43,340 nt of DNA from an uncultured delta proteobacterium (GTDB taxonomy: Bacteria; Desulfobacterota; Desulfuromonadia; Desulfuromonadales; BM103). Below the pieces are notes generated by a model, which saw nothing but the letters and a program-made list of their open reading frames with translations, did not search any database and was not told the DNA's origin. This document shows positions 1-43,340 of this stretch, one piece after another. Made by a program: the position numbers and the translations under genes. How positions within the stretch are numbered: the stretch's first letter is position 1; each line of letters opens with the position of its first letter. The DNA lies in NCBI GenBank assembly GCA_963715335.1, contig CAVQRZ010000032.1:1-43340 (forward strand), written 5' to 3'.

Positions 1-44
1 GTATGAAACTACGGAGACACAAGTCAAAGCGGACAGATCTCAAG

Positions 45-80
45 AAAAAGGGATGAGAACCTCGCCGAAGTTTTCATCCC
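45..80 (-). terminator. Rho-independent terminator downstream of the repeat-protein gene
   Basis: Minus strand reads GGGATGAAAAC-ttcggcgag-GTTCTCATCCC followed by TTTTT, 28 nt after the stop at 109. Confidence 0.75.
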
Positions 81-108
81 GAATAAGTATAGCTGCAAGA
101 GACCAGAT

Positions 109-546
109 TTAACTGCGGTCTTTGTCCTGATCTTTCAGCTGGTCTTTGTCCTGATCTTTCAGCTGGTCTTTGTCCTGATCTTTCAGCTGGTCTTTGTCCT
201 GATCTTTCAACTGGTCTTTGTCCTGATCTTTCAGCTGATCCCGGTCACGGTCCCGGCTGCGCTCCTGTTCCATTGTCCGGGTGCGTTCCATTTCTACGGA
301 ACCCTTGCCGAAGCCGCCGGTTTCTGCAGGACTGCCATGCTCGCCCGGCCCACCCGCATCAGCGTTGCCACCACCGCTACCGGAGCCACCACCGCTACCG
401 TCACCCCCGCCAGCCTTGGCTAAATAAATCGTTGATGGCCCTTCATGATTCCCGTTGACGGCCTCTACAGGGATGGCCCAAACAACCAGAATCAAGCTGG
501 CAAGGCCAACCATGAGCACTTTGACGATTTTGCGTATTCTTTTCAT
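109..546 (-). CDS. Secreted low-complexity protein (Gly-rich linker, C-terminal DQLKDQDK repeats), 145 aa
   Basis: ATG at 546 preceded by AAGGAG; signal peptide MKRIRKIVKVLMVGLASLILVVWAIPVEA; the upstream extension to 768 in the ORF track lacks an RBS. Confidence 0.75.
   Translation of the reverse strand: MKRIRKIVKVLMVGLASLILVVWAIPVEAVNGNHEGPSTIYLAKAGGGDGSGGGSGSGGGNADAGGPGEHGSPAETGGFGKGSVEMERTRTMEQERSRDRDRDQLKDQDKDQLKDQDKDQLKDQDKDQLKDQDKDQLKDQDKDRS
117..236. repeat. Coding tandem repeat, 5 x 24 bp (GGTCTTTGTCCTGATCTTTCAGCT)
   Basis: Five consecutive copies with one G>A change in copy 4; encodes the DQLKDQDK repeat on the minus strand. Confidence 0.97.
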
Positions 547-808
547 GACAATTCTCCTTATACGCCGCCCGCCCTTCTCGGCGTGAAAATTGCGCCACTG
601 CAGCCGGAGCGACTCAGCCATCCCCAACCCAGCAACAATCTTGAACATCGACAAACCTCTGACCTCTTTCATTGTCACATACTTCTGAGGCAACACAATT
701 GGACAAAAGGTTACAGATGCACGTAGAAAGTACGATACTAAATCATCAATGGTCTTGTCGGTTCGCATTGTTATTTTGTATCAATTGCCACTTATCAGCC
801 TTGACCTA

Positions 809-824
809 TACTCATTAAGTGGTA
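809..824. promoter_or_regulatory. Putative NarL-type 7-2-7 operator in the divergent promoter region
   Basis: TACTCAT-TA-AGTGGTA matches TACYNMT-n2-AKNRGTA exactly; lies just downstream of TTGACC (801-806) and 50 nt before the LuxR gene. Confidence 0.4.
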
Positions 825-873
825 AAAGTTAAAAATACCTCATATTTAAATATCCACCTTCGACTACTTTACG

Positions 874-1485
874 GTGACTAGCGTGACTATTAACATTCAG
901 CTGGCCCTAAGTAACCATCTCTTTTGCGAAGGCGTCAAAAAACTCGCCAGTGAAACCTGTGCCGGTTTCATTTTCAACGATGTTCATGAAAACACTACGG
1001 CCTTTACAGCAGATATCGTCCTCTTCGATGCCAAGAGAGACATTAGTGACTTGATCAATACACATCCCGAGGCCAAGTTCGTTCTCGTCGACACGGGGCT
1101 CAAAGAGACCGACCTGGCATGTCTTCTTTTGTGCTATCACATCAGCGGCATTATCCCTCAGGATACTGATCTGACGAACTTCAGCAAGGCCCTGAAAGTG
1201 ATTTATGATGGCGATGTCTGGATCGATCAGAAATATCTTAAAATACTGATCAACAAGGGCAAGAAACTGTCTGAGGGAGACGGCGTCAAAGGCTTGAGTG
1301 CCCAAGACATGAAAATTGTCGAGTTCATCTCCTTGGGGTACAAAAATAGCGAGATCGCCGATCAGCTGTGCCTCAGCGAAGTGACGATCAAGGCTCATGT
1401 CAGCAAGATTTTCAAGATGCTCAAGGTCAAGAACCGGACCCAGCTGGCCTGCTTAGCTTGGGACAGTGAATCGCCAGGGCCTTGA
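874..1485 (+). CDS. LuxR/NarL-family transcription factor with atypical receiver domain (CsgD/VpsT-like)
   Basis: C-terminal LSAQDMKIVEFISLGYKNSEIADQLCLSEVTIKAHVSKIFKMLKVKNRTQL is a LuxR HTH; REC-like N-terminus (DIVLFD) lacks the acidic pair and the conserved Lys; GTG start uncertain. Confidence 0.88.
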   Translation: MTSVTINIQLALSNHLFCEGVKKLASETCAGFIFNDVHENTTAFTADIVLFDAKRDISDLINTHPEAKFVLVDTGLKETDLACLLLCYHISGIIPQDTDLTNFSKALKVIYDGDVWIDQKYLKILINKGKKLSEGDGVKGLSAQDMKIVEFISLGYKNSEIADQLCLSEVTIKAHVSKIFKMLKVKNRTQLACLAWDSESPGP

Positions 1486-1591
1486 ATACCAGACGCCATT
1501 GCGTCCTTTCCAAGGTATCGACAGTTCGCTGGCTTCACAGCACTTGCATAGATAAAAAGACATCCGATTGCTTCACTTGCAGGAGGTGCCC

Positions 1592-4165
1592 ATGATCAGA
1601 TCGTTTTTATCTCACGTCTCATTGCTGTGTTTTCTCCTGTCTGTAACGGTCTTGCCGACATGGTCTCAGGAGGCTCTTACCGAGCAACCGGAATCTGTAG
1701 AACAAATCGCAGCCACAGAGACCAAATCTTTTTCCGGTATCGAAATGGGCTCGTTTCGTCTGCTACCGGAGTTGACTGTCTCCGGAATGTACGATGACAA
1801 CATTTACGCAACTCGCACTGAAACAAAATCGGATCGCATCCTTCACCTGTTCCCGTCCCTCGAGCTCAAATCAAATTGGTCAAAACACGACTTCGGTCTC
1901 AACCTTGGGGCAGACATCGCCAGATACGATAAATACACAGACGAGGATTTCGAGGACTACTGGGGATCGGCAAATGGTCGTTATGACGTCTCAGAGGCCC
2001 TTAACCTGTTTGGCGGCATCAGCTACAGTCGTGAGCACGAGGAGCGCGGGTCTCCCGAGGATCAAAACGGCATTGAACCGACGATCTTCCATTCCCAGGC
2101 CGCTCATCTTGGCAGTGAGATTAAAATCAACAAACTGACGTTTCGCTTTGGCGGCACGTACGAAGCGCTGGACTTTGACGATGTTGACACCACCACAGGG
2201 TTGACTATCAACAACGATGACCGTGACCGTGAACTGCTGGGCGCCGGGGCCCGGGTCGGCTACGGCTGGTCGGAAGATGTTCAGATTTTTGCGCAGTATA
2301 TTTACGACGATCGACAATACGACAACAAAAGAGATGACAACGGCTACCGTCGCGATTCGGACGGTTACGAACTGGCGGCCGGCCTTAAATATGTCATGAA
2401 ACCTGCCCTCTCAGCGGAACTCTACGCAGGGGCACTGCACCAGGAATATGCAGACGACCGCTTTTCAACCGTCAGTAAACCGGATTTCGGCGCCCAAGTC
2501 ACCTGGCTGCCGAGCCCGGTAGCCAAAATCAGTGGTGTTATCGAGCGCTCCATCGAGGAAACCACCATAATCGGCAGCTCAGGCTACCTCGAGACCCGCT
2601 ACGCTCTCGATGTAGGCTACAACCTGAGCCGCAATACGAGCTTTCACAGTCACCTGCAGCTCTCCGAGGATGATTACCAGGAGATCTCACGGGAAGACAG
2701 GAATATCGAGGCGGGGTTCGGCCTGCAGTACGATCTGAGCAAAAATCTTTTTCTCGGCGCCGACTACAGTTTCAGCCATCGTAATTCGAACGTCGACGGC
2801 GACAGTCCCGACAGCAACGATTATTACCGCCACCAGTTCATGGTCAGCCTCGGCAGTCGACTCTACCCGGTCAAGGATGACCCCCTGGAGGGCTTTACCA
2901 AGGCTCTGACGGGTTTGTACAAGGGCGCTGAACCGCCACGAGGATTTTACCTGGGCGGCTTGTTCTCCTACGGTGCCATGGCGACGAAAGCCAGCGAGGA
3001 GCGCCTGCATGGCGGCTCGAGCAAGGCGGACTTCGGCGCCGACGGAAGTGCCGGCGGCATCTTCAGCGGTTACAGCATCACTCATGATCGCTGGGTATTC
3101 GGTCTGGAGCTGGAAGCAGAGGACAGCTCCTTGGAATGGACGCACAAAAAAAACAAGACCGAGAGCAGGAGGTTTTCCGTCAAACAGAACGAAGGTCTGG
3201 GCGCCAGTGCGCGAATCGGCTACACGATGCTAGACGGCTCGATCCTTTACACCCGCGTCGGTTTTATAAATACCCGCTTTGACACCTCTTACGTGATAAA
3301 CGAGGCCCTTGAGGAAAACTACTCAGAGACCCAGACATTGACCGGCTTGCGGATCGGTGTGGGTCTGGACATCCCGCTTTCCCCGCAGTGGTTCTGGCGC
3401 ATGGAGACAACCTATACCGACTATGAGTCGTATGCCGTCGACTCTGCCGCCTTTGACGAGAAATTTGAACCGGAAGCTCACTTCTTCAGCTTTGGTCTGG
3501 GATGGCGCTTCGATGCCGTGGAAGAGCCTGCATCAGCCCCGATCAGCGAAGATTTGACTGGACCCTACGCCGGAGTACAGCTCGGTTTCGGAACGCTCGC
3601 TACAGAGGTTGAGGGATCGCATAGTGACGGTGGAGGGAGTGAAACAGGCCCCTTTCCATATACTAGCGACTTTGCCGATCAGGGCGTCAATTCAGGCCTG
3701 TTTGTCGGCTACGGTACAATGTTTAACCGCATCTACGTTGGGGCCGAGCTTGAAGCGGAAGTGAATGGCATGGAATGGTTCCGTGAGCGCAAAACATCGG
3801 GTGGCGGCAGGAATTTTTCCGTTGAGATCAAGGAGGGGTATGGCGCCAGCGCCAGGCTCGGCTATCAGTTTCGCAAGGGTACGCTGGGCTATTTGAGAGC
3901 CGGCATCATCAGCTCAAAGGTCATCACCCGATATGCCAAGGGAGGCAACCGGGCCAACGATATTTACCGCGACGATTCTCTCGACGGAGTCCGTTTCGGC
4001 ATCGGTTTCGAAACCCCGATTACCAGCAGGGTTTCTGCCCGCCTTGAATATACCCACACGGACTATGAAGATTACGACCTGGTTACGGCACACACCAATA
4101 GCGACCAGCTGAATTTCGAACACAGCCAGGACTTGGTCAGACTGGGCATCCTGTCCAGGTTCTGA
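1592..4165 (+). CDS. Outer-membrane protein: BBP2-type barrel fused to two OmpA/Omp25-like 8-stranded barrels
   Basis: AGGAGG RBS before ATG 1592; signal peptide; N-part YDDNIY...; alternating aromatic beta-strands; two repeats GFYLGG...GLGWRF and GPYAGV...GILSRF; terminal Phe. Confidence 0.8.
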   Translation: MIRSFLSHVSLLCFLLSVTVLPTWSQEALTEQPESVEQIAATETKSFSGIEMGSFRLLPELTVSGMYDDNIYATRTETKSDRILHLFPSLELKSNWSKHDFGLNLGADIARYDKYTDEDFEDYWGSANGRYDVSEALNLFGGISYSREHEERGSPEDQNGIEPTIFHSQAAHLGSEIKINKLTFRFGGTYEALDFDDVDTTTGLTINNDDRDRELLGAGARVGYGWSEDVQIFAQYIYDDRQYDNKRDDNGYRRDSDGYELAAGLKYVMKPALSAELYAGALHQEYADDRFSTVSKPDFGAQVTWLPSPVAKISGVIERSIEETTIIGSSGYLETRYALDVGYNLSRNTSFHSHLQLSEDDYQEISREDRNIEAGFGLQYDLSKNLFLGADYSFSHRNSNVDGDSPDSNDYYRHQFMVSLGSRLYPVKDDPLEGFTKALTGLYKGAEPPRGFYLGGLFSYGAMATKASEERLHGGSSKADFGADGSAGGIFSGYSITHDRWVFGLELEAEDSSLEWTHKKNKTESRRFSVKQNEGLGASARIGYTMLDGSILYTRVGFINTRFDTSYVINEALEENYSETQTLTGLRIGVGLDIPLSPQWFWRMETTYTDYESYAVDSAAFDEKFEPEAHFFSFGLGWRFDAVEEPASAPISEDLTGPYAGVQLGFGTLATEVEGSHSDGGGSETGPFPYTSDFADQGVNSGLFVGYGTMFNRIYVGAELEAEVNGMEWFRERKTSGGGRNFSVEIKEGYGASARLGYQFRKGTLGYLRAGIISSKVITRYAKGGNRANDIYRDDSLDGVRFGIGFETPITSRVSARLEYTHTDYEDYDLVTAHTNSDQLNFEHSQDLVRLGILSRF

Positions 4166-4370
4166 GAACCTCTCTGCAAAACCCTCTTCTCGTCCCATAA
4201 CCGCCTGCCAGGGAACGAAAGTATCAATACCTTTGGGTCCTAAAATATACCCGCTTGGATCATTGCACCTTAACTTCAGAGTGAGAAAATATTAATACAT
4301 ATTTTCTCCGGAGTATAAGCAGGATTGTGTAGGAAAAAGCCCTGTTATCTGGGCGGAAAAGGAGGCAGCT

Positions 4371-5612
4371 ATGAGAGGCATGGTGAAGTCACAATTTTCA
4401 GGCGCGACCGCGACAAAGAACCTCTTTAAAGCATTGGGGATAGCCGTCGGAATTGTTCTCTTGTTGTTATTTATGACACCTTTCACCAGCAGCACGCTGA
4501 TGGTTGACGAGGCGATGGCTGCAGGTCCTGCCGCACAACAGGGCAGCGGGAAAATGATGGGTGGAGGACAAGGTGGTAAGGGCGGCAAAGGCGATCAGAC
4601 CGCCGGATCCAGAAGTGGCGCCAAAGGAATGAAGGACGCGGTGCTGGCGGAGGAGGGCGATGATGACTCGGATGCCCCCGAGTGGGCCAAGGGCAACCGC
4701 GATGCGAACCCCCATGCACAGGGTGGCGGCCCCCCTGCCGGTTCGGGCACCAAAAAGGGTGACGACTATGGCGATCTCTGGGTGGTCGTGCGTGATCCGG
4801 CAACCGGCGAACCAGAACTTGACATTAACGGCAATGTCCAGCCCATCTTGACGGAGGCGGTCATACCGGTTCTCGATGAGAATGGCAACCCGGTTCTCGA
4901 TGAGAATGGCAACCCGGTTTATACCAACGTCCTTCAGTTGACAGAAGATGGCGAGGTACCGGTGAATTATGAGACCTATCTTCAGGAAGTCGAATTCGGC
5001 CGTTTAAGTAGTAGCCGGTCACCGAACAAGGTGTCGGACAAAGCCCTCGAAGAGGTTCTGAACAAACTAGATCTCGTCATCCCTGAGGAAGGTGAAATCC
5101 CTGATGGGATCATCACGGTCGATACTGCCGGGCGGCTTGTGATCGACGGCGCAACCGTTGATTCCCCGCTCGAGAACCTGGCTTTGTACGAAGCCCTGAT
5201 TGGCGGAACGCTTGATGATAAGTATACGGCGGTGTTGCCGGTTGACAAATTGACTCTGGCAGCGAGCCTGCTGGCAGCGGCTGCGGATAAATCAGGTGAG
5301 ATAACCCTCGACCTGGTGTTCTACCAGAATGCAATCCTTGGCCTCACCGGGACGCCGGATACTCCTGATTATATCGATTACTCTGGTCTCACCTACGATA
5401 GAAGCGTCTACGATGAAGACTACACTTATTTCTATTACGTTGGCACCGTCCCGACTGCGGACACGATCAATCTCAAGAGCTACCTGGAGTATATAAACGG
5501 GACACTGCCAACCGGTGCTGCTGCCATCTTCGCAGCAGCAACCGACGATGCTCTGAAAATCATCGAACTGATCCACGACGAGGTCCGCGATGAGCAGATC
5601 ATAATGCCATAG
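4371..5612 (+). CDS. Exported acidic hypothetical protein with Gly-rich linker and EVEFGRL/SPLENLALY/AAADK domain
   Basis: AAGGAGG RBS; hydrophobic N-terminal segment ending AMA; 413 aa; paralogous to the next gene. Confidence 0.85.
   Translation: MRGMVKSQFSGATATKNLFKALGIAVGIVLLLLFMTPFTSSTLMVDEAMAAGPAAQQGSGKMMGGGQGGKGGKGDQTAGSRSGAKGMKDAVLAEEGDDDSDAPEWAKGNRDANPHAQGGGPPAGSGTKKGDDYGDLWVVVRDPATGEPELDINGNVQPILTEAVIPVLDENGNPVLDENGNPVYTNVLQLTEDGEVPVNYETYLQEVEFGRLSSSRSPNKVSDKALEEVLNKLDLVIPEEGEIPDGIITVDTAGRLVIDGATVDSPLENLALYEALIGGTLDDKYTAVLPVDKLTLAASLLAAAADKSGEITLDLVFYQNAILGLTGTPDTPDYIDYSGLTYDRSVYDEDYTYFYYVGTVPTADTINLKSYLEYINGTLPTGAAAIFAAATDDALKIIELIHDEVRDEQIIMP
4866..4919 (+). repeat. Coding tandem duplication, 2.25 x 24 bp (PVLDENGN)
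   Basis: CCGGTTCTCGATGAGAATGGCAAC twice exactly, plus CCGGTT. Confidence 0.95.
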
Positions 5613-5620
5613 CGGCAGGA

Positions 5621-5663
5621 AATTCGTTGGCCACCAATTTGATGGTCAACGAATTGGTGGCCA
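5621..5663. other. Intergenic overlapping inverted repeats (two alternative hairpins)
   Basis: 5628-5639 pairs perfectly with 5652-5663 (12 bp); alternatively 5621-5636 pairs with 5640-5655 (one G-U pair, one mismatch). Confidence 0.7.
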
Positions 5664-5697
5664 TGCAGGAGTGATAAAACACAACAGGGGTGGAACG

Positions 5698-6396
5698 ATG
5701 ATGACAGTTAATCGCAAACAGATTTATCGGTTTTTGTCTCTCTGCCTGACAACGCTGGCCCTGGTCCTATTTCTCGGCGACGCGCCTCTGGCCGTCGCCT
5801 CGGAAGACGGCAGCTCTCACAGCGGCAGCTCTCACAGCGGCGGCCAGGGCAGCAGTCACGCCAGCAAGGGCAAGCGTGGCGGGTCCGGCCATGACAGTGG
5901 TGATCATGGCAGCTCTCACGTTAAAGGCAAGGGCAAAGGCAATCATGGGGGTCAGGCAGGTGACAGTAGCGTAACCAGAGACCGTGGGCGGCGACCGGTC
6001 TGGGCGCAGGAAGGTCTCCCTGAAGTCGAACTGGGCCGTCTGAATGCGGCACGGGCACCCGACCATGTCCTCACCAGGTCTCTGGCAGAAGCTCACACAG
6101 CATTGGCTGCCGACCCCCAGGCCAGCATCCACTCGCCTCCCCAGAACCTGGCACTCTACTGGGAGGCGATGAGCGGTCAAAAAGGATGGAGCCGGGAACA
6201 GGCGGCAGCGTTTCTGGGTGCGGCCGCGGACAAGCGAATCCCGATCACCCCCGACACGGTCAGAGCACTGAACCTCATCCTCGGGGTATCGGATGCGGAC
6301 CCGGCAGGGATGGCACAAGCAGCTGACAGCGTCAGACAGCAGATTCTGGCCGATCATGACCAGGGCACCGAGTCGGGAGGTTCCGGGGGCCACTAG
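5698..6396 (+). CDS. Secreted His/Gly/Ser-rich hypothetical protein with EVELGRL/SPPQNLALY/AAADK domain
   Basis: ATG 5698/5701 after AGGGGTGG; signal peptide ending AVA; GSSH repeats (15-bp duplication at 5809-5838); paralog of 4371..5612. Confidence 0.82.
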   Translation: MMTVNRKQIYRFLSLCLTTLALVLFLGDAPLAVASEDGSSHSGSSHSGGQGSSHASKGKRGGSGHDSGDHGSSHVKGKGKGNHGGQAGDSSVTRDRGRRPVWAQEGLPEVELGRLNAARAPDHVLTRSLAEAHTALAADPQASIHSPPQNLALYWEAMSGQKGWSREQAAAFLGAAADKRIPITPDTVRALNLILGVSDADPAGMAQAADSVRQQILADHDQGTESGGSGGH

Positions 6397-6420
6397 GGTT
6401 CGTTGGTCAAGGAGAAGATT

Positions 6421-6756
6421 ATGCGATGGACACGAGATTTGATTTTGGCTGGTGTTCTCCTGCTTGGCGCCGCCGGCGTGTTTGGGGCTCAGGAGCAGAC
6501 TCGGCCGGGGAGCACTCTTCAGCAACATGAGGACGTCTACGGTTGGCAGATGATGAGCGAGCAGGAGCGCCATGAACATCAACAACAGATGAGAGAGATG
6601 AAAACCGAACCGGAACGCGAGGCCTTCCGCAAGCAACACCACGAAAAGATGCAGGAGCGGGCCCGGCAACAGGGGCTGACGTTGCCGGACAGCCCCGGTC
6701 CTCACGGCAAGGGGATGGGGTCCGGCAGTGGCCATCAGAACAGACGTGGCCAGTAA
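6421..6756 (+). CDS. Small periplasmic Gln/Glu/His/Met-rich helical protein
   Basis: AAGGAG RBS; signal peptide; core VYGWQMMSEQERHEHQQQMREMKTEPEREAFRKQHHEKMQERARQQGLTLPD; Gly-rich tail. Confidence 0.82.
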   Translation: MRWTRDLILAGVLLLGAAGVFGAQEQTRPGSTLQQHEDVYGWQMMSEQERHEHQQQMREMKTEPEREAFRKQHHEKMQERARQQGLTLPDSPGPHGKGMGSGSGHQNRRGQ

Positions 6757-6803
6757 CCATACCAGAAAGGAACCGTCGATTCGCAGCAAGTTGTGAACAA
6801 TTT

Positions 6804-6829
6804 ATGCCCGGGCTGGCAAGCCCGGGCAT
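6804..6829. terminator. Hairpin between convergent genes (probable terminator)
   Basis: Perfect 11-bp stem ATGCCCGGGCT-ggca-AGCCCGGGCAT; weak T tracts. Confidence 0.55.
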
Positions 6830-6852
6830 TGTGCCAGGTAAACGCTTAAGTG

Positions 6853-8529
6853 CTATTGCCTCGTCAAATTACGATAACGAATCCGGTGGGGCTGGTCGGC
6901 GTCCTTGCCGAGACGGCGCTTGCGATCTTCCTCGTATTCCGAGTAATTCCCCTCATACCAGACCACCTGGGAGTTCCCTTCGAAGGCGAGGATGTGGGTC
7001 GCGATGCGATCAAGGAACCAGCGGTCATGGCTGATCACCACAGCGCAGCCGGCGAAATTCTCGAGGGCTTCTTCAAGGGCACGCAGAGTATTGACGTCGA
7101 GGTCGTTAGTCGGTTCGTCGAGCAGCAGGACATTCGATTCCTCGCGCATGATCTTGGCCAGGTGCACGCGGTTACGCTCACCGCCGGAGAGCACGCCGAC
7201 CTTCTTCTGCTGATCACCGCCTGAGAAGTTAAACCGGGCCACGTACCCGCGCGAGTTGACCAACTGCTTGCCGAGCAGCATCTGCTCCTGGCCGCCGGTG
7301 ATTTCCTCGAAGATGGTTTTGCTGCCATCGAGGGGGCGATCCTGGTCGACATAGGCCAGCTTGACTGTCTCGCCAATCTTGAAAGTCCCCGAATCGGCTT
7401 GCTCCTGGCCGGTGATCATGCGGAACAGGGTGGTCTTACCGGCACCGTTGGGGCCAATCACACCGACAATCCCGCCTGGCGGGAGCATGAAGTTCATCTT
7501 TTCGTAAAGCAGCTTGTCATCATAGGCTTTGGATACGTCGCGGGCTTCGACGACGGTGTTGCCGAGACGGGGCCCGGGGGGGATGTAAATTTCCATGTCC
7601 CGCTCGCGCTCTGCCGCGTCCTGATTGAGCAGCTTCTCGTAAGAGCTGATGCGGGCCTGGCCCTTGGCATGGCGCGCCTTGGGGCTCATACGTATCCACT
7701 CGAGTTCGCGCTGCAGGGTCTTCTGACGATTGCTCTCCGCCTTGTCTTCCTTGCGCAGACGCTCCTGCTTCTGCTCCAGCCAACTCGAGTAGTTGCCCTT
7801 CCAGGGAATGCCATGGCCTCGATCAAGCTCAAGGATCCAGCCGGCAACGTTGTCGAGGAAATAGCGATCATGGGTTACGGCGATGATCGTCCCTGCATAG
7901 CGCTGCAGGTGCTGCTCCAGCCAGCCAACGGTTTCAGCGTCGAGGTGGTTGGTCGGCTCGTCGAGCAACAGGATATCGGGCTTCTGCAGCAGCAGGCGGC
8001 AGAGCGCAACGCGGCGCTTTTCACCCCCGGAAAGGATTTTTATGCGAGTGTCCGCCGGTGGGCAGCGCAGGGCGTCCATGGCCAGGTCCAGCCGCGAATC
8101 CAGCTCCCAGGCATCCAGTGCATCGAGCTTGTCCTGGACCACAGCCTGGCGCTCACAGAGTTTTTCCATGTCGCAATCGGGGTCGGCAAAAGCTTCGTTG
8201 ATCGCCTCGAACTCTTTGAGCAGGTCAACGGTCTCCTGAACACCCTCTTCAACCACTTCGCGCACCGTCTTGTCACAGTCGACCAGAGGCTCCTGTTCGA
8301 GATAGCCTACGGTGTAGCCGTCAGAGAGCATCGTCTCGCCATTGAACTCTTTATCGACTCCGGCCATGATCCGCAGCAGGGTCGACTTGCCGGAACCGTT
8401 GAGACCGAGCACACCGATTTTGGCACCGTAAAAGTAGGAAAGGGAAATGTCCTTGATGACCGGCTTGCCGCTGTAGTTCTTGTTGACGCCGACCATCGAG
8501 TAAATGATTTTCTTGGTATCTTCGCTCAT
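6853..8529 (-). CDS. ettA: Energy-dependent translational throttle ABC-F ATPase
   Basis: Two ABC domains ([44 protein letters not shown]); typical [15 protein letters not shown] and PHRIRY termini. Confidence 0.96.
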
Positions 8530-8614
8530 GATCCTGTCCTGTCTGAAAGGTTATTTCACAGAACATGGCTTATACACCATCTGGGCACAAGGAGCAAGAG
8601 TGGTCAAGGGGTTT

Positions 8615-8656
8615 CCCAGCCCCTAGCCCCCAGCCCCCGCACTTCAAGTCCCCGCA
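8615..8656. repeat. Degenerate heptanucleotide repeat array (CCCAGCC-type)
   Basis: cccagcc cctagcc cccagcc cccgcac in the divergent intergenic region. Confidence 0.6.
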
Positions 8657-8724
8657 TTTAAAGTTGACTCTTTGATCATGAAGTTGTTCAATCATCCGAC
8701 AACATCACCGAGAGGCAGGAAGAT

Positions 8725-9999
8725 ATGAGTTTTCTGAAAAAGCTGTTCGGCAAAAAAGACCCGATTGACGAGATGCGCCAATGCCATACCCGGCAGGACT
8801 GGGTAGGAGTTCTGAATATAGCGGGACAGGTTGACCGGAACGAGTACGATGATGCCACTGCGGCCGAGATCACCCGGTGGGAGAACCAGGCCGGTGATGC
8901 CCTGGCAGCAATGAATATGGAGGAAGGGTCCTGGGAACAGCAATCAGGAAACCTGTTGCGTGCCCGCGAAGATTACCAGCTGGCCATCGAGCAGGCCCGC
9001 TCCAGTCAACTGCGCGAACGTGCCGAGCAGGCCCTGGCTGCCCTGGACCGTGGTCAGCCCCCTTCTGAGGAGCAGGCCGTCGATGCAAGTCCGGCCCAGC
9101 ATGCCGGTTGCAACAGCTGCACACCGGCGGCGGAGCCGAGGGCTGACGGCGTGGGCACGGACCTCGACGAGGAAACCCGCATGGAACTGCTCCTGGCCAC
9201 CCTGTCGCCGGACCTCGCAGCGCGCTACCTGGCGACCGGAACGGAATTCAGACAGGCCTGGTTGACTGCTCAGGAAGGGGATGAAAAGCTGGCCTTGGAG
9301 CTTTTGGCAAAAGTTCCCGCCGCGGAACGCAATGCCTTGTTCCTCTTCGAACGGGGGTCCTTGATGATGCGCAGCGGCCAGAACCATAAAGCCCGCCAGG
9401 ACCTGCAGGCCGCTTTGGCCGCTGAACCCGACCTGTTCCCGGCCTACGACACACTGACCGAAATCCTGATTGCCGAAGGGCGCAGCGACGAACTGCAGAA
9501 ATCGCTCAAACAGAATATCGCCGAAGAACGCTTTGTCGGTTATTGCTGGGCCAGGCTGGCGGAGCTGCATGCCCAGCGTGGCGCACTGGAGCCGGCCCTG
9601 GCCGCCGGACTCACAGCCATTGATGAAGGAGTTGCCGACCCCGGCCTGATCATGCTCTGCTCGCAACTGCTGGAACGTGCAGAACGTTTCGCTGAAGCAG
9701 AAGCGCTGCTGATGCGGATGCCCGGGGGCGGCTGTGGCGGCGGAGTTCACCCGATGCTGGCCGAATACTGGCTAAGGCGCGGGCAGAACCTGAACAAGGC
9801 GCTTGAGTCATTCAAGGGAGCCATGCGCCAGGAGACCGACAACCCCCGCTGGCTGCTGCGCGTCGCCCAGGTATACCTGGCCAAGGGGTGGAAGAAGGAG
9901 GCCTCAGAGCAGGTCGAGCGCCTGATGAGGCAAGGGGGGCTGCCAGACCCGATTCGTGCTGAAGTCCAAGCTGTGGCCGATCAATTGCAGAAAGGGTGA
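8725..9999 (+). CDS. Tetratricopeptide-repeat protein with HAGCNSC and GGCGGG motifs
   Basis: Ala/Leu-rich helical repeats (ARQDLQAALAAEPD, ALESFKGAMRQETDNP); AGGA RBS. Confidence 0.8.
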   Translation: MSFLKKLFGKKDPIDEMRQCHTRQDWVGVLNIAGQVDRNEYDDATAAEITRWENQAGDALAAMNMEEGSWEQQSGNLLRAREDYQLAIEQARSSQLRERAEQALAALDRGQPPSEEQAVDASPAQHAGCNSCTPAAEPRADGVGTDLDEETRMELLLATLSPDLAARYLATGTEFRQAWLTAQEGDEKLALELLAKVPAAERNALFLFERGSLMMRSGQNHKARQDLQAALAAEPDLFPAYDTLTEILIAEGRSDELQKSLKQNIAEERFVGYCWARLAELHAQRGALEPALAAGLTAIDEGVADPGLIMLCSQLLERAERFAEAEALLMRMPGGGCGGGVHPMLAEYWLRRGQNLNKALESFKGAMRQETDNPRWLLRVAQVYLAKGWKKEASEQVERLMRQGGLPDPIRAEVQAVADQLQKG

Positions 10000-10042
10000 A
10001 CAGGGGCAAACTGATCAAGAACCGCCTAAAGAAACCTGCCGT

Positions 10043-11773
10043 TCAGTTTGAATGGTTTGTGCGGCCCGACCTTAACAGGTTCGCAGCTCCGATGCGCAGG
10101 ATCTCCAGCCACTTGAAATTCATCATGTGGCGACGCCAGAACAGCTCCTGCTTGTCGCAGACCGTCGAAACGCTGTACTCATGGATGTCACCGCGCAATC
10201 GATCCAGTGTTTCTGAATCCATATCCCCCTGTGATAGGGCAAGCCGGTCCTTCAACGCCCTGGCCTGCTTGATCCTCTGTGCGACCCCAACTCCGCGCGC
10301 CTGTTCAACTCGCCCGTAGCGGAGCTTCATGGCGTTCAGAGCCTCAGCCGCATCGTAGGTCACTTCGACCATCTCGTCACGACTCATCCACTCCGTTTCA
10401 TAGTTCATTATCTGTCCCCAGGTCGGCTGAAGAAGCAACCGGCGGTGCTCTTCCAGGGTTTTTGCAAACAACCGGTAGCCGTACTTCTCCGGATGCTCGA
10501 AACCATGGCTGCCGGGATCGAGAAAGGGGCCCATCGGCGAGATAAAACAGGATAGCCGCCGGTCATAACTGCGAAAGAGCCTTTCACAATAGCCGATTGT
10601 TTTCATCACAGATTCGCAGGTCTGTCCGGACAAGCCGATCATGAAGAACACATCGAGGCGGTGACAACCCAATTTCAGGGCTTCCGCGATCACGGACTCC
10701 ATCTCGTCATTGGTGTAAAAAACCTGAGAATCCTGGCGGCGTCGAACCTCTTCGTCATGACTCTCAGGTGACAGTTCGAGGCTCCAATTTTTCACCGACC
10801 TGTCGATCGCCCGCAAATACTCAGGGGCGGGCATACCGAAGACTTCGAAAACGATCTCGTTTGCGAGCCGCTCCTCAGCAAGGCGTAGCAATGTCTCGCG
10901 GACATAATCATCTCCGGCCTGAAGCAGGTCGCCGACCAGGAAGATCGGCCCGCGCGAAATCCTGCAGACATCCGAAATGTTCTTGACCAGGCTGAGCGGG
11001 CTCCTGAACGCCGGCTTGTTCCGCATGTTCAACAGCCCGCTGGCATGGCCAGACCCCCCACAGGTGACACATTCGTGCACACAGCCACGGACGGTGAAAA
11101 CCGCAGTAATCGGATTCTGCCACCAGCCGTTGAACGGCAGGACGCTTTGCAGGTCGCGGTGACGCAGAACCATGCGAACCATACGCTCTGGGGCCAAATC
11201 GACATAATCCATATCCGGGGAGGTGCATATGAAAGGGTTGACTTGAATCTTTCCCTGCTTTTTCCACACCAGGTTCGGCACGTCCTCCAGGAGGCCAGCT
11301 CCTCGCAGGCAGAGCAGCAGGGCATACAAGTGCGGCTCTACAGCATCCCCCCGCAGGATAAAATCTACCTGGGGATAACGGATCAGCTCATCGTGATAAT
11401 AGCTTGCTGACAAACCGCCCAAAATAACCGGGATTTCCGGATGGCACTCCTTGGCCAGTCGCGCAATCTCGAGGGCACCATGCGCATGCGGCAACCAGTG
11501 CAGGTCGATACCGAAAGCCTTGGGCTTGAGTTTTGACAGGAACCTGGGGACATCGAATCCGGGATCGTTCATCATCCGCAAGGCCAGGTTGACAATGCGC
11601 ACCGTCAGGCCTCTGGACTCGAGGTAGTCTGTCATAGTCAGGAAACCGAGTGGATACATCTCGAAGACTGGAGAGGACGGGATCAGGTCACTGACCGGGC
11701 CATACATAATGGCTTCCTTACGGAAGTCATAAACACTTGGCGGATGCAGCAAGACCAGATCGGTCCGGGGCAT
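10043..11773 (-). CDS. B12-binding domain/radical SAM protein (TIGR04190-like)
   Basis: RGCVHECVTCGGS radical SAM motif; B12-binding region (GIDLHWLPHAHG, ILGGLSAS); N-terminus DLVLLHPPSVYDFR...FEMYPLGF; GGAGG RBS. Confidence 0.88.
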   Translation of the reverse strand: MPRTDLVLLHPPSVYDFRKEAIMYGPVSDLIPSSPVFEMYPLGFLTMTDYLESRGLTVRIVNLALRMMNDPGFDVPRFLSKLKPKAFGIDLHWLPHAHGALEIARLAKECHPEIPVILGGLSASYYHDELIRYPQVDFILRGDAVEPHLYALLLCLRGAGLLEDVPNLVWKKQGKIQVNPFICTSPDMDYVDLAPERMVRMVLRHRDLQSVLPFNGWWQNPITAVFTVRGCVHECVTCGGSGHASGLLNMRNKPAFRSPLSLVKNISDVCRISRGPIFLVGDLLQAGDDYVRETLLRLAEERLANEIVFEVFGMPAPEYLRAIDRSVKNWSLELSPESHDEEVRRRQDSQVFYTNDEMESVIAEALKLGCHRLDVFFMIGLSGQTCESVMKTIGYCERLFRSYDRRLSCFISPMGPFLDPGSHGFEHPEKYGYRLFAKTLEEHRRLLLQPTWGQIMNYETEWMSRDEMVEVTYDAAEALNAMKLRYGRVEQARGVGVAQRIKQARALKDRLALSQGDMDSETLDRLRGDIHEYSVSTVCDKQELFWRRHMMNFKWLEILRIGAANLLRSGRTNHSN

Positions 11774-11958
11774 GGTGGGCCTCCATCGACTGCGATGCTA
11801 ATTCCCCGGCAAATTGCGTGGGTTTTACTTGATTATATCAGGTATTTTGTGGAGACTGCTCCCGACCTGTTTGCAACGCGCAATGCTCCTTGAAGCCCCC
11901 GGGGCTTCCATGCTAAGTTGCGGCACCTTCGCCCAACCAAAAACAACCGTGGAAGACT

Positions 11959-12645
11959 ATGATATTACAGGGAACGCTGGTTAACATAGCAGCCGTTGTC
12001 GCTGGCTGCCTGATCGGTAAGTGGGCTGGCCGATATCTGTCGGCAAAAATGCGTGAGACCCTGATGGTCGGGCTGGGGCTCGCGGTTCTGCTGATCGGTC
12101 TGCAACTCGCACTGCAGAGTCGGCAGATCATGATTGTGATTGGCAGCCTGATCTTTGGCGGCTTGATCGGCGAAGGGCTCGGCTTGGAAAACCGGCTGGA
12201 ACAATTCGGCCTGCACTTGCAGAAACGGTTCTCCGGCATGGGCAAGATTGCCGAAGGCTTTGTAACCGCGAGCCTGCTTTATTGTGTCGGGGCGATGGCG
12301 ATCATGGGCGCCCTGCAGGACGGACTGGGAGGCCCGCCGTCGATCCTCTATGCCAAGGCGGCCCTCGATGGCGTGGCATCTATCGCGCTGACCTCGACGC
12401 TTGGCATCGGCGTGATCTTCTCCGTCATTCCCCTGCTTCTCTACCAGGGCGGGATCACCCTGGCGGCAAAACTCGCTGAAACCGTTCTCACAGAACCGGT
12501 CATAGTTGAGATGAATGCTGTCGGCGGGTTGCTGATTGTCGCCATTGCCATCGACCTGCTGGGGATCAAACGTCTGCCGGTGGGGAACCTGCTCCCGGCC
12601 GTGTTTGTCGCCATTGGACTGCTCTGGGCTTTCGGCATGGCCTGA
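11959..12645 (+). CDS. DUF554 (YqgA-like) membrane protein
   Basis: GTLVN start; EGFVTASLLYCVGAMAIMGALQDG; KAALDG; LPVGNLLPA. Confidence 0.92.
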   Translation: MILQGTLVNIAAVVAGCLIGKWAGRYLSAKMRETLMVGLGLAVLLIGLQLALQSRQIMIVIGSLIFGGLIGEGLGLENRLEQFGLHLQKRFSGMGKIAEGFVTASLLYCVGAMAIMGALQDGLGGPPSILYAKAALDGVASIALTSTLGIGVIFSVIPLLLYQGGITLAAKLAETVLTEPVIVEMNAVGGLLIVAIAIDLLGIKRLPVGNLLPAVFVAIGLLWAFGMA

Positions 12646-12665
12646 GGCACGGCCGGACGCAGGAA

Positions 12666-14960
12666 TCAATCTGTTGGGGCGTGTTCCGTACGACCTGCAA
12701 TAACCGTCCTTGGTTGCACCACCGGCAGTGTGACAATGAACCTGGCCCCCTTTTCCGCATTGATTACCTCAATTTCACCCTGGTGATGAGCAATGATCCG
12801 GTGGGAGATGGAAAGGCCCAGCCCCGTTCCCTTGGCGAAGGTCGAGAAAAACGGGTTGAACATGTTGCGCATAACTTCCGGACGGATTCCACCACCGGTG
12901 TCTTCTATCTCGACCGACACCGCCTGTTCGCCTCGGAGAGTGCTGGCCCTGGCCCTGATCGTTACAACTCCACGACTGCCTATGACCTGACGTGCGTTGA
13001 TCATCAGGTTGAGAAAAACCTGTCGCAGTTGTCGATGATCACCGACAATGATCGGCATGCCCGCCTGCATTTCCGTAATTATCGCAATCGACTGCTTCTG
13101 GCAGTGGTCATATTCGAGGTCGATGACCTCCTGCAGCACATCCGCAATGCTGCAACTGTCGAGGCACACCAAATGCCTCTTGCTGAAAGAGAGAATATTA
13201 CCTAGCATTTCCTCCATACGCCTTACTTCGCGGGCAATTATACCGGCGTATTCATTGGCCTTCGGATCCTGGAGGTCCTGGCGACTCAGTCGCTGGGCAA
13301 ACCCCCCGATTGAAACCAGGGGATTTCGCAGCTCATGGGCAACCTGAGCGGCCATTTCACCAAGGACAGCCATCTTTTCACCATGGATCAGCCGTTCTTG
13401 CACATCCTGCAGGTTGTCATGAGCCATTTCCAGACGCTTGACCAGGCTGGCATTGTCGAGAGCCGAGCCGGCATGGTTGGCAAAGAGCTCCAAAAAATGT
13501 CTGCGCTGAGGGGTTATCTCGCCCTGCGTCAAAGGGTTGTCAACCAGCAGGATACCCATGACCTGATCCCGGCCGATCAAAGGGGCGCAGGCATAAGGCC
13601 CGAGTTCGAGAGTATCAGACAGTTGCCGGCCTCCGGCCGGTTCATTATCAGGATGCTGGACCAGGACCACCTGTTTTTGCAGAAAAGCCCTCGCCAACGC
13701 ATTATCCTGGCCATCGAGGGGCAACCTCTGTTTGACAACCTTCTGGTTGTAAACTGTTTTCCGTTGAGCTTCGCGGACCTCCTCATCAAGCCTTGAGTTC
13801 TCCCATGTCAGCTGGTCACCACCATCCGAAAGAGCCAGAGATGCCACCTTCTGGGTCACCCCCAACATCCCCTGCAGCATCCCGGTACGGCGGTTGACGG
13901 TAAAGAGTGTTGCCCTCTCAAAGCAACCGGCTTCGACACTGGTTGCCGCAGACAGAGTCAGGTGCGAGAGTTCGTCCAGATTGAGCGTACTGTGCATCGT
14001 GCGTGACATCCGGTACAGGATCGATATCTCACGGTTGACCATTTCCTGCTGTTTTTCAGCTTCCCGTCTCCTGCCCAATTCCTTGTTCAACTCGGCGTAA
14101 GACTGGCTTATCTCCCGGAAAAGAGTCGTAAAGGGTGAACGGAGAGAACCTTCGACAAGAGCCGTATAAGCCAAAACGACACTGCCCAGCTTGAAGTAGT
14201 GGCCAAGGAAGTTAAAAAATCCGTAGACATCCGTGTAGAGGGAAAACATCAGTTCTGAAGCGATACTCATGCCGATCGAGACCAGCAGCAGGGAGATGAG
14301 CTGTTGGTTGAGGTGTTTGCCCTGGACATACAGAAAGATCGCAGCGAGCAGGAGCAGGCCGATGATTGCATATTCGCTGTAGATTTTGAAGGGTGTCAGC
14401 CCCACGCCCTCTATGTAGCAGGGCGGGAAAAGGTCCAACGGCCAGACCAGGGCTACAAGTGAGCCGGCCCCTATCAGGAAGGCCAGCAGCCAGATTTTTG
14501 CCGAACATATTTCCTTCCGGCCCAGGGTGAAAATTGCACAGCAGAAGGTACTCGCTCCAATCGTTCGCGCAATCACCCATAATTGTGCAGCCTTATCCGC
14601 CCCGGCTCCCGGGAGGATCTGCATCCCCTGATAAGAGAAGGTGTGCAGCAGGTCGACCATGCCGGTCAAAAGGAAGCCGATCGCAAGGATCACGAAAAAC
14701 TGGCTGTGCACCAGGCGCCTGGTATTCCAGCCGATCAGGAAAACGGAGGTCAGAAGAATGATGCTGAAAACTTCTATCAGGGCGTGGGTCAGCAGGTAGT
14801 TATATCGGCCGAGAAAGAACAGCAAAAGGCCGGCGAGCAGAAAAACTGCCAGACCGGCCTTGAGAGATAAACGAGTAAATTTTACCGCCAGCTCAGTGCC
14901 GGATTGTTGCGGCACGGTTGTCTGGCTATGGCTTTGAAGATCAGATTGTTCGTCCGGCAT
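12666..14960 (-). CDS. MASE3-GAF sensor histidine kinase
   Basis: Multi-TM N-terminus (YLLTHALIEVFS, DLLHTFSY); GAF region (GILLVDN); H-box VAHELRNPL; N-box NLMINA; DTGGGI and GTGLGL. Confidence 0.9.
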   Translation of the reverse strand: MPDEQSDLQSHSQTTVPQQSGTELAVKFTRLSLKAGLAVFLLAGLLLFFLGRYNYLLTHALIEVFSIILLTSVFLIGWNTRRLVHSQFFVILAIGFLLTGMVDLLHTFSYQGMQILPGAGADKAAQLWVIARTIGASTFCCAIFTLGRKEICSAKIWLLAFLIGAGSLVALVWPLDLFPPCYIEGVGLTPFKIYSEYAIIGLLLLAAIFLYVQGKHLNQQLISLLLVSIGMSIASELMFSLYTDVYGFFNFLGHYFKLGSVVLAYTALVEGSLRSPFTTLFREISQSYAELNKELGRRREAEKQQEMVNREISILYRMSRTMHSTLNLDELSHLTLSAATSVEAGCFERATLFTVNRRTGMLQGMLGVTQKVASLALSDGGDQLTWENSRLDEEVREAQRKTVYNQKVVKQRLPLDGQDNALARAFLQKQVVLVQHPDNEPAGGRQLSDTLELGPYACAPLIGRDQVMGILLVDNPLTQGEITPQRRHFLELFANHAGSALDNASLVKRLEMAHDNLQDVQERLIHGEKMAVLGEMAAQVAHELRNPLVSIGGFAQRLSRQDLQDPKANEYAGIIAREVRRMEEMLGNILSFSKRHLVCLDSCSIADVLQEVIDLEYDHCQKQSIAIITEMQAGMPIIVGDHRQLRQVFLNLMINARQVIGSRGVVTIRARASTLRGEQAVSVEIEDTGGGIRPEVMRNMFNPFFSTFAKGTGLGLSISHRIIAHHQGEIEVINAEKGARFIVTLPVVQPRTVIAGRTEHAPTD

Positions 14961-14996
14961 GACCCTCTCCTGCCTGCCGGCAAAGACCGGAACAAA

Positions 14997-15353
14997 TCAG
15001 CCGATCTTTTCCTGACGCTCCTGTTCAGTCTTGCACTCAATGCACAAGGTCGTAACCGGACGGGCTTTGAGTCGCGCTTCGCCGATCTGGTCGCCGCAAT
15101 CTTCACATTCACCGAACTCACCGGAATCGATGCGGTCGAGCGCTTCGCGGATCTTGACAATCAGCTTGCGTTCGCGATCACGGATACGCAATTCAAAATT
15201 GCGGTCGGACTCCAGCGAGGCCCGGTCGGTGGGGTCGGGGAAATTGGTCTTTTCATCTGTCATCTCGGAGACCGTCTTGTCTGCCTCACGGAGCAACTGG
15301 TCCATCTGCCCCTGCAGCAATTGACGGAACTCCTCCAACTTGGCTTTTTTCAT
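14997..15353 (-). CDS. dksA: RNA polymerase-binding factor DksA
   Basis: FPDPTDRA coiled-coil tip; CEDC...CIEC zinc finger; ARPVTTLC; GAGGAG RBS before ATG 15353. Confidence 0.95.
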   Translation of the reverse strand: MKKAKLEEFRQLLQGQMDQLLREADKTVSEMTDEKTNFPDPTDRASLESDRNFELRIRDRERKLIVKIREALDRIDSGEFGECEDCGDQIGEARLKARPVTTLCIECKTEQERQEKIG

Positions 15354-15440
15354 AAGAAAACTCCTCAAACGACAACGGGCACAAATTAAATGAAATTGAC
15401 CATCAAGTCAACCTAAATACCCGTCTGCTCCACTCACGCT

Positions 15441-15956
15441 CTAGAACTGGGCCAGCAGGACATAGGCCAGGGCAATAACGGCGAACCACGCCGTGAAGAC
15501 ATCTGCCTGCCTGAGCGGTGGCTGTTTCGCCAGTTGTGCGGTCTCATCCGCGACCGTTCCTTGTGGTACCGAATCGATCAGACAGTTCAGCAAAGCCGGG
15601 AAATCCCCGTATGAATTGGAGATGATCAGAAAATCATCGTCTCCGGCGACCAGGGTCAAGAAAACCCGGTTGCGCACCCGGACCGTCTCCAGGCCCGTGA
15701 CATCGGCGAAAGCCATCCGGCGCTGCCGGAAGAGACGATAAGCCGTTACTGCTTCCGCGTCGATGACCAGACGACGACGTGCACTTTCGACAAAGAGGAT
15801 CGCCAGCGGCATGATCAGGCCGGCCAGGACAATTGCCTTGGCGATCGGCTGGCCCTGCAGAAGACAGACAACCAGCAGGGCAACGGTCAGGGCAATCAGC
15901 AGGCCCATCGGCACGACAAAGGCGCGCCGGATAACGAATGTCCGTGGCTGGTTCAC
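15441..15956 (-). CDS. Membrane protein with probable bacterial PH-like domain
   Basis: Two N-terminal TM helices, beta-rich middle, C-terminal TM; GTG start overlaps the moaC stop. Confidence 0.72.
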   Translation of the reverse strand: MNQPRTFVIRRAFVVPMGLLIALTVALLVVCLLQGQPIAKAIVLAGLIMPLAILFVESARRRLVIDAEAVTAYRLFRQRRMAFADVTGLETVRVRNRVFLTLVAGDDDFLIISNSYGDFPALLNCLIDSVPQGTVADETAQLAKQPPLRQADVFTAWFAVIALAYVLLAQF

Positions 15957-16444
15957 TAGGCCGACTCCCCCGGGTTGATGAAATGACCACTGCGACCACC
16001 CTGTTTCTCCACCAGGCGGACCTGGCCGATCATCATGGTTTTATCCACGGCCTTGCACATATCGTAAATTGTCAGGGCGGCGACCGAAACCGCCGTCAGT
16101 GCCTCCATTTCGACCCCGGTCTGGCCGTTTACCTTGACCGTTGCCTTGATTTTCACCAGTGACTTGTCCGTATCGTGGGTGAAATCAACCTCGACGCTGT
16201 TGATCATCAGGGGATGACAGAGGGGGATCAGGTCGGGGGTCTTCTTGGCTGCCATGATGCCGGCCAACCGGGCGACATCAAGCACGTCGCCTTTTTCAAT
16301 CCGCTTGTCGAGAATCCGGCTGAGCGTTGCCGGTTGCATCAGCACCTCGCCACACGCCACGGCAACCCTGCGGGTACTCTCCTTGCCGCCGACATCAACC
16401 ATGATCGCCTTGCCCGCTTGATTGAAATGGGTCAGTTTGTTCAT
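15956..16444 (-). CDS. moaC: Cyclic pyranopterin monophosphate synthase MoaC
   Basis: [32 protein letters not shown] motifs. Confidence 0.97.
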
Positions 16445-16465
16445 CGCTCGTTCCTCGCTTTAGAA

Positions 16466-16575
16466 GCGCGTGGCGCGTGGCGCGTGGCGCGAAAAAATTT
16501 TAGACCTCTTTTTAAACCTCTAAGTATATTAAGACTTTGACTCTTCTCGCCACGCGCGACTTGCTACGCGCCACG
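16466..16575. repeat. Inverted pair of heptamer arrays (GCGCGTG / CACGCGC) flanking an AT-rich spacer
   Basis: 3.7 copies of GCGCGTG at 16466-16491; degenerate complementary array at 16547-16575. Confidence 0.8.
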
Positions 16576-17934
16576 TCAGTTAAACAAATTTTCCAACGCC
16601 TCCGCAGCGCTGCGTACGCCAATCAACTCGATACCCTTCGGTCTATCGAGGGTTTTCAGATTGCCGGCGGGCAGCAAGCAGCGGTTAAAACCGAGTCGGG
16701 CAGCCTCCTTAACGCGCAGTTCCGGGTGCGAGACAGCCCGCACCTCACCGGCCAGGCCGATCTCGCCGAACAGCACCGTGCGCTCATCGATCGGGCGGTT
16801 GAGGTGACTCGAGGCCAGGGCCACAACTACGCCAAGATCAACCGCTGGTTCGACAATGCGGACTCCCCCGGCAACATTGACAAATATGTCCTGAGCCAGC
16901 ATGGCATAGCCGACTTTCTTCTCCAGCACTGCAAGCAACAGGGAGATCCGGTTGGAGTCGATCCCCATCGCCTTGCGCTGCGGATTGCCGTAGGCGGCCC
17001 CTGAAACCAGCGCCTGGATTTCCACCAGGATCGGCCGGGTCCCCTCAATGGCCGGCACGACAACACTGCCTGCAGCATCCTCAGGACGTTCCGCGAGAAA
17101 AAGTTCCGACGGATTTGGCACTTCGTTCAGACCGATATCCTTCATCTCGAACACGCCTATTTCATTGGTCGAACCGAAACGGTTTTTAACCGCCCGGAGG
17201 ATCCGGTAGGGGTGCCCGGCATCACCTTCAAAGTAGAGGACCGTGTCCACCATGTGCTCAAGCATGCGCGGCCCGGCAATCGATCCGTCCTTGGTGACAT
17301 GGCCGACGATAAAGGTCGGAACACCCTCGCCCTTGGCCAGGTGCATGAGCCGCCCGGCGCATTCACGCACCTGGCTGACGCTCCCGGCTGCCGACTCAAG
17401 CGCCGCGGTAAAGACCGTCTGGATCGAATCGACGATCAGGAGGGCCGGCTTCAGCTCCCGCACCCGTTCGAGAACCACTTCCAGGGAAGTCTCGGCCAGG
17501 AGATAGAGGTCCTCGGCCACGACATCTAGGCGGCCGGCACGCAGCTTGACCTGGCGGGTCGACTCTTCGGCAGTCACGTAGAGAACCGGTCCGGAGCGGG
17601 TCCAGCTGCCGGCAGCCTGCAGCAACAGGGTCGACTTGCCGATCCCCGGATCACCACCGATCAGGGTGAAGGAACCGGGCACCACGCCGCCACCGAGGAC
17701 CCGGTCGAATTCGGCGATGCCGCAGTGCAGGCGATCCTGGTCGGAGGCTGAAACTTCCGCCAGCCGAACCGGCGCGCTCTCGGCGCGCAGGGGAACCGTC
17801 CGGCCACCTTTCCTGGCGACGGTCACGGTCTCTTCCACCAGGGTATTCCACTGGTTGCAGTCCGGGCATTTACCGAGCCACTTGGGGCTCTGCATACCGC
17901 ACTGCTGACAACTGTAGATGGTTTTCTGTTTCAA
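16576..17934 (-). CDS. radA: DNA repair protein RadA/Sms
   Basis: CQQC...CPDC zinc finger, GDPGIGKST, KNRFG, Lon-like C-terminus; TTG 17934 after GGTGAGG preferred to 17949. Confidence 0.96.
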   Translation of the reverse strand: MKQKTIYSCQQCGMQSPKWLGKCPDCNQWNTLVEETVTVARKGGRTVPLRAESAPVRLAEVSASDQDRLHCGIAEFDRVLGGGVVPGSFTLIGGDPGIGKSTLLLQAAGSWTRSGPVLYVTAEESTRQVKLRAGRLDVVAEDLYLLAETSLEVVLERVRELKPALLIVDSIQTVFTAALESAAGSVSQVRECAGRLMHLAKGEGVPTFIVGHVTKDGSIAGPRMLEHMVDTVLYFEGDAGHPYRILRAVKNRFGSTNEIGVFEMKDIGLNEVPNPSELFLAERPEDAAGSVVVPAIEGTRPILVEIQALVSGAAYGNPQRKAMGIDSNRISLLLAVLEKKVGYAMLAQDIFVNVAGGVRIVEPAVDLGVVVALASSHLNRPIDERTVLFGEIGLAGEVRAVSHPELRVKEAARLGFNRCLLPAGNLKTLDRPKGIELIGVRSAAEALENLFN

Positions 17935-18179
17935 AGCTCGCCTCACCAAAAATTGAAAGAATTCATTCTAGGACGCCAACCCCTGAATCGTCAACAATGG
18001 AACACACAAACACAGGAAAGCCCGCCTGGTTGACAAACGGGCCTCACTCCAAACTCAGTGCGTTAATTTGTCGTAGTTCTTCATGCCATCCGTGAATTCT
18101 ATCCGCAGGTCGATGTCACTCGACTCTCGGCCTTGCCGCGAGCGAAGAATCCGAACAGCCCGAATAGCGCCCATACGAC

Positions 18180-20801
18180 TCAGAGAGGCCCTGCCCTCTC
18201 TGAGGTTTTCCGAGCCGGGAAAGCGCTGATCAGCCCCATGGCCAGGGCGGCCAGGTAGGTGAGGGACTGCACCAGCAGGGCCGCCCCCCACAGGCGGGCA
18301 CCGGGGAGCTCCGCCCCCTGCAGCCAGATCACCCCGAAGGCACCACCGATCAGCAGCACCGCCAGGACGGTCTCCTCGGCGGCGCTGAGCAGCGCCTGTA
18401 CCAGGCGCGGCTGATTCTCGCACTTGGGGGTGCGGAAGAATGGCTTGTCCTTGGTCCAGAAGCCGGAGACCACCGCCTTGGCGATGGTGTGCGATAGGGC
18501 CAGCCCGGCCAGGGCCGCGCCGAGGGTTTCGGCGCGACTGGCGCCCACCCGGGTGCGGTAAAGGTAGATCAGTTTCAGCACCTTGAAGAAGAACAGCGCC
18601 AGGGGCGGAATGGTGAACACCGCCAGCGGCGGGTCGGTGTGCTGCGGATCCATCAGGATCAGGGCCGACCAGAGCAGGGCGCCGAAGGTGTAGAACAGGT
18701 TCAGACCGTCGGCCAGCCAAGGGAGCCAGCCGGCGACAAAATGGTAGCGCTGGCCGCGGCTCAGGCGGTCGTCCCCCCAGCCGAACAGGGGACGCAGGTG
18801 GCGGCGCATGATCTGGATCGAGCCGTAGGCCCAACGGAAGCGCTGCTTCTTGTAGTCGATGAAGGTGTCGGGCATCACTCCGCGACCGTAGCTCTGCTCG
18901 ATGTACCCCCCCTCGTACCCCGCCTCGAAGATCCGCAGGCCCAGCTCGGCGTCCTCGGTGATGCACCATTCTGCCCAGCCGCCAACCTCGCGCAGCACGC
19001 TGGCGCGGGCCATGGTCATGGTGCCGTGCTCGATGATGGCGTTGCGGTCGTTGCGGGTGACCATGCCGATGTGGAAGAACCCCTTGTATTCGGCGTAGCA
19101 CATCTGCTTGAACAGGGAGCTGTCGCCGTCATGGTAGTCCTGCGGCGCCTGGATGAAACCGATGGAGAGGTTGGCAAAGTAGGGAGTCAGATCCCGCAGC
19201 CAGCGGGGTGATACCTGGTAGTCGCTGTCGATGACAGCGATTACTTCGGCGTCGGCGGCCGTCTCGCGCATGGCGAAGTTCAGCGCGCCGGCCTTGAAGC
19301 CGGCCAGCGGCGAGACGTGGAAGAAGCGGAAGCGCGGACCGAGGGCGGCGCAGTGCGCCTCCACCGGCTGCCAGACTGCCGGGTCCTTGGTGTTGTTGTC
19401 GATGACCAGCACCTCGAAATCGGGATAATCCAGCTTCGCCAAAGCGTTGAGGGTCTTGATCAGCATCTCCGGCGGCTCGTTGTAGGCCGGCACATGCACC
19501 GAAACTTTCGGGAAGATCGTCCCCGCCTCCAGCTCTCGCTCCGGGGTGCCGGCGAAGAAGCGCCGGCGCTTCTTGGTCCAACTCGCCTCGGCCAGCTCAT
19601 GGGCCTCGGTGAGCAGCACGAAACAGATGCCGAGAAAGCCGAACAACAGGCAGATGCCCACCGAAATGGTCAGCAGGCTCTGATACTGGTTGACGTAGTC
19701 GTAGACCACCCAGACCAGGGTTGCCGCCATGCCGTTGGCCAGCAACGCCAGGAAGCTGCGGCCGCGACGGCGCAGGGAGGAGCTGTCGGTGAACAGAATC
19801 AGCGCCGCCGCCAGCCCCAGGCCTACGGAGAGGCCGGCCAGCAGCCGCCATTGGGGGATACGGACGATCGGCTCGGTGAAGGGGAACTTCTGGTTGCGGT
19901 TGACGTCGAACACCCCCCAGTAGGCCCCCACCGCCCCTTCCGTCTCCGACTTCCAGGGCTGGTCGAAGGCCTCCATCAGGTAGTAGTCGTACTTGTTCTT
20001 CTCTGCCCGCTGCAGGTAGTTGCGCAGGAAGATCGCCTCGTTGGACTGGGAGGCCACCGAAGCGCGGCGGGTGCGACCGTTGCTCGGCCAGCCCACCTCG
20101 GCCATCAGGATGCGTTTTTTCGGAAAGGCCTCGCGCAGCATGATGTAGGTGGCGTCGATATGATCCAGGGCCGCCTTGAGCGCCACCCCTTCCCAGTAGG
20201 GGAGAAAGTGGGCGGCGACGAAATCCGCATGCGCCGCCAGCTCCGGGTTGGCCAGCCAGACGTTCCACGGCTCGCCGGTACTCACCGGCAGCTTGACCGC
20301 CTTGCGCACCCGGTCGAGATAGACCGCCAATTCCTCGACCGTCAGATCCCCCCGCAGGATCGTCTCGTTGCCGACGATCAGCTGGATGATGGTTTTGCTC
20401 TTGCTCTTTTTGTGCTGTTTGACCACCTCGAACAGGCGCTCAAGCTCCCGCTCGTTCTCCTCGACATTGTCTGTTAGCCAGGCCCCGAGGGTCACCTTCA
20501 TGCCATGCTTTTCCGCCAGCCGCGGAATGCTACTGAGGCTGCCGCCGAGACCGTAGGTGCGGACCGCCTTCACCTGTCCTGCCAGCAGCGCCAGGTCGCT
20601 GGCGATCTGCTCTTCCGTCGGATAGAGCCCCAGGACCGGATCATTTTCCATCCGCAGGGGGGAGAAGGACATCCCCTCCACCTGAGTCGGCCAGGCGGGT
20701 TCGCTGGTGGGGCGGTTCCCCCAGCCCCAGAGCAGAAAGGTCGCCAGGCCGAAGCCGAAGACGATCAGCAGATTGAGCCAAAGGGCCTTGTTTTTCAACA
20801 T
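18180..20801 (-). CDS. ndvB: GH17-GT2 fusion, NdvB-like cyclic beta-1,3-glucan synthase
   Basis: GH17 motifs (VGNE, AEVGWPS, EAFDQPWK), TM block, GT2 motifs (DSD, WCITED, QRFRW), C-terminal TMs. Confidence 0.85.
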   Translation of the reverse strand: MLKNKALWLNLLIVFGFGLATFLLWGWGNRPTSEPAWPTQVEGMSFSPLRMENDPVLGLYPTEEQIASDLALLAGQVKAVRTYGLGGSLSSIPRLAEKHGMKVTLGAWLTDNVEENERELERLFEVVKQHKKSKSKTIIQLIVGNETILRGDLTVEELAVYLDRVRKAVKLPVSTGEPWNVWLANPELAAHADFVAAHFLPYWEGVALKAALDHIDATYIMLREAFPKKRILMAEVGWPSNGRTRRASVASQSNEAIFLRNYLQRAEKNKYDYYLMEAFDQPWKSETEGAVGAYWGVFDVNRNQKFPFTEPIVRIPQWRLLAGLSVGLGLAAALILFTDSSSLRRRGRSFLALLANGMAATLVWVVYDYVNQYQSLLTISVGICLLFGFLGICFVLLTEAHELAEASWTKKRRRFFAGTPERELEAGTIFPKVSVHVPAYNEPPEMLIKTLNALAKLDYPDFEVLVIDNNTKDPAVWQPVEAHCAALGPRFRFFHVSPLAGFKAGALNFAMRETAADAEVIAVIDSDYQVSPRWLRDLTPYFANLSIGFIQAPQDYHDGDSSLFKQMCYAEYKGFFHIGMVTRNDRNAIIEHGTMTMARASVLREVGGWAEWCITEDAELGLRIFEAGYEGGYIEQSYGRGVMPDTFIDYKKQRFRWAYGSIQIMRRHLRPLFGWGDDRLSRGQRYHFVAGWLPWLADGLNLFYTFGALLWSALILMDPQHTDPPLAVFTIPPLALFFFKVLKLIYLYRTRVGASRAETLGAALAGLALSHTIAKAVVSGFWTKDKPFFRTPKCENQPRLVQALLSAAEETVLAVLLIGGAFGVIWLQGAELPGARLWGAALLVQSLTYLAALAMGLISAFPARKTSERAGPL

Positions 20802-21298
20802 AAAGTGGTGTCCGCGAAACAGTGCGCAGTGGGTGCTGCGCCAAGGGTTAACGGCGAAATTCGCCGGCGCGGATTATAGGGCCAAACTGGGGGGGAAATG
20901 CCAGTGAATTTTTTGCCCGCGAAAAAACCCGCGAAACCAGGAGAATTAACGATAGGGATTTGCTTTTCATGGTTTGCGCCGAGAGGCCCGATTCTCGCCG
21001 CCGCGGCAGTCTGATTTGCCAGGATTGAACGGTTCCAGCTTCTACAGCTTGCCAAAAACCGTCTCAACCACAAAACCCCGGCAAGGGAAGCCGTCATCAA
21101 TCTGCCCTCCGTGAGAGAACGTTGTTCGAAAGCCCAAGGCGGCGTTCGAGCCAAAGCACCTGTTAAAACCGCATTAAACGAACAGAGTATACTTCACACC
21201 CTACGGTTTACCAGTCAGTCCTATCACAAATCGTTTGTCTACTTGCGCTTCACCACCGTGGCACCATACAATGTGAAATTGAACCAGAGAGGCTGCAT

Positions 21299-22579
21299 GT
21301 GATTCGATTCAATCTCAAATACGGCAACAAAGAGATTTCGGCCGAGCTAAACGCCCGTTTGCTCAGCGTTGCTCCCCCCGGCCCGCTACCCAACCCGGAG
21401 CAGGAGATTTGTCAGGCCCTGTCAGCCCCCTTCGGGACACCCCCTTTATGTGAGATTGTCAAGCCCGGCGAACGTGTCGTCATCGTCACCTCCGACATCA
21501 CCCGCTATACCGGCAGCGAGATTTACCTGCCGGTCCTGATCGATGAACTCAACCGTTGCGGCATTCCGGATAAGCACATCGAGATTATCGTCGCACTCGG
21601 CATCCACCGCAAACAGACGGCAACAGAACACCGCAAAATCATTGGCCCGCTTTATGGCCGCGTCAATGTATATGACCATGAATGCGACGACCGGGACGAG
21701 TTGGTGGACCTGGGGACAACTTCATCCGGTCTGCCGTTGCAGATCAACCGGCGCGTCATCGAGGCCGACCGGGTGATCGTCACCGGCACCATCGGCCTGC
21801 ATTATTTTGCCGGCTTCGGCGGCGGACGAAAAAGCCTGGTCCCGGGCGTGGCCAGCCGGGAGACCTGCATGGCCACCCATTTTGCAATTTTCAACCCGCC
21901 GGAGCAGGGAGGCCGCAATCCCCAAGCCTGCACGGCAAACCTCGCCGGCAACCCGGTGCACCAGGCGATTCTTGAAGCGGCACAGAGGGTCAAGCCGGAT
22001 TTTATTCTGAACACTGTGCTCACGGCGGATAAACAGATTGCCAGAGTCTTTTGCGGGGAGCTGGAAGAGGCCCATCTGGCCGGCTGCGCGCTGGCGAAGG
22101 ACCTCTACACCGTGCCCCTGGAGCAGGCGGCAGACCTGGCGGTCGTCTCCTGCGGCGGGCACCCCAAGGACATCAACTTCATCCAGGCCCACAAGGCGCT
22201 CGACTATGCAGTACACGCTGTCAAGCCCGGTGGGGCGGTGATTCTCCTCGCTGCCTGCCCGGACGGGTTCGGCAACGCCACCTTCTTCGACTGGTTCAAT
22301 TATGAAGACCTGGATATCTTTGAGAAGGCACTCCGCAGCCGATACGAGATCAATGGCCAGACCGCCTGGTCGACCCTGAGCAAGGCTCGAACCTGGCGGG
22401 TCATCCTGGTCAGCGAGTTCCCCCGCGAACAGACGGAAAAAATGGGCATGGAAAAAGCTGCAACGCTTGACGAAGCGTTGCAGATGGCTTACAAACAGCT
22501 GCCGGAGAACCCGGAGATCGTGGTCATCCCGGACGGCGGAACAATTTTACCGATATTAAAACCGAGGCGCGAAGCGTGA
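21299..22579 (+). CDS. larA: Nickel-pincer-dependent lactate racemase family protein
   Basis: SDITR, ALGIHR, HYFAGFGGGRKS, GNPVH, QAHKA and IPDGG motifs. Confidence 0.88.
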   Translation: MIRFNLKYGNKEISAELNARLLSVAPPGPLPNPEQEICQALSAPFGTPPLCEIVKPGERVVIVTSDITRYTGSEIYLPVLIDELNRCGIPDKHIEIIVALGIHRKQTATEHRKIIGPLYGRVNVYDHECDDRDELVDLGTTSSGLPLQINRRVIEADRVIVTGTIGLHYFAGFGGGRKSLVPGVASRETCMATHFAIFNPPEQGGRNPQACTANLAGNPVHQAILEAAQRVKPDFILNTVLTADKQIARVFCGELEEAHLAGCALAKDLYTVPLEQAADLAVVSCGGHPKDINFIQAHKALDYAVHAVKPGGAVILLAACPDGFGNATFFDWFNYEDLDIFEKALRSRYEINGQTAWSTLSKARTWRVILVSEFPREQTEKMGMEKAATLDEALQMAYKQLPENPEIVVIPDGGTILPILKPRREA

Positions 22580-22620
22580 GGCGCGAAAAAGCCTGTTCGC
22601 GCTTCGCACCTCGCACTTCA
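22563..22620. repeat. Inverted heptamer arrays (CGAGGCG / CGCTTCG-type) spanning the larA stop codon
   Basis: cgaggcg cgaagcg tgaggcg cgaa ... ttcg cgcttcg cacctcg cacttca. Confidence 0.75.
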
Positions 22621-22642
22621 GTTCTGATTCACAGAGGGATCA

Positions 22643-24049
22643 ATGTTATCAGATAGCATCATCAAGGACCTTAAGGGAATCGTCGGCAAGGACAACGTCT
22701 TCACCAGCAAAGCCGACCGGATCTGCTACTCTTACGACGCCACCCAGCAGAGCTTTCTCCCCGACGTGGTTGTTCATCCCCGTTCGACCGATGAGATCAG
22801 CCGCATCATGAAGCTGGCCAACCACGAAAAAATCCCGGTTTTCCCGCGTGGCGCCGGCAGCGGCTTCAGCGGAGGCAGCCTGCCGACCCTGGGCGGCATC
22901 GTCCTCTGCACCGAACGGATGGACCGCATCCTGGAGATCGACGAAGAGAACCTGATCGCCACCGTCGAACCGGGCGTGGTCACCGAGCAGTTCCAAAAGG
23001 CTGTGGAAAAGGTCGGCCTTTTCTACCCTCCCGATCCGGCCTCGCTGAAGTTTTCGACGCTGGGCGGCAACGTCGCCGAGTGTGCCGGGGGCCCGCGCTG
23101 CGTCAAATACGGTGTGACCAAGGATTTTATCATCGGTCTTGAAATTGTGACCCCCCAGGGTGACGTCATGACTACCGGCGGTCCGACCATGAAGGGCGTA
23201 GTCGGTTACGACCTGACCAAGCTGCTCTGTGGTTCAGAAGGGACTCTCGGCATCATCACCCGCATCGTCATCAAGCTGCTGCCGTTGCCTGAAGCGAAAA
23301 AGACCATGCTGGTGCTGTTCGATTCGATTGACGGGGCTGCGCGTGCAGTGTCGACGATCATTGGTGACAAGATCATTCCGACCACCCTCGAGTTCATGGA
23401 CGGCCGCACCCTTGACTGCGTGCGCCAGGCCACCAATCTCGATGTTCCCGAAGGCGCCCGGGCGGTGTTGATCATCGAGGTCGACGGCGACCGGGAACTC
23501 CTTGACAAGCAGGCCGCGCGGATCGCAGAGATCATCAAGCCGCTCGGCGTGGTCGAGACTCGCATCGCCACGACCCCGGAAGAGAGCGAAGCGCTCTGGC
23601 AGATCCGCCGCTCGGTATCCGCCAGTTTACGCAAGGTCAACCCGGACAAGTATAACGAGGATATCTGCGTGCCACGCAGCAAGGTCCCGGAGATGATCCG
23701 CAAGGTCGACGCCATCGCCGAGCGATATGCCATTCCGATCGTCAACTTCGGCCATGCCGGCGACGGCAACATCCATGTCAACATCATGGTCAACAAAAAG
23801 CTTGCCGGGGACACCCTCAAGGCAGAAGGCGCGATCCGCGACGTATTCAAGGCCGCCCTCGAACTGGGCGGCACCATGAGCGGTGAACATGGTATTGGCA
23901 TCGCCAAGGCCCCTTACATCCCACTCGAGATCACCCCGATCGCCGCCGACTACATGAAAGCAATCAAGCGGGCACTTGATCCCAACAACATACTCAATCC
24001 AGGGAAAATCTTCCTCGACGAGGAAGATTCCCTAGAGTGTGGCGGATAA
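22643..24049 (+). CDS. glcD: FAD-linked 2-hydroxyacid (D-lactate/glycolate) dehydrogenase subunit
   Basis: PRGAGSGFSGG, YPPDPAS, GSEGTLG, GHAGDGNIH, GEHGIG, LNPGK. Confidence 0.92.
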   Translation: MLSDSIIKDLKGIVGKDNVFTSKADRICYSYDATQQSFLPDVVVHPRSTDEISRIMKLANHEKIPVFPRGAGSGFSGGSLPTLGGIVLCTERMDRILEIDEENLIATVEPGVVTEQFQKAVEKVGLFYPPDPASLKFSTLGGNVAECAGGPRCVKYGVTKDFIIGLEIVTPQGDVMTTGGPTMKGVVGYDLTKLLCGSEGTLGIITRIVIKLLPLPEAKKTMLVLFDSIDGAARAVSTIIGDKIIPTTLEFMDGRTLDCVRQATNLDVPEGARAVLIIEVDGDRELLDKQAARIAEIIKPLGVVETRIATTPEESEALWQIRRSVSASLRKVNPDKYNEDICVPRSKVPEMIRKVDAIAERYAIPIVNFGHAGDGNIHVNIMVNKKLAGDTLKAEGAIRDVFKAALELGGTMSGEHGIGIAKAPYIPLEITPIAADYMKAIKRALDPNNILNPGKIFLDEEDSLECGG

Positions 24050-24105
24050 CGCGCAGCGAACAGGGCTGCTCTCTCAGGTTTATCGCGCCTCGCGCCAAGG
24101 AACAT

Positions 24106-25365
24106 ATGGCAAAGCTGAAAACACTCGAAGATTACCGCGAAGAGATTGACCAGTGCGTGAAGTGCGGCGCCTGCCGCGCCCATTGCCCGGTGTTTATTGA
24201 CGACAAACGTGAAGGCCGGGTCGCCCGGGGGAAAATTGCCCTGGCCAGCTCGGTTCTGCAAGGGGATGTCGATTTAGAAGCGAAGGTGCTGGAAGATATG
24301 AGCCAGTGCCTGCTCTGCGGCAGCTGCTGCGCGGGCTGCCCGAACAAGGTCCACACGGAAGAGATCGTTGCCGCCACGCGACGCCGGATTGCCGAGCAGC
24401 AGGGCCTTTCGACCTTCGGCAAGGGTGTCGCCGCCGTGCTGGGTCGACCGAAGCTGATGAACCTGCTGGCCAAATCCGGCGGTACCCTGTCAAACCTGAT
24501 CTTCAAAAAACTTCCGGAAGACAGCGGTTTGCACCTGCGCTTCCCGGCGCCCTACCTCGAGTCGGACCGGACCCTGCCGCCGATCACCGCCAAACCGTTT
24601 CGCGAGAGGGTTCCGGAGATCATCCCCGGCGAGGAAGGACAACCGACTGTCCTGTTCTTCACCGGCTGCGGCATCAACTACATGTACCCGGCGGTTGGCG
24701 AAGCTTTTCTCAAGGCCCTGAAGTTTCTCGGCGTTACCGTCATAATCCCCAAGGACCAGGCCTGCTGCGGCCTGCCGGCAGTCAGCGCCGGAGCGACCAA
24801 GACCATCGAAAAACTTGCCGAGCAAAATCTCGCCGCGATCAGTCGGCACAAGGTTGACCATATCGTCACGGCCTGCGCGTCCTGCAACGCGGGCCTCGGC
24901 GATATCTATGCAGAGATGGGCGAAGAGTTCAAAGACCTGTCGGCCAAAACGATCGACATCTTTGTTTTCCTCGCCAATCATGGCTTACCGGAAAAACTCG
25001 CAGCACTGCCGAGAGCCGACAAGCCGATCAAGGTGACTTACCATGACCCCTGTCACCTGCGTAACCGGGGGATCACCCGGGAGCCGCGCCAGATTCTCAA
25101 GGCCCTGCCGCAGGTGGAGTATATCGAGATGCCCGACGCCGCGACCTGCTGCGGCCTTGGCGGGACCTATTCGGTCTACCATTATGACACCAGCAAGAAG
25201 ATCGGCGCCCGGAAGGCGGCCAACATCGCAGCGAGCGGGGCGGACCTGGTTGCGACCGACTGCCCGGGCTGCATCATGCAGTTGCAGGACAATATCAATC
25301 ACGCCAAGGGCAAACAACATCCGGTCCATATTCTCGAACTGCTGGCCGAGGTCTTACCGGAGTAA
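24106..25365 (+). CDS. glcF: Fe-S subunit with two 4Fe-4S and two CCG motifs (GlcF-like)
   Basis: CVKCGACRAHCP, CLLCGSCCAGCP, CCGLP, YHDPCHL, CCGLGG; AAGGA RBS before ATG 24106. Confidence 0.9.
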   Translation: MAKLKTLEDYREEIDQCVKCGACRAHCPVFIDDKREGRVARGKIALASSVLQGDVDLEAKVLEDMSQCLLCGSCCAGCPNKVHTEEIVAATRRRIAEQQGLSTFGKGVAAVLGRPKLMNLLAKSGGTLSNLIFKKLPEDSGLHLRFPAPYLESDRTLPPITAKPFRERVPEIIPGEEGQPTVLFFTGCGINYMYPAVGEAFLKALKFLGVTVIIPKDQACCGLPAVSAGATKTIEKLAEQNLAAISRHKVDHIVTACASCNAGLGDIYAEMGEEFKDLSAKTIDIFVFLANHGLPEKLAALPRADKPIKVTYHDPCHLRNRGITREPRQILKALPQVEYIEMPDAATCCGLGGTYSVYHYDTSKKIGARKAANIAASGADLVATDCPGCIMQLQDNINHAKGKQHPVHILELLAEVLPE

Positions 25366-25392
25366 CGCTCGCGAATCATTTTGCGTTAAGGG

Positions 25393-25420
25393 TTGCACGC
25401 GTTCATCAACCTGTTAGAAT
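25393..25420 (+). promoter_or_regulatory. Putative sigma70 promoter of the cytochrome gene
   Basis: TTGCAC-N16-TAGAAT with extended TGn. Confidence 0.5.
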
Positions 25421-25475
25421 AACCGCGCTTGCTTTAAATAAACCACCGGACCATTCCCGCAAGGAGGAAACTATT

Positions 25476-25793
25476 ATGCAAAAACTGGCCATACTGATTG
25501 TTGCAATTCTGTTTGTAAGTTCCAGTGTTGTCCTGGCCGTCCCGGCAAAGAAAACCATCACGTTCAGCGACAGCTCCATGGGCGCCGTGAATTTCGACGG
25601 CACCGTACACAAGGACGCTGGCGTTAAATGCAAGGAATGCCACAACGACGAAATGTTTCCTAAGATGAAACAGGGCACTGTCAAGATCACCATGAACGAG
25701 ATCTACGCCGGCAAGCTTTGCGGCGTCTGTCACAATGGCAAGCGTGCTTTTGATGCCCAGGGCAACTGCGCCAGGTGTCACGTCAAGCAATAG
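25476..25793 (+). CDS. Periplasmic c7-type triheme cytochrome c
   Basis: Signal peptide; CKECH, CGVCH, CARCH; V-x-F-x3-VH and ITM...GKLCGVCHNGKRAF pattern; AGGAGG RBS. Confidence 0.92.
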   Translation: MQKLAILIVAILFVSSSVVLAVPAKKTITFSDSSMGAVNFDGTVHKDAGVKCKECHNDEMFPKMKQGTVKITMNEIYAGKLCGVCHNGKRAFDAQGNCARCHVKQ

Positions 25794-25817
25794 CCTCAGG
25801 CACCCACCGGAATAGTG

Positions 25818-25852
25818 AAAAAAGCCCGTCGACTTATCCGACGGGCTTTTTT
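25818..25852 (+). terminator. Rho-independent (bidirectional) terminator
   Basis: AAAAAAGCCCGTCG-acttatc-CGACGGGCTTTTTT. Confidence 0.9.
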
Positions 25853-26002
25853 ATGCGGCAGTGCCCTCTAAATACCACCCTGACCCTGGCAATTTGACCA
25901 ACTGTCCCGGCTGGGACAACGACTGAAGCCCTGCGCGGCAGGTACGTTTGCACCCACACGAAAACATTGAGCCTTTCCTCCAGCCCAGGGGTTTGATATA
26001 TT

Positions 26003-26088
26003 GATCGTCCGCAAAGGCAAAATCAGGGGAACTTGATGACGCAAAGCTACGGGTCCTTCATGCAGGATAGCCGGGTTGCAAGGAGATC
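26003..26088 (+). ncRNA. c-di-GMP-I (GEMM-I) riboswitch
   Basis: GGCAAA-ATCAGG-GGAA-CTTGAT-GACGCAAAG-CTACGGGTCC...GGATAGC-CGGGTTGC; GNRA-capped P2; P1 GATC-g-TCC/GGA-GATC. Confidence 0.9.
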
Positions 26089-26181
26089 GTTTAAGAGTTG
26101 ATGACAAGCCATCCGGACCACAATGGATGGCTTGTTCTGTCTGTTGCAGAGGGCAGAGAAACCGGGAGATTGATCAAGCCA

Positions 26182-26670
26182 ATGTTGACTTCAGGGCAAT
26201 CCGGAAAAGTGCGCAAAAAAAGCTCCATGGAGAGGATTGCATTTGAAACGGCCGTCCAATATGAACCCTCGCGTGAAGGTAAACTTTCCGATCTTTCTCG
26301 AGATTTGAGTGAAGGCGGCCTTTACCTTAAAACCCATTATCCATTAGAGACCGAAGCAACCCTGACCCTTTCATTTTCCATCCCGCAACGCGGGCAGGAA
26401 ATTTCAATCACGTGTAAGGCAAGGGTTGCATGGACAAACCTTGAAACAAATCGGCTTAAAGCCGAATACCCGTCAGGGGCAGGCTTGCAGTTCCTGGATC
26501 TTCCACGTGAAGACTCGGCGGCACTGGCAAAGTTCATTGATGCGTATAATGAGAACAAAAAGATGAATGTGGTTTGTGCTTGGTGTGGCAAGTCCTTAGG
26601 TCTGCGCAAAGGACCGTTTGGCACAACCAGTCATGGTATCTGCAATCAGTGCCGTGAAAATCTTGAATGA
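26182..26670 (+). CDS. PilZ-domain protein with C-terminal CxxC...HGICxxC zinc ribbon
   Basis: DLSEGGLYL, ARVAW, GAGLQF; CAWCG and HGICNQC; start uncertain (26101, 26182 or 26227). Confidence 0.8.
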   Translation: MLTSGQSGKVRKKSSMERIAFETAVQYEPSREGKLSDLSRDLSEGGLYLKTHYPLETEATLTLSFSIPQRGQEISITCKARVAWTNLETNRLKAEYPSGAGLQFLDLPREDSAALAKFIDAYNENKKMNVVCAWCGKSLGLRKGPFGTTSHGICNQCRENLE

Positions 26671-26782
26671 ATTTTAGCATCTTGTCGCCGGTGCTTGCGG
26701 GAGCTCTGGGTTTAAGCTGAACAAAATTCAATGAAGCATAAAAAGGGCATGTCGCCAGCGACTTCAACCGTGTGAGACCTCT

Positions 26783-27718
26783 ATGACCGGGCCAGTAAAT
26801 GCAGAAAAACAGGCGTTTAAGCCACATATCTGGGCTATTGGCGGAGGCAAGGGCGGGGTCGGCAAGTCAGCCCTCACTACCGGCATCGCAATGACTTTGG
26901 CGGACCAGGGACGGCGCTGCATTATGATCGACGCCGATCTTGGCGGAGCGAATCTGCATACCTTTCTCGGCATGTCGTCCCCCAAACATACGATCAGCGA
27001 CCTGTTCCGTGACCCTGACAAGAACATGCAGGATATTCTTCTGGCCACCCCCTTTGTCAACCTCAGTTTAATCAGCGGCGCCCGGGCTATGCACAACGTG
27101 GCCAACCTGAAACACCTGCAGAAGTTGAAGTTGATCAGGCAGCTTTTTTCTCTGGAGGCCGATTATATCTTTATTGATCTTGGCGCGGGGAGCTCCTTTA
27201 ACGTGCTCGATTTTTTCATTGCTGCGCACAATGGTTTGATGGTCGTCACGCCAACCCCGACCGCAATCGAAAATACCTACCACTTCCTGAGAGCAGCCTA
27301 TTTTCGCAAATTACGTCAAGTCATTCGAGATCTCAATGTGGAGGCCCTGGTGGATGCTTCCTTGGAAGACAAAGAGAAAAGTGGCATCCGCTCGCCGCGA
27401 GATCTTATGGCGAATCTCCGCCGCCGTGACCCGGGGGTCGGAGAACAGATTGACCAGGCGATGACATCTTTCAGTCCGAGCTTGATTGTCAACCAGGTGC
27501 AGCGACACGAAGAGCGCAATCTCGGCAAAGAGATTGCGCTCGCCTGCAAGGGTTTTTTAGGTATCAATGTGACAGTGGCCGGTGCTGTCCGCACCGATGA
27601 GCAAGTACTGATGTCTCTCAAATCGCGCCGGCCGGTGCTGTCCATGTTTCCGAAAAGTTACTTTGCCGAAGACGTCCGGCGGATCGTGCAGCAAATGGAC
27701 CTGGAAACGGAGAGCTGA
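26783..27718 (+). CDS. MinD/FlhG-like P-loop ATPase
   Basis: Deviant Walker A GGKGGVGKS; DADLGGANLH; IDLGAG; PTPTAIEN. Confidence 0.88.
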   Translation: MTGPVNAEKQAFKPHIWAIGGGKGGVGKSALTTGIAMTLADQGRRCIMIDADLGGANLHTFLGMSSPKHTISDLFRDPDKNMQDILLATPFVNLSLISGARAMHNVANLKHLQKLKLIRQLFSLEADYIFIDLGAGSSFNVLDFFIAAHNGLMVVTPTPTAIENTYHFLRAAYFRKLRQVIRDLNVEALVDASLEDKEKSGIRSPRDLMANLRRRDPGVGEQIDQAMTSFSPSLIVNQVQRHEERNLGKEIALACKGFLGINVTVAGAVRTDEQVLMSLKSRRPVLSMFPKSYFAEDVRRIVQQMDLETES

Positions 27719-27719
27719 G

Positions 27720-28262
27720 ATGGAGGAAGAAAGCCTGCAGGCGAGTTATGATCTTTTTGGTCTGAGCTACGGGGCCAGCATGGTCGAAGTGGAGAGATCG
27801 TTCTACGAGTTACACAAACTATACGGTGAAGAGTCCCTGGCAACCTACTCTTTGCTGGATGATGCCGACCGGCAGGAGAAACTCGAATCGCTGCGTGAAG
27901 CCTATGAACGGATTCTGCAATCGCATTCCCATCAGACAAAAGCCGAAGGGGACCCTGAGAGAGAAGACGAACCGGCGGCAACTGTGGCGCAGAAAGTAAT
28001 CATTGACGCGGATCCGCAGCAGATGCCCGGATTGTTCCTCCAGCAGTCACGCAAGGCGCTGGGTCTAAGCCTGCAGGATGTGGCGGCACGGACCAAAATC
28101 AGATCATCTTTTCTGCAGAGCATAGAAGAGCAGCGGTTTGATTTTCTTCCGGCCCCCGTTTATCTGCGGGGGTTTTTAAGGGAGTTCGCGCGAATGGTCA
28201 ATGTGCCCGATGCCAATGTTCTGGTTGAGGCTTTTATGGCACAGCACAAAAGCGACAAATAG
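27720..28262 (+). CDS. J-domain-like N-terminus plus RodZ-type HTH protein
   Basis: YDLFGL...EAYERI (no HPD); GLSLQDVAARTKIRSSFLQSIE...LPAPVYLRGFL; ATG 1 nt after the upstream stop. Confidence 0.8.
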   Translation: MEEESLQASYDLFGLSYGASMVEVERSFYELHKLYGEESLATYSLLDDADRQEKLESLREAYERILQSHSHQTKAEGDPEREDEPAATVAQKVIIDADPQQMPGLFLQQSRKALGLSLQDVAARTKIRSSFLQSIEEQRFDFLPAPVYLRGFLREFARMVNVPDANVLVEAFMAQHKSDK

Positions 28263-28271
28263 ATTCAGCCG

Positions 28272-29156
28272 TCAAGTTTTACGCTTCAGCGCCTCGATAC
28301 GCGCTTCAAGTGGCGGGTGGGTCATGAAAAACCGCTTGAACCCCTGCCCTCGGCCACCAGAGATTCCAAAGGCCGCCATTTGGTCGGGCAGGTGCGGTTG
28401 ATCGACGTTGCGGCGCAGTTTTTCAAGTGCCGCAATCATCTTTTCTCGCCCTGCGAGATGGGCACTGCCGGCATCAGCACGGAATTCGCGCTGGCGGCTG
28501 AACCAGAAAACGATGAGGCTGGCGAGGATGCCAAAGACGATCTGGGCGAGGATCGAGGTAATATAAAATGCGGGACCGTGCCCCCTCTCGGTTTTGAATA
28601 CCATGCGATCGATTAAATGACCCACCACCCGCGAAGCAACGATAACGAAAGTATTGACCACCCCTTGGATGAGCGCCAGGGTAATCATGTCACCATTGGC
28701 AACATGACTGACTTCGTGGGCCAATACGGCTTCGGCTTCATCGCGGCTCATGGAGCGAAGCAGTCCTGTACTCACAGCCACAAGAGCATTATTGCGTCGC
28801 ATGCCGGTTGCAAAAGCGTTGACATCAGGAGCGTCATAAATGGCGACCTCGGGCATGCCAATGCCCGCGATCTCGGCCTGTTTTCTTACGGTTTGCACCA
28901 GCCAGGTCTCAACTTCACTGCGGGGCGAAGTGATGACCTGTGCGCCAGTCATACGCTTGGCCGTCCATTTTGAGATGGCCAGTGATATCAGTGACCCACC
29001 AAAGCCGAAGACGGACGCAAAAATCAGTAAATTGTAAAGATCGAGGCCCGCTCCTTGCTCATCGAGAATCCGGTCGACCCCGAACAAGCTCATGACTACG
29101 CCGAGCACGAGCACAATTGCGAGGTTGGTAACAACGAACAGCATGACTCTTTTCAT
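28272..29156 (-). CDS. htpX: Zinc metalloprotease HtpX
   Basis: [30 protein letters not shown]. Confidence 0.96.
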
Positions 29157-29596
29157 GTTTTTCTTTCTCCCTGTGATTTTATGGCAAGACCTATAATATC
29201 AGTAACTTTGCTTTTGCCCTACTAGATGTTAATATCTTGGCGTTAAAAATCAATATCTGTTTATCTATTATTTAGAAGAAAAGGCGATATTGAGGCCTGT
29301 AAGAACGACCATCAATCCAAACAAAAGGGCCATTTGGAAACAGGTGGCCTTTATTATTTGTCAGGGACAATAAAGCAGGAGCGTTCCCTTATTCCTTATG
29401 CCAGCCCATCGCCAGATGAGCCAGTGTCACCAGAATTTTGAAAATCACACCCAGAACGGTTGTCCCTTCCACAGCAGCAAACAAGCCTGCAAGTCCAGGG
29501 AAAGATGATATCCTCTCATTGTAATTGGCGGAGTTAGTGAACGTTGACTCAAAATCGCAGCTTTTAAAAACACTTGTCTCATTAGAGAGGAAAAAC

Positions 29597-31316
29597 GTGG
29601 TTAAAGATCTAAACAAACCGGGTTCAAACGCCGCCGAACTGCGTCGCCAGGCGGAACAGAAACTGCGGGAGAACTCCGCAGAGTTGCCCAATCCACAGGA
29701 CGAGGCAGAGGCGCTGCGACTACTCCACGAATTGCAGGTCCACCAGGTCGAACTGGAGATGCAAAACGCCGAGTTGTGCCGAATTCGGGAAGAGCTCGAG
29801 TTGTCGCGGGACAAGTATGCCGAACTCTATGACTTTGCCCCCGTCGGTTTTTTCTGTCTTGAGCCGTCCGGGCTGATTCGGGAAGTCAATCTGCATGGTG
29901 CGCAATTGCTGGGGGTCGAAAGGCAACGGCTGGTCAACAGACCCTTAAGCGGTTTTGTTGCGGAGGCAGATCAGCGGGAGATTTTGGTCAATCACCTCGC
30001 ATTGGTCTTGCAACAACGGGTCATGTTGAAATGCGAAATCAGCCTCACCAGAAAAGACGGCACTGTGATTTGCGGCAAATTCCAGAGCGTCGCACTTAAT
30101 CACGGCAACCAGGCCGGCATGATCCTGTCCTCCCTCTATGACAACACGGCGCGCCGGCGACTGGAAGAAACTCAGCAAGTTAGCCATGACCAACTGGAGT
30201 CAACCATCGCGCAGCGACACCGAAGAACTGACCAGGGCGAATCGACTGCTTGCGGAGGAAGTCGCCGAACACAAGCGGGCAGAAGAGTCGCTCCAGATCT
30301 CGTATGCGGAAATACAGCGGCTGAAAGACCGTCTCGTTGACGAGAATCTCTACCTGCGACAGGAGGTTTCGAGGGAACAATACAGCGATATCATCGGTCG
30401 TAGCGATGCCCTGACGTATGTGTTCTTCCGGGTCGACCAGGTGGCATCACAACACGTGACGGTTCTGCTCCTTGGCGAGACCGGCACCGGCAAGGGGCTG
30501 GTCGCACGCGCCATCCACAACCGGAGCGCGCGCAGCAAGCAGCCAATGATTACGGTCAACTGTACGTCCTTGCCGGCGAACCTGATCGAGAGCGAACTAT
30601 TCGGTCGTGAAAAGGGCGCATTCACCGGGTCCCACGTCAGACAAATGGGGCGCTTCGAGCTGGCCAATGGCGGCACCATCTTTCTAGACGAAATCGGCGA
30701 GATGCCGACGGACCTGCAATGCAAGCTGCTGAGGGTTATTCAGGACGGCGAGTTCGAGCGTCTGGGCAGTCCCCGTACCACCAAGGTCGATGTCCGGATC
30801 ATCGCGGCCAGCAACCGGAATTTGGAGGAAGAGATCCGTGCCGGTAGGTTCCGGCAAGACTTGTTCTACCGGCTCAATGTCTTCCCCATCACCATCCCGC
30901 CCCTGCGGCAGCGCAGGGATGACATCCCGCTGCTGGTCAATTATTTTGTCGCCAAATTCAACAAGAAATTCGGCAAGAGGATTGTCAGCGTCTCTCCCGA
31001 GACCGTCAGTGCCCTGCAGGCCTATCACTGGCCAGGCAACGTGCGGGAGCTGGAAAATGTGATCGAGCGGGCGGTCATCACCAGCCCGGGTCCCGCGCTC
31101 CAGGTCCTCGACCGGTTCGACACGTTTACAGGGTCTGCGACGCAGGGCGGGGAGGACGTTAAAGCCCTCGCCGAACTGGAGCAGGATCACATCCGTCAGG
31201 TGCTCCAGATTACCGGTTGGCGCATCGAGGGACCCAAGGGTGCAGCGGTTCGCCTTGGGCTCAACCCCAGCACGTTGCGCGCGCGAATGCGGAAATACGA
31301 CATCCGCCGGCAATAA
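29597..31316 (+). pseudogene. PAS + sigma54-dependent activator (FhlA/HyfR-like) split by a one-base insertion at about 30217-30218
   Basis: First frame: LHELQVHQVELEMQNAEL and PAS (LYDFAPVG). Second frame: GETGTGKG, ESELFG, GAFTGS, WPGNVREL, HTH. Removing one base restores STIAQR-TEELTRAN. Could be a sequencing error. Confidence 0.8.
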
Positions 31317-31358
31317 ACGCAACAGAGTAAATAGCCTGACGTCTTCTTTTGCTTGATT

Positions 31359-31502
31359 TGTCATATGTGACGGTTCTGTTGAATATGACGGAAGGCGCCG
31401 ACAGCTTCTCCTTCTGATTTCCCGGACTCCTTCCATTTTACCGTTTCTAATCAGCTGGTTGCAAACGCGGCACAAGCAATTCTTTGTCGGCACGCTCTTT
31501 GC
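31359..31502 (+). promoter_or_regulatory. Sigma54 promoter 1 with tandem enhancer (31359-31390) and IHF site (31449-31461)
   Basis: GG-cacgctcttt-GC at 31489-31502; AATCAGCTGGTTG; TGTCATATGTGACG-gttc-TGTTGAATATGACG. Confidence 0.85.
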
Positions 31503-31616
31503 GATTTAGCTTCTTGACTGAAAACGATTGCGGTGGAGTTTCAGCGAACCTGAGGTGCGTCAGTTCTCAACCAATCTCAAATGAAAATTATCCGTCACCG
31601 CGGACTGGTGTTAACC

Positions 31617-31796
31617 ATGAAATCGAGCAGCAGGGACAAGGTGGACGGAGCGCTTCACAAGGTCAAGGGCAAGGTCAAGGAAGTGGCCGGGAAAATCACC
31701 GATAACCCCAAACTGACGGTTGAAGGCAAAACCGAGCAAGTAACCGGTCAAGTTCAAGGTAAGGTCGGTGAAATCAAGAAGGTTTTTGGTAAGTAG
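31617..31796 (+). CDS. csbD: CsbD family stress protein, 59 aa
   Basis: KVKGKVKEVAGKITDNPKLTVEGKTEQVTGQVQGKVG. Confidence 0.92.
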   Translation: MKSSSRDKVDGALHKVKGKVKEVAGKITDNPKLTVEGKTEQVTGQVQGKVGEIKKVFGK

Positions 31797-31859
31797 TGCG
31801 AATGCCCTGTGCGCCAGAGGACACAGGGAGGGAAAATGCCGTGGATTAAGGAGTACTCT

Positions 31860-31925
31860 ATGGGGCTTGTCATTGGTGTTTTAGTTGTCGTTATCCTCGT
31901 TGTTCTCATTATGAGAATAACATAG
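31860..31925 (+). CDS. 21-aa hydrophobic micropeptide A (MGLVIGVLVVVILVVLIMRIT)
   Basis: AAGGAG RBS 6 nt before ATG; paralog immediately downstream; in-frame ATG at 31836 is an alternative start. Confidence 0.72.
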   Translation: MGLVIGVLVVVILVVLIMRIT

Positions 31926-31962
31926 CCGTATGGCACATGGTCTACAAGGAAAGGAGAGTGTT

Positions 31963-32028
31963 ATGGGATTATTGATTGCGGTTCTGGTTGTCGTTATTCT
32001 TGTCATTGTCATAATGAGATTAACTTAG
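31963..32028 (+). CDS. 21-aa hydrophobic micropeptide B (MGLLIAVLVVVILVIVIMRLT)
   Basis: AAAGGAG RBS; 16/21 identical to peptide A with many synonymous changes. Confidence 0.75.
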   Translation: MGLLIAVLVVVILVIVIMRLT

Positions 32029-32243
32029 CCTGGAAGCTCCTCCCCGATAATATTGGTGAGGCTGTCGAAATCAAAGCTTTTCTCGCAGCCCGAATGTGGG
32101 ACGCTTCATCTGAAGGGTGACAACGTTCGACTTCAGCTTGCATTCGGTCGCGGGCTCAGGGGCAGCGTCCCGACTTTTTTCTCTGTGGAACTTGCTCGTG
32201 ATGGCTAGAGGTTCATAACATATTCACCCATGCGGCTGCGTTT

Positions 32244-32927
32244 ATGCAAATTGAAGTCCATGATTTGACCAAGCTCTACGGTCCTAAAAGAGGCCTTCTG
32301 CCAATCAGCTTTGAAGTACAACAAGGCGAACTGATCGCAGTTGTCGGTCACAATGGTGCCGGAAAATCCACTCTATTGAAAATCCTGGCCAACTGGATTC
32401 TTCCGGACAGTGGCCAAGCCGTGATTGACGGGATCGATCTGAAAAACCGGACAGCTGTCGTTAAAAAAGTCGGTTTTGTTCCAGAAGCACCTAATCTGTT
32501 TGACTTTTTTACCGTTGAATATAACCTCAAACTGTTCGCCTCTCTCTTTCAGGTCTCCTTTCTGCGGGTGGATGAAGTCTTGAGAGAGTTTAATTTGCTG
32601 CCCTTTCGACAAAACAAAATACAGGTGCTGTCAAAAGGCCTGAAGCAACGAGTGAACATCGGGCGTGCCCTGCTGGCAGATCCTCCGGTGCTGCTTCTTG
32701 ACGAGCCGACATCGGGTCTGGATTTCGAGATGACTAAAGAACTCTACCGGCTGTTGAAAACTATTCATAACGCCGGAAGAACGATATTTTTCACCTCCCA
32801 TCGGCCTGAGGAGGTAAAAACCCTGGCGACACGCATCATGGTTCTGCACGAGGGCAGATTGATTTTCGATGGCTCTCCACCGGAATATTTTCAATCAGAC
32901 GTTCATGAAAGCCTGTACGCGATATGA
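32244..32927 (+). CDS. ABC-2-type transporter ATP-binding protein
   Basis: GHNGAGKST, LSKGLKQR, LLLDEPTSGLD, TSH. Confidence 0.92.
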   Translation: MQIEVHDLTKLYGPKRGLLPISFEVQQGELIAVVGHNGAGKSTLLKILANWILPDSGQAVIDGIDLKNRTAVVKKVGFVPEAPNLFDFFTVEYNLKLFASLFQVSFLRVDEVLREFNLLPFRQNKIQVLSKGLKQRVNIGRALLADPPVLLLDEPTSGLDFEMTKELYRLLKTIHNAGRTIFFTSHRPEEVKTLATRIMVLHEGRLIFDGSPPEYFQSDVHESLYAI

Positions 32928-33955
32928 TAAGGACTCTCCTGATCCTTGTATTGAATGACCTGGCTATAGCCATAAAAAATAGAACCGTTTTCCTGATACT
33001 ATTTATCCCTTTCTTTGTTTTCATCTCCTTGGCTTTTATCGACCGCCCCGACGTGGATGCAGAGACGGTAAGGATCGGCTTCATCCGCAATGACACCTAT
33101 GCGCCAGTTATCATGCAGAGCGTCACGGCTGCCGAAAAAATTATCACTGTGACATGGGTTCAGAATGAAAATGACGGTAAACAGCTTTTAAAGGAGAAAA
33201 AAATAGACGGGGTTTTGCTTGGGCATAAAAACGAACCCGGAAGGCTCTCCCTTATTGTTCTAAAAAGTGAGTCATTCAAGACACTTGCCATCATAGAAAG
33301 TTTTTCGGCTTTGCAGAAAGCGGCGGAAGGCGGCCGGGAAAACTGGATCACTGGCATTGAACCCCTTTACGCTGGCGACATCCAAAAACAGACTTTGCCG
33401 ACCTGGATCTTGATGATCGTTCTGCTCGTTGGTTTCATAATTCTTCCGGCTCAAATTGCCGAGGAAAAAGAAAAGAAGCTGCTTCTGGCGCTTCTGCAGA
33501 CGCCCGTAAGCGAGGCTCAATGGTTGATTGCCAAAGTGCTGACCGGAATGATCTTGATTGTTATTGCTGTGTCGATTCTACATCTCCTGGGTGGCTTCGG
33601 CGTGGTAAACCTCCTCGACTATGTCGCATTCATTGTCGCCGGCGGTTTCTGCTTCAGCGCCTTCGGGATTTTTCTGGGTTTTCTCTGCCAAACGCAGGCA
33701 AGCGCACGCACTCTGGGGGTTGTTGTTTATCTGCCGCACCTGCTGCCTTCCGCCCTGTCCGATTTTTCCCAACAATTGACCGTCGTTGCACCGTTGCTGC
33801 CGTCCTACCAGTTTTATCAGCCGCTTAAATCCATTCTGCTGGAAGATGGCCAGATAGCGACCATGCCTTTCGAATGGGCTTATTTGATACTCGTGGGTTC
33901 GCTCACCTTCTACCTCTCCCATGTCTTGATGAAAAGACGCTGGTTGATGAAGTGA
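32924..33955 (+). CDS. ABC-2-type transporter permease
   Basis: One N-terminal TM, extracytoplasmic loop, five further TMs; EEKEKK...LLQTPV...IAK; ATGA overlap. Confidence 0.88.
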   Translation: MIRTLLILVLNDLAIAIKNRTVFLILFIPFFVFISLAFIDRPDVDAETVRIGFIRNDTYAPVIMQSVTAAEKIITVTWVQNENDGKQLLKEKKIDGVLLGHKNEPGRLSLIVLKSESFKTLAIIESFSALQKAAEGGRENWITGIEPLYAGDIQKQTLPTWILMIVLLVGFIILPAQIAEEKEKKLLLALLQTPVSEAQWLIAKVLTGMILIVIAVSILHLLGGFGVVNLLDYVAFIVAGGFCFSAFGIFLGFLCQTQASARTLGVVVYLPHLLPSALSDFSQQLTVVAPLLPSYQFYQPLKSILLEDGQIATMPFEWAYLILVGSLTFYLSHVLMKRRWLMK

Positions 33956-34299
33956 GAACATCAGTCAGGACGGCCGGGATGAGCTTGTTTATGTCATCGT
34001 CGACGGAGCAGCCAGGCATCCGCTCGACGCCGACATTGAAGATCTGGATAATCCCTCGGCATCCGTGACGTACTGGAGTTGGCACTGTTGAAAACTGCTC
34101 TCTGCAACACCCTCACCCTGGGCAGGTGCTTCAGGACTAATCTCGCCGGTAGGATTTTTTTGTAGTTAAAAACAAATAAAGCTGAGACAAACTTTGGTGC
34201 GTTCATGGTGGTACTAATAGGGTCGTTGAATGTCAGATTGAATAAATATTTGCAATCTCCCTGCCTCCACATGAAGCAAGACAAGAGGTTTTTAATAGT

Positions 34300-35595
34300 A
34301 TGGTTATGAATAATGCTGTGTGGTTTCTGTTCGTTGGTGGCCTGCTGCTCACCATGGGACTAACCGCTCCGGCAATTAAACGGTTGCCTGTTACCTCGGC
34401 AATTATCTATCTGGCCTTGGGAATCCTGGTAGGCCCAACTGTGCTGGGTTTTTTCCATTTCAACCCGCTCAAGGAATCGGCGCTGCTGGAGGTCTTGACC
34501 GAGGTAGCGGTGCTGATTTCACTGTTTGCCGCCGGCGTTAAAATGCCGGTTCCCGTGACCTTTGCGCGCTGGCGCGCGCCGATTCTGCTGGCGTTTTTCG
34601 CCATGGCAACCACAGTGGCACTGGTCACCATTTTTGGCCATTATCTACTCGGTTTACCCATCGGTGCCGCTGTACTGCTCGGTGCCATTATCGCCCCAAC
34701 CGACCCGGTACTGGCCACTGAAGTGCAGATTCGCCATCCGGGCGATCGCGATCGGCTACGGTTTACCTTAACCTGTGAAGCGGGCATGAACGACGGCAGC
34801 GCTTTTCCGTTCGTCATGCTCGGTCTGGGCCTGCTCGGCTTGCACGAGCTGGGTGAGTTTGGTCAGCGTTGGATCCTGGTTGATGTCCTCTGGGCTACGA
34901 TCGCGGGGATTGCCATCGGCGTGGCGGCGGGAAGCGGGCTTGCGCACCTGGTAGTACGCTTGCGCCGCAACCACTCGAATGACGGTCTGCTTGACGATTT
35001 CCTGAGCATGGGGCTGATCGGTGCGGTCTACGGCTTGAGTCTGTTGTGTCACGCCTGGGGCTTTCTGGCCGTATTTTTTGCCGCCGTGGCGCTACGCCAA
35101 ACCGAACTAAGGCTCGCCGGCGGTGCCCCGAAGCTCCGGGCACAGTTGCAAACAGACACGCCGGGTACGCATGATGATGTGACGACGTCACAACATATCA
35201 GCAAAGCCTCCCTGGTATTCAAGGAACATCACGAACGAGTGGCAGAACTCATTCTGGTTCTGCTGATTGGAGGGACGTTATTCCTGGACTCCTGGAGCTG
35301 GCGCGCCGTGGGTTTCGCACTATTTCTATTCACCATTGCGCGGCCATTGAGTGTTTTGACCGCGCTGATTGGTACCCGCACACCGTTGCGGATACGCAAA
35401 ATGACCAGTTGGTTCGGGGTCCGCGGTATTGGTTCGCTCTATTATCTCATGTACGCTATACAGCACGGCCTTCCGGAAGAACTGACCATAGAACTGATTC
35501 ACCTGACACTGGTGGTGGTTACGCTTTCCATTGTCGTTCACGGCCTCAGTATAAAACCGATGATGCATCGTTTCCGGCGACTGCATGGGGGCTAG
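34300..35595 (+). CDS. CPA1 (NhaP-type) cation:proton antiporter
   Basis: APTDPVLA, EAGMNDG, WFGVRGIGSLYY; many TMs; start 34300 or 34306. Confidence 0.9.
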   Translation: MVMNNAVWFLFVGGLLLTMGLTAPAIKRLPVTSAIIYLALGILVGPTVLGFFHFNPLKESALLEVLTEVAVLISLFAAGVKMPVPVTFARWRAPILLAFFAMATTVALVTIFGHYLLGLPIGAAVLLGAIIAPTDPVLATEVQIRHPGDRDRLRFTLTCEAGMNDGSAFPFVMLGLGLLGLHELGEFGQRWILVDVLWATIAGIAIGVAAGSGLAHLVVRLRRNHSNDGLLDDFLSMGLIGAVYGLSLLCHAWGFLAVFFAAVALRQTELRLAGGAPKLRAQLQTDTPGTHDDVTTSQHISKASLVFKEHHERVAELILVLLIGGTLFLDSWSWRAVGFALFLFTIARPLSVLTALIGTRTPLRIRKMTSWFGVRGIGSLYYLMYAIQHGLPEELTIELIHLTLVVVTLSIVVHGLSIKPMMHRFRRLHGG

Positions 35596-35699
35596 AGAAA
35601 AAACAGAGACCCGGGTAGTGCCGGGGTTGGCCCAGGCTAAAGACGCTGGCTGATGAAGCGAGGGCAACAGCAAGACTTACAGGTTTTTCTCAACGCATT

Positions 35700-35842
35700 T
35701 GTCGCATCTGGCAGTTCCGTCGGATATGACGGATACCTCTGACGACTTTCCCTGCCATGTTCTTACCCACTTTTTATTTTCTTAGCAATCTCAGCATCTT
35801 GAGACAGTAGTATCGGCAAACCTTCGCTGGCACGCTCGTTGC
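35700..35842 (+). promoter_or_regulatory. Sigma54 promoter 2 with tandem enhancer (35700-35731) and IHF-like site (35789-35801)
   Basis: tGG-cacgctcgtt-GC at 35829-35842; TCTCAGCATCTTG; TGTCGCATCTGGCA-gttc-CGTCGGATATGACG. Confidence 0.85.
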
Positions 35843-36042
35843 GACATATCATTACTAGAAACGCCTGTCTTTGACCGTTCCTGCACCAAAAAGCCGTCGT
35901 GCGGCGGTGGTCTTTTTATGGAACGGCAATAAGCGTTCACGGCGATATGGCAATGTACGGCCGAAGAGAAAAATGGCTTCGCCCGACGATAGCTCAAGAA
36001 TCATCAATCAATGCAGCATAACTTTCAGGAAGGCAGGATGAT

Positions 36043-36258
36043 ATGAAACACACAGCGGTCACTATTATGATTCTCGCATTGGCTCTTTCCTTCGGTTGCA
36101 CGGGGATGTCCTCAAAACAGCAATCAACAGTGAGCGGGGCGGGCATCGGCGCCGTCGGCGGCGGGGTGCTCGGCGCAGTGACTGGAGGGAGCCCGGTGAC
36201 TGGCGCTGTTATCGGCGCCGGCGTTGGCGGGGCGGCAGGATACCTCCTTGAGGATTAA
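36043..36258 (+). CDS. Glycine-zipper lipoprotein (OsmB-like)
   Basis: Lipobox SFGC; GAGIGAVGGGVLG and GAVIGAGVGGAAG; AGGAG RBS. Confidence 0.85.
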   Translation: MKHTAVTIMILALALSFGCTGMSSKQQSTVSGAGIGAVGGGVLGAVTGGSPVTGAVIGAGVGGAAGYLLED

Positions 36259-36327
36259 GCCGTCCACCTGATCTGCCACATTTAGCATTACTGCTGAATG
36301 TGGCGGGTTGTGCAGACGGCATTTTTT
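36259..36327 (+). terminator. Long imperfect hairpin with T tract (probable terminator)
   Basis: GCCGTC...GCCACATTTAGCA-ttac-TGCTGAATGTGGC...GACGGC-ATTTTTT. Confidence 0.55.
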
Positions 36328-36528
36328 CCCTGTAGGGTTTGCGCTTTCCGGTTTCCCCCGTACTTCTAGCCACTTGCGGTTACAACATTCAACAGCTACA
36401 GCCGGCAAGTTAATTGCACTCTACAATTAAGGGAGAACTCGACGACAACCCACACCTGGACGCTGCAGGGCATAAGGCTTCTGTGGAAAGGTGTGGGAAC
36501 TTAGTTACAGGAAGAAGGAACAGAAGTT

Positions 36529-37299
36529 ATGACCGCAAAAATATCACAAAGAATTATCTATGCCGTGCCAGTTGTTATCGCAGCGTTGACGTTGCTCACC
36601 TTCAGCCCGTCTGTGCAGGCGGCAAGTACTGACAGCAACATCGAATCAGCGGCCAAGAAGTCGCACGTATTCACCAGCTATCTCAAGGACGATGATATCA
36701 AGGTTGACGCCAAAGACGGTAAAGTCACCCTGACGGGGAGCGTCGCCACGGAAAACCACAAGACCATGGCCGGGGAGACCGTTTCGAACCTCTCCGACGT
36801 CAAGAGTGTCGACAACCAGCTGGCAATAAAGGGGGAACAACCCTCCAAGATGAGTGATGCGTGGCTTCTGACCAAAGTGAAAACCACCCTCTTATTTCAC
36901 CGCAGCGTAAGCATCTCCACCAAGGTCGACGTGAAAGACGGCATCGTGACTCTGGGTGGTGCTGCCGACAATCAGGCCCAGAAAGAATTGACCACGGAAT
37001 ACGCTGCGGATATTGACGGGGTCAAAGACGTCAGGAATGAAATGACCGTGGCAACAGCCAGCAAAGTGGCGCAAACAGTCGGCGATAAGATCGACGACGC
37101 CTCCATCACCACCATGGTCAAAATGACATTGCTCGGCCATCGCTCGACCAGTGCCTTTAAAACCTCGGTCACGACCAAGGATGGTGTGGTCACTTTGTCT
37201 GGCAAAGCCGACAACGCAGCCGAAATCGCCTTGGCAGGCAAACTCGCCAACGACGTCAACGGCGTACAGTCGGTGCAGAACAACATGACTGTCATCTAA
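36529..37299 (+). CDS. Periplasmic protein with three BON domains (OsmY-like)
   Basis: Signal peptide ending VQA; three V-x3-DGxVTLxG...VxxVxN repeats. Confidence 0.92.
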   Translation: MTAKISQRIIYAVPVVIAALTLLTFSPSVQAASTDSNIESAAKKSHVFTSYLKDDDIKVDAKDGKVTLTGSVATENHKTMAGETVSNLSDVKSVDNQLAIKGEQPSKMSDAWLLTKVKTTLLFHRSVSISTKVDVKDGIVTLGGAADNQAQKELTTEYAADIDGVKDVRNEMTVATASKVAQTVGDKIDDASITTMVKMTLLGHRSTSAFKTSVTTKDGVVTLSGKADNAAEIALAGKLANDVNGVQSVQNNMTVI

Positions 37300-37322
37300 T
37301 TCACGCGTCTTAACCCTAGGAA

Positions 37323-37350
37323 TCAGCAGACCCGTAAGTGGGTCTGCTGA
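37323..37350. other. Stem-loop after the BON gene (no T tract)
   Basis: TCAGCAGACCC-gtaagt-GGGTCTGCTGA. Confidence 0.55.
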
Positions 37351-37404
37351 GCTTCCAGCGCAGCCGGCGAGGCTGCGTATCCAAAGCTTGTGAGGAGGTA
37401 CAAA

Positions 37405-37558
37405 ATGAAACCTTATTCGCTAATCGGCATCATTCTGATTGTGGTCGCCGTCGCAGCTTTTGCCTACCAGGGGATCAGCTACACGACCGATCAAGCATAA
37501 GGAGATAGTCAACATTTCAGTGTGGGTCGGCGTGGTGGCCATCATTGCTGGCAAGTAA
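37405..37558 (+). pseudogene. Deleted/frameshifted DUF3185-like small membrane protein
   Basis: GAGGAGG RBS; MKPYSLIGIILIVVAVAAFAYQGISYTT stops at 37500; another frame continues KEIVNISVWVGVVAIIAGK; the middle segment and end of the second TM are missing. Confidence 0.6.
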
Positions 37559-37628
37559 ATCTTAATGATAACCTGAATCATTGACTTCAGCTTGACAGCC
37601 GGAGGGTCCGGCCGACGGCGACCCGACC

Positions 37629-37772
37629 CGTTATATTTGACAGATATGCTAAATATGATGGCGGCCGATGGCGGCAAACCTTTCGCTGCGCTCCTTCAAT
37701 TGAAGCTTTCCCTCGTAAAATCAGCATATTGCCCTCACTTCGGCAACCTCAGGTTTTCGGCACGTTCGTTGC
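37629..37772 (+). promoter_or_regulatory. Sigma54 promoter 3 with tandem enhancer (37629-37660) and IHF site (37719-37731)
   Basis: GG-cacgttcgtt-GC at 37759-37772; AATCAGCATATTG; CGTTATATTTGACA-gata-TGCTAAATATGATG. Confidence 0.82.
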
Positions 37773-37814
37773 GATTGACTATGTTAAGAGTCATTGCATC
37801 CAAGGAGACAAACC

Positions 37815-37970
37815 ATGTTAGGAACCATCTTGATCGTCGTCATTATCTTGCTATTGCTGGGCGCTCTGCCGACTTGGCCGCACAGCCGGCAGTGGGGGTA
37901 CGTACCGAGTGGAGGTGTTGGCTTGATCCTCTTGATCCTTCTCATCCTGATGTTGATGGGCCGGATTTAA
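37815..37970 (+). CDS. DUF3309 family small membrane protein, 51 aa (not in the ORF track)
   Basis: MLGTILIVVIILLLLGALPTWPHSRQWGYVPSGGVGLILLILLILMLMGRI; AAGGAG RBS. Confidence 0.9.
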   Translation: MLGTILIVVIILLLLGALPTWPHSRQWGYVPSGGVGLILLILLILMLMGRI

Positions 37971-38014
37971 CTGCAGTATCTGTCGTATCTCACCGAGAGG
38001 AGGTGAATGAGTTC

Positions 38015-38206
38015 ATGCCGTTAATTCAACTGGTCGTGATATTGGTCGTGGTGGGCGTGGTGCTCTGGCTCATCAACCAGTTCATCCCCATGGCGGGATC
38101 CATAAAAACAATACTGAATGTCGTCGTCGTGGTCGTCGTCATTTCTTGGCTGCTGAATATTTTTGGTGTCATCAGTCACTTTCCCAACATCAATGTAGGC
38201 AGATAA
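38015..38206 (+). CDS. Thivi_2564-like small membrane protein, 63 aa
   Basis: VVGVVLWLINQFIPMAGSIKTILNVVVV; GGAGGTG RBS. Confidence 0.82.
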   Translation: MPLIQLVVILVVVGVVLWLINQFIPMAGSIKTILNVVVVVVVISWLLNIFGVISHFPNINVGR

Positions 38207-38241
38207 GCCTGTGTCAGCCCCTTTTGCCGAGGATGGAGTCC

Positions 38242-38583
38242 ATGATTGACGCGAAGATCAAAATGTGCGTGCCTGCTAACAAGCGCATGGAAGTCCTGCA
38301 AACCATCAAAACCATGCTTGACACTATTCGCAACGAGCAGGGGTGTGTCAGTTGCATCTGCTGCGTAGATGTAGAGGATGAGCACATCATCATCTTCACG
38401 CAGGAGTGGGACACCAATGAGAATCTGGCCGCACATCTGCAATCCGACTGTTTCACGGTCCTGCTTGGCGCGATGAAGCTACTCTCCATCGAACCGGAGA
38501 TCAGGATCAACACCATTGCCGCCACGGCGGGTGCGGAGGTCATCAAGGCGGCACGGATGAAACCCCGGCGAGACTTGCCATGA
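38242..38583 (+). CDS. Antibiotic-biosynthesis-monooxygenase (ABM) domain protein
   Basis: IRNEQGCVSC...QEW...LAAHLQSDCF. Confidence 0.85.
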   Translation: MIDAKIKMCVPANKRMEVLQTIKTMLDTIRNEQGCVSCICCVDVEDEHIIIFTQEWDTNENLAAHLQSDCFTVLLGAMKLLSIEPEIRINTIAATAGAEVIKAARMKPRRDLP

Positions 38584-38632
38584 CAAGACAAGGGCGCCAT
38601 AACACTGCCTACAAACCAACAAGGAGACCATT

Positions 38633-38947
38633 ATGTTCAAGACAAATCGCATTGTGAAGTTTCTGGCCTGTCTGGTCCTGTTTGCTTCTTTCCTGGGGTG
38701 TGCTTCAACCGCAAAGCAGGAAAGCACCGGCCAGTACATTGACAACTCCGTGATCACCTCTAAGGTGAAAGCAGCTATCTTTGACGAATCAAGCTTGAAA
38801 ACCATGCAGATCAAAGTGGAGTCCTACAAGGGCGAAGTGCAGCTGAGCGGTTTTGTTGATTCGGCAGCGAGCGTCCAGAAGGCCGGCGAAGTTGCCCGCA
38901 GCGTTGAGGGGGTCGTCGCTGTGAAAAACGACCTGGTTGTCAAATAG
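38633..38947 (+). CDS. Single-BON-domain lipoprotein
   Basis: Lipobox FLGC; STGQYIDNSVITSKVK...GEVQLSGFV; AAGGAG RBS. Confidence 0.92.
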   Translation: MFKTNRIVKFLACLVLFASFLGCASTAKQESTGQYIDNSVITSKVKAAIFDESSLKTMQIKVESYKGEVQLSGFVDSAASVQKAGEVARSVEGVVAVKNDLVVK

Positions 38948-39149
38948 CATTACCGGCTGGCAGACCAATCCCTGCGCCGATGGCCGACACCCGACCGGAT
39001 CGGGTGTCGCCACGGCAGCAGGATTCGGGCCGAGAACAACCCAGGTCAAGAAGCAACCTGCTATTTCACCTTAACGAAATTTTCTTTACCCCTGGCGCCC
39101 CCTCACTGGCGGGCGTCTACAGCGATCATATCTTGAGAGTGAGGTCATC

Positions 39150-39767
39150 ATGAAAACCCATTTTGCCAGAACGTTCCTGCTCTTTGTCCTGGTTCTCAAT
39201 TTGCTTGGCGGTTGTGCATCCATTCCAGAAGAACACAAGGGGGCGACAACCGGTGCGGGGATTGGCGCAGCAACCGGAGCACTGGCCGGAGCCATGCTGG
39301 CCGGTGACGGCTCACGCACCCAGGGAGCACTCCTCGGCGGGTTGGCCGGAGCGCTGATCGGGGGAGTGATCGGCAACTACACGGTCGACCAGAAAAGGGA
39401 TGCCTCGGATACGTCCAATCGATATGACTACAACGCTTCTGCGGGGGTTTTGGTCAGGATTGAAAGCACGTCAATCAGTCCTGACAGGGTCTACCCAGGT
39501 GACCGGGTCGATCTCCGGGCAACGTATGCAGTCATGGCCCCCCAGAGTAACTCCAGGATTGCCGTGACCGAGATTCGCGAAATTCGCTTCAATGGCGAAC
39601 TGGTCGGCAACCCCCAGATAAGCACGGACCATATCGCCGGCACCTATGATTCAAATGTGCCGCTGTTCCTTGCCAACGACGCAAAACGCGGGACCTATCA
39701 AGTCATCACAACCATCAGGACGCAGGAGAGTAGTGACTCTCGCGAAGCTTCGTTTGTTGTGCGCTGA
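39150..39767 (+). CDS. Glycine-zipper lipoprotein with C-terminal beta-sandwich-like domain
   Basis: Lipobox LGGC; GAGIGAATGALAG and GALLGGLAGALIGG. Confidence 0.82.
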   Translation: MKTHFARTFLLFVLVLNLLGGCASIPEEHKGATTGAGIGAATGALAGAMLAGDGSRTQGALLGGLAGALIGGVIGNYTVDQKRDASDTSNRYDYNASAGVLVRIESTSISPDRVYPGDRVDLRATYAVMAPQSNSRIAVTEIREIRFNGELVGNPQISTDHIAGTYDSNVPLFLANDAKRGTYQVITTIRTQESSDSREASFVVR

Positions 39768-39855
39768 TTTTCAACGTGATGACAGTGGTAGTAAACCGGG
39801 CGCCGCAAGAATGTTTCCAGACGGAGGCTGCGAGGATGGATAAGCGAACCGAGTT

Positions 39856-40545
39856 ATGAACAAAATCGTCGTAGTGATCAACGTTGTTCTGGTCAGCTTT
39901 GTCCTGGTTTTCGTTACCGGATGCCTCGTCACTGGAGGAGTCCCTGCGGATTCCTCTTCGACCCGGCAGCCATCCACCTCGGCGGCCGGCGGAAAAGTTG
40001 ATTCTGTCCAGGTTGATCGGCTGCGGAGGCTGATGATTCCCCTTCTGCGGACGATGGACCACCCGATATCGACAAGACAGGTTCAAATCGAGGTAGTTGA
40101 TGATCCGCAGATCAATGCCGGGAGCGCCGGAAGCGGCCAGTTTATCGTGACAACGGGGCTACTGAGCAAGGCCAATGACGTGCATCTGGAATCGATTCTG
40201 GCCCACGAGATTGCCCATGATGACCTCGACCATGTTGCCAAGGCCCAGGCTCTGGGGGCGGGTTTGAATGTCGCTACTGTACTAATGGACCAGTTTTTCC
40301 CGGGGAGCGGGCAACTCACCCCGATTGCCGGGAACTTGGTGATTCGGGCTTACGGTCGGAACGAGGAGTACGCGGCGGACTTGCATGGGGTCGTGCTCCT
40401 GCGCAGGATACATCCCGACGGTAAGCAGAGAATGGTCAATACCATGGTCTGGCTGCAGAAGACGACGGGAGGCAGCGACGGCGGATTTTTCTCAACCCAC
40501 CCCGCTACCGACGACAGGATCGACAGAATCCGAAGCATGCCCTGA
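39856..40545 (+). CDS. M48 family metallopeptidase lipoprotein
   Basis: Lipobox VTGC; INA, LAHEIAH, EEYAAD, FSTHP...RI. Confidence 0.9.
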   Translation: MNKIVVVINVVLVSFVLVFVTGCLVTGGVPADSSSTRQPSTSAAGGKVDSVQVDRLRRLMIPLLRTMDHPISTRQVQIEVVDDPQINAGSAGSGQFIVTTGLLSKANDVHLESILAHEIAHDDLDHVAKAQALGAGLNVATVLMDQFFPGSGQLTPIAGNLVIRAYGRNEEYAADLHGVVLLRRIHPDGKQRMVNTMVWLQKTTGGSDGGFFSTHPATDDRIDRIRSMP

Positions 40546-40677
40546 GGATTCAATATGCAGAGGTTTCCCCACTTCGCTCAAACCCTCGACAAACAGGAGG
40601 ATAATGGGTGAGGGGACCGGCCAAGAGAGAAGATAGTTCATGTGTGTTATATAGACCTGCTACGATTGGGAGAAACA

Positions 40678-41493
40678 ATGCAGCTCCGAGCCGGATACGA
40701 ACTGATTTACAGCTTCCCACAGCAAACACCGATAATCCTCCTCGTGAATATCCACCATTCGCGGGGTGCCGATCTGGTTGTCCCTGATCGCCTTATTACC
40801 GAGCCGCCGATATCGATTACCGGTTATCATGACGCCTTCGGCAACTGGTGTAACCGTGGACTGGCACCTGCGGGTCGCCTCCGCCTGACAACTGACGCTA
40901 TTGTCAGAGATAACAACCATCCCGACGAAATCTTTCCTGACGCCAGGCAGGACTCCGTGCAGCATCTGCCTGAAGAAACCCTGGTCTACCTGCTGGGCAG
41001 CCGCTATTGCGAGACTGACTTGTTGTCTCAGACGGCCTGGCAACTCTTCGGCGGCACGACTCCCGGATATCCGCGCGTGCAATGCATCTGCGATTACGTT
41101 CATAATCATATTGCCTTCAACTACCAGAACGCCAGCGTAACCCGCGGTGCAGTAGAGGCCTTCAACCAACGGACCGGGGTCTGCCGCGACTACGTACATC
41201 TCGCTATGACCTTCTGCCGCTGCCTGAATATCCCGGCGCGATACTGCACCGGCTACCTGAGCGATCTCGGGACACCCCTGCCTCACGGAGTTGGCGATTT
41301 TGCAGCATGGTTCGAAGCCTGGATAGGCGGTCGCTGGCACACCTTCGACCCGCGCAACAATATGCCCCGCCGGGGGCGCATCCTGATGGCCCGCGGCCGA
41401 GATGCCTGCGATGTCGCCATCACGACGACGTTTGGACCCAACACGCTGGAGAGCTTCCGGGTCTGGACCGATGAAATTCCGGACAGTGAATGA
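40678..41493 (+). CDS. Transglutaminase-like protein
   Basis: GVCRDYVH, PARYCTGY, FDPRNN; DFAAW occupies the usual HAW position; GGAG RBS before ATG 40678. Confidence 0.88.
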   Translation: MQLRAGYELIYSFPQQTPIILLVNIHHSRGADLVVPDRLITEPPISITGYHDAFGNWCNRGLAPAGRLRLTTDAIVRDNNHPDEIFPDARQDSVQHLPEETLVYLLGSRYCETDLLSQTAWQLFGGTTPGYPRVQCICDYVHNHIAFNYQNASVTRGAVEAFNQRTGVCRDYVHLAMTFCRCLNIPARYCTGYLSDLGTPLPHGVGDFAAWFEAWIGGRWHTFDPRNNMPRRGRILMARGRDACDVAITTTFGPNTLESFRVWTDEIPDSE

Positions 41494-41510
41494 CCAGGAG
41501 TCGCCCACTG

Positions 41511-42377
41511 ATGTCTTTTCTTACAGTAAATCACGCCACCATCTACCGTTACCGCGAGCCCGTCATCCTCGGTGAACACCGTATGATGTTCCGGCCACGC
41601 GAGAGCCACGACCTGCGGTTAATCGGTGTCGACCTCGCGATCAAGCCGCAACCCGTGCACCTGCGCTGGCTGCACGATCCCTTTGATAACTCCGTCACCA
41701 TCGCAACGTTTGAAGGCACCACGTCCGAACTCAGATTCGATAGCACCGTGACACTGGAGCATTTCGAGGCCACCCTGCCGGAGTATACGCTTGAGGATTA
41801 TGCCCGTAAGTATCCCTTCCGCTATGCCGATGAGGACTTCCCCAATCTCGTTCGCGCCCTGAATCGTGACTTCCCGAGCGAGCGAGTCGCCAAATGGGCG
41901 TTGCAGTTTCTCGATCCAGCGGAAACCACCGACACTATGAAGCTGCTGCGCGCAATGACCTTCGGCATCAGTGAGCAGATACCCTACAACCGCCGTGCTG
42001 AAAAGGGCGTGCAGACGGCTGATGAGACGTTACTGATCGGTCGCGGTAGTTGCCGGGATTTTGCCGTACTGATGATCGATGCGGTCAGATCCCTCGGCAT
42101 CGCCGCACGGTTTGTCAGTGGATACATTTTCGTCCCCGATAGCTCCGGCCTCGCCGGGGGTGGAGCCACCCATGCCTGGATGCAAGCCTATCTCCCCGGT
42201 GCCGGCTGGATCGACTTCGACCCCACCAACAGCATCATTGGCAACCGCAATCTCATTCGTGTCGGCGTTGCCTGGGCTCCCGAACACGTCCTTCCTTTGT
42301 GGGGGAGCTATTCCGGCCCCGCAATGGCCTTCATCGACATGGAGGTCACCGTGACCGTTTCAGAAACGCACAGGTGA
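41511..42377 (+). CDS. Transglutaminase-like protein with N-terminal domain
   Basis: GSCRDFA, ARFVSGY, THAW, DFDPTN give an intact C-H-D triad; start 41511 (AGGAG) or 41490. Confidence 0.9.
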   Translation: MSFLTVNHATIYRYREPVILGEHRMMFRPRESHDLRLIGVDLAIKPQPVHLRWLHDPFDNSVTIATFEGTTSELRFDSTVTLEHFEATLPEYTLEDYARKYPFRYADEDFPNLVRALNRDFPSERVAKWALQFLDPAETTDTMKLLRAMTFGISEQIPYNRRAEKGVQTADETLLIGRGSCRDFAVLMIDAVRSLGIAARFVSGYIFVPDSSGLAGGGATHAWMQAYLPGAGWIDFDPTNSIIGNRNLIRVGVAWAPEHVLPLWGSYSGPAMAFIDMEVTVTVSETHR

Positions 42378-42384
42378 CGATTCC

Positions 42385-43101
42385 GTGACGGCGGCTCAAA
42401 TTCTCCGTCCGCAGGGAGCTGGCCGCTTTGTTCTCTTCTGCGACCATGCCAGCAATAATATCCCGGCAGAACTTCACCAACTTGGTTTGCCGGTGGCTGA
42501 GCGTGCCCGCCACATTGCGTGGGATATCGGAGCGGCGGGCGTCACCGCGGCCCTCTCGGAAATCCTTGATGCCCCGGCGATACTCTGCAACACCTCGCGG
42601 CTTGTGATCGACTGCAACCGCCAGCTTAATGCTGCGGACCTCATCCCGGAGATAAGCGACGGCACAACGATCCCTGGCAATCTGCACCTCAGCGAGACAG
42701 CCAGAACGACCCGCATTGAGCGTTGGTTTCACCCGTATCACAACGCGATTGAGTCGGTCTTGCTGGATCGCGAAGCAAAAGGGGTGCAATCTGTAGTGGT
42801 CTCCATTCATTCCATGACGGCTGCGCTTTCCGGGGAACTAAGACCCTGGCATATTGCGATATCCAGCTATCTTGATCGTCGCATTGCCGAGCCTGTTCTC
42901 GCTGCACTGCGCCTGCCCGGCGATATCGTTGTGGGCGACAACCAGCCGTACGATGTGAATCCGGTAATAGACTACAGCATTCCATTCCATGCTTTGCGCC
43001 GGAGACTGCCTCACATCCAGGTGGAATTCCGGCAGAATGAAATATTTGATACAACGACCCAGTACCAATGGGCACTGCGTTTCGCTCAGCCATTGATGTA
43101 A
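42385..43101 (+). CDS. N-formylglutamate amidohydrolase family protein
   Basis: CDHAS, HIAWDIGA, SRLVIDCNR, SIHS, GDNQPY, VEFRQ. Confidence 0.9.
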   Translation: MTAAQILRPQGAGRFVLFCDHASNNIPAELHQLGLPVAERARHIAWDIGAAGVTAALSEILDAPAILCNTSRLVIDCNRQLNAADLIPEISDGTTIPGNLHLSETARTTRIERWFHPYHNAIESVLLDREAKGVQSVVVSIHSMTAALSGELRPWHIAISSYLDRRIAEPVLAALRLPGDIVVGDNQPYDVNPVIDYSIPFHALRRRLPHIQVEFRQNEIFDTTTQYQWALRFAQPLM

Positions 43102-43219
43102 TGTGGACGTCAGGCTCCTTATAGACACCGTATATTACTGTCCAAGCCAGCCGGATGACTCCTTAGGATCATTTTTTAGGAGTGGATTTCGGAAAACTGG
43201 CTGATGCAGGGGGGCGTAA

Positions 43220-43259
43220 AAGTGAACGACCACGGGCTCACGCCCGTGGTCGTTCACTT
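43220..43259. repeat. Perfect 18-bp inverted repeat (REP-like or IS200/IS605-end-like hairpin)
   Basis: AAGTGAACGACCACGGGC-tcac-GCCCGTGGTCGTTCACTT. Confidence 0.85.
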
Positions 43260-43340
43260 CAATGATTCTCGAATATTGCATCGATATAAAATGAAAATTA
43301 CAACGGCTCGCCTGTGTTACAGGAAACTTATTCCACAGTC

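Follow-up and report, generated by a model that had tools for sequence, protein, structure and literature searches.

What does a cluster of six genes do when one encodes a LuxR-type regulator, one a triple-barrel outer membrane protein (OMP), and the remaining four secreted-type proteins? The cluster lies at positions 45..6829 of the window, i.e., the whole 43,340-nucleotide stretch analyzed here, from contig CAVQRZ010000032.1 of an uncultured delta proteobacterium. A preliminary description treated the six genes as a unit bounded by hairpins and as a candidate secretion or surface-matrix system. All six open reading frames (ORFs) were confirmed where it had placed them, and the features of the locus are as follows.

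50..80, minus strand: 13-bp hairpin (z -1.6, U-run present) that likely terminates the divergent repeat-protein gene
109..546, minus strand: g1, accessory gene for a 145-aa secreted-type Gly-rich protein
874..1485, plus strand: LuxR/GerE regulator gene, a lineage-specific accessory
1592..4165, plus strand: core gene for the triple-barrel OMP (857 aa; BBP2_2 and two OMP_b-brl domains)
4371..5612, plus strand: core gene for the 413-aa long AAADK protein, with a signal peptide, a disordered Gly/Lys tail, and an acidic folded domain
5628..5663, plus strand: 14-bp hairpin in the gap that separates the AAADK genes (z -3.4)
5698..6396, plus strand: gene for the short AAADK paralogue (232 aa) with a His/Gly-rich tail
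6421..6756, plus strand: s111, frequent accessory gene for a 111-aa secreted-type Gln/Glu/Arg-rich protein
6804..6829, no strand assigned: 11-bp hairpin without a U-run (z -2.7/-3.0), between s111 and a convergent ABC-F ATPase gene

Hairpins are indeed present at both ends, but they delimit the cluster less clearly than had been proposed. The one at 50-80 is weak, since 15 of 200 shuffled sequences folded equally well, the one at 6804-6829 lacks a U-run, and the strongest of the three lies inside the cluster, where it could possibly act as an mRNA stabilizer or attenuator. Neither boundary hairpin was listed by a consensus terminator scan. Signal peptides of the window proteins were judged by eye, and a Pfam scan of the six proteins matched no enzyme family, in line with the reported absence of enzyme motifs. 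The GKG-like words described in the linkers do occur in all four non-barrel proteins; they are compositional, however, and were rejected as the shared motif, the informative word being a different one (see below). Small shares of matching sequence occurred in 16 RNA runs from 12 studies, of which four were aligned. Contigs of related strains covered parts of each of the six genes, one of them joining the end of the barrel gene to the start of the AAADK gene, although such contigs cannot show transcription.

The conserved core of the locus is an 18-8-8 triple barrel plus a long AAADK protein, not the six genes. In many unrelated bacteria, the triple barrel adjoins an AAADK gene. Among 80 genome loci, the two genes were adjacent and on the same strand in 67, with the barrel upstream in 61 and downstream in 6. 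Twelve of the 80 had no barrel ORF; one of these was at a contig edge, and four genomes carried an orthologous barrel on another contig. When the search was reversed, all 22 barrels that had 8-stranded domains and enough flanking sequence adjoined an AAADK gene. The expected co-occurrence of genes across bacteria therefore held for this pair in both search directions, whereas the six-gene set did not hold together as a unit, the LuxR type of the window being found in 2 of the 80 loci (L118 and L119). Cultured environmental carriers include records of Guyparkeria, Thiohalobacter, Salinisphaera, Seohaeicola, Qipengyuania, and Rhodanobacter. A plasmid collection yielded 19 partial barrel matches, none of them full-length, and no AAADK match, so within that collection the module does not travel as plasmid cargo. 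The literature covered, which excluded most subscription journals and in which mentions as hypothetical proteins would escape, contained no paper on this operon or on the partner protein.

The Pfam scan divided the barrel protein into a BBP2_2 domain (aa 48-420, 311 bits) followed by two OMP_b-brl domains, and NCBIfam gave weak matches to EpsL and TIGR03016. In the AlphaFold model, 18+8+8 strands were counted from the strand list and no plug was seen. The two 8-stranded barrels are duplicates, 33% identical to one another, and may bear some likeness to Omp31/haemin-binding proteins; as their strands are about 20 residues long, they must project past the membrane. Conserved His residues occur in all three barrels, and a PDB sequence search with the barrel profiles returned nothing. 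The 8-stranded barrels are absent at some loci, and L009, L013, L026, and L139 combine the 18-stranded barrel alone with AAADK, which makes the pore domain, rather than the projecting barrels, the invariant partner. An 18-8-8 multibarrel family of 48-50 proteins from 14 orders, spread over alpha-, beta-, and gammaproteobacteria, has been catalogued (Solan et al. 2021, PMC8346858). The window barrel shares its layout of one 18-stranded and two 8-stranded barrels in a single chain, shows the same taxonomic spread among its matches, and is placed there by architecture; the available excerpts of that article (PMC8346858) give no function, partner, or gene context.

Barrels linked to AAADK formed one clade (support of 0.984), and the ordinary BBP2 barrels formed another (0.999), whose 35 members were all without AAADK. 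Four barrels of the AAADK-linked clade had enough flank yet no AAADK gene nearby, namely, L174 and three MtrB fusions. Barrel and cargo distances showed a modest correlation (rho of 0.25), part of which is explained by kinship. In the available excerpts of two reports, those 18-stranded barrels whose function has been tested serve to export polysaccharide rather than protein (PMC9601211, PMC9603273). Like the OPX/beta-barrel translocons described there (EpsX/EpsY and Wzp) and EpsL-type BBP2 proteins, our locus has an 18-stranded plug-less barrel with a partner gene directly behind it; unlike them, it has no OPX or Wzz, its barrel belongs to a separate clade and carries two extra barrels, and the partner has an unrelated fold (PMC9601211, PMC9603273). 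OPX genes were located beside 27 of 28 stand-alone BBP2 barrels compared to none of 107 AAADK loci (0/80 and 0/27). Hidden Markov models (HMMs) built from ordinary BBP2 loci, which a very distant OPX could escape, detected no short OPX (Poly_export) or Wzz/PCP gene either at these 107 loci or within the window's first 17 kb. The AAADK gene directly behind the barrel occupies the slot that OPX fills at ordinary BBP2 loci, and AAADK and OPX exclude one another. Polysaccharide genes did not recur in the AAADK loci, nor did TonB or ABC genes. EpsX itself we take to be a BBP2_2 protein.

The long AAADK protein had been described as low complexity, which does not hold: in its structure model, only residues 1-99 are disordered, while the remainder adopts a high-confidence fold, predicted to be an acidic alpha/beta globular domain. 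Its kinship with the short AAADK protein was borne out (33% over 134 aa, E of 6e-7), and this paralogue occupies a slot equivalent to that of stand-alone His/Gly-rich proteins at other loci. The domain belongs to a family of 958 clusters at 50% identity. A scan of 57 members matched no Pfam or NCBIfam family beyond stray matches in 1-2 members, a PDB sequence search with the AAADK profile reached a best E of 0.09, and a PDB fold search (VIA) with the whole 413-aa model against 48,161 chains gave a best Z of 3.9, with none at Z>=5, which does not in itself prove a new fold. The ESM Atlas leads, all under 0.9, were two hypothetical clusters and one CARDB cluster. Elsewhere, AAADK occurs in fusions with RTX repeats, SLH, CBM60, CWB2, Big_13, or DUF11/CARDB; the RTX-bearing proteins have no evident signal peptide, and one of the SLH/CWB2 wall-anchored proteins comes from an Acidimicrobiales genome. 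Given these fusions, the AAADK domain is likely extracellular. As barrel-linked members lack every one of these anchors, the barrel is the obvious route left to them. A natural barrel-AAADK fusion was found neither among the 8 longer homologues listed, a weak test, nor among 19 long representatives scanned of 150 listed. At the surface, the acidic domain would most likely serve in adhesion or in cation/mineral binding, a tentative assignment.

A short amphipathic motif lies at the end of the disordered N-terminal tail and is common to barrel-linked partners that are otherwise unrelated. It was present in 24 of 25 small His/Gly proteins, which are also its training set, and, at p<=0.01, in 15 of the 17 second paralogues. 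In 59 of the 76 long proteins, the best site kept a fixed distance, compared to 15.8 in shuffles, with only 29 of the 76 passing p<=0.05 singly. In the window, the copy of the long AAADK protein is degenerate; it stands at the expected place, about aa 81-92, with a background score (p of 0.9), and the short paralogue has lost the motif. Six barrel-less AAADK proteins of relatives had negative motif scores. Five genomes with barrel-less AAADK hold only distant BBP2 barrels, and L059 has a motif-like word, yet only a distant barrel. As the motif is found in a disordered tail beside the signal peptide, where export signals sit, it would be a candidate targeting signal.

A second copy of the locus is present on contig C1, and the two copies are 95% identical. 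Between them, the N-terminal part of AAADK is identical at 92 of 99 positions compared to 140 of 277 in the core, the cargo core having been swapped. Surface proteins are often swapped in such a manner. Neither boundary hairpin was found in the C1 copy.

The regulator gene and both small proteins are lineage add-ons. The regulator was described as CsgD-like, and a LuxR/GerE protein with a CsgD/ErdR-like N-terminal domain it is; its best full-length NCBIfam resemblances were ErdR and CsgD, both far below cut-off, and the score of 60 bits against 250 for the CsgD equivalog falls short of that assignment. A c-di-GMP motif may have been lost. In 7 of 9 regions from relatives, the LuxR gene stands beside barrel-less AAADK genes, and elsewhere Crp/Fnr is the commoner neighbor (18/80 loci, many of them kin). 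The divergently transcribed g1 most likely starts at ATG 546, with a ribosome-binding site at about 550-560, and its C-terminal end consists of 24-nt/8-aa D/Q/K/R tandem repeats. Homologues of g1 adjoin luxR in the relatives L001, L097, L101, and L119. The s111 gene was found in 14 of 80 and 4 of 27 AAADK loci compared to 0 of 28 ordinary BBP2 loci, and its product weakly resembles Spy (E of 0.008, far below cut-off). The functions as chaperones or metal carriers that the preliminary description gave to the small proteins are hypothetical.

Taken with the gene neighborhoods, these sequence comparisons lead us to propose, with a probability of about 0.45, that a homologue of polysaccharide porins has taken on a new task, as a dedicated translocon that exports proteins and anchors them at the surface. 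For passage across the inner membrane, all partners would rely on Sec. Cleavage is predicted to expose a disordered Gly/Lys/His tail that ends in the shared motif, which would act as a targeting signal, as N22 does for CsgG. The cargo would thread the plug-less 18-stranded lumen and then fold outside, where the two long 8-stranded barrels may form a docking platform. The barrel would thereby export AAADK and the His/Gly-rich partner and hold both at the cell surface. In this lineage, the module has come to lie behind a LuxR gene, which in relatives also precedes AAADK genes lacking a barrel. The earlier proposal of a dedicated barrel and secreted-partner module gains from the strong co-occurrence, from the fusion of AAADK to extracellular anchors, and from the Pfam/NCBIfam scans, which assigned the locus to no known system. 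Type Vb two-partner and type XI (Slam) systems also have a barrel with a cognate passenger, a two-gene logic, and no outer membrane energy source (excerpts of PMC13721041); unlike theirs, our barrel matches neither Omp85 nor Slam in Pfam/NCBIfam and the cargo is not a lipoprotein, as the long AAADK protein has no Cys.

Two other readings place the partner differently, and we consider both unlikely. AAADK could leave by a general route, such as type II secretion, and use the triple barrel as a surface receptor, much as capsule is reportedly tethered by Wzi, which is titled an outer membrane lectin with an 18-stranded barrel (PMC3791409). The projecting 8-stranded barrels would suit a receptor, and the barrel-less AAADK proteins of relatives, which carry signal peptides, would need another exit if they are extracellular; however, AAADK is kept where only the 18-stranded barrel remains, and the shared motif occupies an export-signal position. 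Alternatively, AAADK might take over from OPX, inside the lumen or on the periplasmic side, and together with the barrel gate passage of a small solute, metal, or polymer, with the His-rich proteins as periplasmic carriers. The OPX slot and the mutual exclusion with OPX fit such a periplasmic partner equally well, and the lack of an own plug in the barrel model and the His-rich tails of the second gene also favor it. Against it are the RTX and SLH/CWB2 proteins bearing the domain, the lack of recurrent TonB, ABC, or polysaccharide genes, and a core for which an allele of 50% identity can be substituted.

A possible link to electron transfer comes from barrels of the same clade that are fused to MtrB/PioB (L080, L172, L184, L187, and L188) or to an unknown barrel of 740 aa that follows a decaheme gene (L067 and L072), two fusion types set apart by the tree, and from an unfused decaheme-MtrB-BBP2-AAADK array in L009. 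Like MtrAB/PioAB conduits, this minority of clade members includes MtrB and is flanked by decaheme genes; unlike them, the window locus lacks both MtrB and cytochromes. The module might accordingly serve porin-cytochrome conduits or guard the surface from metal precipitates at low oxygen, and multiheme genes at 4 of 29 triple-barrel loci compared to 0 of 40 ordinary BBP2 loci, Crp/Fnr and recurring DUF2202 neighbors, and the conserved His agree with this. Nonetheless, a multiheme gene is found at no more than 5 of the 80 genome loci, the six window genes contain no heme motif, and no AAADK gene was found in the flank examined for three MtrB fusions, so we regard such a role as improbable; it concerns purpose rather than route and can coexist with the translocon reading. 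Very improbable is the analogy with a curli/Fap-like amyloid matrix in which a CsgD-like master regulator governs six genes as one unit. The Fap system is defined by a FapF-type barrel and FapC repeats. The CsgD resemblance, the divergent layout, the secreted low-complexity proteins, and the g1-luxR-barrel order kept in L119 and L001 speak for it; yet Pfam/NCBIfam scans of the six proteins found no CsgG, curlin, or other Csg structural homologue and no FapF/FapC family, and the analogy fails on the lineage-specific regulator, on a pore unrelated to CsgG/FapF by Pfam, and on a globular alpha/beta cargo whose model has no Asn/Gln beta-arch pseudo-repeats. In the curli type VIII system (CsgG/CsgA N22), Sec-exported cargo with a targeting segment after the signal peptide uses a dedicated pore (excerpts of PMC13721041). 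The window locus resembles it in its putative Sec cargo with a candidate short segment of this kind, degenerate in the window, its putative dedicated pore, and its CsgD-like regulator, and differs from it in a monomeric 18-stranded barrel instead of nonameric CsgG and in globular cargo instead of amyloid repeats (PMC13721041).

For one of the multibarrel architectures catalogued without explanation, the finding supplies a constant partner, a candidate signal, and a role open to testing. AAADK in turn emerges as a large unnamed family of surface domains used across diderms and monoderms, and the MtrB fusions point toward a connection with extracellular electron transfer. The locus could represent a new type of secretion, albeit with the odds somewhat against it, in which a lineage of polysaccharide-export porins would have become a translocon that recognizes a short motif closing a disordered Gly/His tail, exports a new-fold domain and His-rich partners to display them on its two fused 8-stranded barrels, and was twice fused to large decaheme-conduit barrels, for which it would supply an outer-surface protein. 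If export is true, a pore family known for polysaccharide export would provide a new secretion route whose minimal core of two genes could be reconstructed in a laboratory strain and whose tag would be short and portable.

Six open reading frames (ORFs) were found at the locus, as claimed by the preliminary description, followed by ordinary neighbors.

109-546, minus strand: g1, a divergent repeat protein (ORF)
874-1485, plus strand: LuxR-family regulator (ORF; Pfam GerE)
1592-4165, plus strand: outer-membrane protein, 857 aa (Pfam BBP2_2 at aa 48-420 and two OMP_b-brl domains)
Downstream of the outer-membrane protein: long AAADK protein of 413 aa, short AAADK protein of 232 aa, then a 111-aa protein (s111)
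6853-12645: ordinary neighbors, i.e., an ABC-F ATPase, a TPR protein, a B12-binding radical SAM enzyme, and a DUF554 protein

The 413-aa and 232-aa proteins match at 33% over 134 aa and have the words EVE(F/L)GRL, ENLALY, and AAADK in common. Pfam gave no match above the cut-off for the four proteins other than the regulator and the outer-membrane protein. The hairpins said to bound the gene set are both real, the left one being weak, and a stronger third lies between the two AAADK genes; signal peptides were called by eye.

The AAADK alignment was scanned against 185,579 species genomes, in which 346 stretches encode a relative; the best 80 of these 346 were kept and are mostly alpha-, beta-, and gammaproteobacterial. 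Of these 80 loci, 68 have a barrel homologue (immediately upstream on the same strand in 61, shortly downstream in 6, and on the opposite strand in 1), and 55 encode a complete triple barrel. For the 12 barrel-less loci, 10 genomes were searched for a barrel (L020 and L078 were left out). The barrel is cut by the contig edge in L081, as read from coordinates, and an orthologous barrel sits on another contig in L002, L007, L022, and L039; searches of the L011, L034, and L077 genomes returned no barrel homologue, and those of L023 and L059 weak or distant matches only. For the reverse search, metagenomes were scanned with the barrel and the best 80 of 198 relatives were kept. Among these, AAADK lies beside 24 of 29 barrels with 8-stranded domains, including 22 of 22 having at least 700 nt downstream, and beside 3 of 51 barrels without such domains (2 of 34 with enough flank). 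AAADK persists in four loci with BBP2-only barrels (L009, L013, L026, and L139), which shows that its constant partner is the 18-stranded barrel. The pairing spans classes and persists through gene-order change, and related genomes in these counts are not independent samples. Neighborhood conservation, which the preliminary description had proposed as a check, holds for the barrel-AAADK pair and fails for the LuxR gene, whose type was found in only 2 of the 80 genome loci. ErdR and CsgD are the regulator's top NCBIfam ranks, both far below the cut-off. The proposed six-gene, CsgD-controlled matrix unit should shrink to a two- to three-gene core.

AlphaFold modeling of the outer-membrane protein (17-row alignment, pLDDT 81) predicted barrels of 18, 8, and 8 strands by manual count, with small-barrel strands of ~20 residues. 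A midpoint-rooted FastTree phylogeny of 139 BBP2 domains, each of more than 330 aa, separates two clades, one with 104 members (support 0.984) and the other with 35 (support 0.999). The smaller clade has no AAADK neighbors, and the larger comprises 90 members with AAADK, 4 without, and 10 too short to tell, genome rows carrying AAADK by selection. Stand-alone BBP2 barrels have an OPX gene in 27/28 loci and a Wzz co-polymerase gene in 22/28; the sole such locus without OPX (L174) groups inside the AAADK clade. HMMs built from these ordinary loci detected neither OPX nor Wzz in the 80 genome and 27 metagenome AAADK loci. This loss of polysaccharide genes sets the module apart from the 18-stranded barrels described as exporting polysaccharide when paired with short OPX proteins (PMC9601211, PMC9603273). 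A periplasmic AMIN domain precedes the first barrel in close relatives (L001:1610-3946, L117:231-3293, and L118:523-3573) and is absent from the window copy.

The AAADK model (59 rows, pLDDT 76) predicts a disordered stretch at residues 1 to 99 and an alpha/beta core. None of 48,161 solved chains matched it at Z of at least 5 (best Z, 3.9), and Pfam and NCBIfam gave no consistent match for 57 AAADK members. A full HMMER search returned 958 AAADK clusters at 50% identity. Outside the barrel operon, AAADK is fused to DUF11/CARDB (4 proteins), to CWB2 and Big_13 modules, and, in 3 of 19 long matches scanned, to RTX repeats, SLH, and CBM60; the SLH-AAADK protein belongs to an Acidimicrobiales genome, and the RTX-AAADK protein has no signal peptide by eye. 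Tandem AAADK copies also occur in apparent lipoproteins. Such fusion modules are hallmarks of proteins that are secreted by type I systems or anchored to the wall, and the AAADK domain therefore most likely works outside the cell. In the apparent two-AAADK lipoproteins (L102:8859-11321; P0241-P0244), the segment carrying the AAADK word comes first, a circular permutation by eye. AAADK-DUF11 fusions carry a C-terminal poly-Gly tail, which may serve in sorting.

The same locus lies at the start of contig C1 of the window's assembly, with 95 to 97% identity to the window across ~26 kb, housekeeping genes included. Bin contamination is 6.9%, and the C1 copy most probably comes from a second strain rather than from a duplication; the bin has two strain versions of the 26-kb region (contigs C1 and C32), and copy number is therefore unreliable here. 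The C1 barrel gene has an additional N-terminal AMIN domain and a frameshift, and the locus has an extra DUF2202-like gene. DUF2202 genes recur at AAADK loci (L001:7262-7885, L014, L028, L100, and L123). Between the two long AAADK proteins, 92 of 99 residues are identical in the N-terminal part and 140 of 277 in the core, the C1 core sharing ~70% identity with its gammaproteobacterial counterparts. An exchange has therefore affected the passenger domain, with the barrel, the tail, and the flanks left in place.

The partners have in common a motif at the end of their disordered tail that resembles G-x-K/R-S-V/L-E-x-K/R-I/V-F/L. For its detection, 25 small His/Gly proteins, 24 of them motif-positive, served to train a 12-column matrix. 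The matrix matched 15/17 second paralogues at p ≤ 0.01 and 29/76 long AAADK proteins at p ≤ 0.05, both against shuffles of each tail. The best site falls 42 to 62 residues before the core, a range picked after the first motif scan, in 59 of the 76 long proteins; across 50 shuffles the mean was 15.8 and the highest count 23. Scans were negative for all six barrel-less AAADK proteins taken from relatives, and for L011, L023, and L034, whose genomes are without an orthologous barrel. Against the motif reading, the two second-paralogue misses are the window's own protein and its C1 twin, the best site of the window's long protein, at the expected distance, scores as background, and neither g1 nor s111 has the motif.

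The long AAADK gene is usually followed by a gene for either a short paralogue or a small secreted protein rich in His and Gly. Members of the s111 family are present at 14/80 genome and 4/27 metagenome AAADK loci versus 0/28 ordinary loci, and a Crp/Fnr gene at 18/80 genome loci, many of these kin. The s111 domain is fused to g1-type D/Q/R repeats in some loci, and in L123 a g1-like gene stands divergent before the barrel (L015:11908-12330, L177:5376-5783, and L123:5342-5695 for these observations together), which suggests that g1 and s111 jointly serve a single accessory function. Of 61 genomes related to that of the window, 9 gave AAADK matches; none of 4 congeners (83 to 96% complete) did. 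Nine regions fetched from the window's relatives display a second arrangement, AAADK genes without a barrel, with a LuxR gene of this type adjoining in 7/9 and a g1 homologue in two; five genomes of these relatives yielded distant BBP2 barrels only. Given these neighbors in kin and the clustering of the window barrel (support 0.984) with those of Methylococcaceae and Methylophaga, the window locus resembles a LuxR/g1 cassette of its lineage with an acquired barrel module attached. Behind barrel-less AAADK genes comes a secreted protein of 580 to 620 aa that weakly resembles DUF7453 (L097:10946-12775, L099:7843-9585, L101:2537-4291, and L011:11495-13369); one of these proteins has PEP-CTERM.

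Our main reading, held tentatively at a probability of about 0.45, is that the barrel is a candidate device for dedicated export and surface display of AAADK. The partners would be exported by Sec, recognized through the tail motif, and passed through the lumen of the 18-stranded barrel, and might dock on the small 8-stranded barrels. Barrel-linked AAADK members have none of the anchor modules of their fused relatives. A barrel acting as an anchor only seems unlikely. AAADK as a periplasmic partner or plug is equally unlikely; the predicted absence of a plug domain from the modeled barrel speaks for it, and the fusion partners, which point outside the cell, speak against it.

BBP2-MtrB/PioB double-barrel fusions occur in five loci (L080:1046-4429, L172:301-3633, L184:5689-9150, L187:2543-6028, and L188:5905-9165); a decaheme gene adjoins four and an octaheme gene is also found in three, and an AAADK gene lies near two of the five (L080 and L184) and near the cut-off L173. 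A second fusion type joins BBP2 to a 740-aa barrel that is weakly MtrB-like and lacks a Pfam match (L067:5893-9540 and L072:6130-9693); genes there run Crp/Fnr, decaheme, barrel, AAADK, and His-rich protein. In L009 the array is unfused. These recurrent fusions beside decaheme genes favor a primary metal or electron-transfer role, but a multiheme gene is present at only 5/80 genome loci; the link is a minority but recurrent one, and such a primary role is quite improbable.

PMC13721041 sets out what characterizes curli (N22/CsgG), type Vb, and type XI secretion. The module falls short of the defining features tested for each of these three systems and for the OPX translocon. A curli-like matrix is very improbable. 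On our reading, the export and display module would operate, by analogy, as a two-partner route whose signal resembles N22. In the available text of Solan et al. 2021 (PMC8346858), the 18-8-8 family (48 to 50 proteins in 14 proteobacterial orders) is cited merely as an example of distribution. Literature searches, largely outside subscription journals, returned no other relevant paper on the 18-8-8 barrel and none on the operon or the AAADK partner. The barrel architecture alone had been catalogued previously, and the barrel-plus-partner system is real, widespread, and apparently undescribed.

Follow-up and report, generated by a model that had tools for sequence, protein, structure and literature searches.

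Activation from an enhancer by IHF-assisted looping is the canonical textbook mechanism of sigma54-dependent transcription. As far as the available text of PMC7175178 and PMC7962754 goes, the corresponding promoters carry activator sites about 100–140 bp upstream, an IHF site in between and a −24/−12 core, and the accounts in PMC6710252 and PMC13682980 report a dependence on helical phase for an engineered sigma54 system and discuss it for DmpR-Po, respectively. In the sigma54 regulons of Desulfovibrio vulgaris, according to the text of Kazakov et al. (2015, PMC4641369), activator genes are found beside a target promoter and the motifs are palindromic, among them yGTCA-N6-TGACr for DVU2894 and a DVU2956 site with three half-sites, while DVUA0024/25 provides a precedent for a frameshifted activator. 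Besides, putative mobile promoters, i.e., upstream regions which are homologous although the genes behind them are unrelated, both inside one genome and from genome to genome, are described by Nijveen et al. (2012, PMC3575422) at an identity of at least 80% and, in the portion available, mostly without known function. Like PspF-pspA, DmpR-Po, NifA and NorR, as outlined in the accessible descriptions, the cassettes found here combine upstream activator sites, an IHF site in between and a −24/−12 core. In contrast to the canonical systems, however, a single cassette recurs in front of many genes unrelated to each other, its spacing being kept within ±1–2 bp in more than 100 natural copies, and its operator consists of five half-sites in steps of 18 and 13 bp. 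The half-site is the same as that of the DVU2894 motif, as compared from the published text, whereas here GTCA-N4-TGAC half-sites stand in tandem, the likely targets are of stress type instead of flagellar and the class is a different one. Compared to the putative mobile promoters, most copies are more diverged; the anatomy of the unit is defined, and a regulator can be proposed for it.

The window, i.e., the whole stretch of 43,340 nt analysed (contig CAVQRZ010000032.1, assembly GCA_963715335.1), stems from an uncultured delta proteobacterium (Desulfuromonadales; BM103), the 3.3-Mb assembly of which mixes haplotypes and contains rpoN (PF04552 on contig C25, E 6e-66), ihfA and ihfB (IHF alpha and beta both above PRK cut-offs) and 24 sigma54 activators. 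A sequence-only reading had proposed three sigma54 promoters, and these were confirmed at the distances it gave: the second enhancer boxes end at 31390, 35731 and 37660, that is 99, 98 and 99 bp before the GG of the −24 element, and the IHF-type 13-mers (0, 1 and 0 mismatches) end 28 bp before it by coordinate, corresponding to 27 intervening bases. The postulated 14-bp YGTC-N6-GACR boxes are present as well, albeit with a loose consensus (mismatches 0/1, 1/0 and 1/3). The regulon, however, comprises four promoters and not three, as a further copy (P4, 36273–36417, before the gene with three BON domains) had been missed inside the interval considered (Table 1). All four share a GG-N10-GC core, and a genome-wide scan for the composite motif over 6.6 million positions returned only P1 to P4. 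The strict pattern GGCACGYTCKTTGCGA occurs three times in the genome, always within the window, and the combination of IHF site, 27 bp and GGCAC-N5-TTGC, a pattern fitted after the fact, is found three times in the window, three times in the genome and in none of 100 random Markov windows.

Table 1. Promoter elements, likely target genes and activator locus within the window; transcription starts are predicted, 12 bp past the GC.
Feature	Position	Strand	Remarks
Island with activator and regulon	29276-43340	.	left border ~29276; reaches at least contig end
Activator, N-terminal part: coiled coil + PAS	29597-30217	+	PAS PF00989 E 3e-7; start codon predicted from ribosome-binding-like site
Extra base shifting activator frame	30218	+	frames differ by +1
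Activator, C-terminal part: sigma54 AAA+ (GAFTGS loop) + Fis-type HTH	30219-31316	+	PF00158 E 4e-69, PF02954 E 2e-8
P1 operator	31358-31391	+	35.8 bits, matrix trained outside window; fifth half-site 31399-31404
P1 IHF-type site	31449-31461	+	0 mismatches to WATCARNNNNTTR
P1 sigma54 -24/-12 element	31489-31502	+	GG at 31489; predicted start ~31514
Likely P1 targets	31617-33955	+	Pfam; putatively co-transcribed
csbD	31617-31796	+	likely P1 target; Pfam
Two tiny hydrophobic ORFs	31836-31925, 31963-32028	+	likely P1 targets
ABC-2 ATPase and permease	32244-32927, 32924-33955	+	likely P1 targets; Pfam
P2 operator	35699-35732	+	25.3 bits; fifth half-site 35740-35745
P2 IHF-type site	35789-35801	+	1 mismatch to WATCARNNNNTTR
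P2 sigma54 -24/-12 element	35829-35842	+	GG at 35829; predicted start ~35854
Glycine-zipper lipoprotein, OsmB-like (below cut-off)	36043-36258	+	likely P2 target
P4 operator	36273-36306	+	31.5 bits minus strand, 24.9 plus; fifth half-site 36314-36319
P4 weak IHF-type site	36364-36376	+	3 mismatches to WATCARNNNNTTR
P4 sigma54 -24/-12 element (GG-N10-GC)	36404-36417	+	97 bp past P4 operator; predicted start ~36429
Three-BON-domain OsmY-like protein	36529-37299	+	PF04972 x3; OsmY model below cut-off; likely P4 target
Broken small membrane-protein gene	37405-37500	+	matches 73-aa ortholog for 28 codons, stops at 31 aa
P3 operator	37628-37661	+	40.8 bits; fifth half-site 37669-37674
P3 IHF-type site	37719-37731	+	0 mismatches to WATCARNNNNTTR
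P3 sigma54 -24/-12 element	37759-37772	+	GG at 37759; predicted start ~37784
Likely P3 targets	37815-38947	+	family searches; gene order recurs in L033 and L036
DUF3309	37815-37970	+	likely P3 target
Thivi_2564-family membrane protein	38015-38206	+	likely P3 target
ABM-domain protein (ORF)	38146-38583	+	likely P3 target
BON lipoprotein	38633-38947	+	likely P3 target

For the operator, a motif was trained de novo on 10 promoters from seven other loci, with the window left out, in which it ends 96–98 bp before the GG. It spans 34 bp, CCGTCATAT-N16-ATATGACGG, made up of two GTCA-N4-TGAC-type palindromes, and is complemented by a fifth half-site that follows after 7 bp. In the window's own genome, it detects four sites at 25–41 bits, all in the window, the next best match scoring 14.4. 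An operator-only scan of metagenomes resulted in 91 non-redundant matches with enough flank, 85 of which show GG-N9-TG[CT] 95–99 bp downstream (66 at 97 bp), compared to 3 of 82 with a sigma54 element on the opposite side and 0–1 of 91 at other offsets. In 72 of these 85, an IHF match ends 27 bp before the GG and in seven at 26 or 28 bp, with none elsewhere within 20–35 bp; among further copies, the IHF site is positionally fixed in 44 of 75. The non-redundant natural copies of the cassette number more than 130. A promoter above threshold was lacking at 12 of the 99 operator sites in genomes and at 29 of 167 sites overall, and the operator pattern gave no match in viral contigs.

The first genes behind 54 metagenome cassettes, chosen by a rough rule, belong to a Pfam family in 28 cases, representing 15 families, and to none in 26, the leading families being DUF3309 (7), CsbD (4), rubrerythrin (3) and ABM (2). 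The P3 gene order is repeated behind a cassette in loci L033 and L036, and in L035 a cassette directly precedes the ABC pair. By family membership, the targets fit the CsbD/OsmY/Usp/PRC types of general stress regulons. According to the available text of PMC7083833 and PMC7660261, csbD belongs to the targets of both SigB and EcfG, and genes for CsbD, BON and PRC-barrel proteins are jointly upregulated under stress. Judged from such family names, the cassettes likely drive general-stress-type genes, and the csbD/BON-type targets resemble those of the SigB (Bacillus), EcfG (Alphaproteobacteria) and RpoS regulons as described there, whereas the predicted control is by sigma54 and an enhancer-binding protein (EBP) on a patchy island and not by an alternative sigma70-family factor. 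For the 73-aa ortholog of the broken small gene no family was found, and the label DUF3185 for this gene was not supported by search. The island itself is absent from the sibling haplotype in the same assembly: positions 116–29275 of the window are duplicated on contig C1 (94–97% identity over 1715–29275), the identity stops at 29275 and C1 continues to glmS without the island. The empty site on C1 and the stop codon of glmS are separated by about 320 bp, the right end of the island being unassembled. The GC content of the island is 53.7% versus 57.2%. A TniQ search for a Tn7-like element gave no match, but the control did not match either.

Apart from the elements, geometry and recurrence of the cassettes, their co-occurrence with the upstream PAS-AAA+-HTH activator gene was observed (see below), and it is highly probable that the four homologous copies of about 150 bp represent the regulon of this activator, likely driving general-stress-type genes. 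By analogy to the usual sigma54 mechanism, the two palindromes, the centres of which are 18 bp apart, would each be occupied by an activator dimer, and a third dimer may be anchored by the lone fifth half-site. IHF would introduce a bend some 35 bp ahead of the −24 element, and the sigma54 complex would be opened by the activator hexamer brought in by looping. The three elements would be needed on the right helical face, hence length changes would be expected in steps of about 10 bp. As a unit, the cassette probably spreads to new genes.

The activator is the only member of its subfamily in the genome. Its loop sequence GAFTGS is shared by 5 of 120 homologs, while 114 have GAFTGA. The label FhlA-like, given in the sequence-only reading, holds for the AAA+/HTH part, for which FhlA/HyfR is the best NCBIfam match (and the JGI label on many homologs), but not for the protein as a whole, since the match to model NF011958 is restricted to positions 322–688 of 692 and scores 393.9 bits (405.5 for an intact 579-aa homolog), i.e., less than half the cut-off of 830. 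Moreover, FhlA belongs to the GAF group according to the available part of PMC7175178, whereas here PAS, and in homologs PAS or a receiver, takes the place of the N-terminal GAF domains, and no hydrogenase or formate genes are among the targets; an assignment as FhlA equivalog was consequently rejected. A search of solved structures with the activator retrieved generic activators only, and these also dominated a locus-similarity search of genome contigs, with orthologs at 3 of 80 loci.

Among 33 ortholog loci, PAS is in frame with the C-terminal part in 28 and the sensor-ATPase frame is intact in 32, whereas it is broken here by a +1 shift near 30218, the N-terminal frame running on to a stop at 30340. 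Because of this frameshift in the assembly, the regulon probably shows little or no activity here, and this strain may possess a non-functional switch. We consider the frameshift rather probably real, whereas an assembly error, leaving the regulon intact, has a substantial chance, though clearly below even. The contig represents an alternative haplotype, duplicate contigs of 94–99% identity being numerous in this assembly, and the extra base is missing from three related contigs (about 87–90% alike) in two public runs, which are relatives and not reads of this strain. Likewise compatible with such an error, the four cassettes are still recognisable, and the four deviations at conserved residues (median 1; as many in 11 of 119 homologs) are not extreme. 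Against it, the extra base lies outside any homopolymer, and none of the long genes of the window is interrupted across the 26.6 kb that it has in common with C1, where one frame break lies on the C1 side. In addition, a second island gene is broken as well, one ortholog (in genome G075) contains an internal stop, and frameshifted loci amounted to two among 54 gene bins tested genome-wide.

Across 185 genomes of the order, the operator is present in 43 of the 47 with an activator ortholog (37 of 40 without the seven genomes that informed the pattern) and in 3 of the 138 without; it is found in none of the 15 genomes whose best match is the next paralog tier, and a reversed operator pattern as control in none of the 185. 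At many ortholog loci the operator follows right past the activator stop codon. Outside the class, three of four motif holders have an ortholog adjoining the site, the fourth (G488) showing only a 67% HTH match elsewhere. The earlier suggestion that the adjacent activator is the likely binder thus gains support from co-occurrence and gene arrangement, and the protein likely binds the operator. It is quite improbable that another sigma54 activator or, as far as a comparison with the window's own genes shows, an island repressor binds it, the adjacent activator only co-travelling. There are indeed 24 activators to choose from, activator and cassette are physically linked, a few genomes have the operator but no ortholog, and the cassettes have been retained here next to an activator with a frameshift. 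Nevertheless, other activators occur throughout the order and the operator does not, as seen in the next-tier genomes, the six sites scattered over the whole chromosome of G187 keep the same motif, and the orthologs hardly vary in the recognition segment of the HTH, which has no close match elsewhere in the window's genome. As the first cassette is linked to the activator, the co-occurrence partly reflects co-transfer; besides, kin genomes are not independent. Operators without an ortholog were seen in G054, G099, G027 and G248, with only an HTH fragment in G112, and orthologs without an operator, at three mismatches allowed, in G067 and G120.

The cassettes are, as judged from their spacers, homologous duplicates now standing before at least 15 unrelated protein families. 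Free spacers show a mean pairwise identity of 0.61–0.62 among metagenome copies and of 0.41 versus 0.29 shuffled among genome copies, and in G173 an identity of 89% is reached by two cassettes whose downstream genes are unrelated; this homology indicates shared descent. That the intervening DNA has diverged, as had been stated, is true for the window copies among themselves (24–41% pairwise identity), but each exceeds its own shuffles when compared to the metagenome spacer consensus (45–55% identity, p 0.0005–0.0025). Spacer similarity hardly depends on the target gene (same 0.65, different 0.62, permutation p 0.07), and values of 0.40 within versus 0.38 between genomes argue against a general recent within-genome expansion. 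The proposed selection on spacing is tempered by homology, the common spacing coming partly from descent, and is backed by length changes in helical steps. That duplication alone accounts for the blueprint, with no selection on exact spacing, is improbable to a slightly greater degree than a different binder: despite the homologous spacers, length is kept at 96–97 bp in the window copies with their dissimilar spacers, conservation drops sharply upstream of the operator (0.33) and past about +30 from the GG (0.31), and large length changes occur at −10/−11 and −20 bp and not at −4 to −8. For 87 promoters in 28 genomes, the operator–GG gap is 94–100 bp in 79, 85–88 bp in six and 89–93 bp in none. 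Three of the six short promoters lack 10 bp between IHF site and GG and three lack 11–12 bp between operator and IHF site; with further short copies at 87 and 77 bp, the shortened copies are devoid of about 10 or 20 bp, i.e., one or two helical turns. The short spacers go back to roughly six events, some of which may be related to one another, and the gap was also seen to measure 94, 100 or 103 bp. An RNA hairpin (terminator, REP-like repeat or small RNA) in place of a protein site is hardly credible and appears largely refuted, as the 34-mer, although near-palindromic and often within 60 bp of a stop codon, shows no compensatory changes between paired positions across 85 copies (pairing 0.76 versus 0.76 permuted), no Rfam match, no overlap with terminator-like sites and a polar association with the promoter at fixed distance. 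Sigma70-like (13 versus 9.6 expected) and terminator-like sites (21 versus 13.9) were near chance level, and a tRNA gene search found none.

In the literature searched, with RegPrecise and subscription journals outside its scope, neither operator nor stress-type regulon was found; exact motif strings retrieved only unrelated papers and were absent from supplements 1–12 of PMC2996986 and PMC2700814, where alignments given as pictures would escape. For a large activator subfamily, hitherto uncharacterised and present in 47 of 185 genomes of the order, a candidate operator and regulon are now available, pointing to sigma54 control of a stress-type regulon in metal-reducing bacteria. The more than 130 natural copies, together with the rare 10- and 20-bp deletions, constitute a test set for enhancer/IHF/sigma54 phasing and exemplify the reuse of an entire promoter whose anatomy is known. 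With not quite even chances, the system may be a general stress response in Geobacter-type anaerobes which is passed on horizontally and in which sigma54 and one EBP with interchangeable PAS/receiver inputs would control a regulon growing by copying of a 150-bp promoter, the copies recording the helical-phase rule and the five half-sites templating the hexamer. Named homologs of the activator are from Geobacter grbiciae, Oryzomonas rubra and Trichlorobacter thiogenes.

Sequence comparison gives good support to the four promoters of the window belonging to a real, new sigma54 regulon, marked by an unusually rigid promoter that has been reused as a unit. The underlying mechanism is the canonical sigma54 one, as far as the accessible parts of two sources describe it (PMC7175178, PMC7962754). 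In the text of the open literature and parts of two papers' supplements, no description of operator or regulon was found; the nearest motif found there, yGTCA-N6-TGACr of DVU2894, differs in spacing according to the available part of PMC4641369.

An ortholog of the predicted PAS-AAA+-HTH enhancer-binding protein encoded just upstream of P1 (the activator, 29597-31316) was found in 7 of 40 relatives at 69-76% identity. From 10 promoters at these 7 ortholog loci, the window being excluded, a Gibbs search derived a 34-bp operator, CCGTCATAT-N16-ATATGACGG, with weaker inner half-sites and an end 96-98 bp ahead of the GG of the -24 element. Scanning the genome (G000) with this motif returned four sites, all within the window; the next-best site scores 14.4 bits.

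Operators and promoters of the window, scored with the motif trained outside it
Promoter	Operator	Score (bits)	GG of -24 element	Likely targets
P1	31358	35.8	31489	csbD, tiny membrane peptides, ABC-2 pair
P2	35699	25.3	35829	glycine-zipper lipoprotein
P4 (new site)	36273	31.5	36404	three-BON protein
P3	37628	40.8	37759	DUF3309, Thivi_2564, ABM and BON genes

The sequence-only reading had proposed P1 to P3. All three are real, and their -24/-12 elements are the sole genome matches to its strict pattern, but it missed P4, where a GG-N10-GC element follows the operator by 97 bp. The distances of 99, 98 and 99 bp from box end to GG were reproduced, as was an IHF-type site, located 27 bases ahead of GG with 0, 1 and 0 mismatches, whereas the YGTC-N6-GACR boxes, although present in all three, deviate from their consensus by 0/1, 1/0 and 1/3 mismatches. 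A fifth, TGACGG-like half-site lies 7 bp past the operator, conserved to about 90% per base in 64 metagenome copies (among the matches listed). It deviates by at most one base in 45 of 75 genome copies and by no more than 1-2 in each of the four window copies. Since no compensatory changes occur in 85 copies (among the matches listed) and the palindrome has no Rfam match, it reads as a protein site and not as structured RNA.

The rigidity of the arrangement is evident from a metagenome scan using the operator alone, which gave at least 126 matches, 120 with enough flank and 91 non-redundant. Among the matches listed, a -24/-12 element is found 95-99 bp downstream at 85 of the 91 non-redundant sites, with a gap of exactly 97 bp at 66 of these, compared to 3 of 82 on the opposite side; other offsets yield 0-1 of 91. 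Likewise among the matches listed, an IHF match ends 27 bp ahead of GG at 72 of the 85 sites and at 26 or 28 bp at seven more, with none elsewhere between 20 and 35 bp. In 28 genomes, 87 operator sites with promoter show gaps of 94-100 bp (79 sites) or 85-88 bp (six) and none of 89-93 bp, the remaining two being at 103 and, mis-registered, at 114; at 12 further operator sites in these genomes no promoter exceeded the threshold. Three short copies have the IHF site shifted from 27 to 17 bp ahead of GG, three others, mutually orthologous, have the operator-to-IHF distance cut from 70 to 58-59 bp, and further short operator-to-GG cases measure 87 and 77 bp. Length steps of one or two turns of the helix, stemming from few (about six) independent events, are of the kind that a looped complex bent by IHF would accommodate; according to the available text of PMC6710252, an engineered sigma54 system depends on phase with a 10-bp period. 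At L044:19988 and L310:1500, operators are flanked by promoter-like elements both ways, at about 88 and about 98 bp, and may possibly be used divergently.

The intervening DNA, regarded as diverged in the sequence-only reading, is indeed so within the window (24-41% pairwise) but not unrelated, as each free spacer matches the profile of metagenome copies (among the matches listed) better than its own shuffles (p 0.0005-0.0025). Conservation of the cassette, the promoter unit of about 150 bp, begins at the operator and fades just past the start site. Spacer similarity varies little with the downstream gene, at 0.65 for the same and 0.62 for different ones (p 0.07). In G173, two cassettes ahead of unrelated genes have free spacers 89% alike, and the G045 cassette ahead of a BON gene is 87% like the G163 cassette ahead of csbD. 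The whole promoter has been reused as a unit, in the sense of the consulted portion of PMC3575422. Part of the likeness may stem from position-specific selection on the spacer, through extended IHF contacts or DNA bending.

Among the matches listed, the first genes behind 54 metagenome cassettes, chosen by a rough rule, carry a Pfam family in 28 cases, 15 families in total: DUF3309 (7), CsbD (4), rubrerythrin (3), ABM and PAS (2 each), and Usp, PRC-barrel, G6PD, CHRD, DUF1499, epimerase, hydrolase, beta-barrel, carboxypeptidase-regulatory and Ig-like (one each). According to the parts available of PMC7083833 and PMC7660261, csbD is part of the general stress regulons governed by SigB and EcfG; stress co-induces CsbD, BON and PRC genes. 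Because genes of this type belong to known stress regulons, a general-stress role is likely, judged by family names.

Binding of the operator by the activator is predicted from their co-occurrence. Among 185 genomes of the order, with 10 candidates scored per genome, the ortholog (E ≤1e-150; in one case a partial gene at 81%) is present in 47 and the operator (≤2 mismatches) in 46, with both in 43, ortholog only in 4, operator only in 3 and neither in 135. The operator is found in 0 of 15 genomes having the next paralog tier as best match, its reversed pattern in 0 of 185, and, leaving out the 7 pattern-informing genomes, the operator in 37 of 40 ortholog carriers. Of the four genomes with the ortholog only, two carry sites with 3 mismatches and two carry none; in one operator-only genome an HTH fragment adjoins the site. 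In a phylum sample of 401 genomes, 5 of the 16 belonging to the class carry the operator, as do 4 of the 385 others; in three of these latter four the ortholog adjoins it. Operators often lie ≤60 bp from the activator stop codon, but also far away, with six across one 3.96-Mb chromosome. No p-value is attached to this association, since kin are non-independent and linkage inflates it. The orphan operator L129:1500, in a genome (G027) without detected ortholog, has a spacer shorter by 20 bp and a mutated -12 element, and is probably a remnant. A 76% identical activator (P0104) carries the source label Pedobacter sp. MAG, reflecting either cross-phylum transfer or a mis-binned contig.

The activator comprises PAS, sigma54 AAA+ and Fis-type HTH domains, with named homologs in Geobacter, Oryzomonas, Trichlorobacter and Desulfuromonadales, which probably places the host in class Desulfuromonadia. 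An identity as FhlA was rejected: only the C-terminal half of the FhlA model matches, scoring 393.9 bits where the cut-off is 830, and homologs bear PAS or receiver domains. A single extra base near 30218 splits the gene and is absent from related contigs (relatives, not this strain). The homologous N-part is in frame at 28 of 33 ortholog loci, while 4 carry a different open N-part and 1 an internal stop. We lean towards a real lesion, as the long window genes are all open over the 26.6 kb shared with contig C1 of the same assembly, the extra base lies outside any homopolymer and another gene of the island is broken too. An assembly error, for which the contig being a minor haplotype speaks, is the less favoured explanation. 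A sensor-less, perhaps constitutive product of the downstream frame, with in-frame ATGs at 30138 and 30186 and no evident ribosome-binding site, is possible but not favoured. With a real lesion preferred, the regulon is possibly inactive in this strain; a frameshifted activator is likewise described for D. vulgaris in section 6 of PMC4641369. No cassette precedes the activator in the window. In other strains, some cassettes stand ahead of PAS proteins with an activator-like start or a second activator copy (L186:2238-3815, L193:1-1536; L038 5482), which suggests feedback or cascades there.

The G000 assembly (3.30 Mb, 43 contigs, 55.5% GC), of which the window forms all of contig C32, encodes one rpoN, both IHF subunits (alpha and beta) and 24 sigma54 activators. 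It holds many duplicate contigs at 94-99% identity, at a contamination of 6.87%. Positions 116-29275 of the window recur on C1 (146-30384) at 94-97% identity. Since C1 shares these first 29.3 kb and then continues to glmS without activator or promoters, the stretch bearing them is an island of at least 14 kb present in one haplotype. Given the many haplotype pairs of this kind in the assembly, the window probably represents the region as it is in a sibling strain. Neither ortholog, operator nor csbD was found in four same-genus genomes (83-96% complete). The empty site (L361:2385-2706, C1:30384-30705) lies about 320 bp from the glmS 3' end, where Tn7-like elements are known to insert; the window showed no transposase, and the right end of the island is absent from the contig.

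Island stretches without own cassette (34300-35595, 39150-43101) encode a CPA1 Na+/H+ antiporter, a glycine-zipper lipoprotein, an M48 peptidase, two transglutaminase-like proteins and a formylglutamate amidohydrolase. A small membrane-protein gene (37405-37500) is broken after 28 codons, its 73-aa ortholog matching no Pfam or NCBIfam family. An outer-membrane beta-barrel gene (1568-4165) is open for 865 aa, its C1 partner being frame-broken near 3940. Relative to C1, the window has a 50-bp insertion at 16500-16575, with short tandem repeats at its start; it belongs to a family of intergenic repeats that recurs dozens of times in G000 and G002. The htpX gene (28272-29156) was found in only one of four same-genus genomes, in a differing gene context. 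The backbone common to window and C1 also encodes a GH17-GT2 fusion protein (18180-20801), an architecture typical of cyclic beta-glucan synthases.
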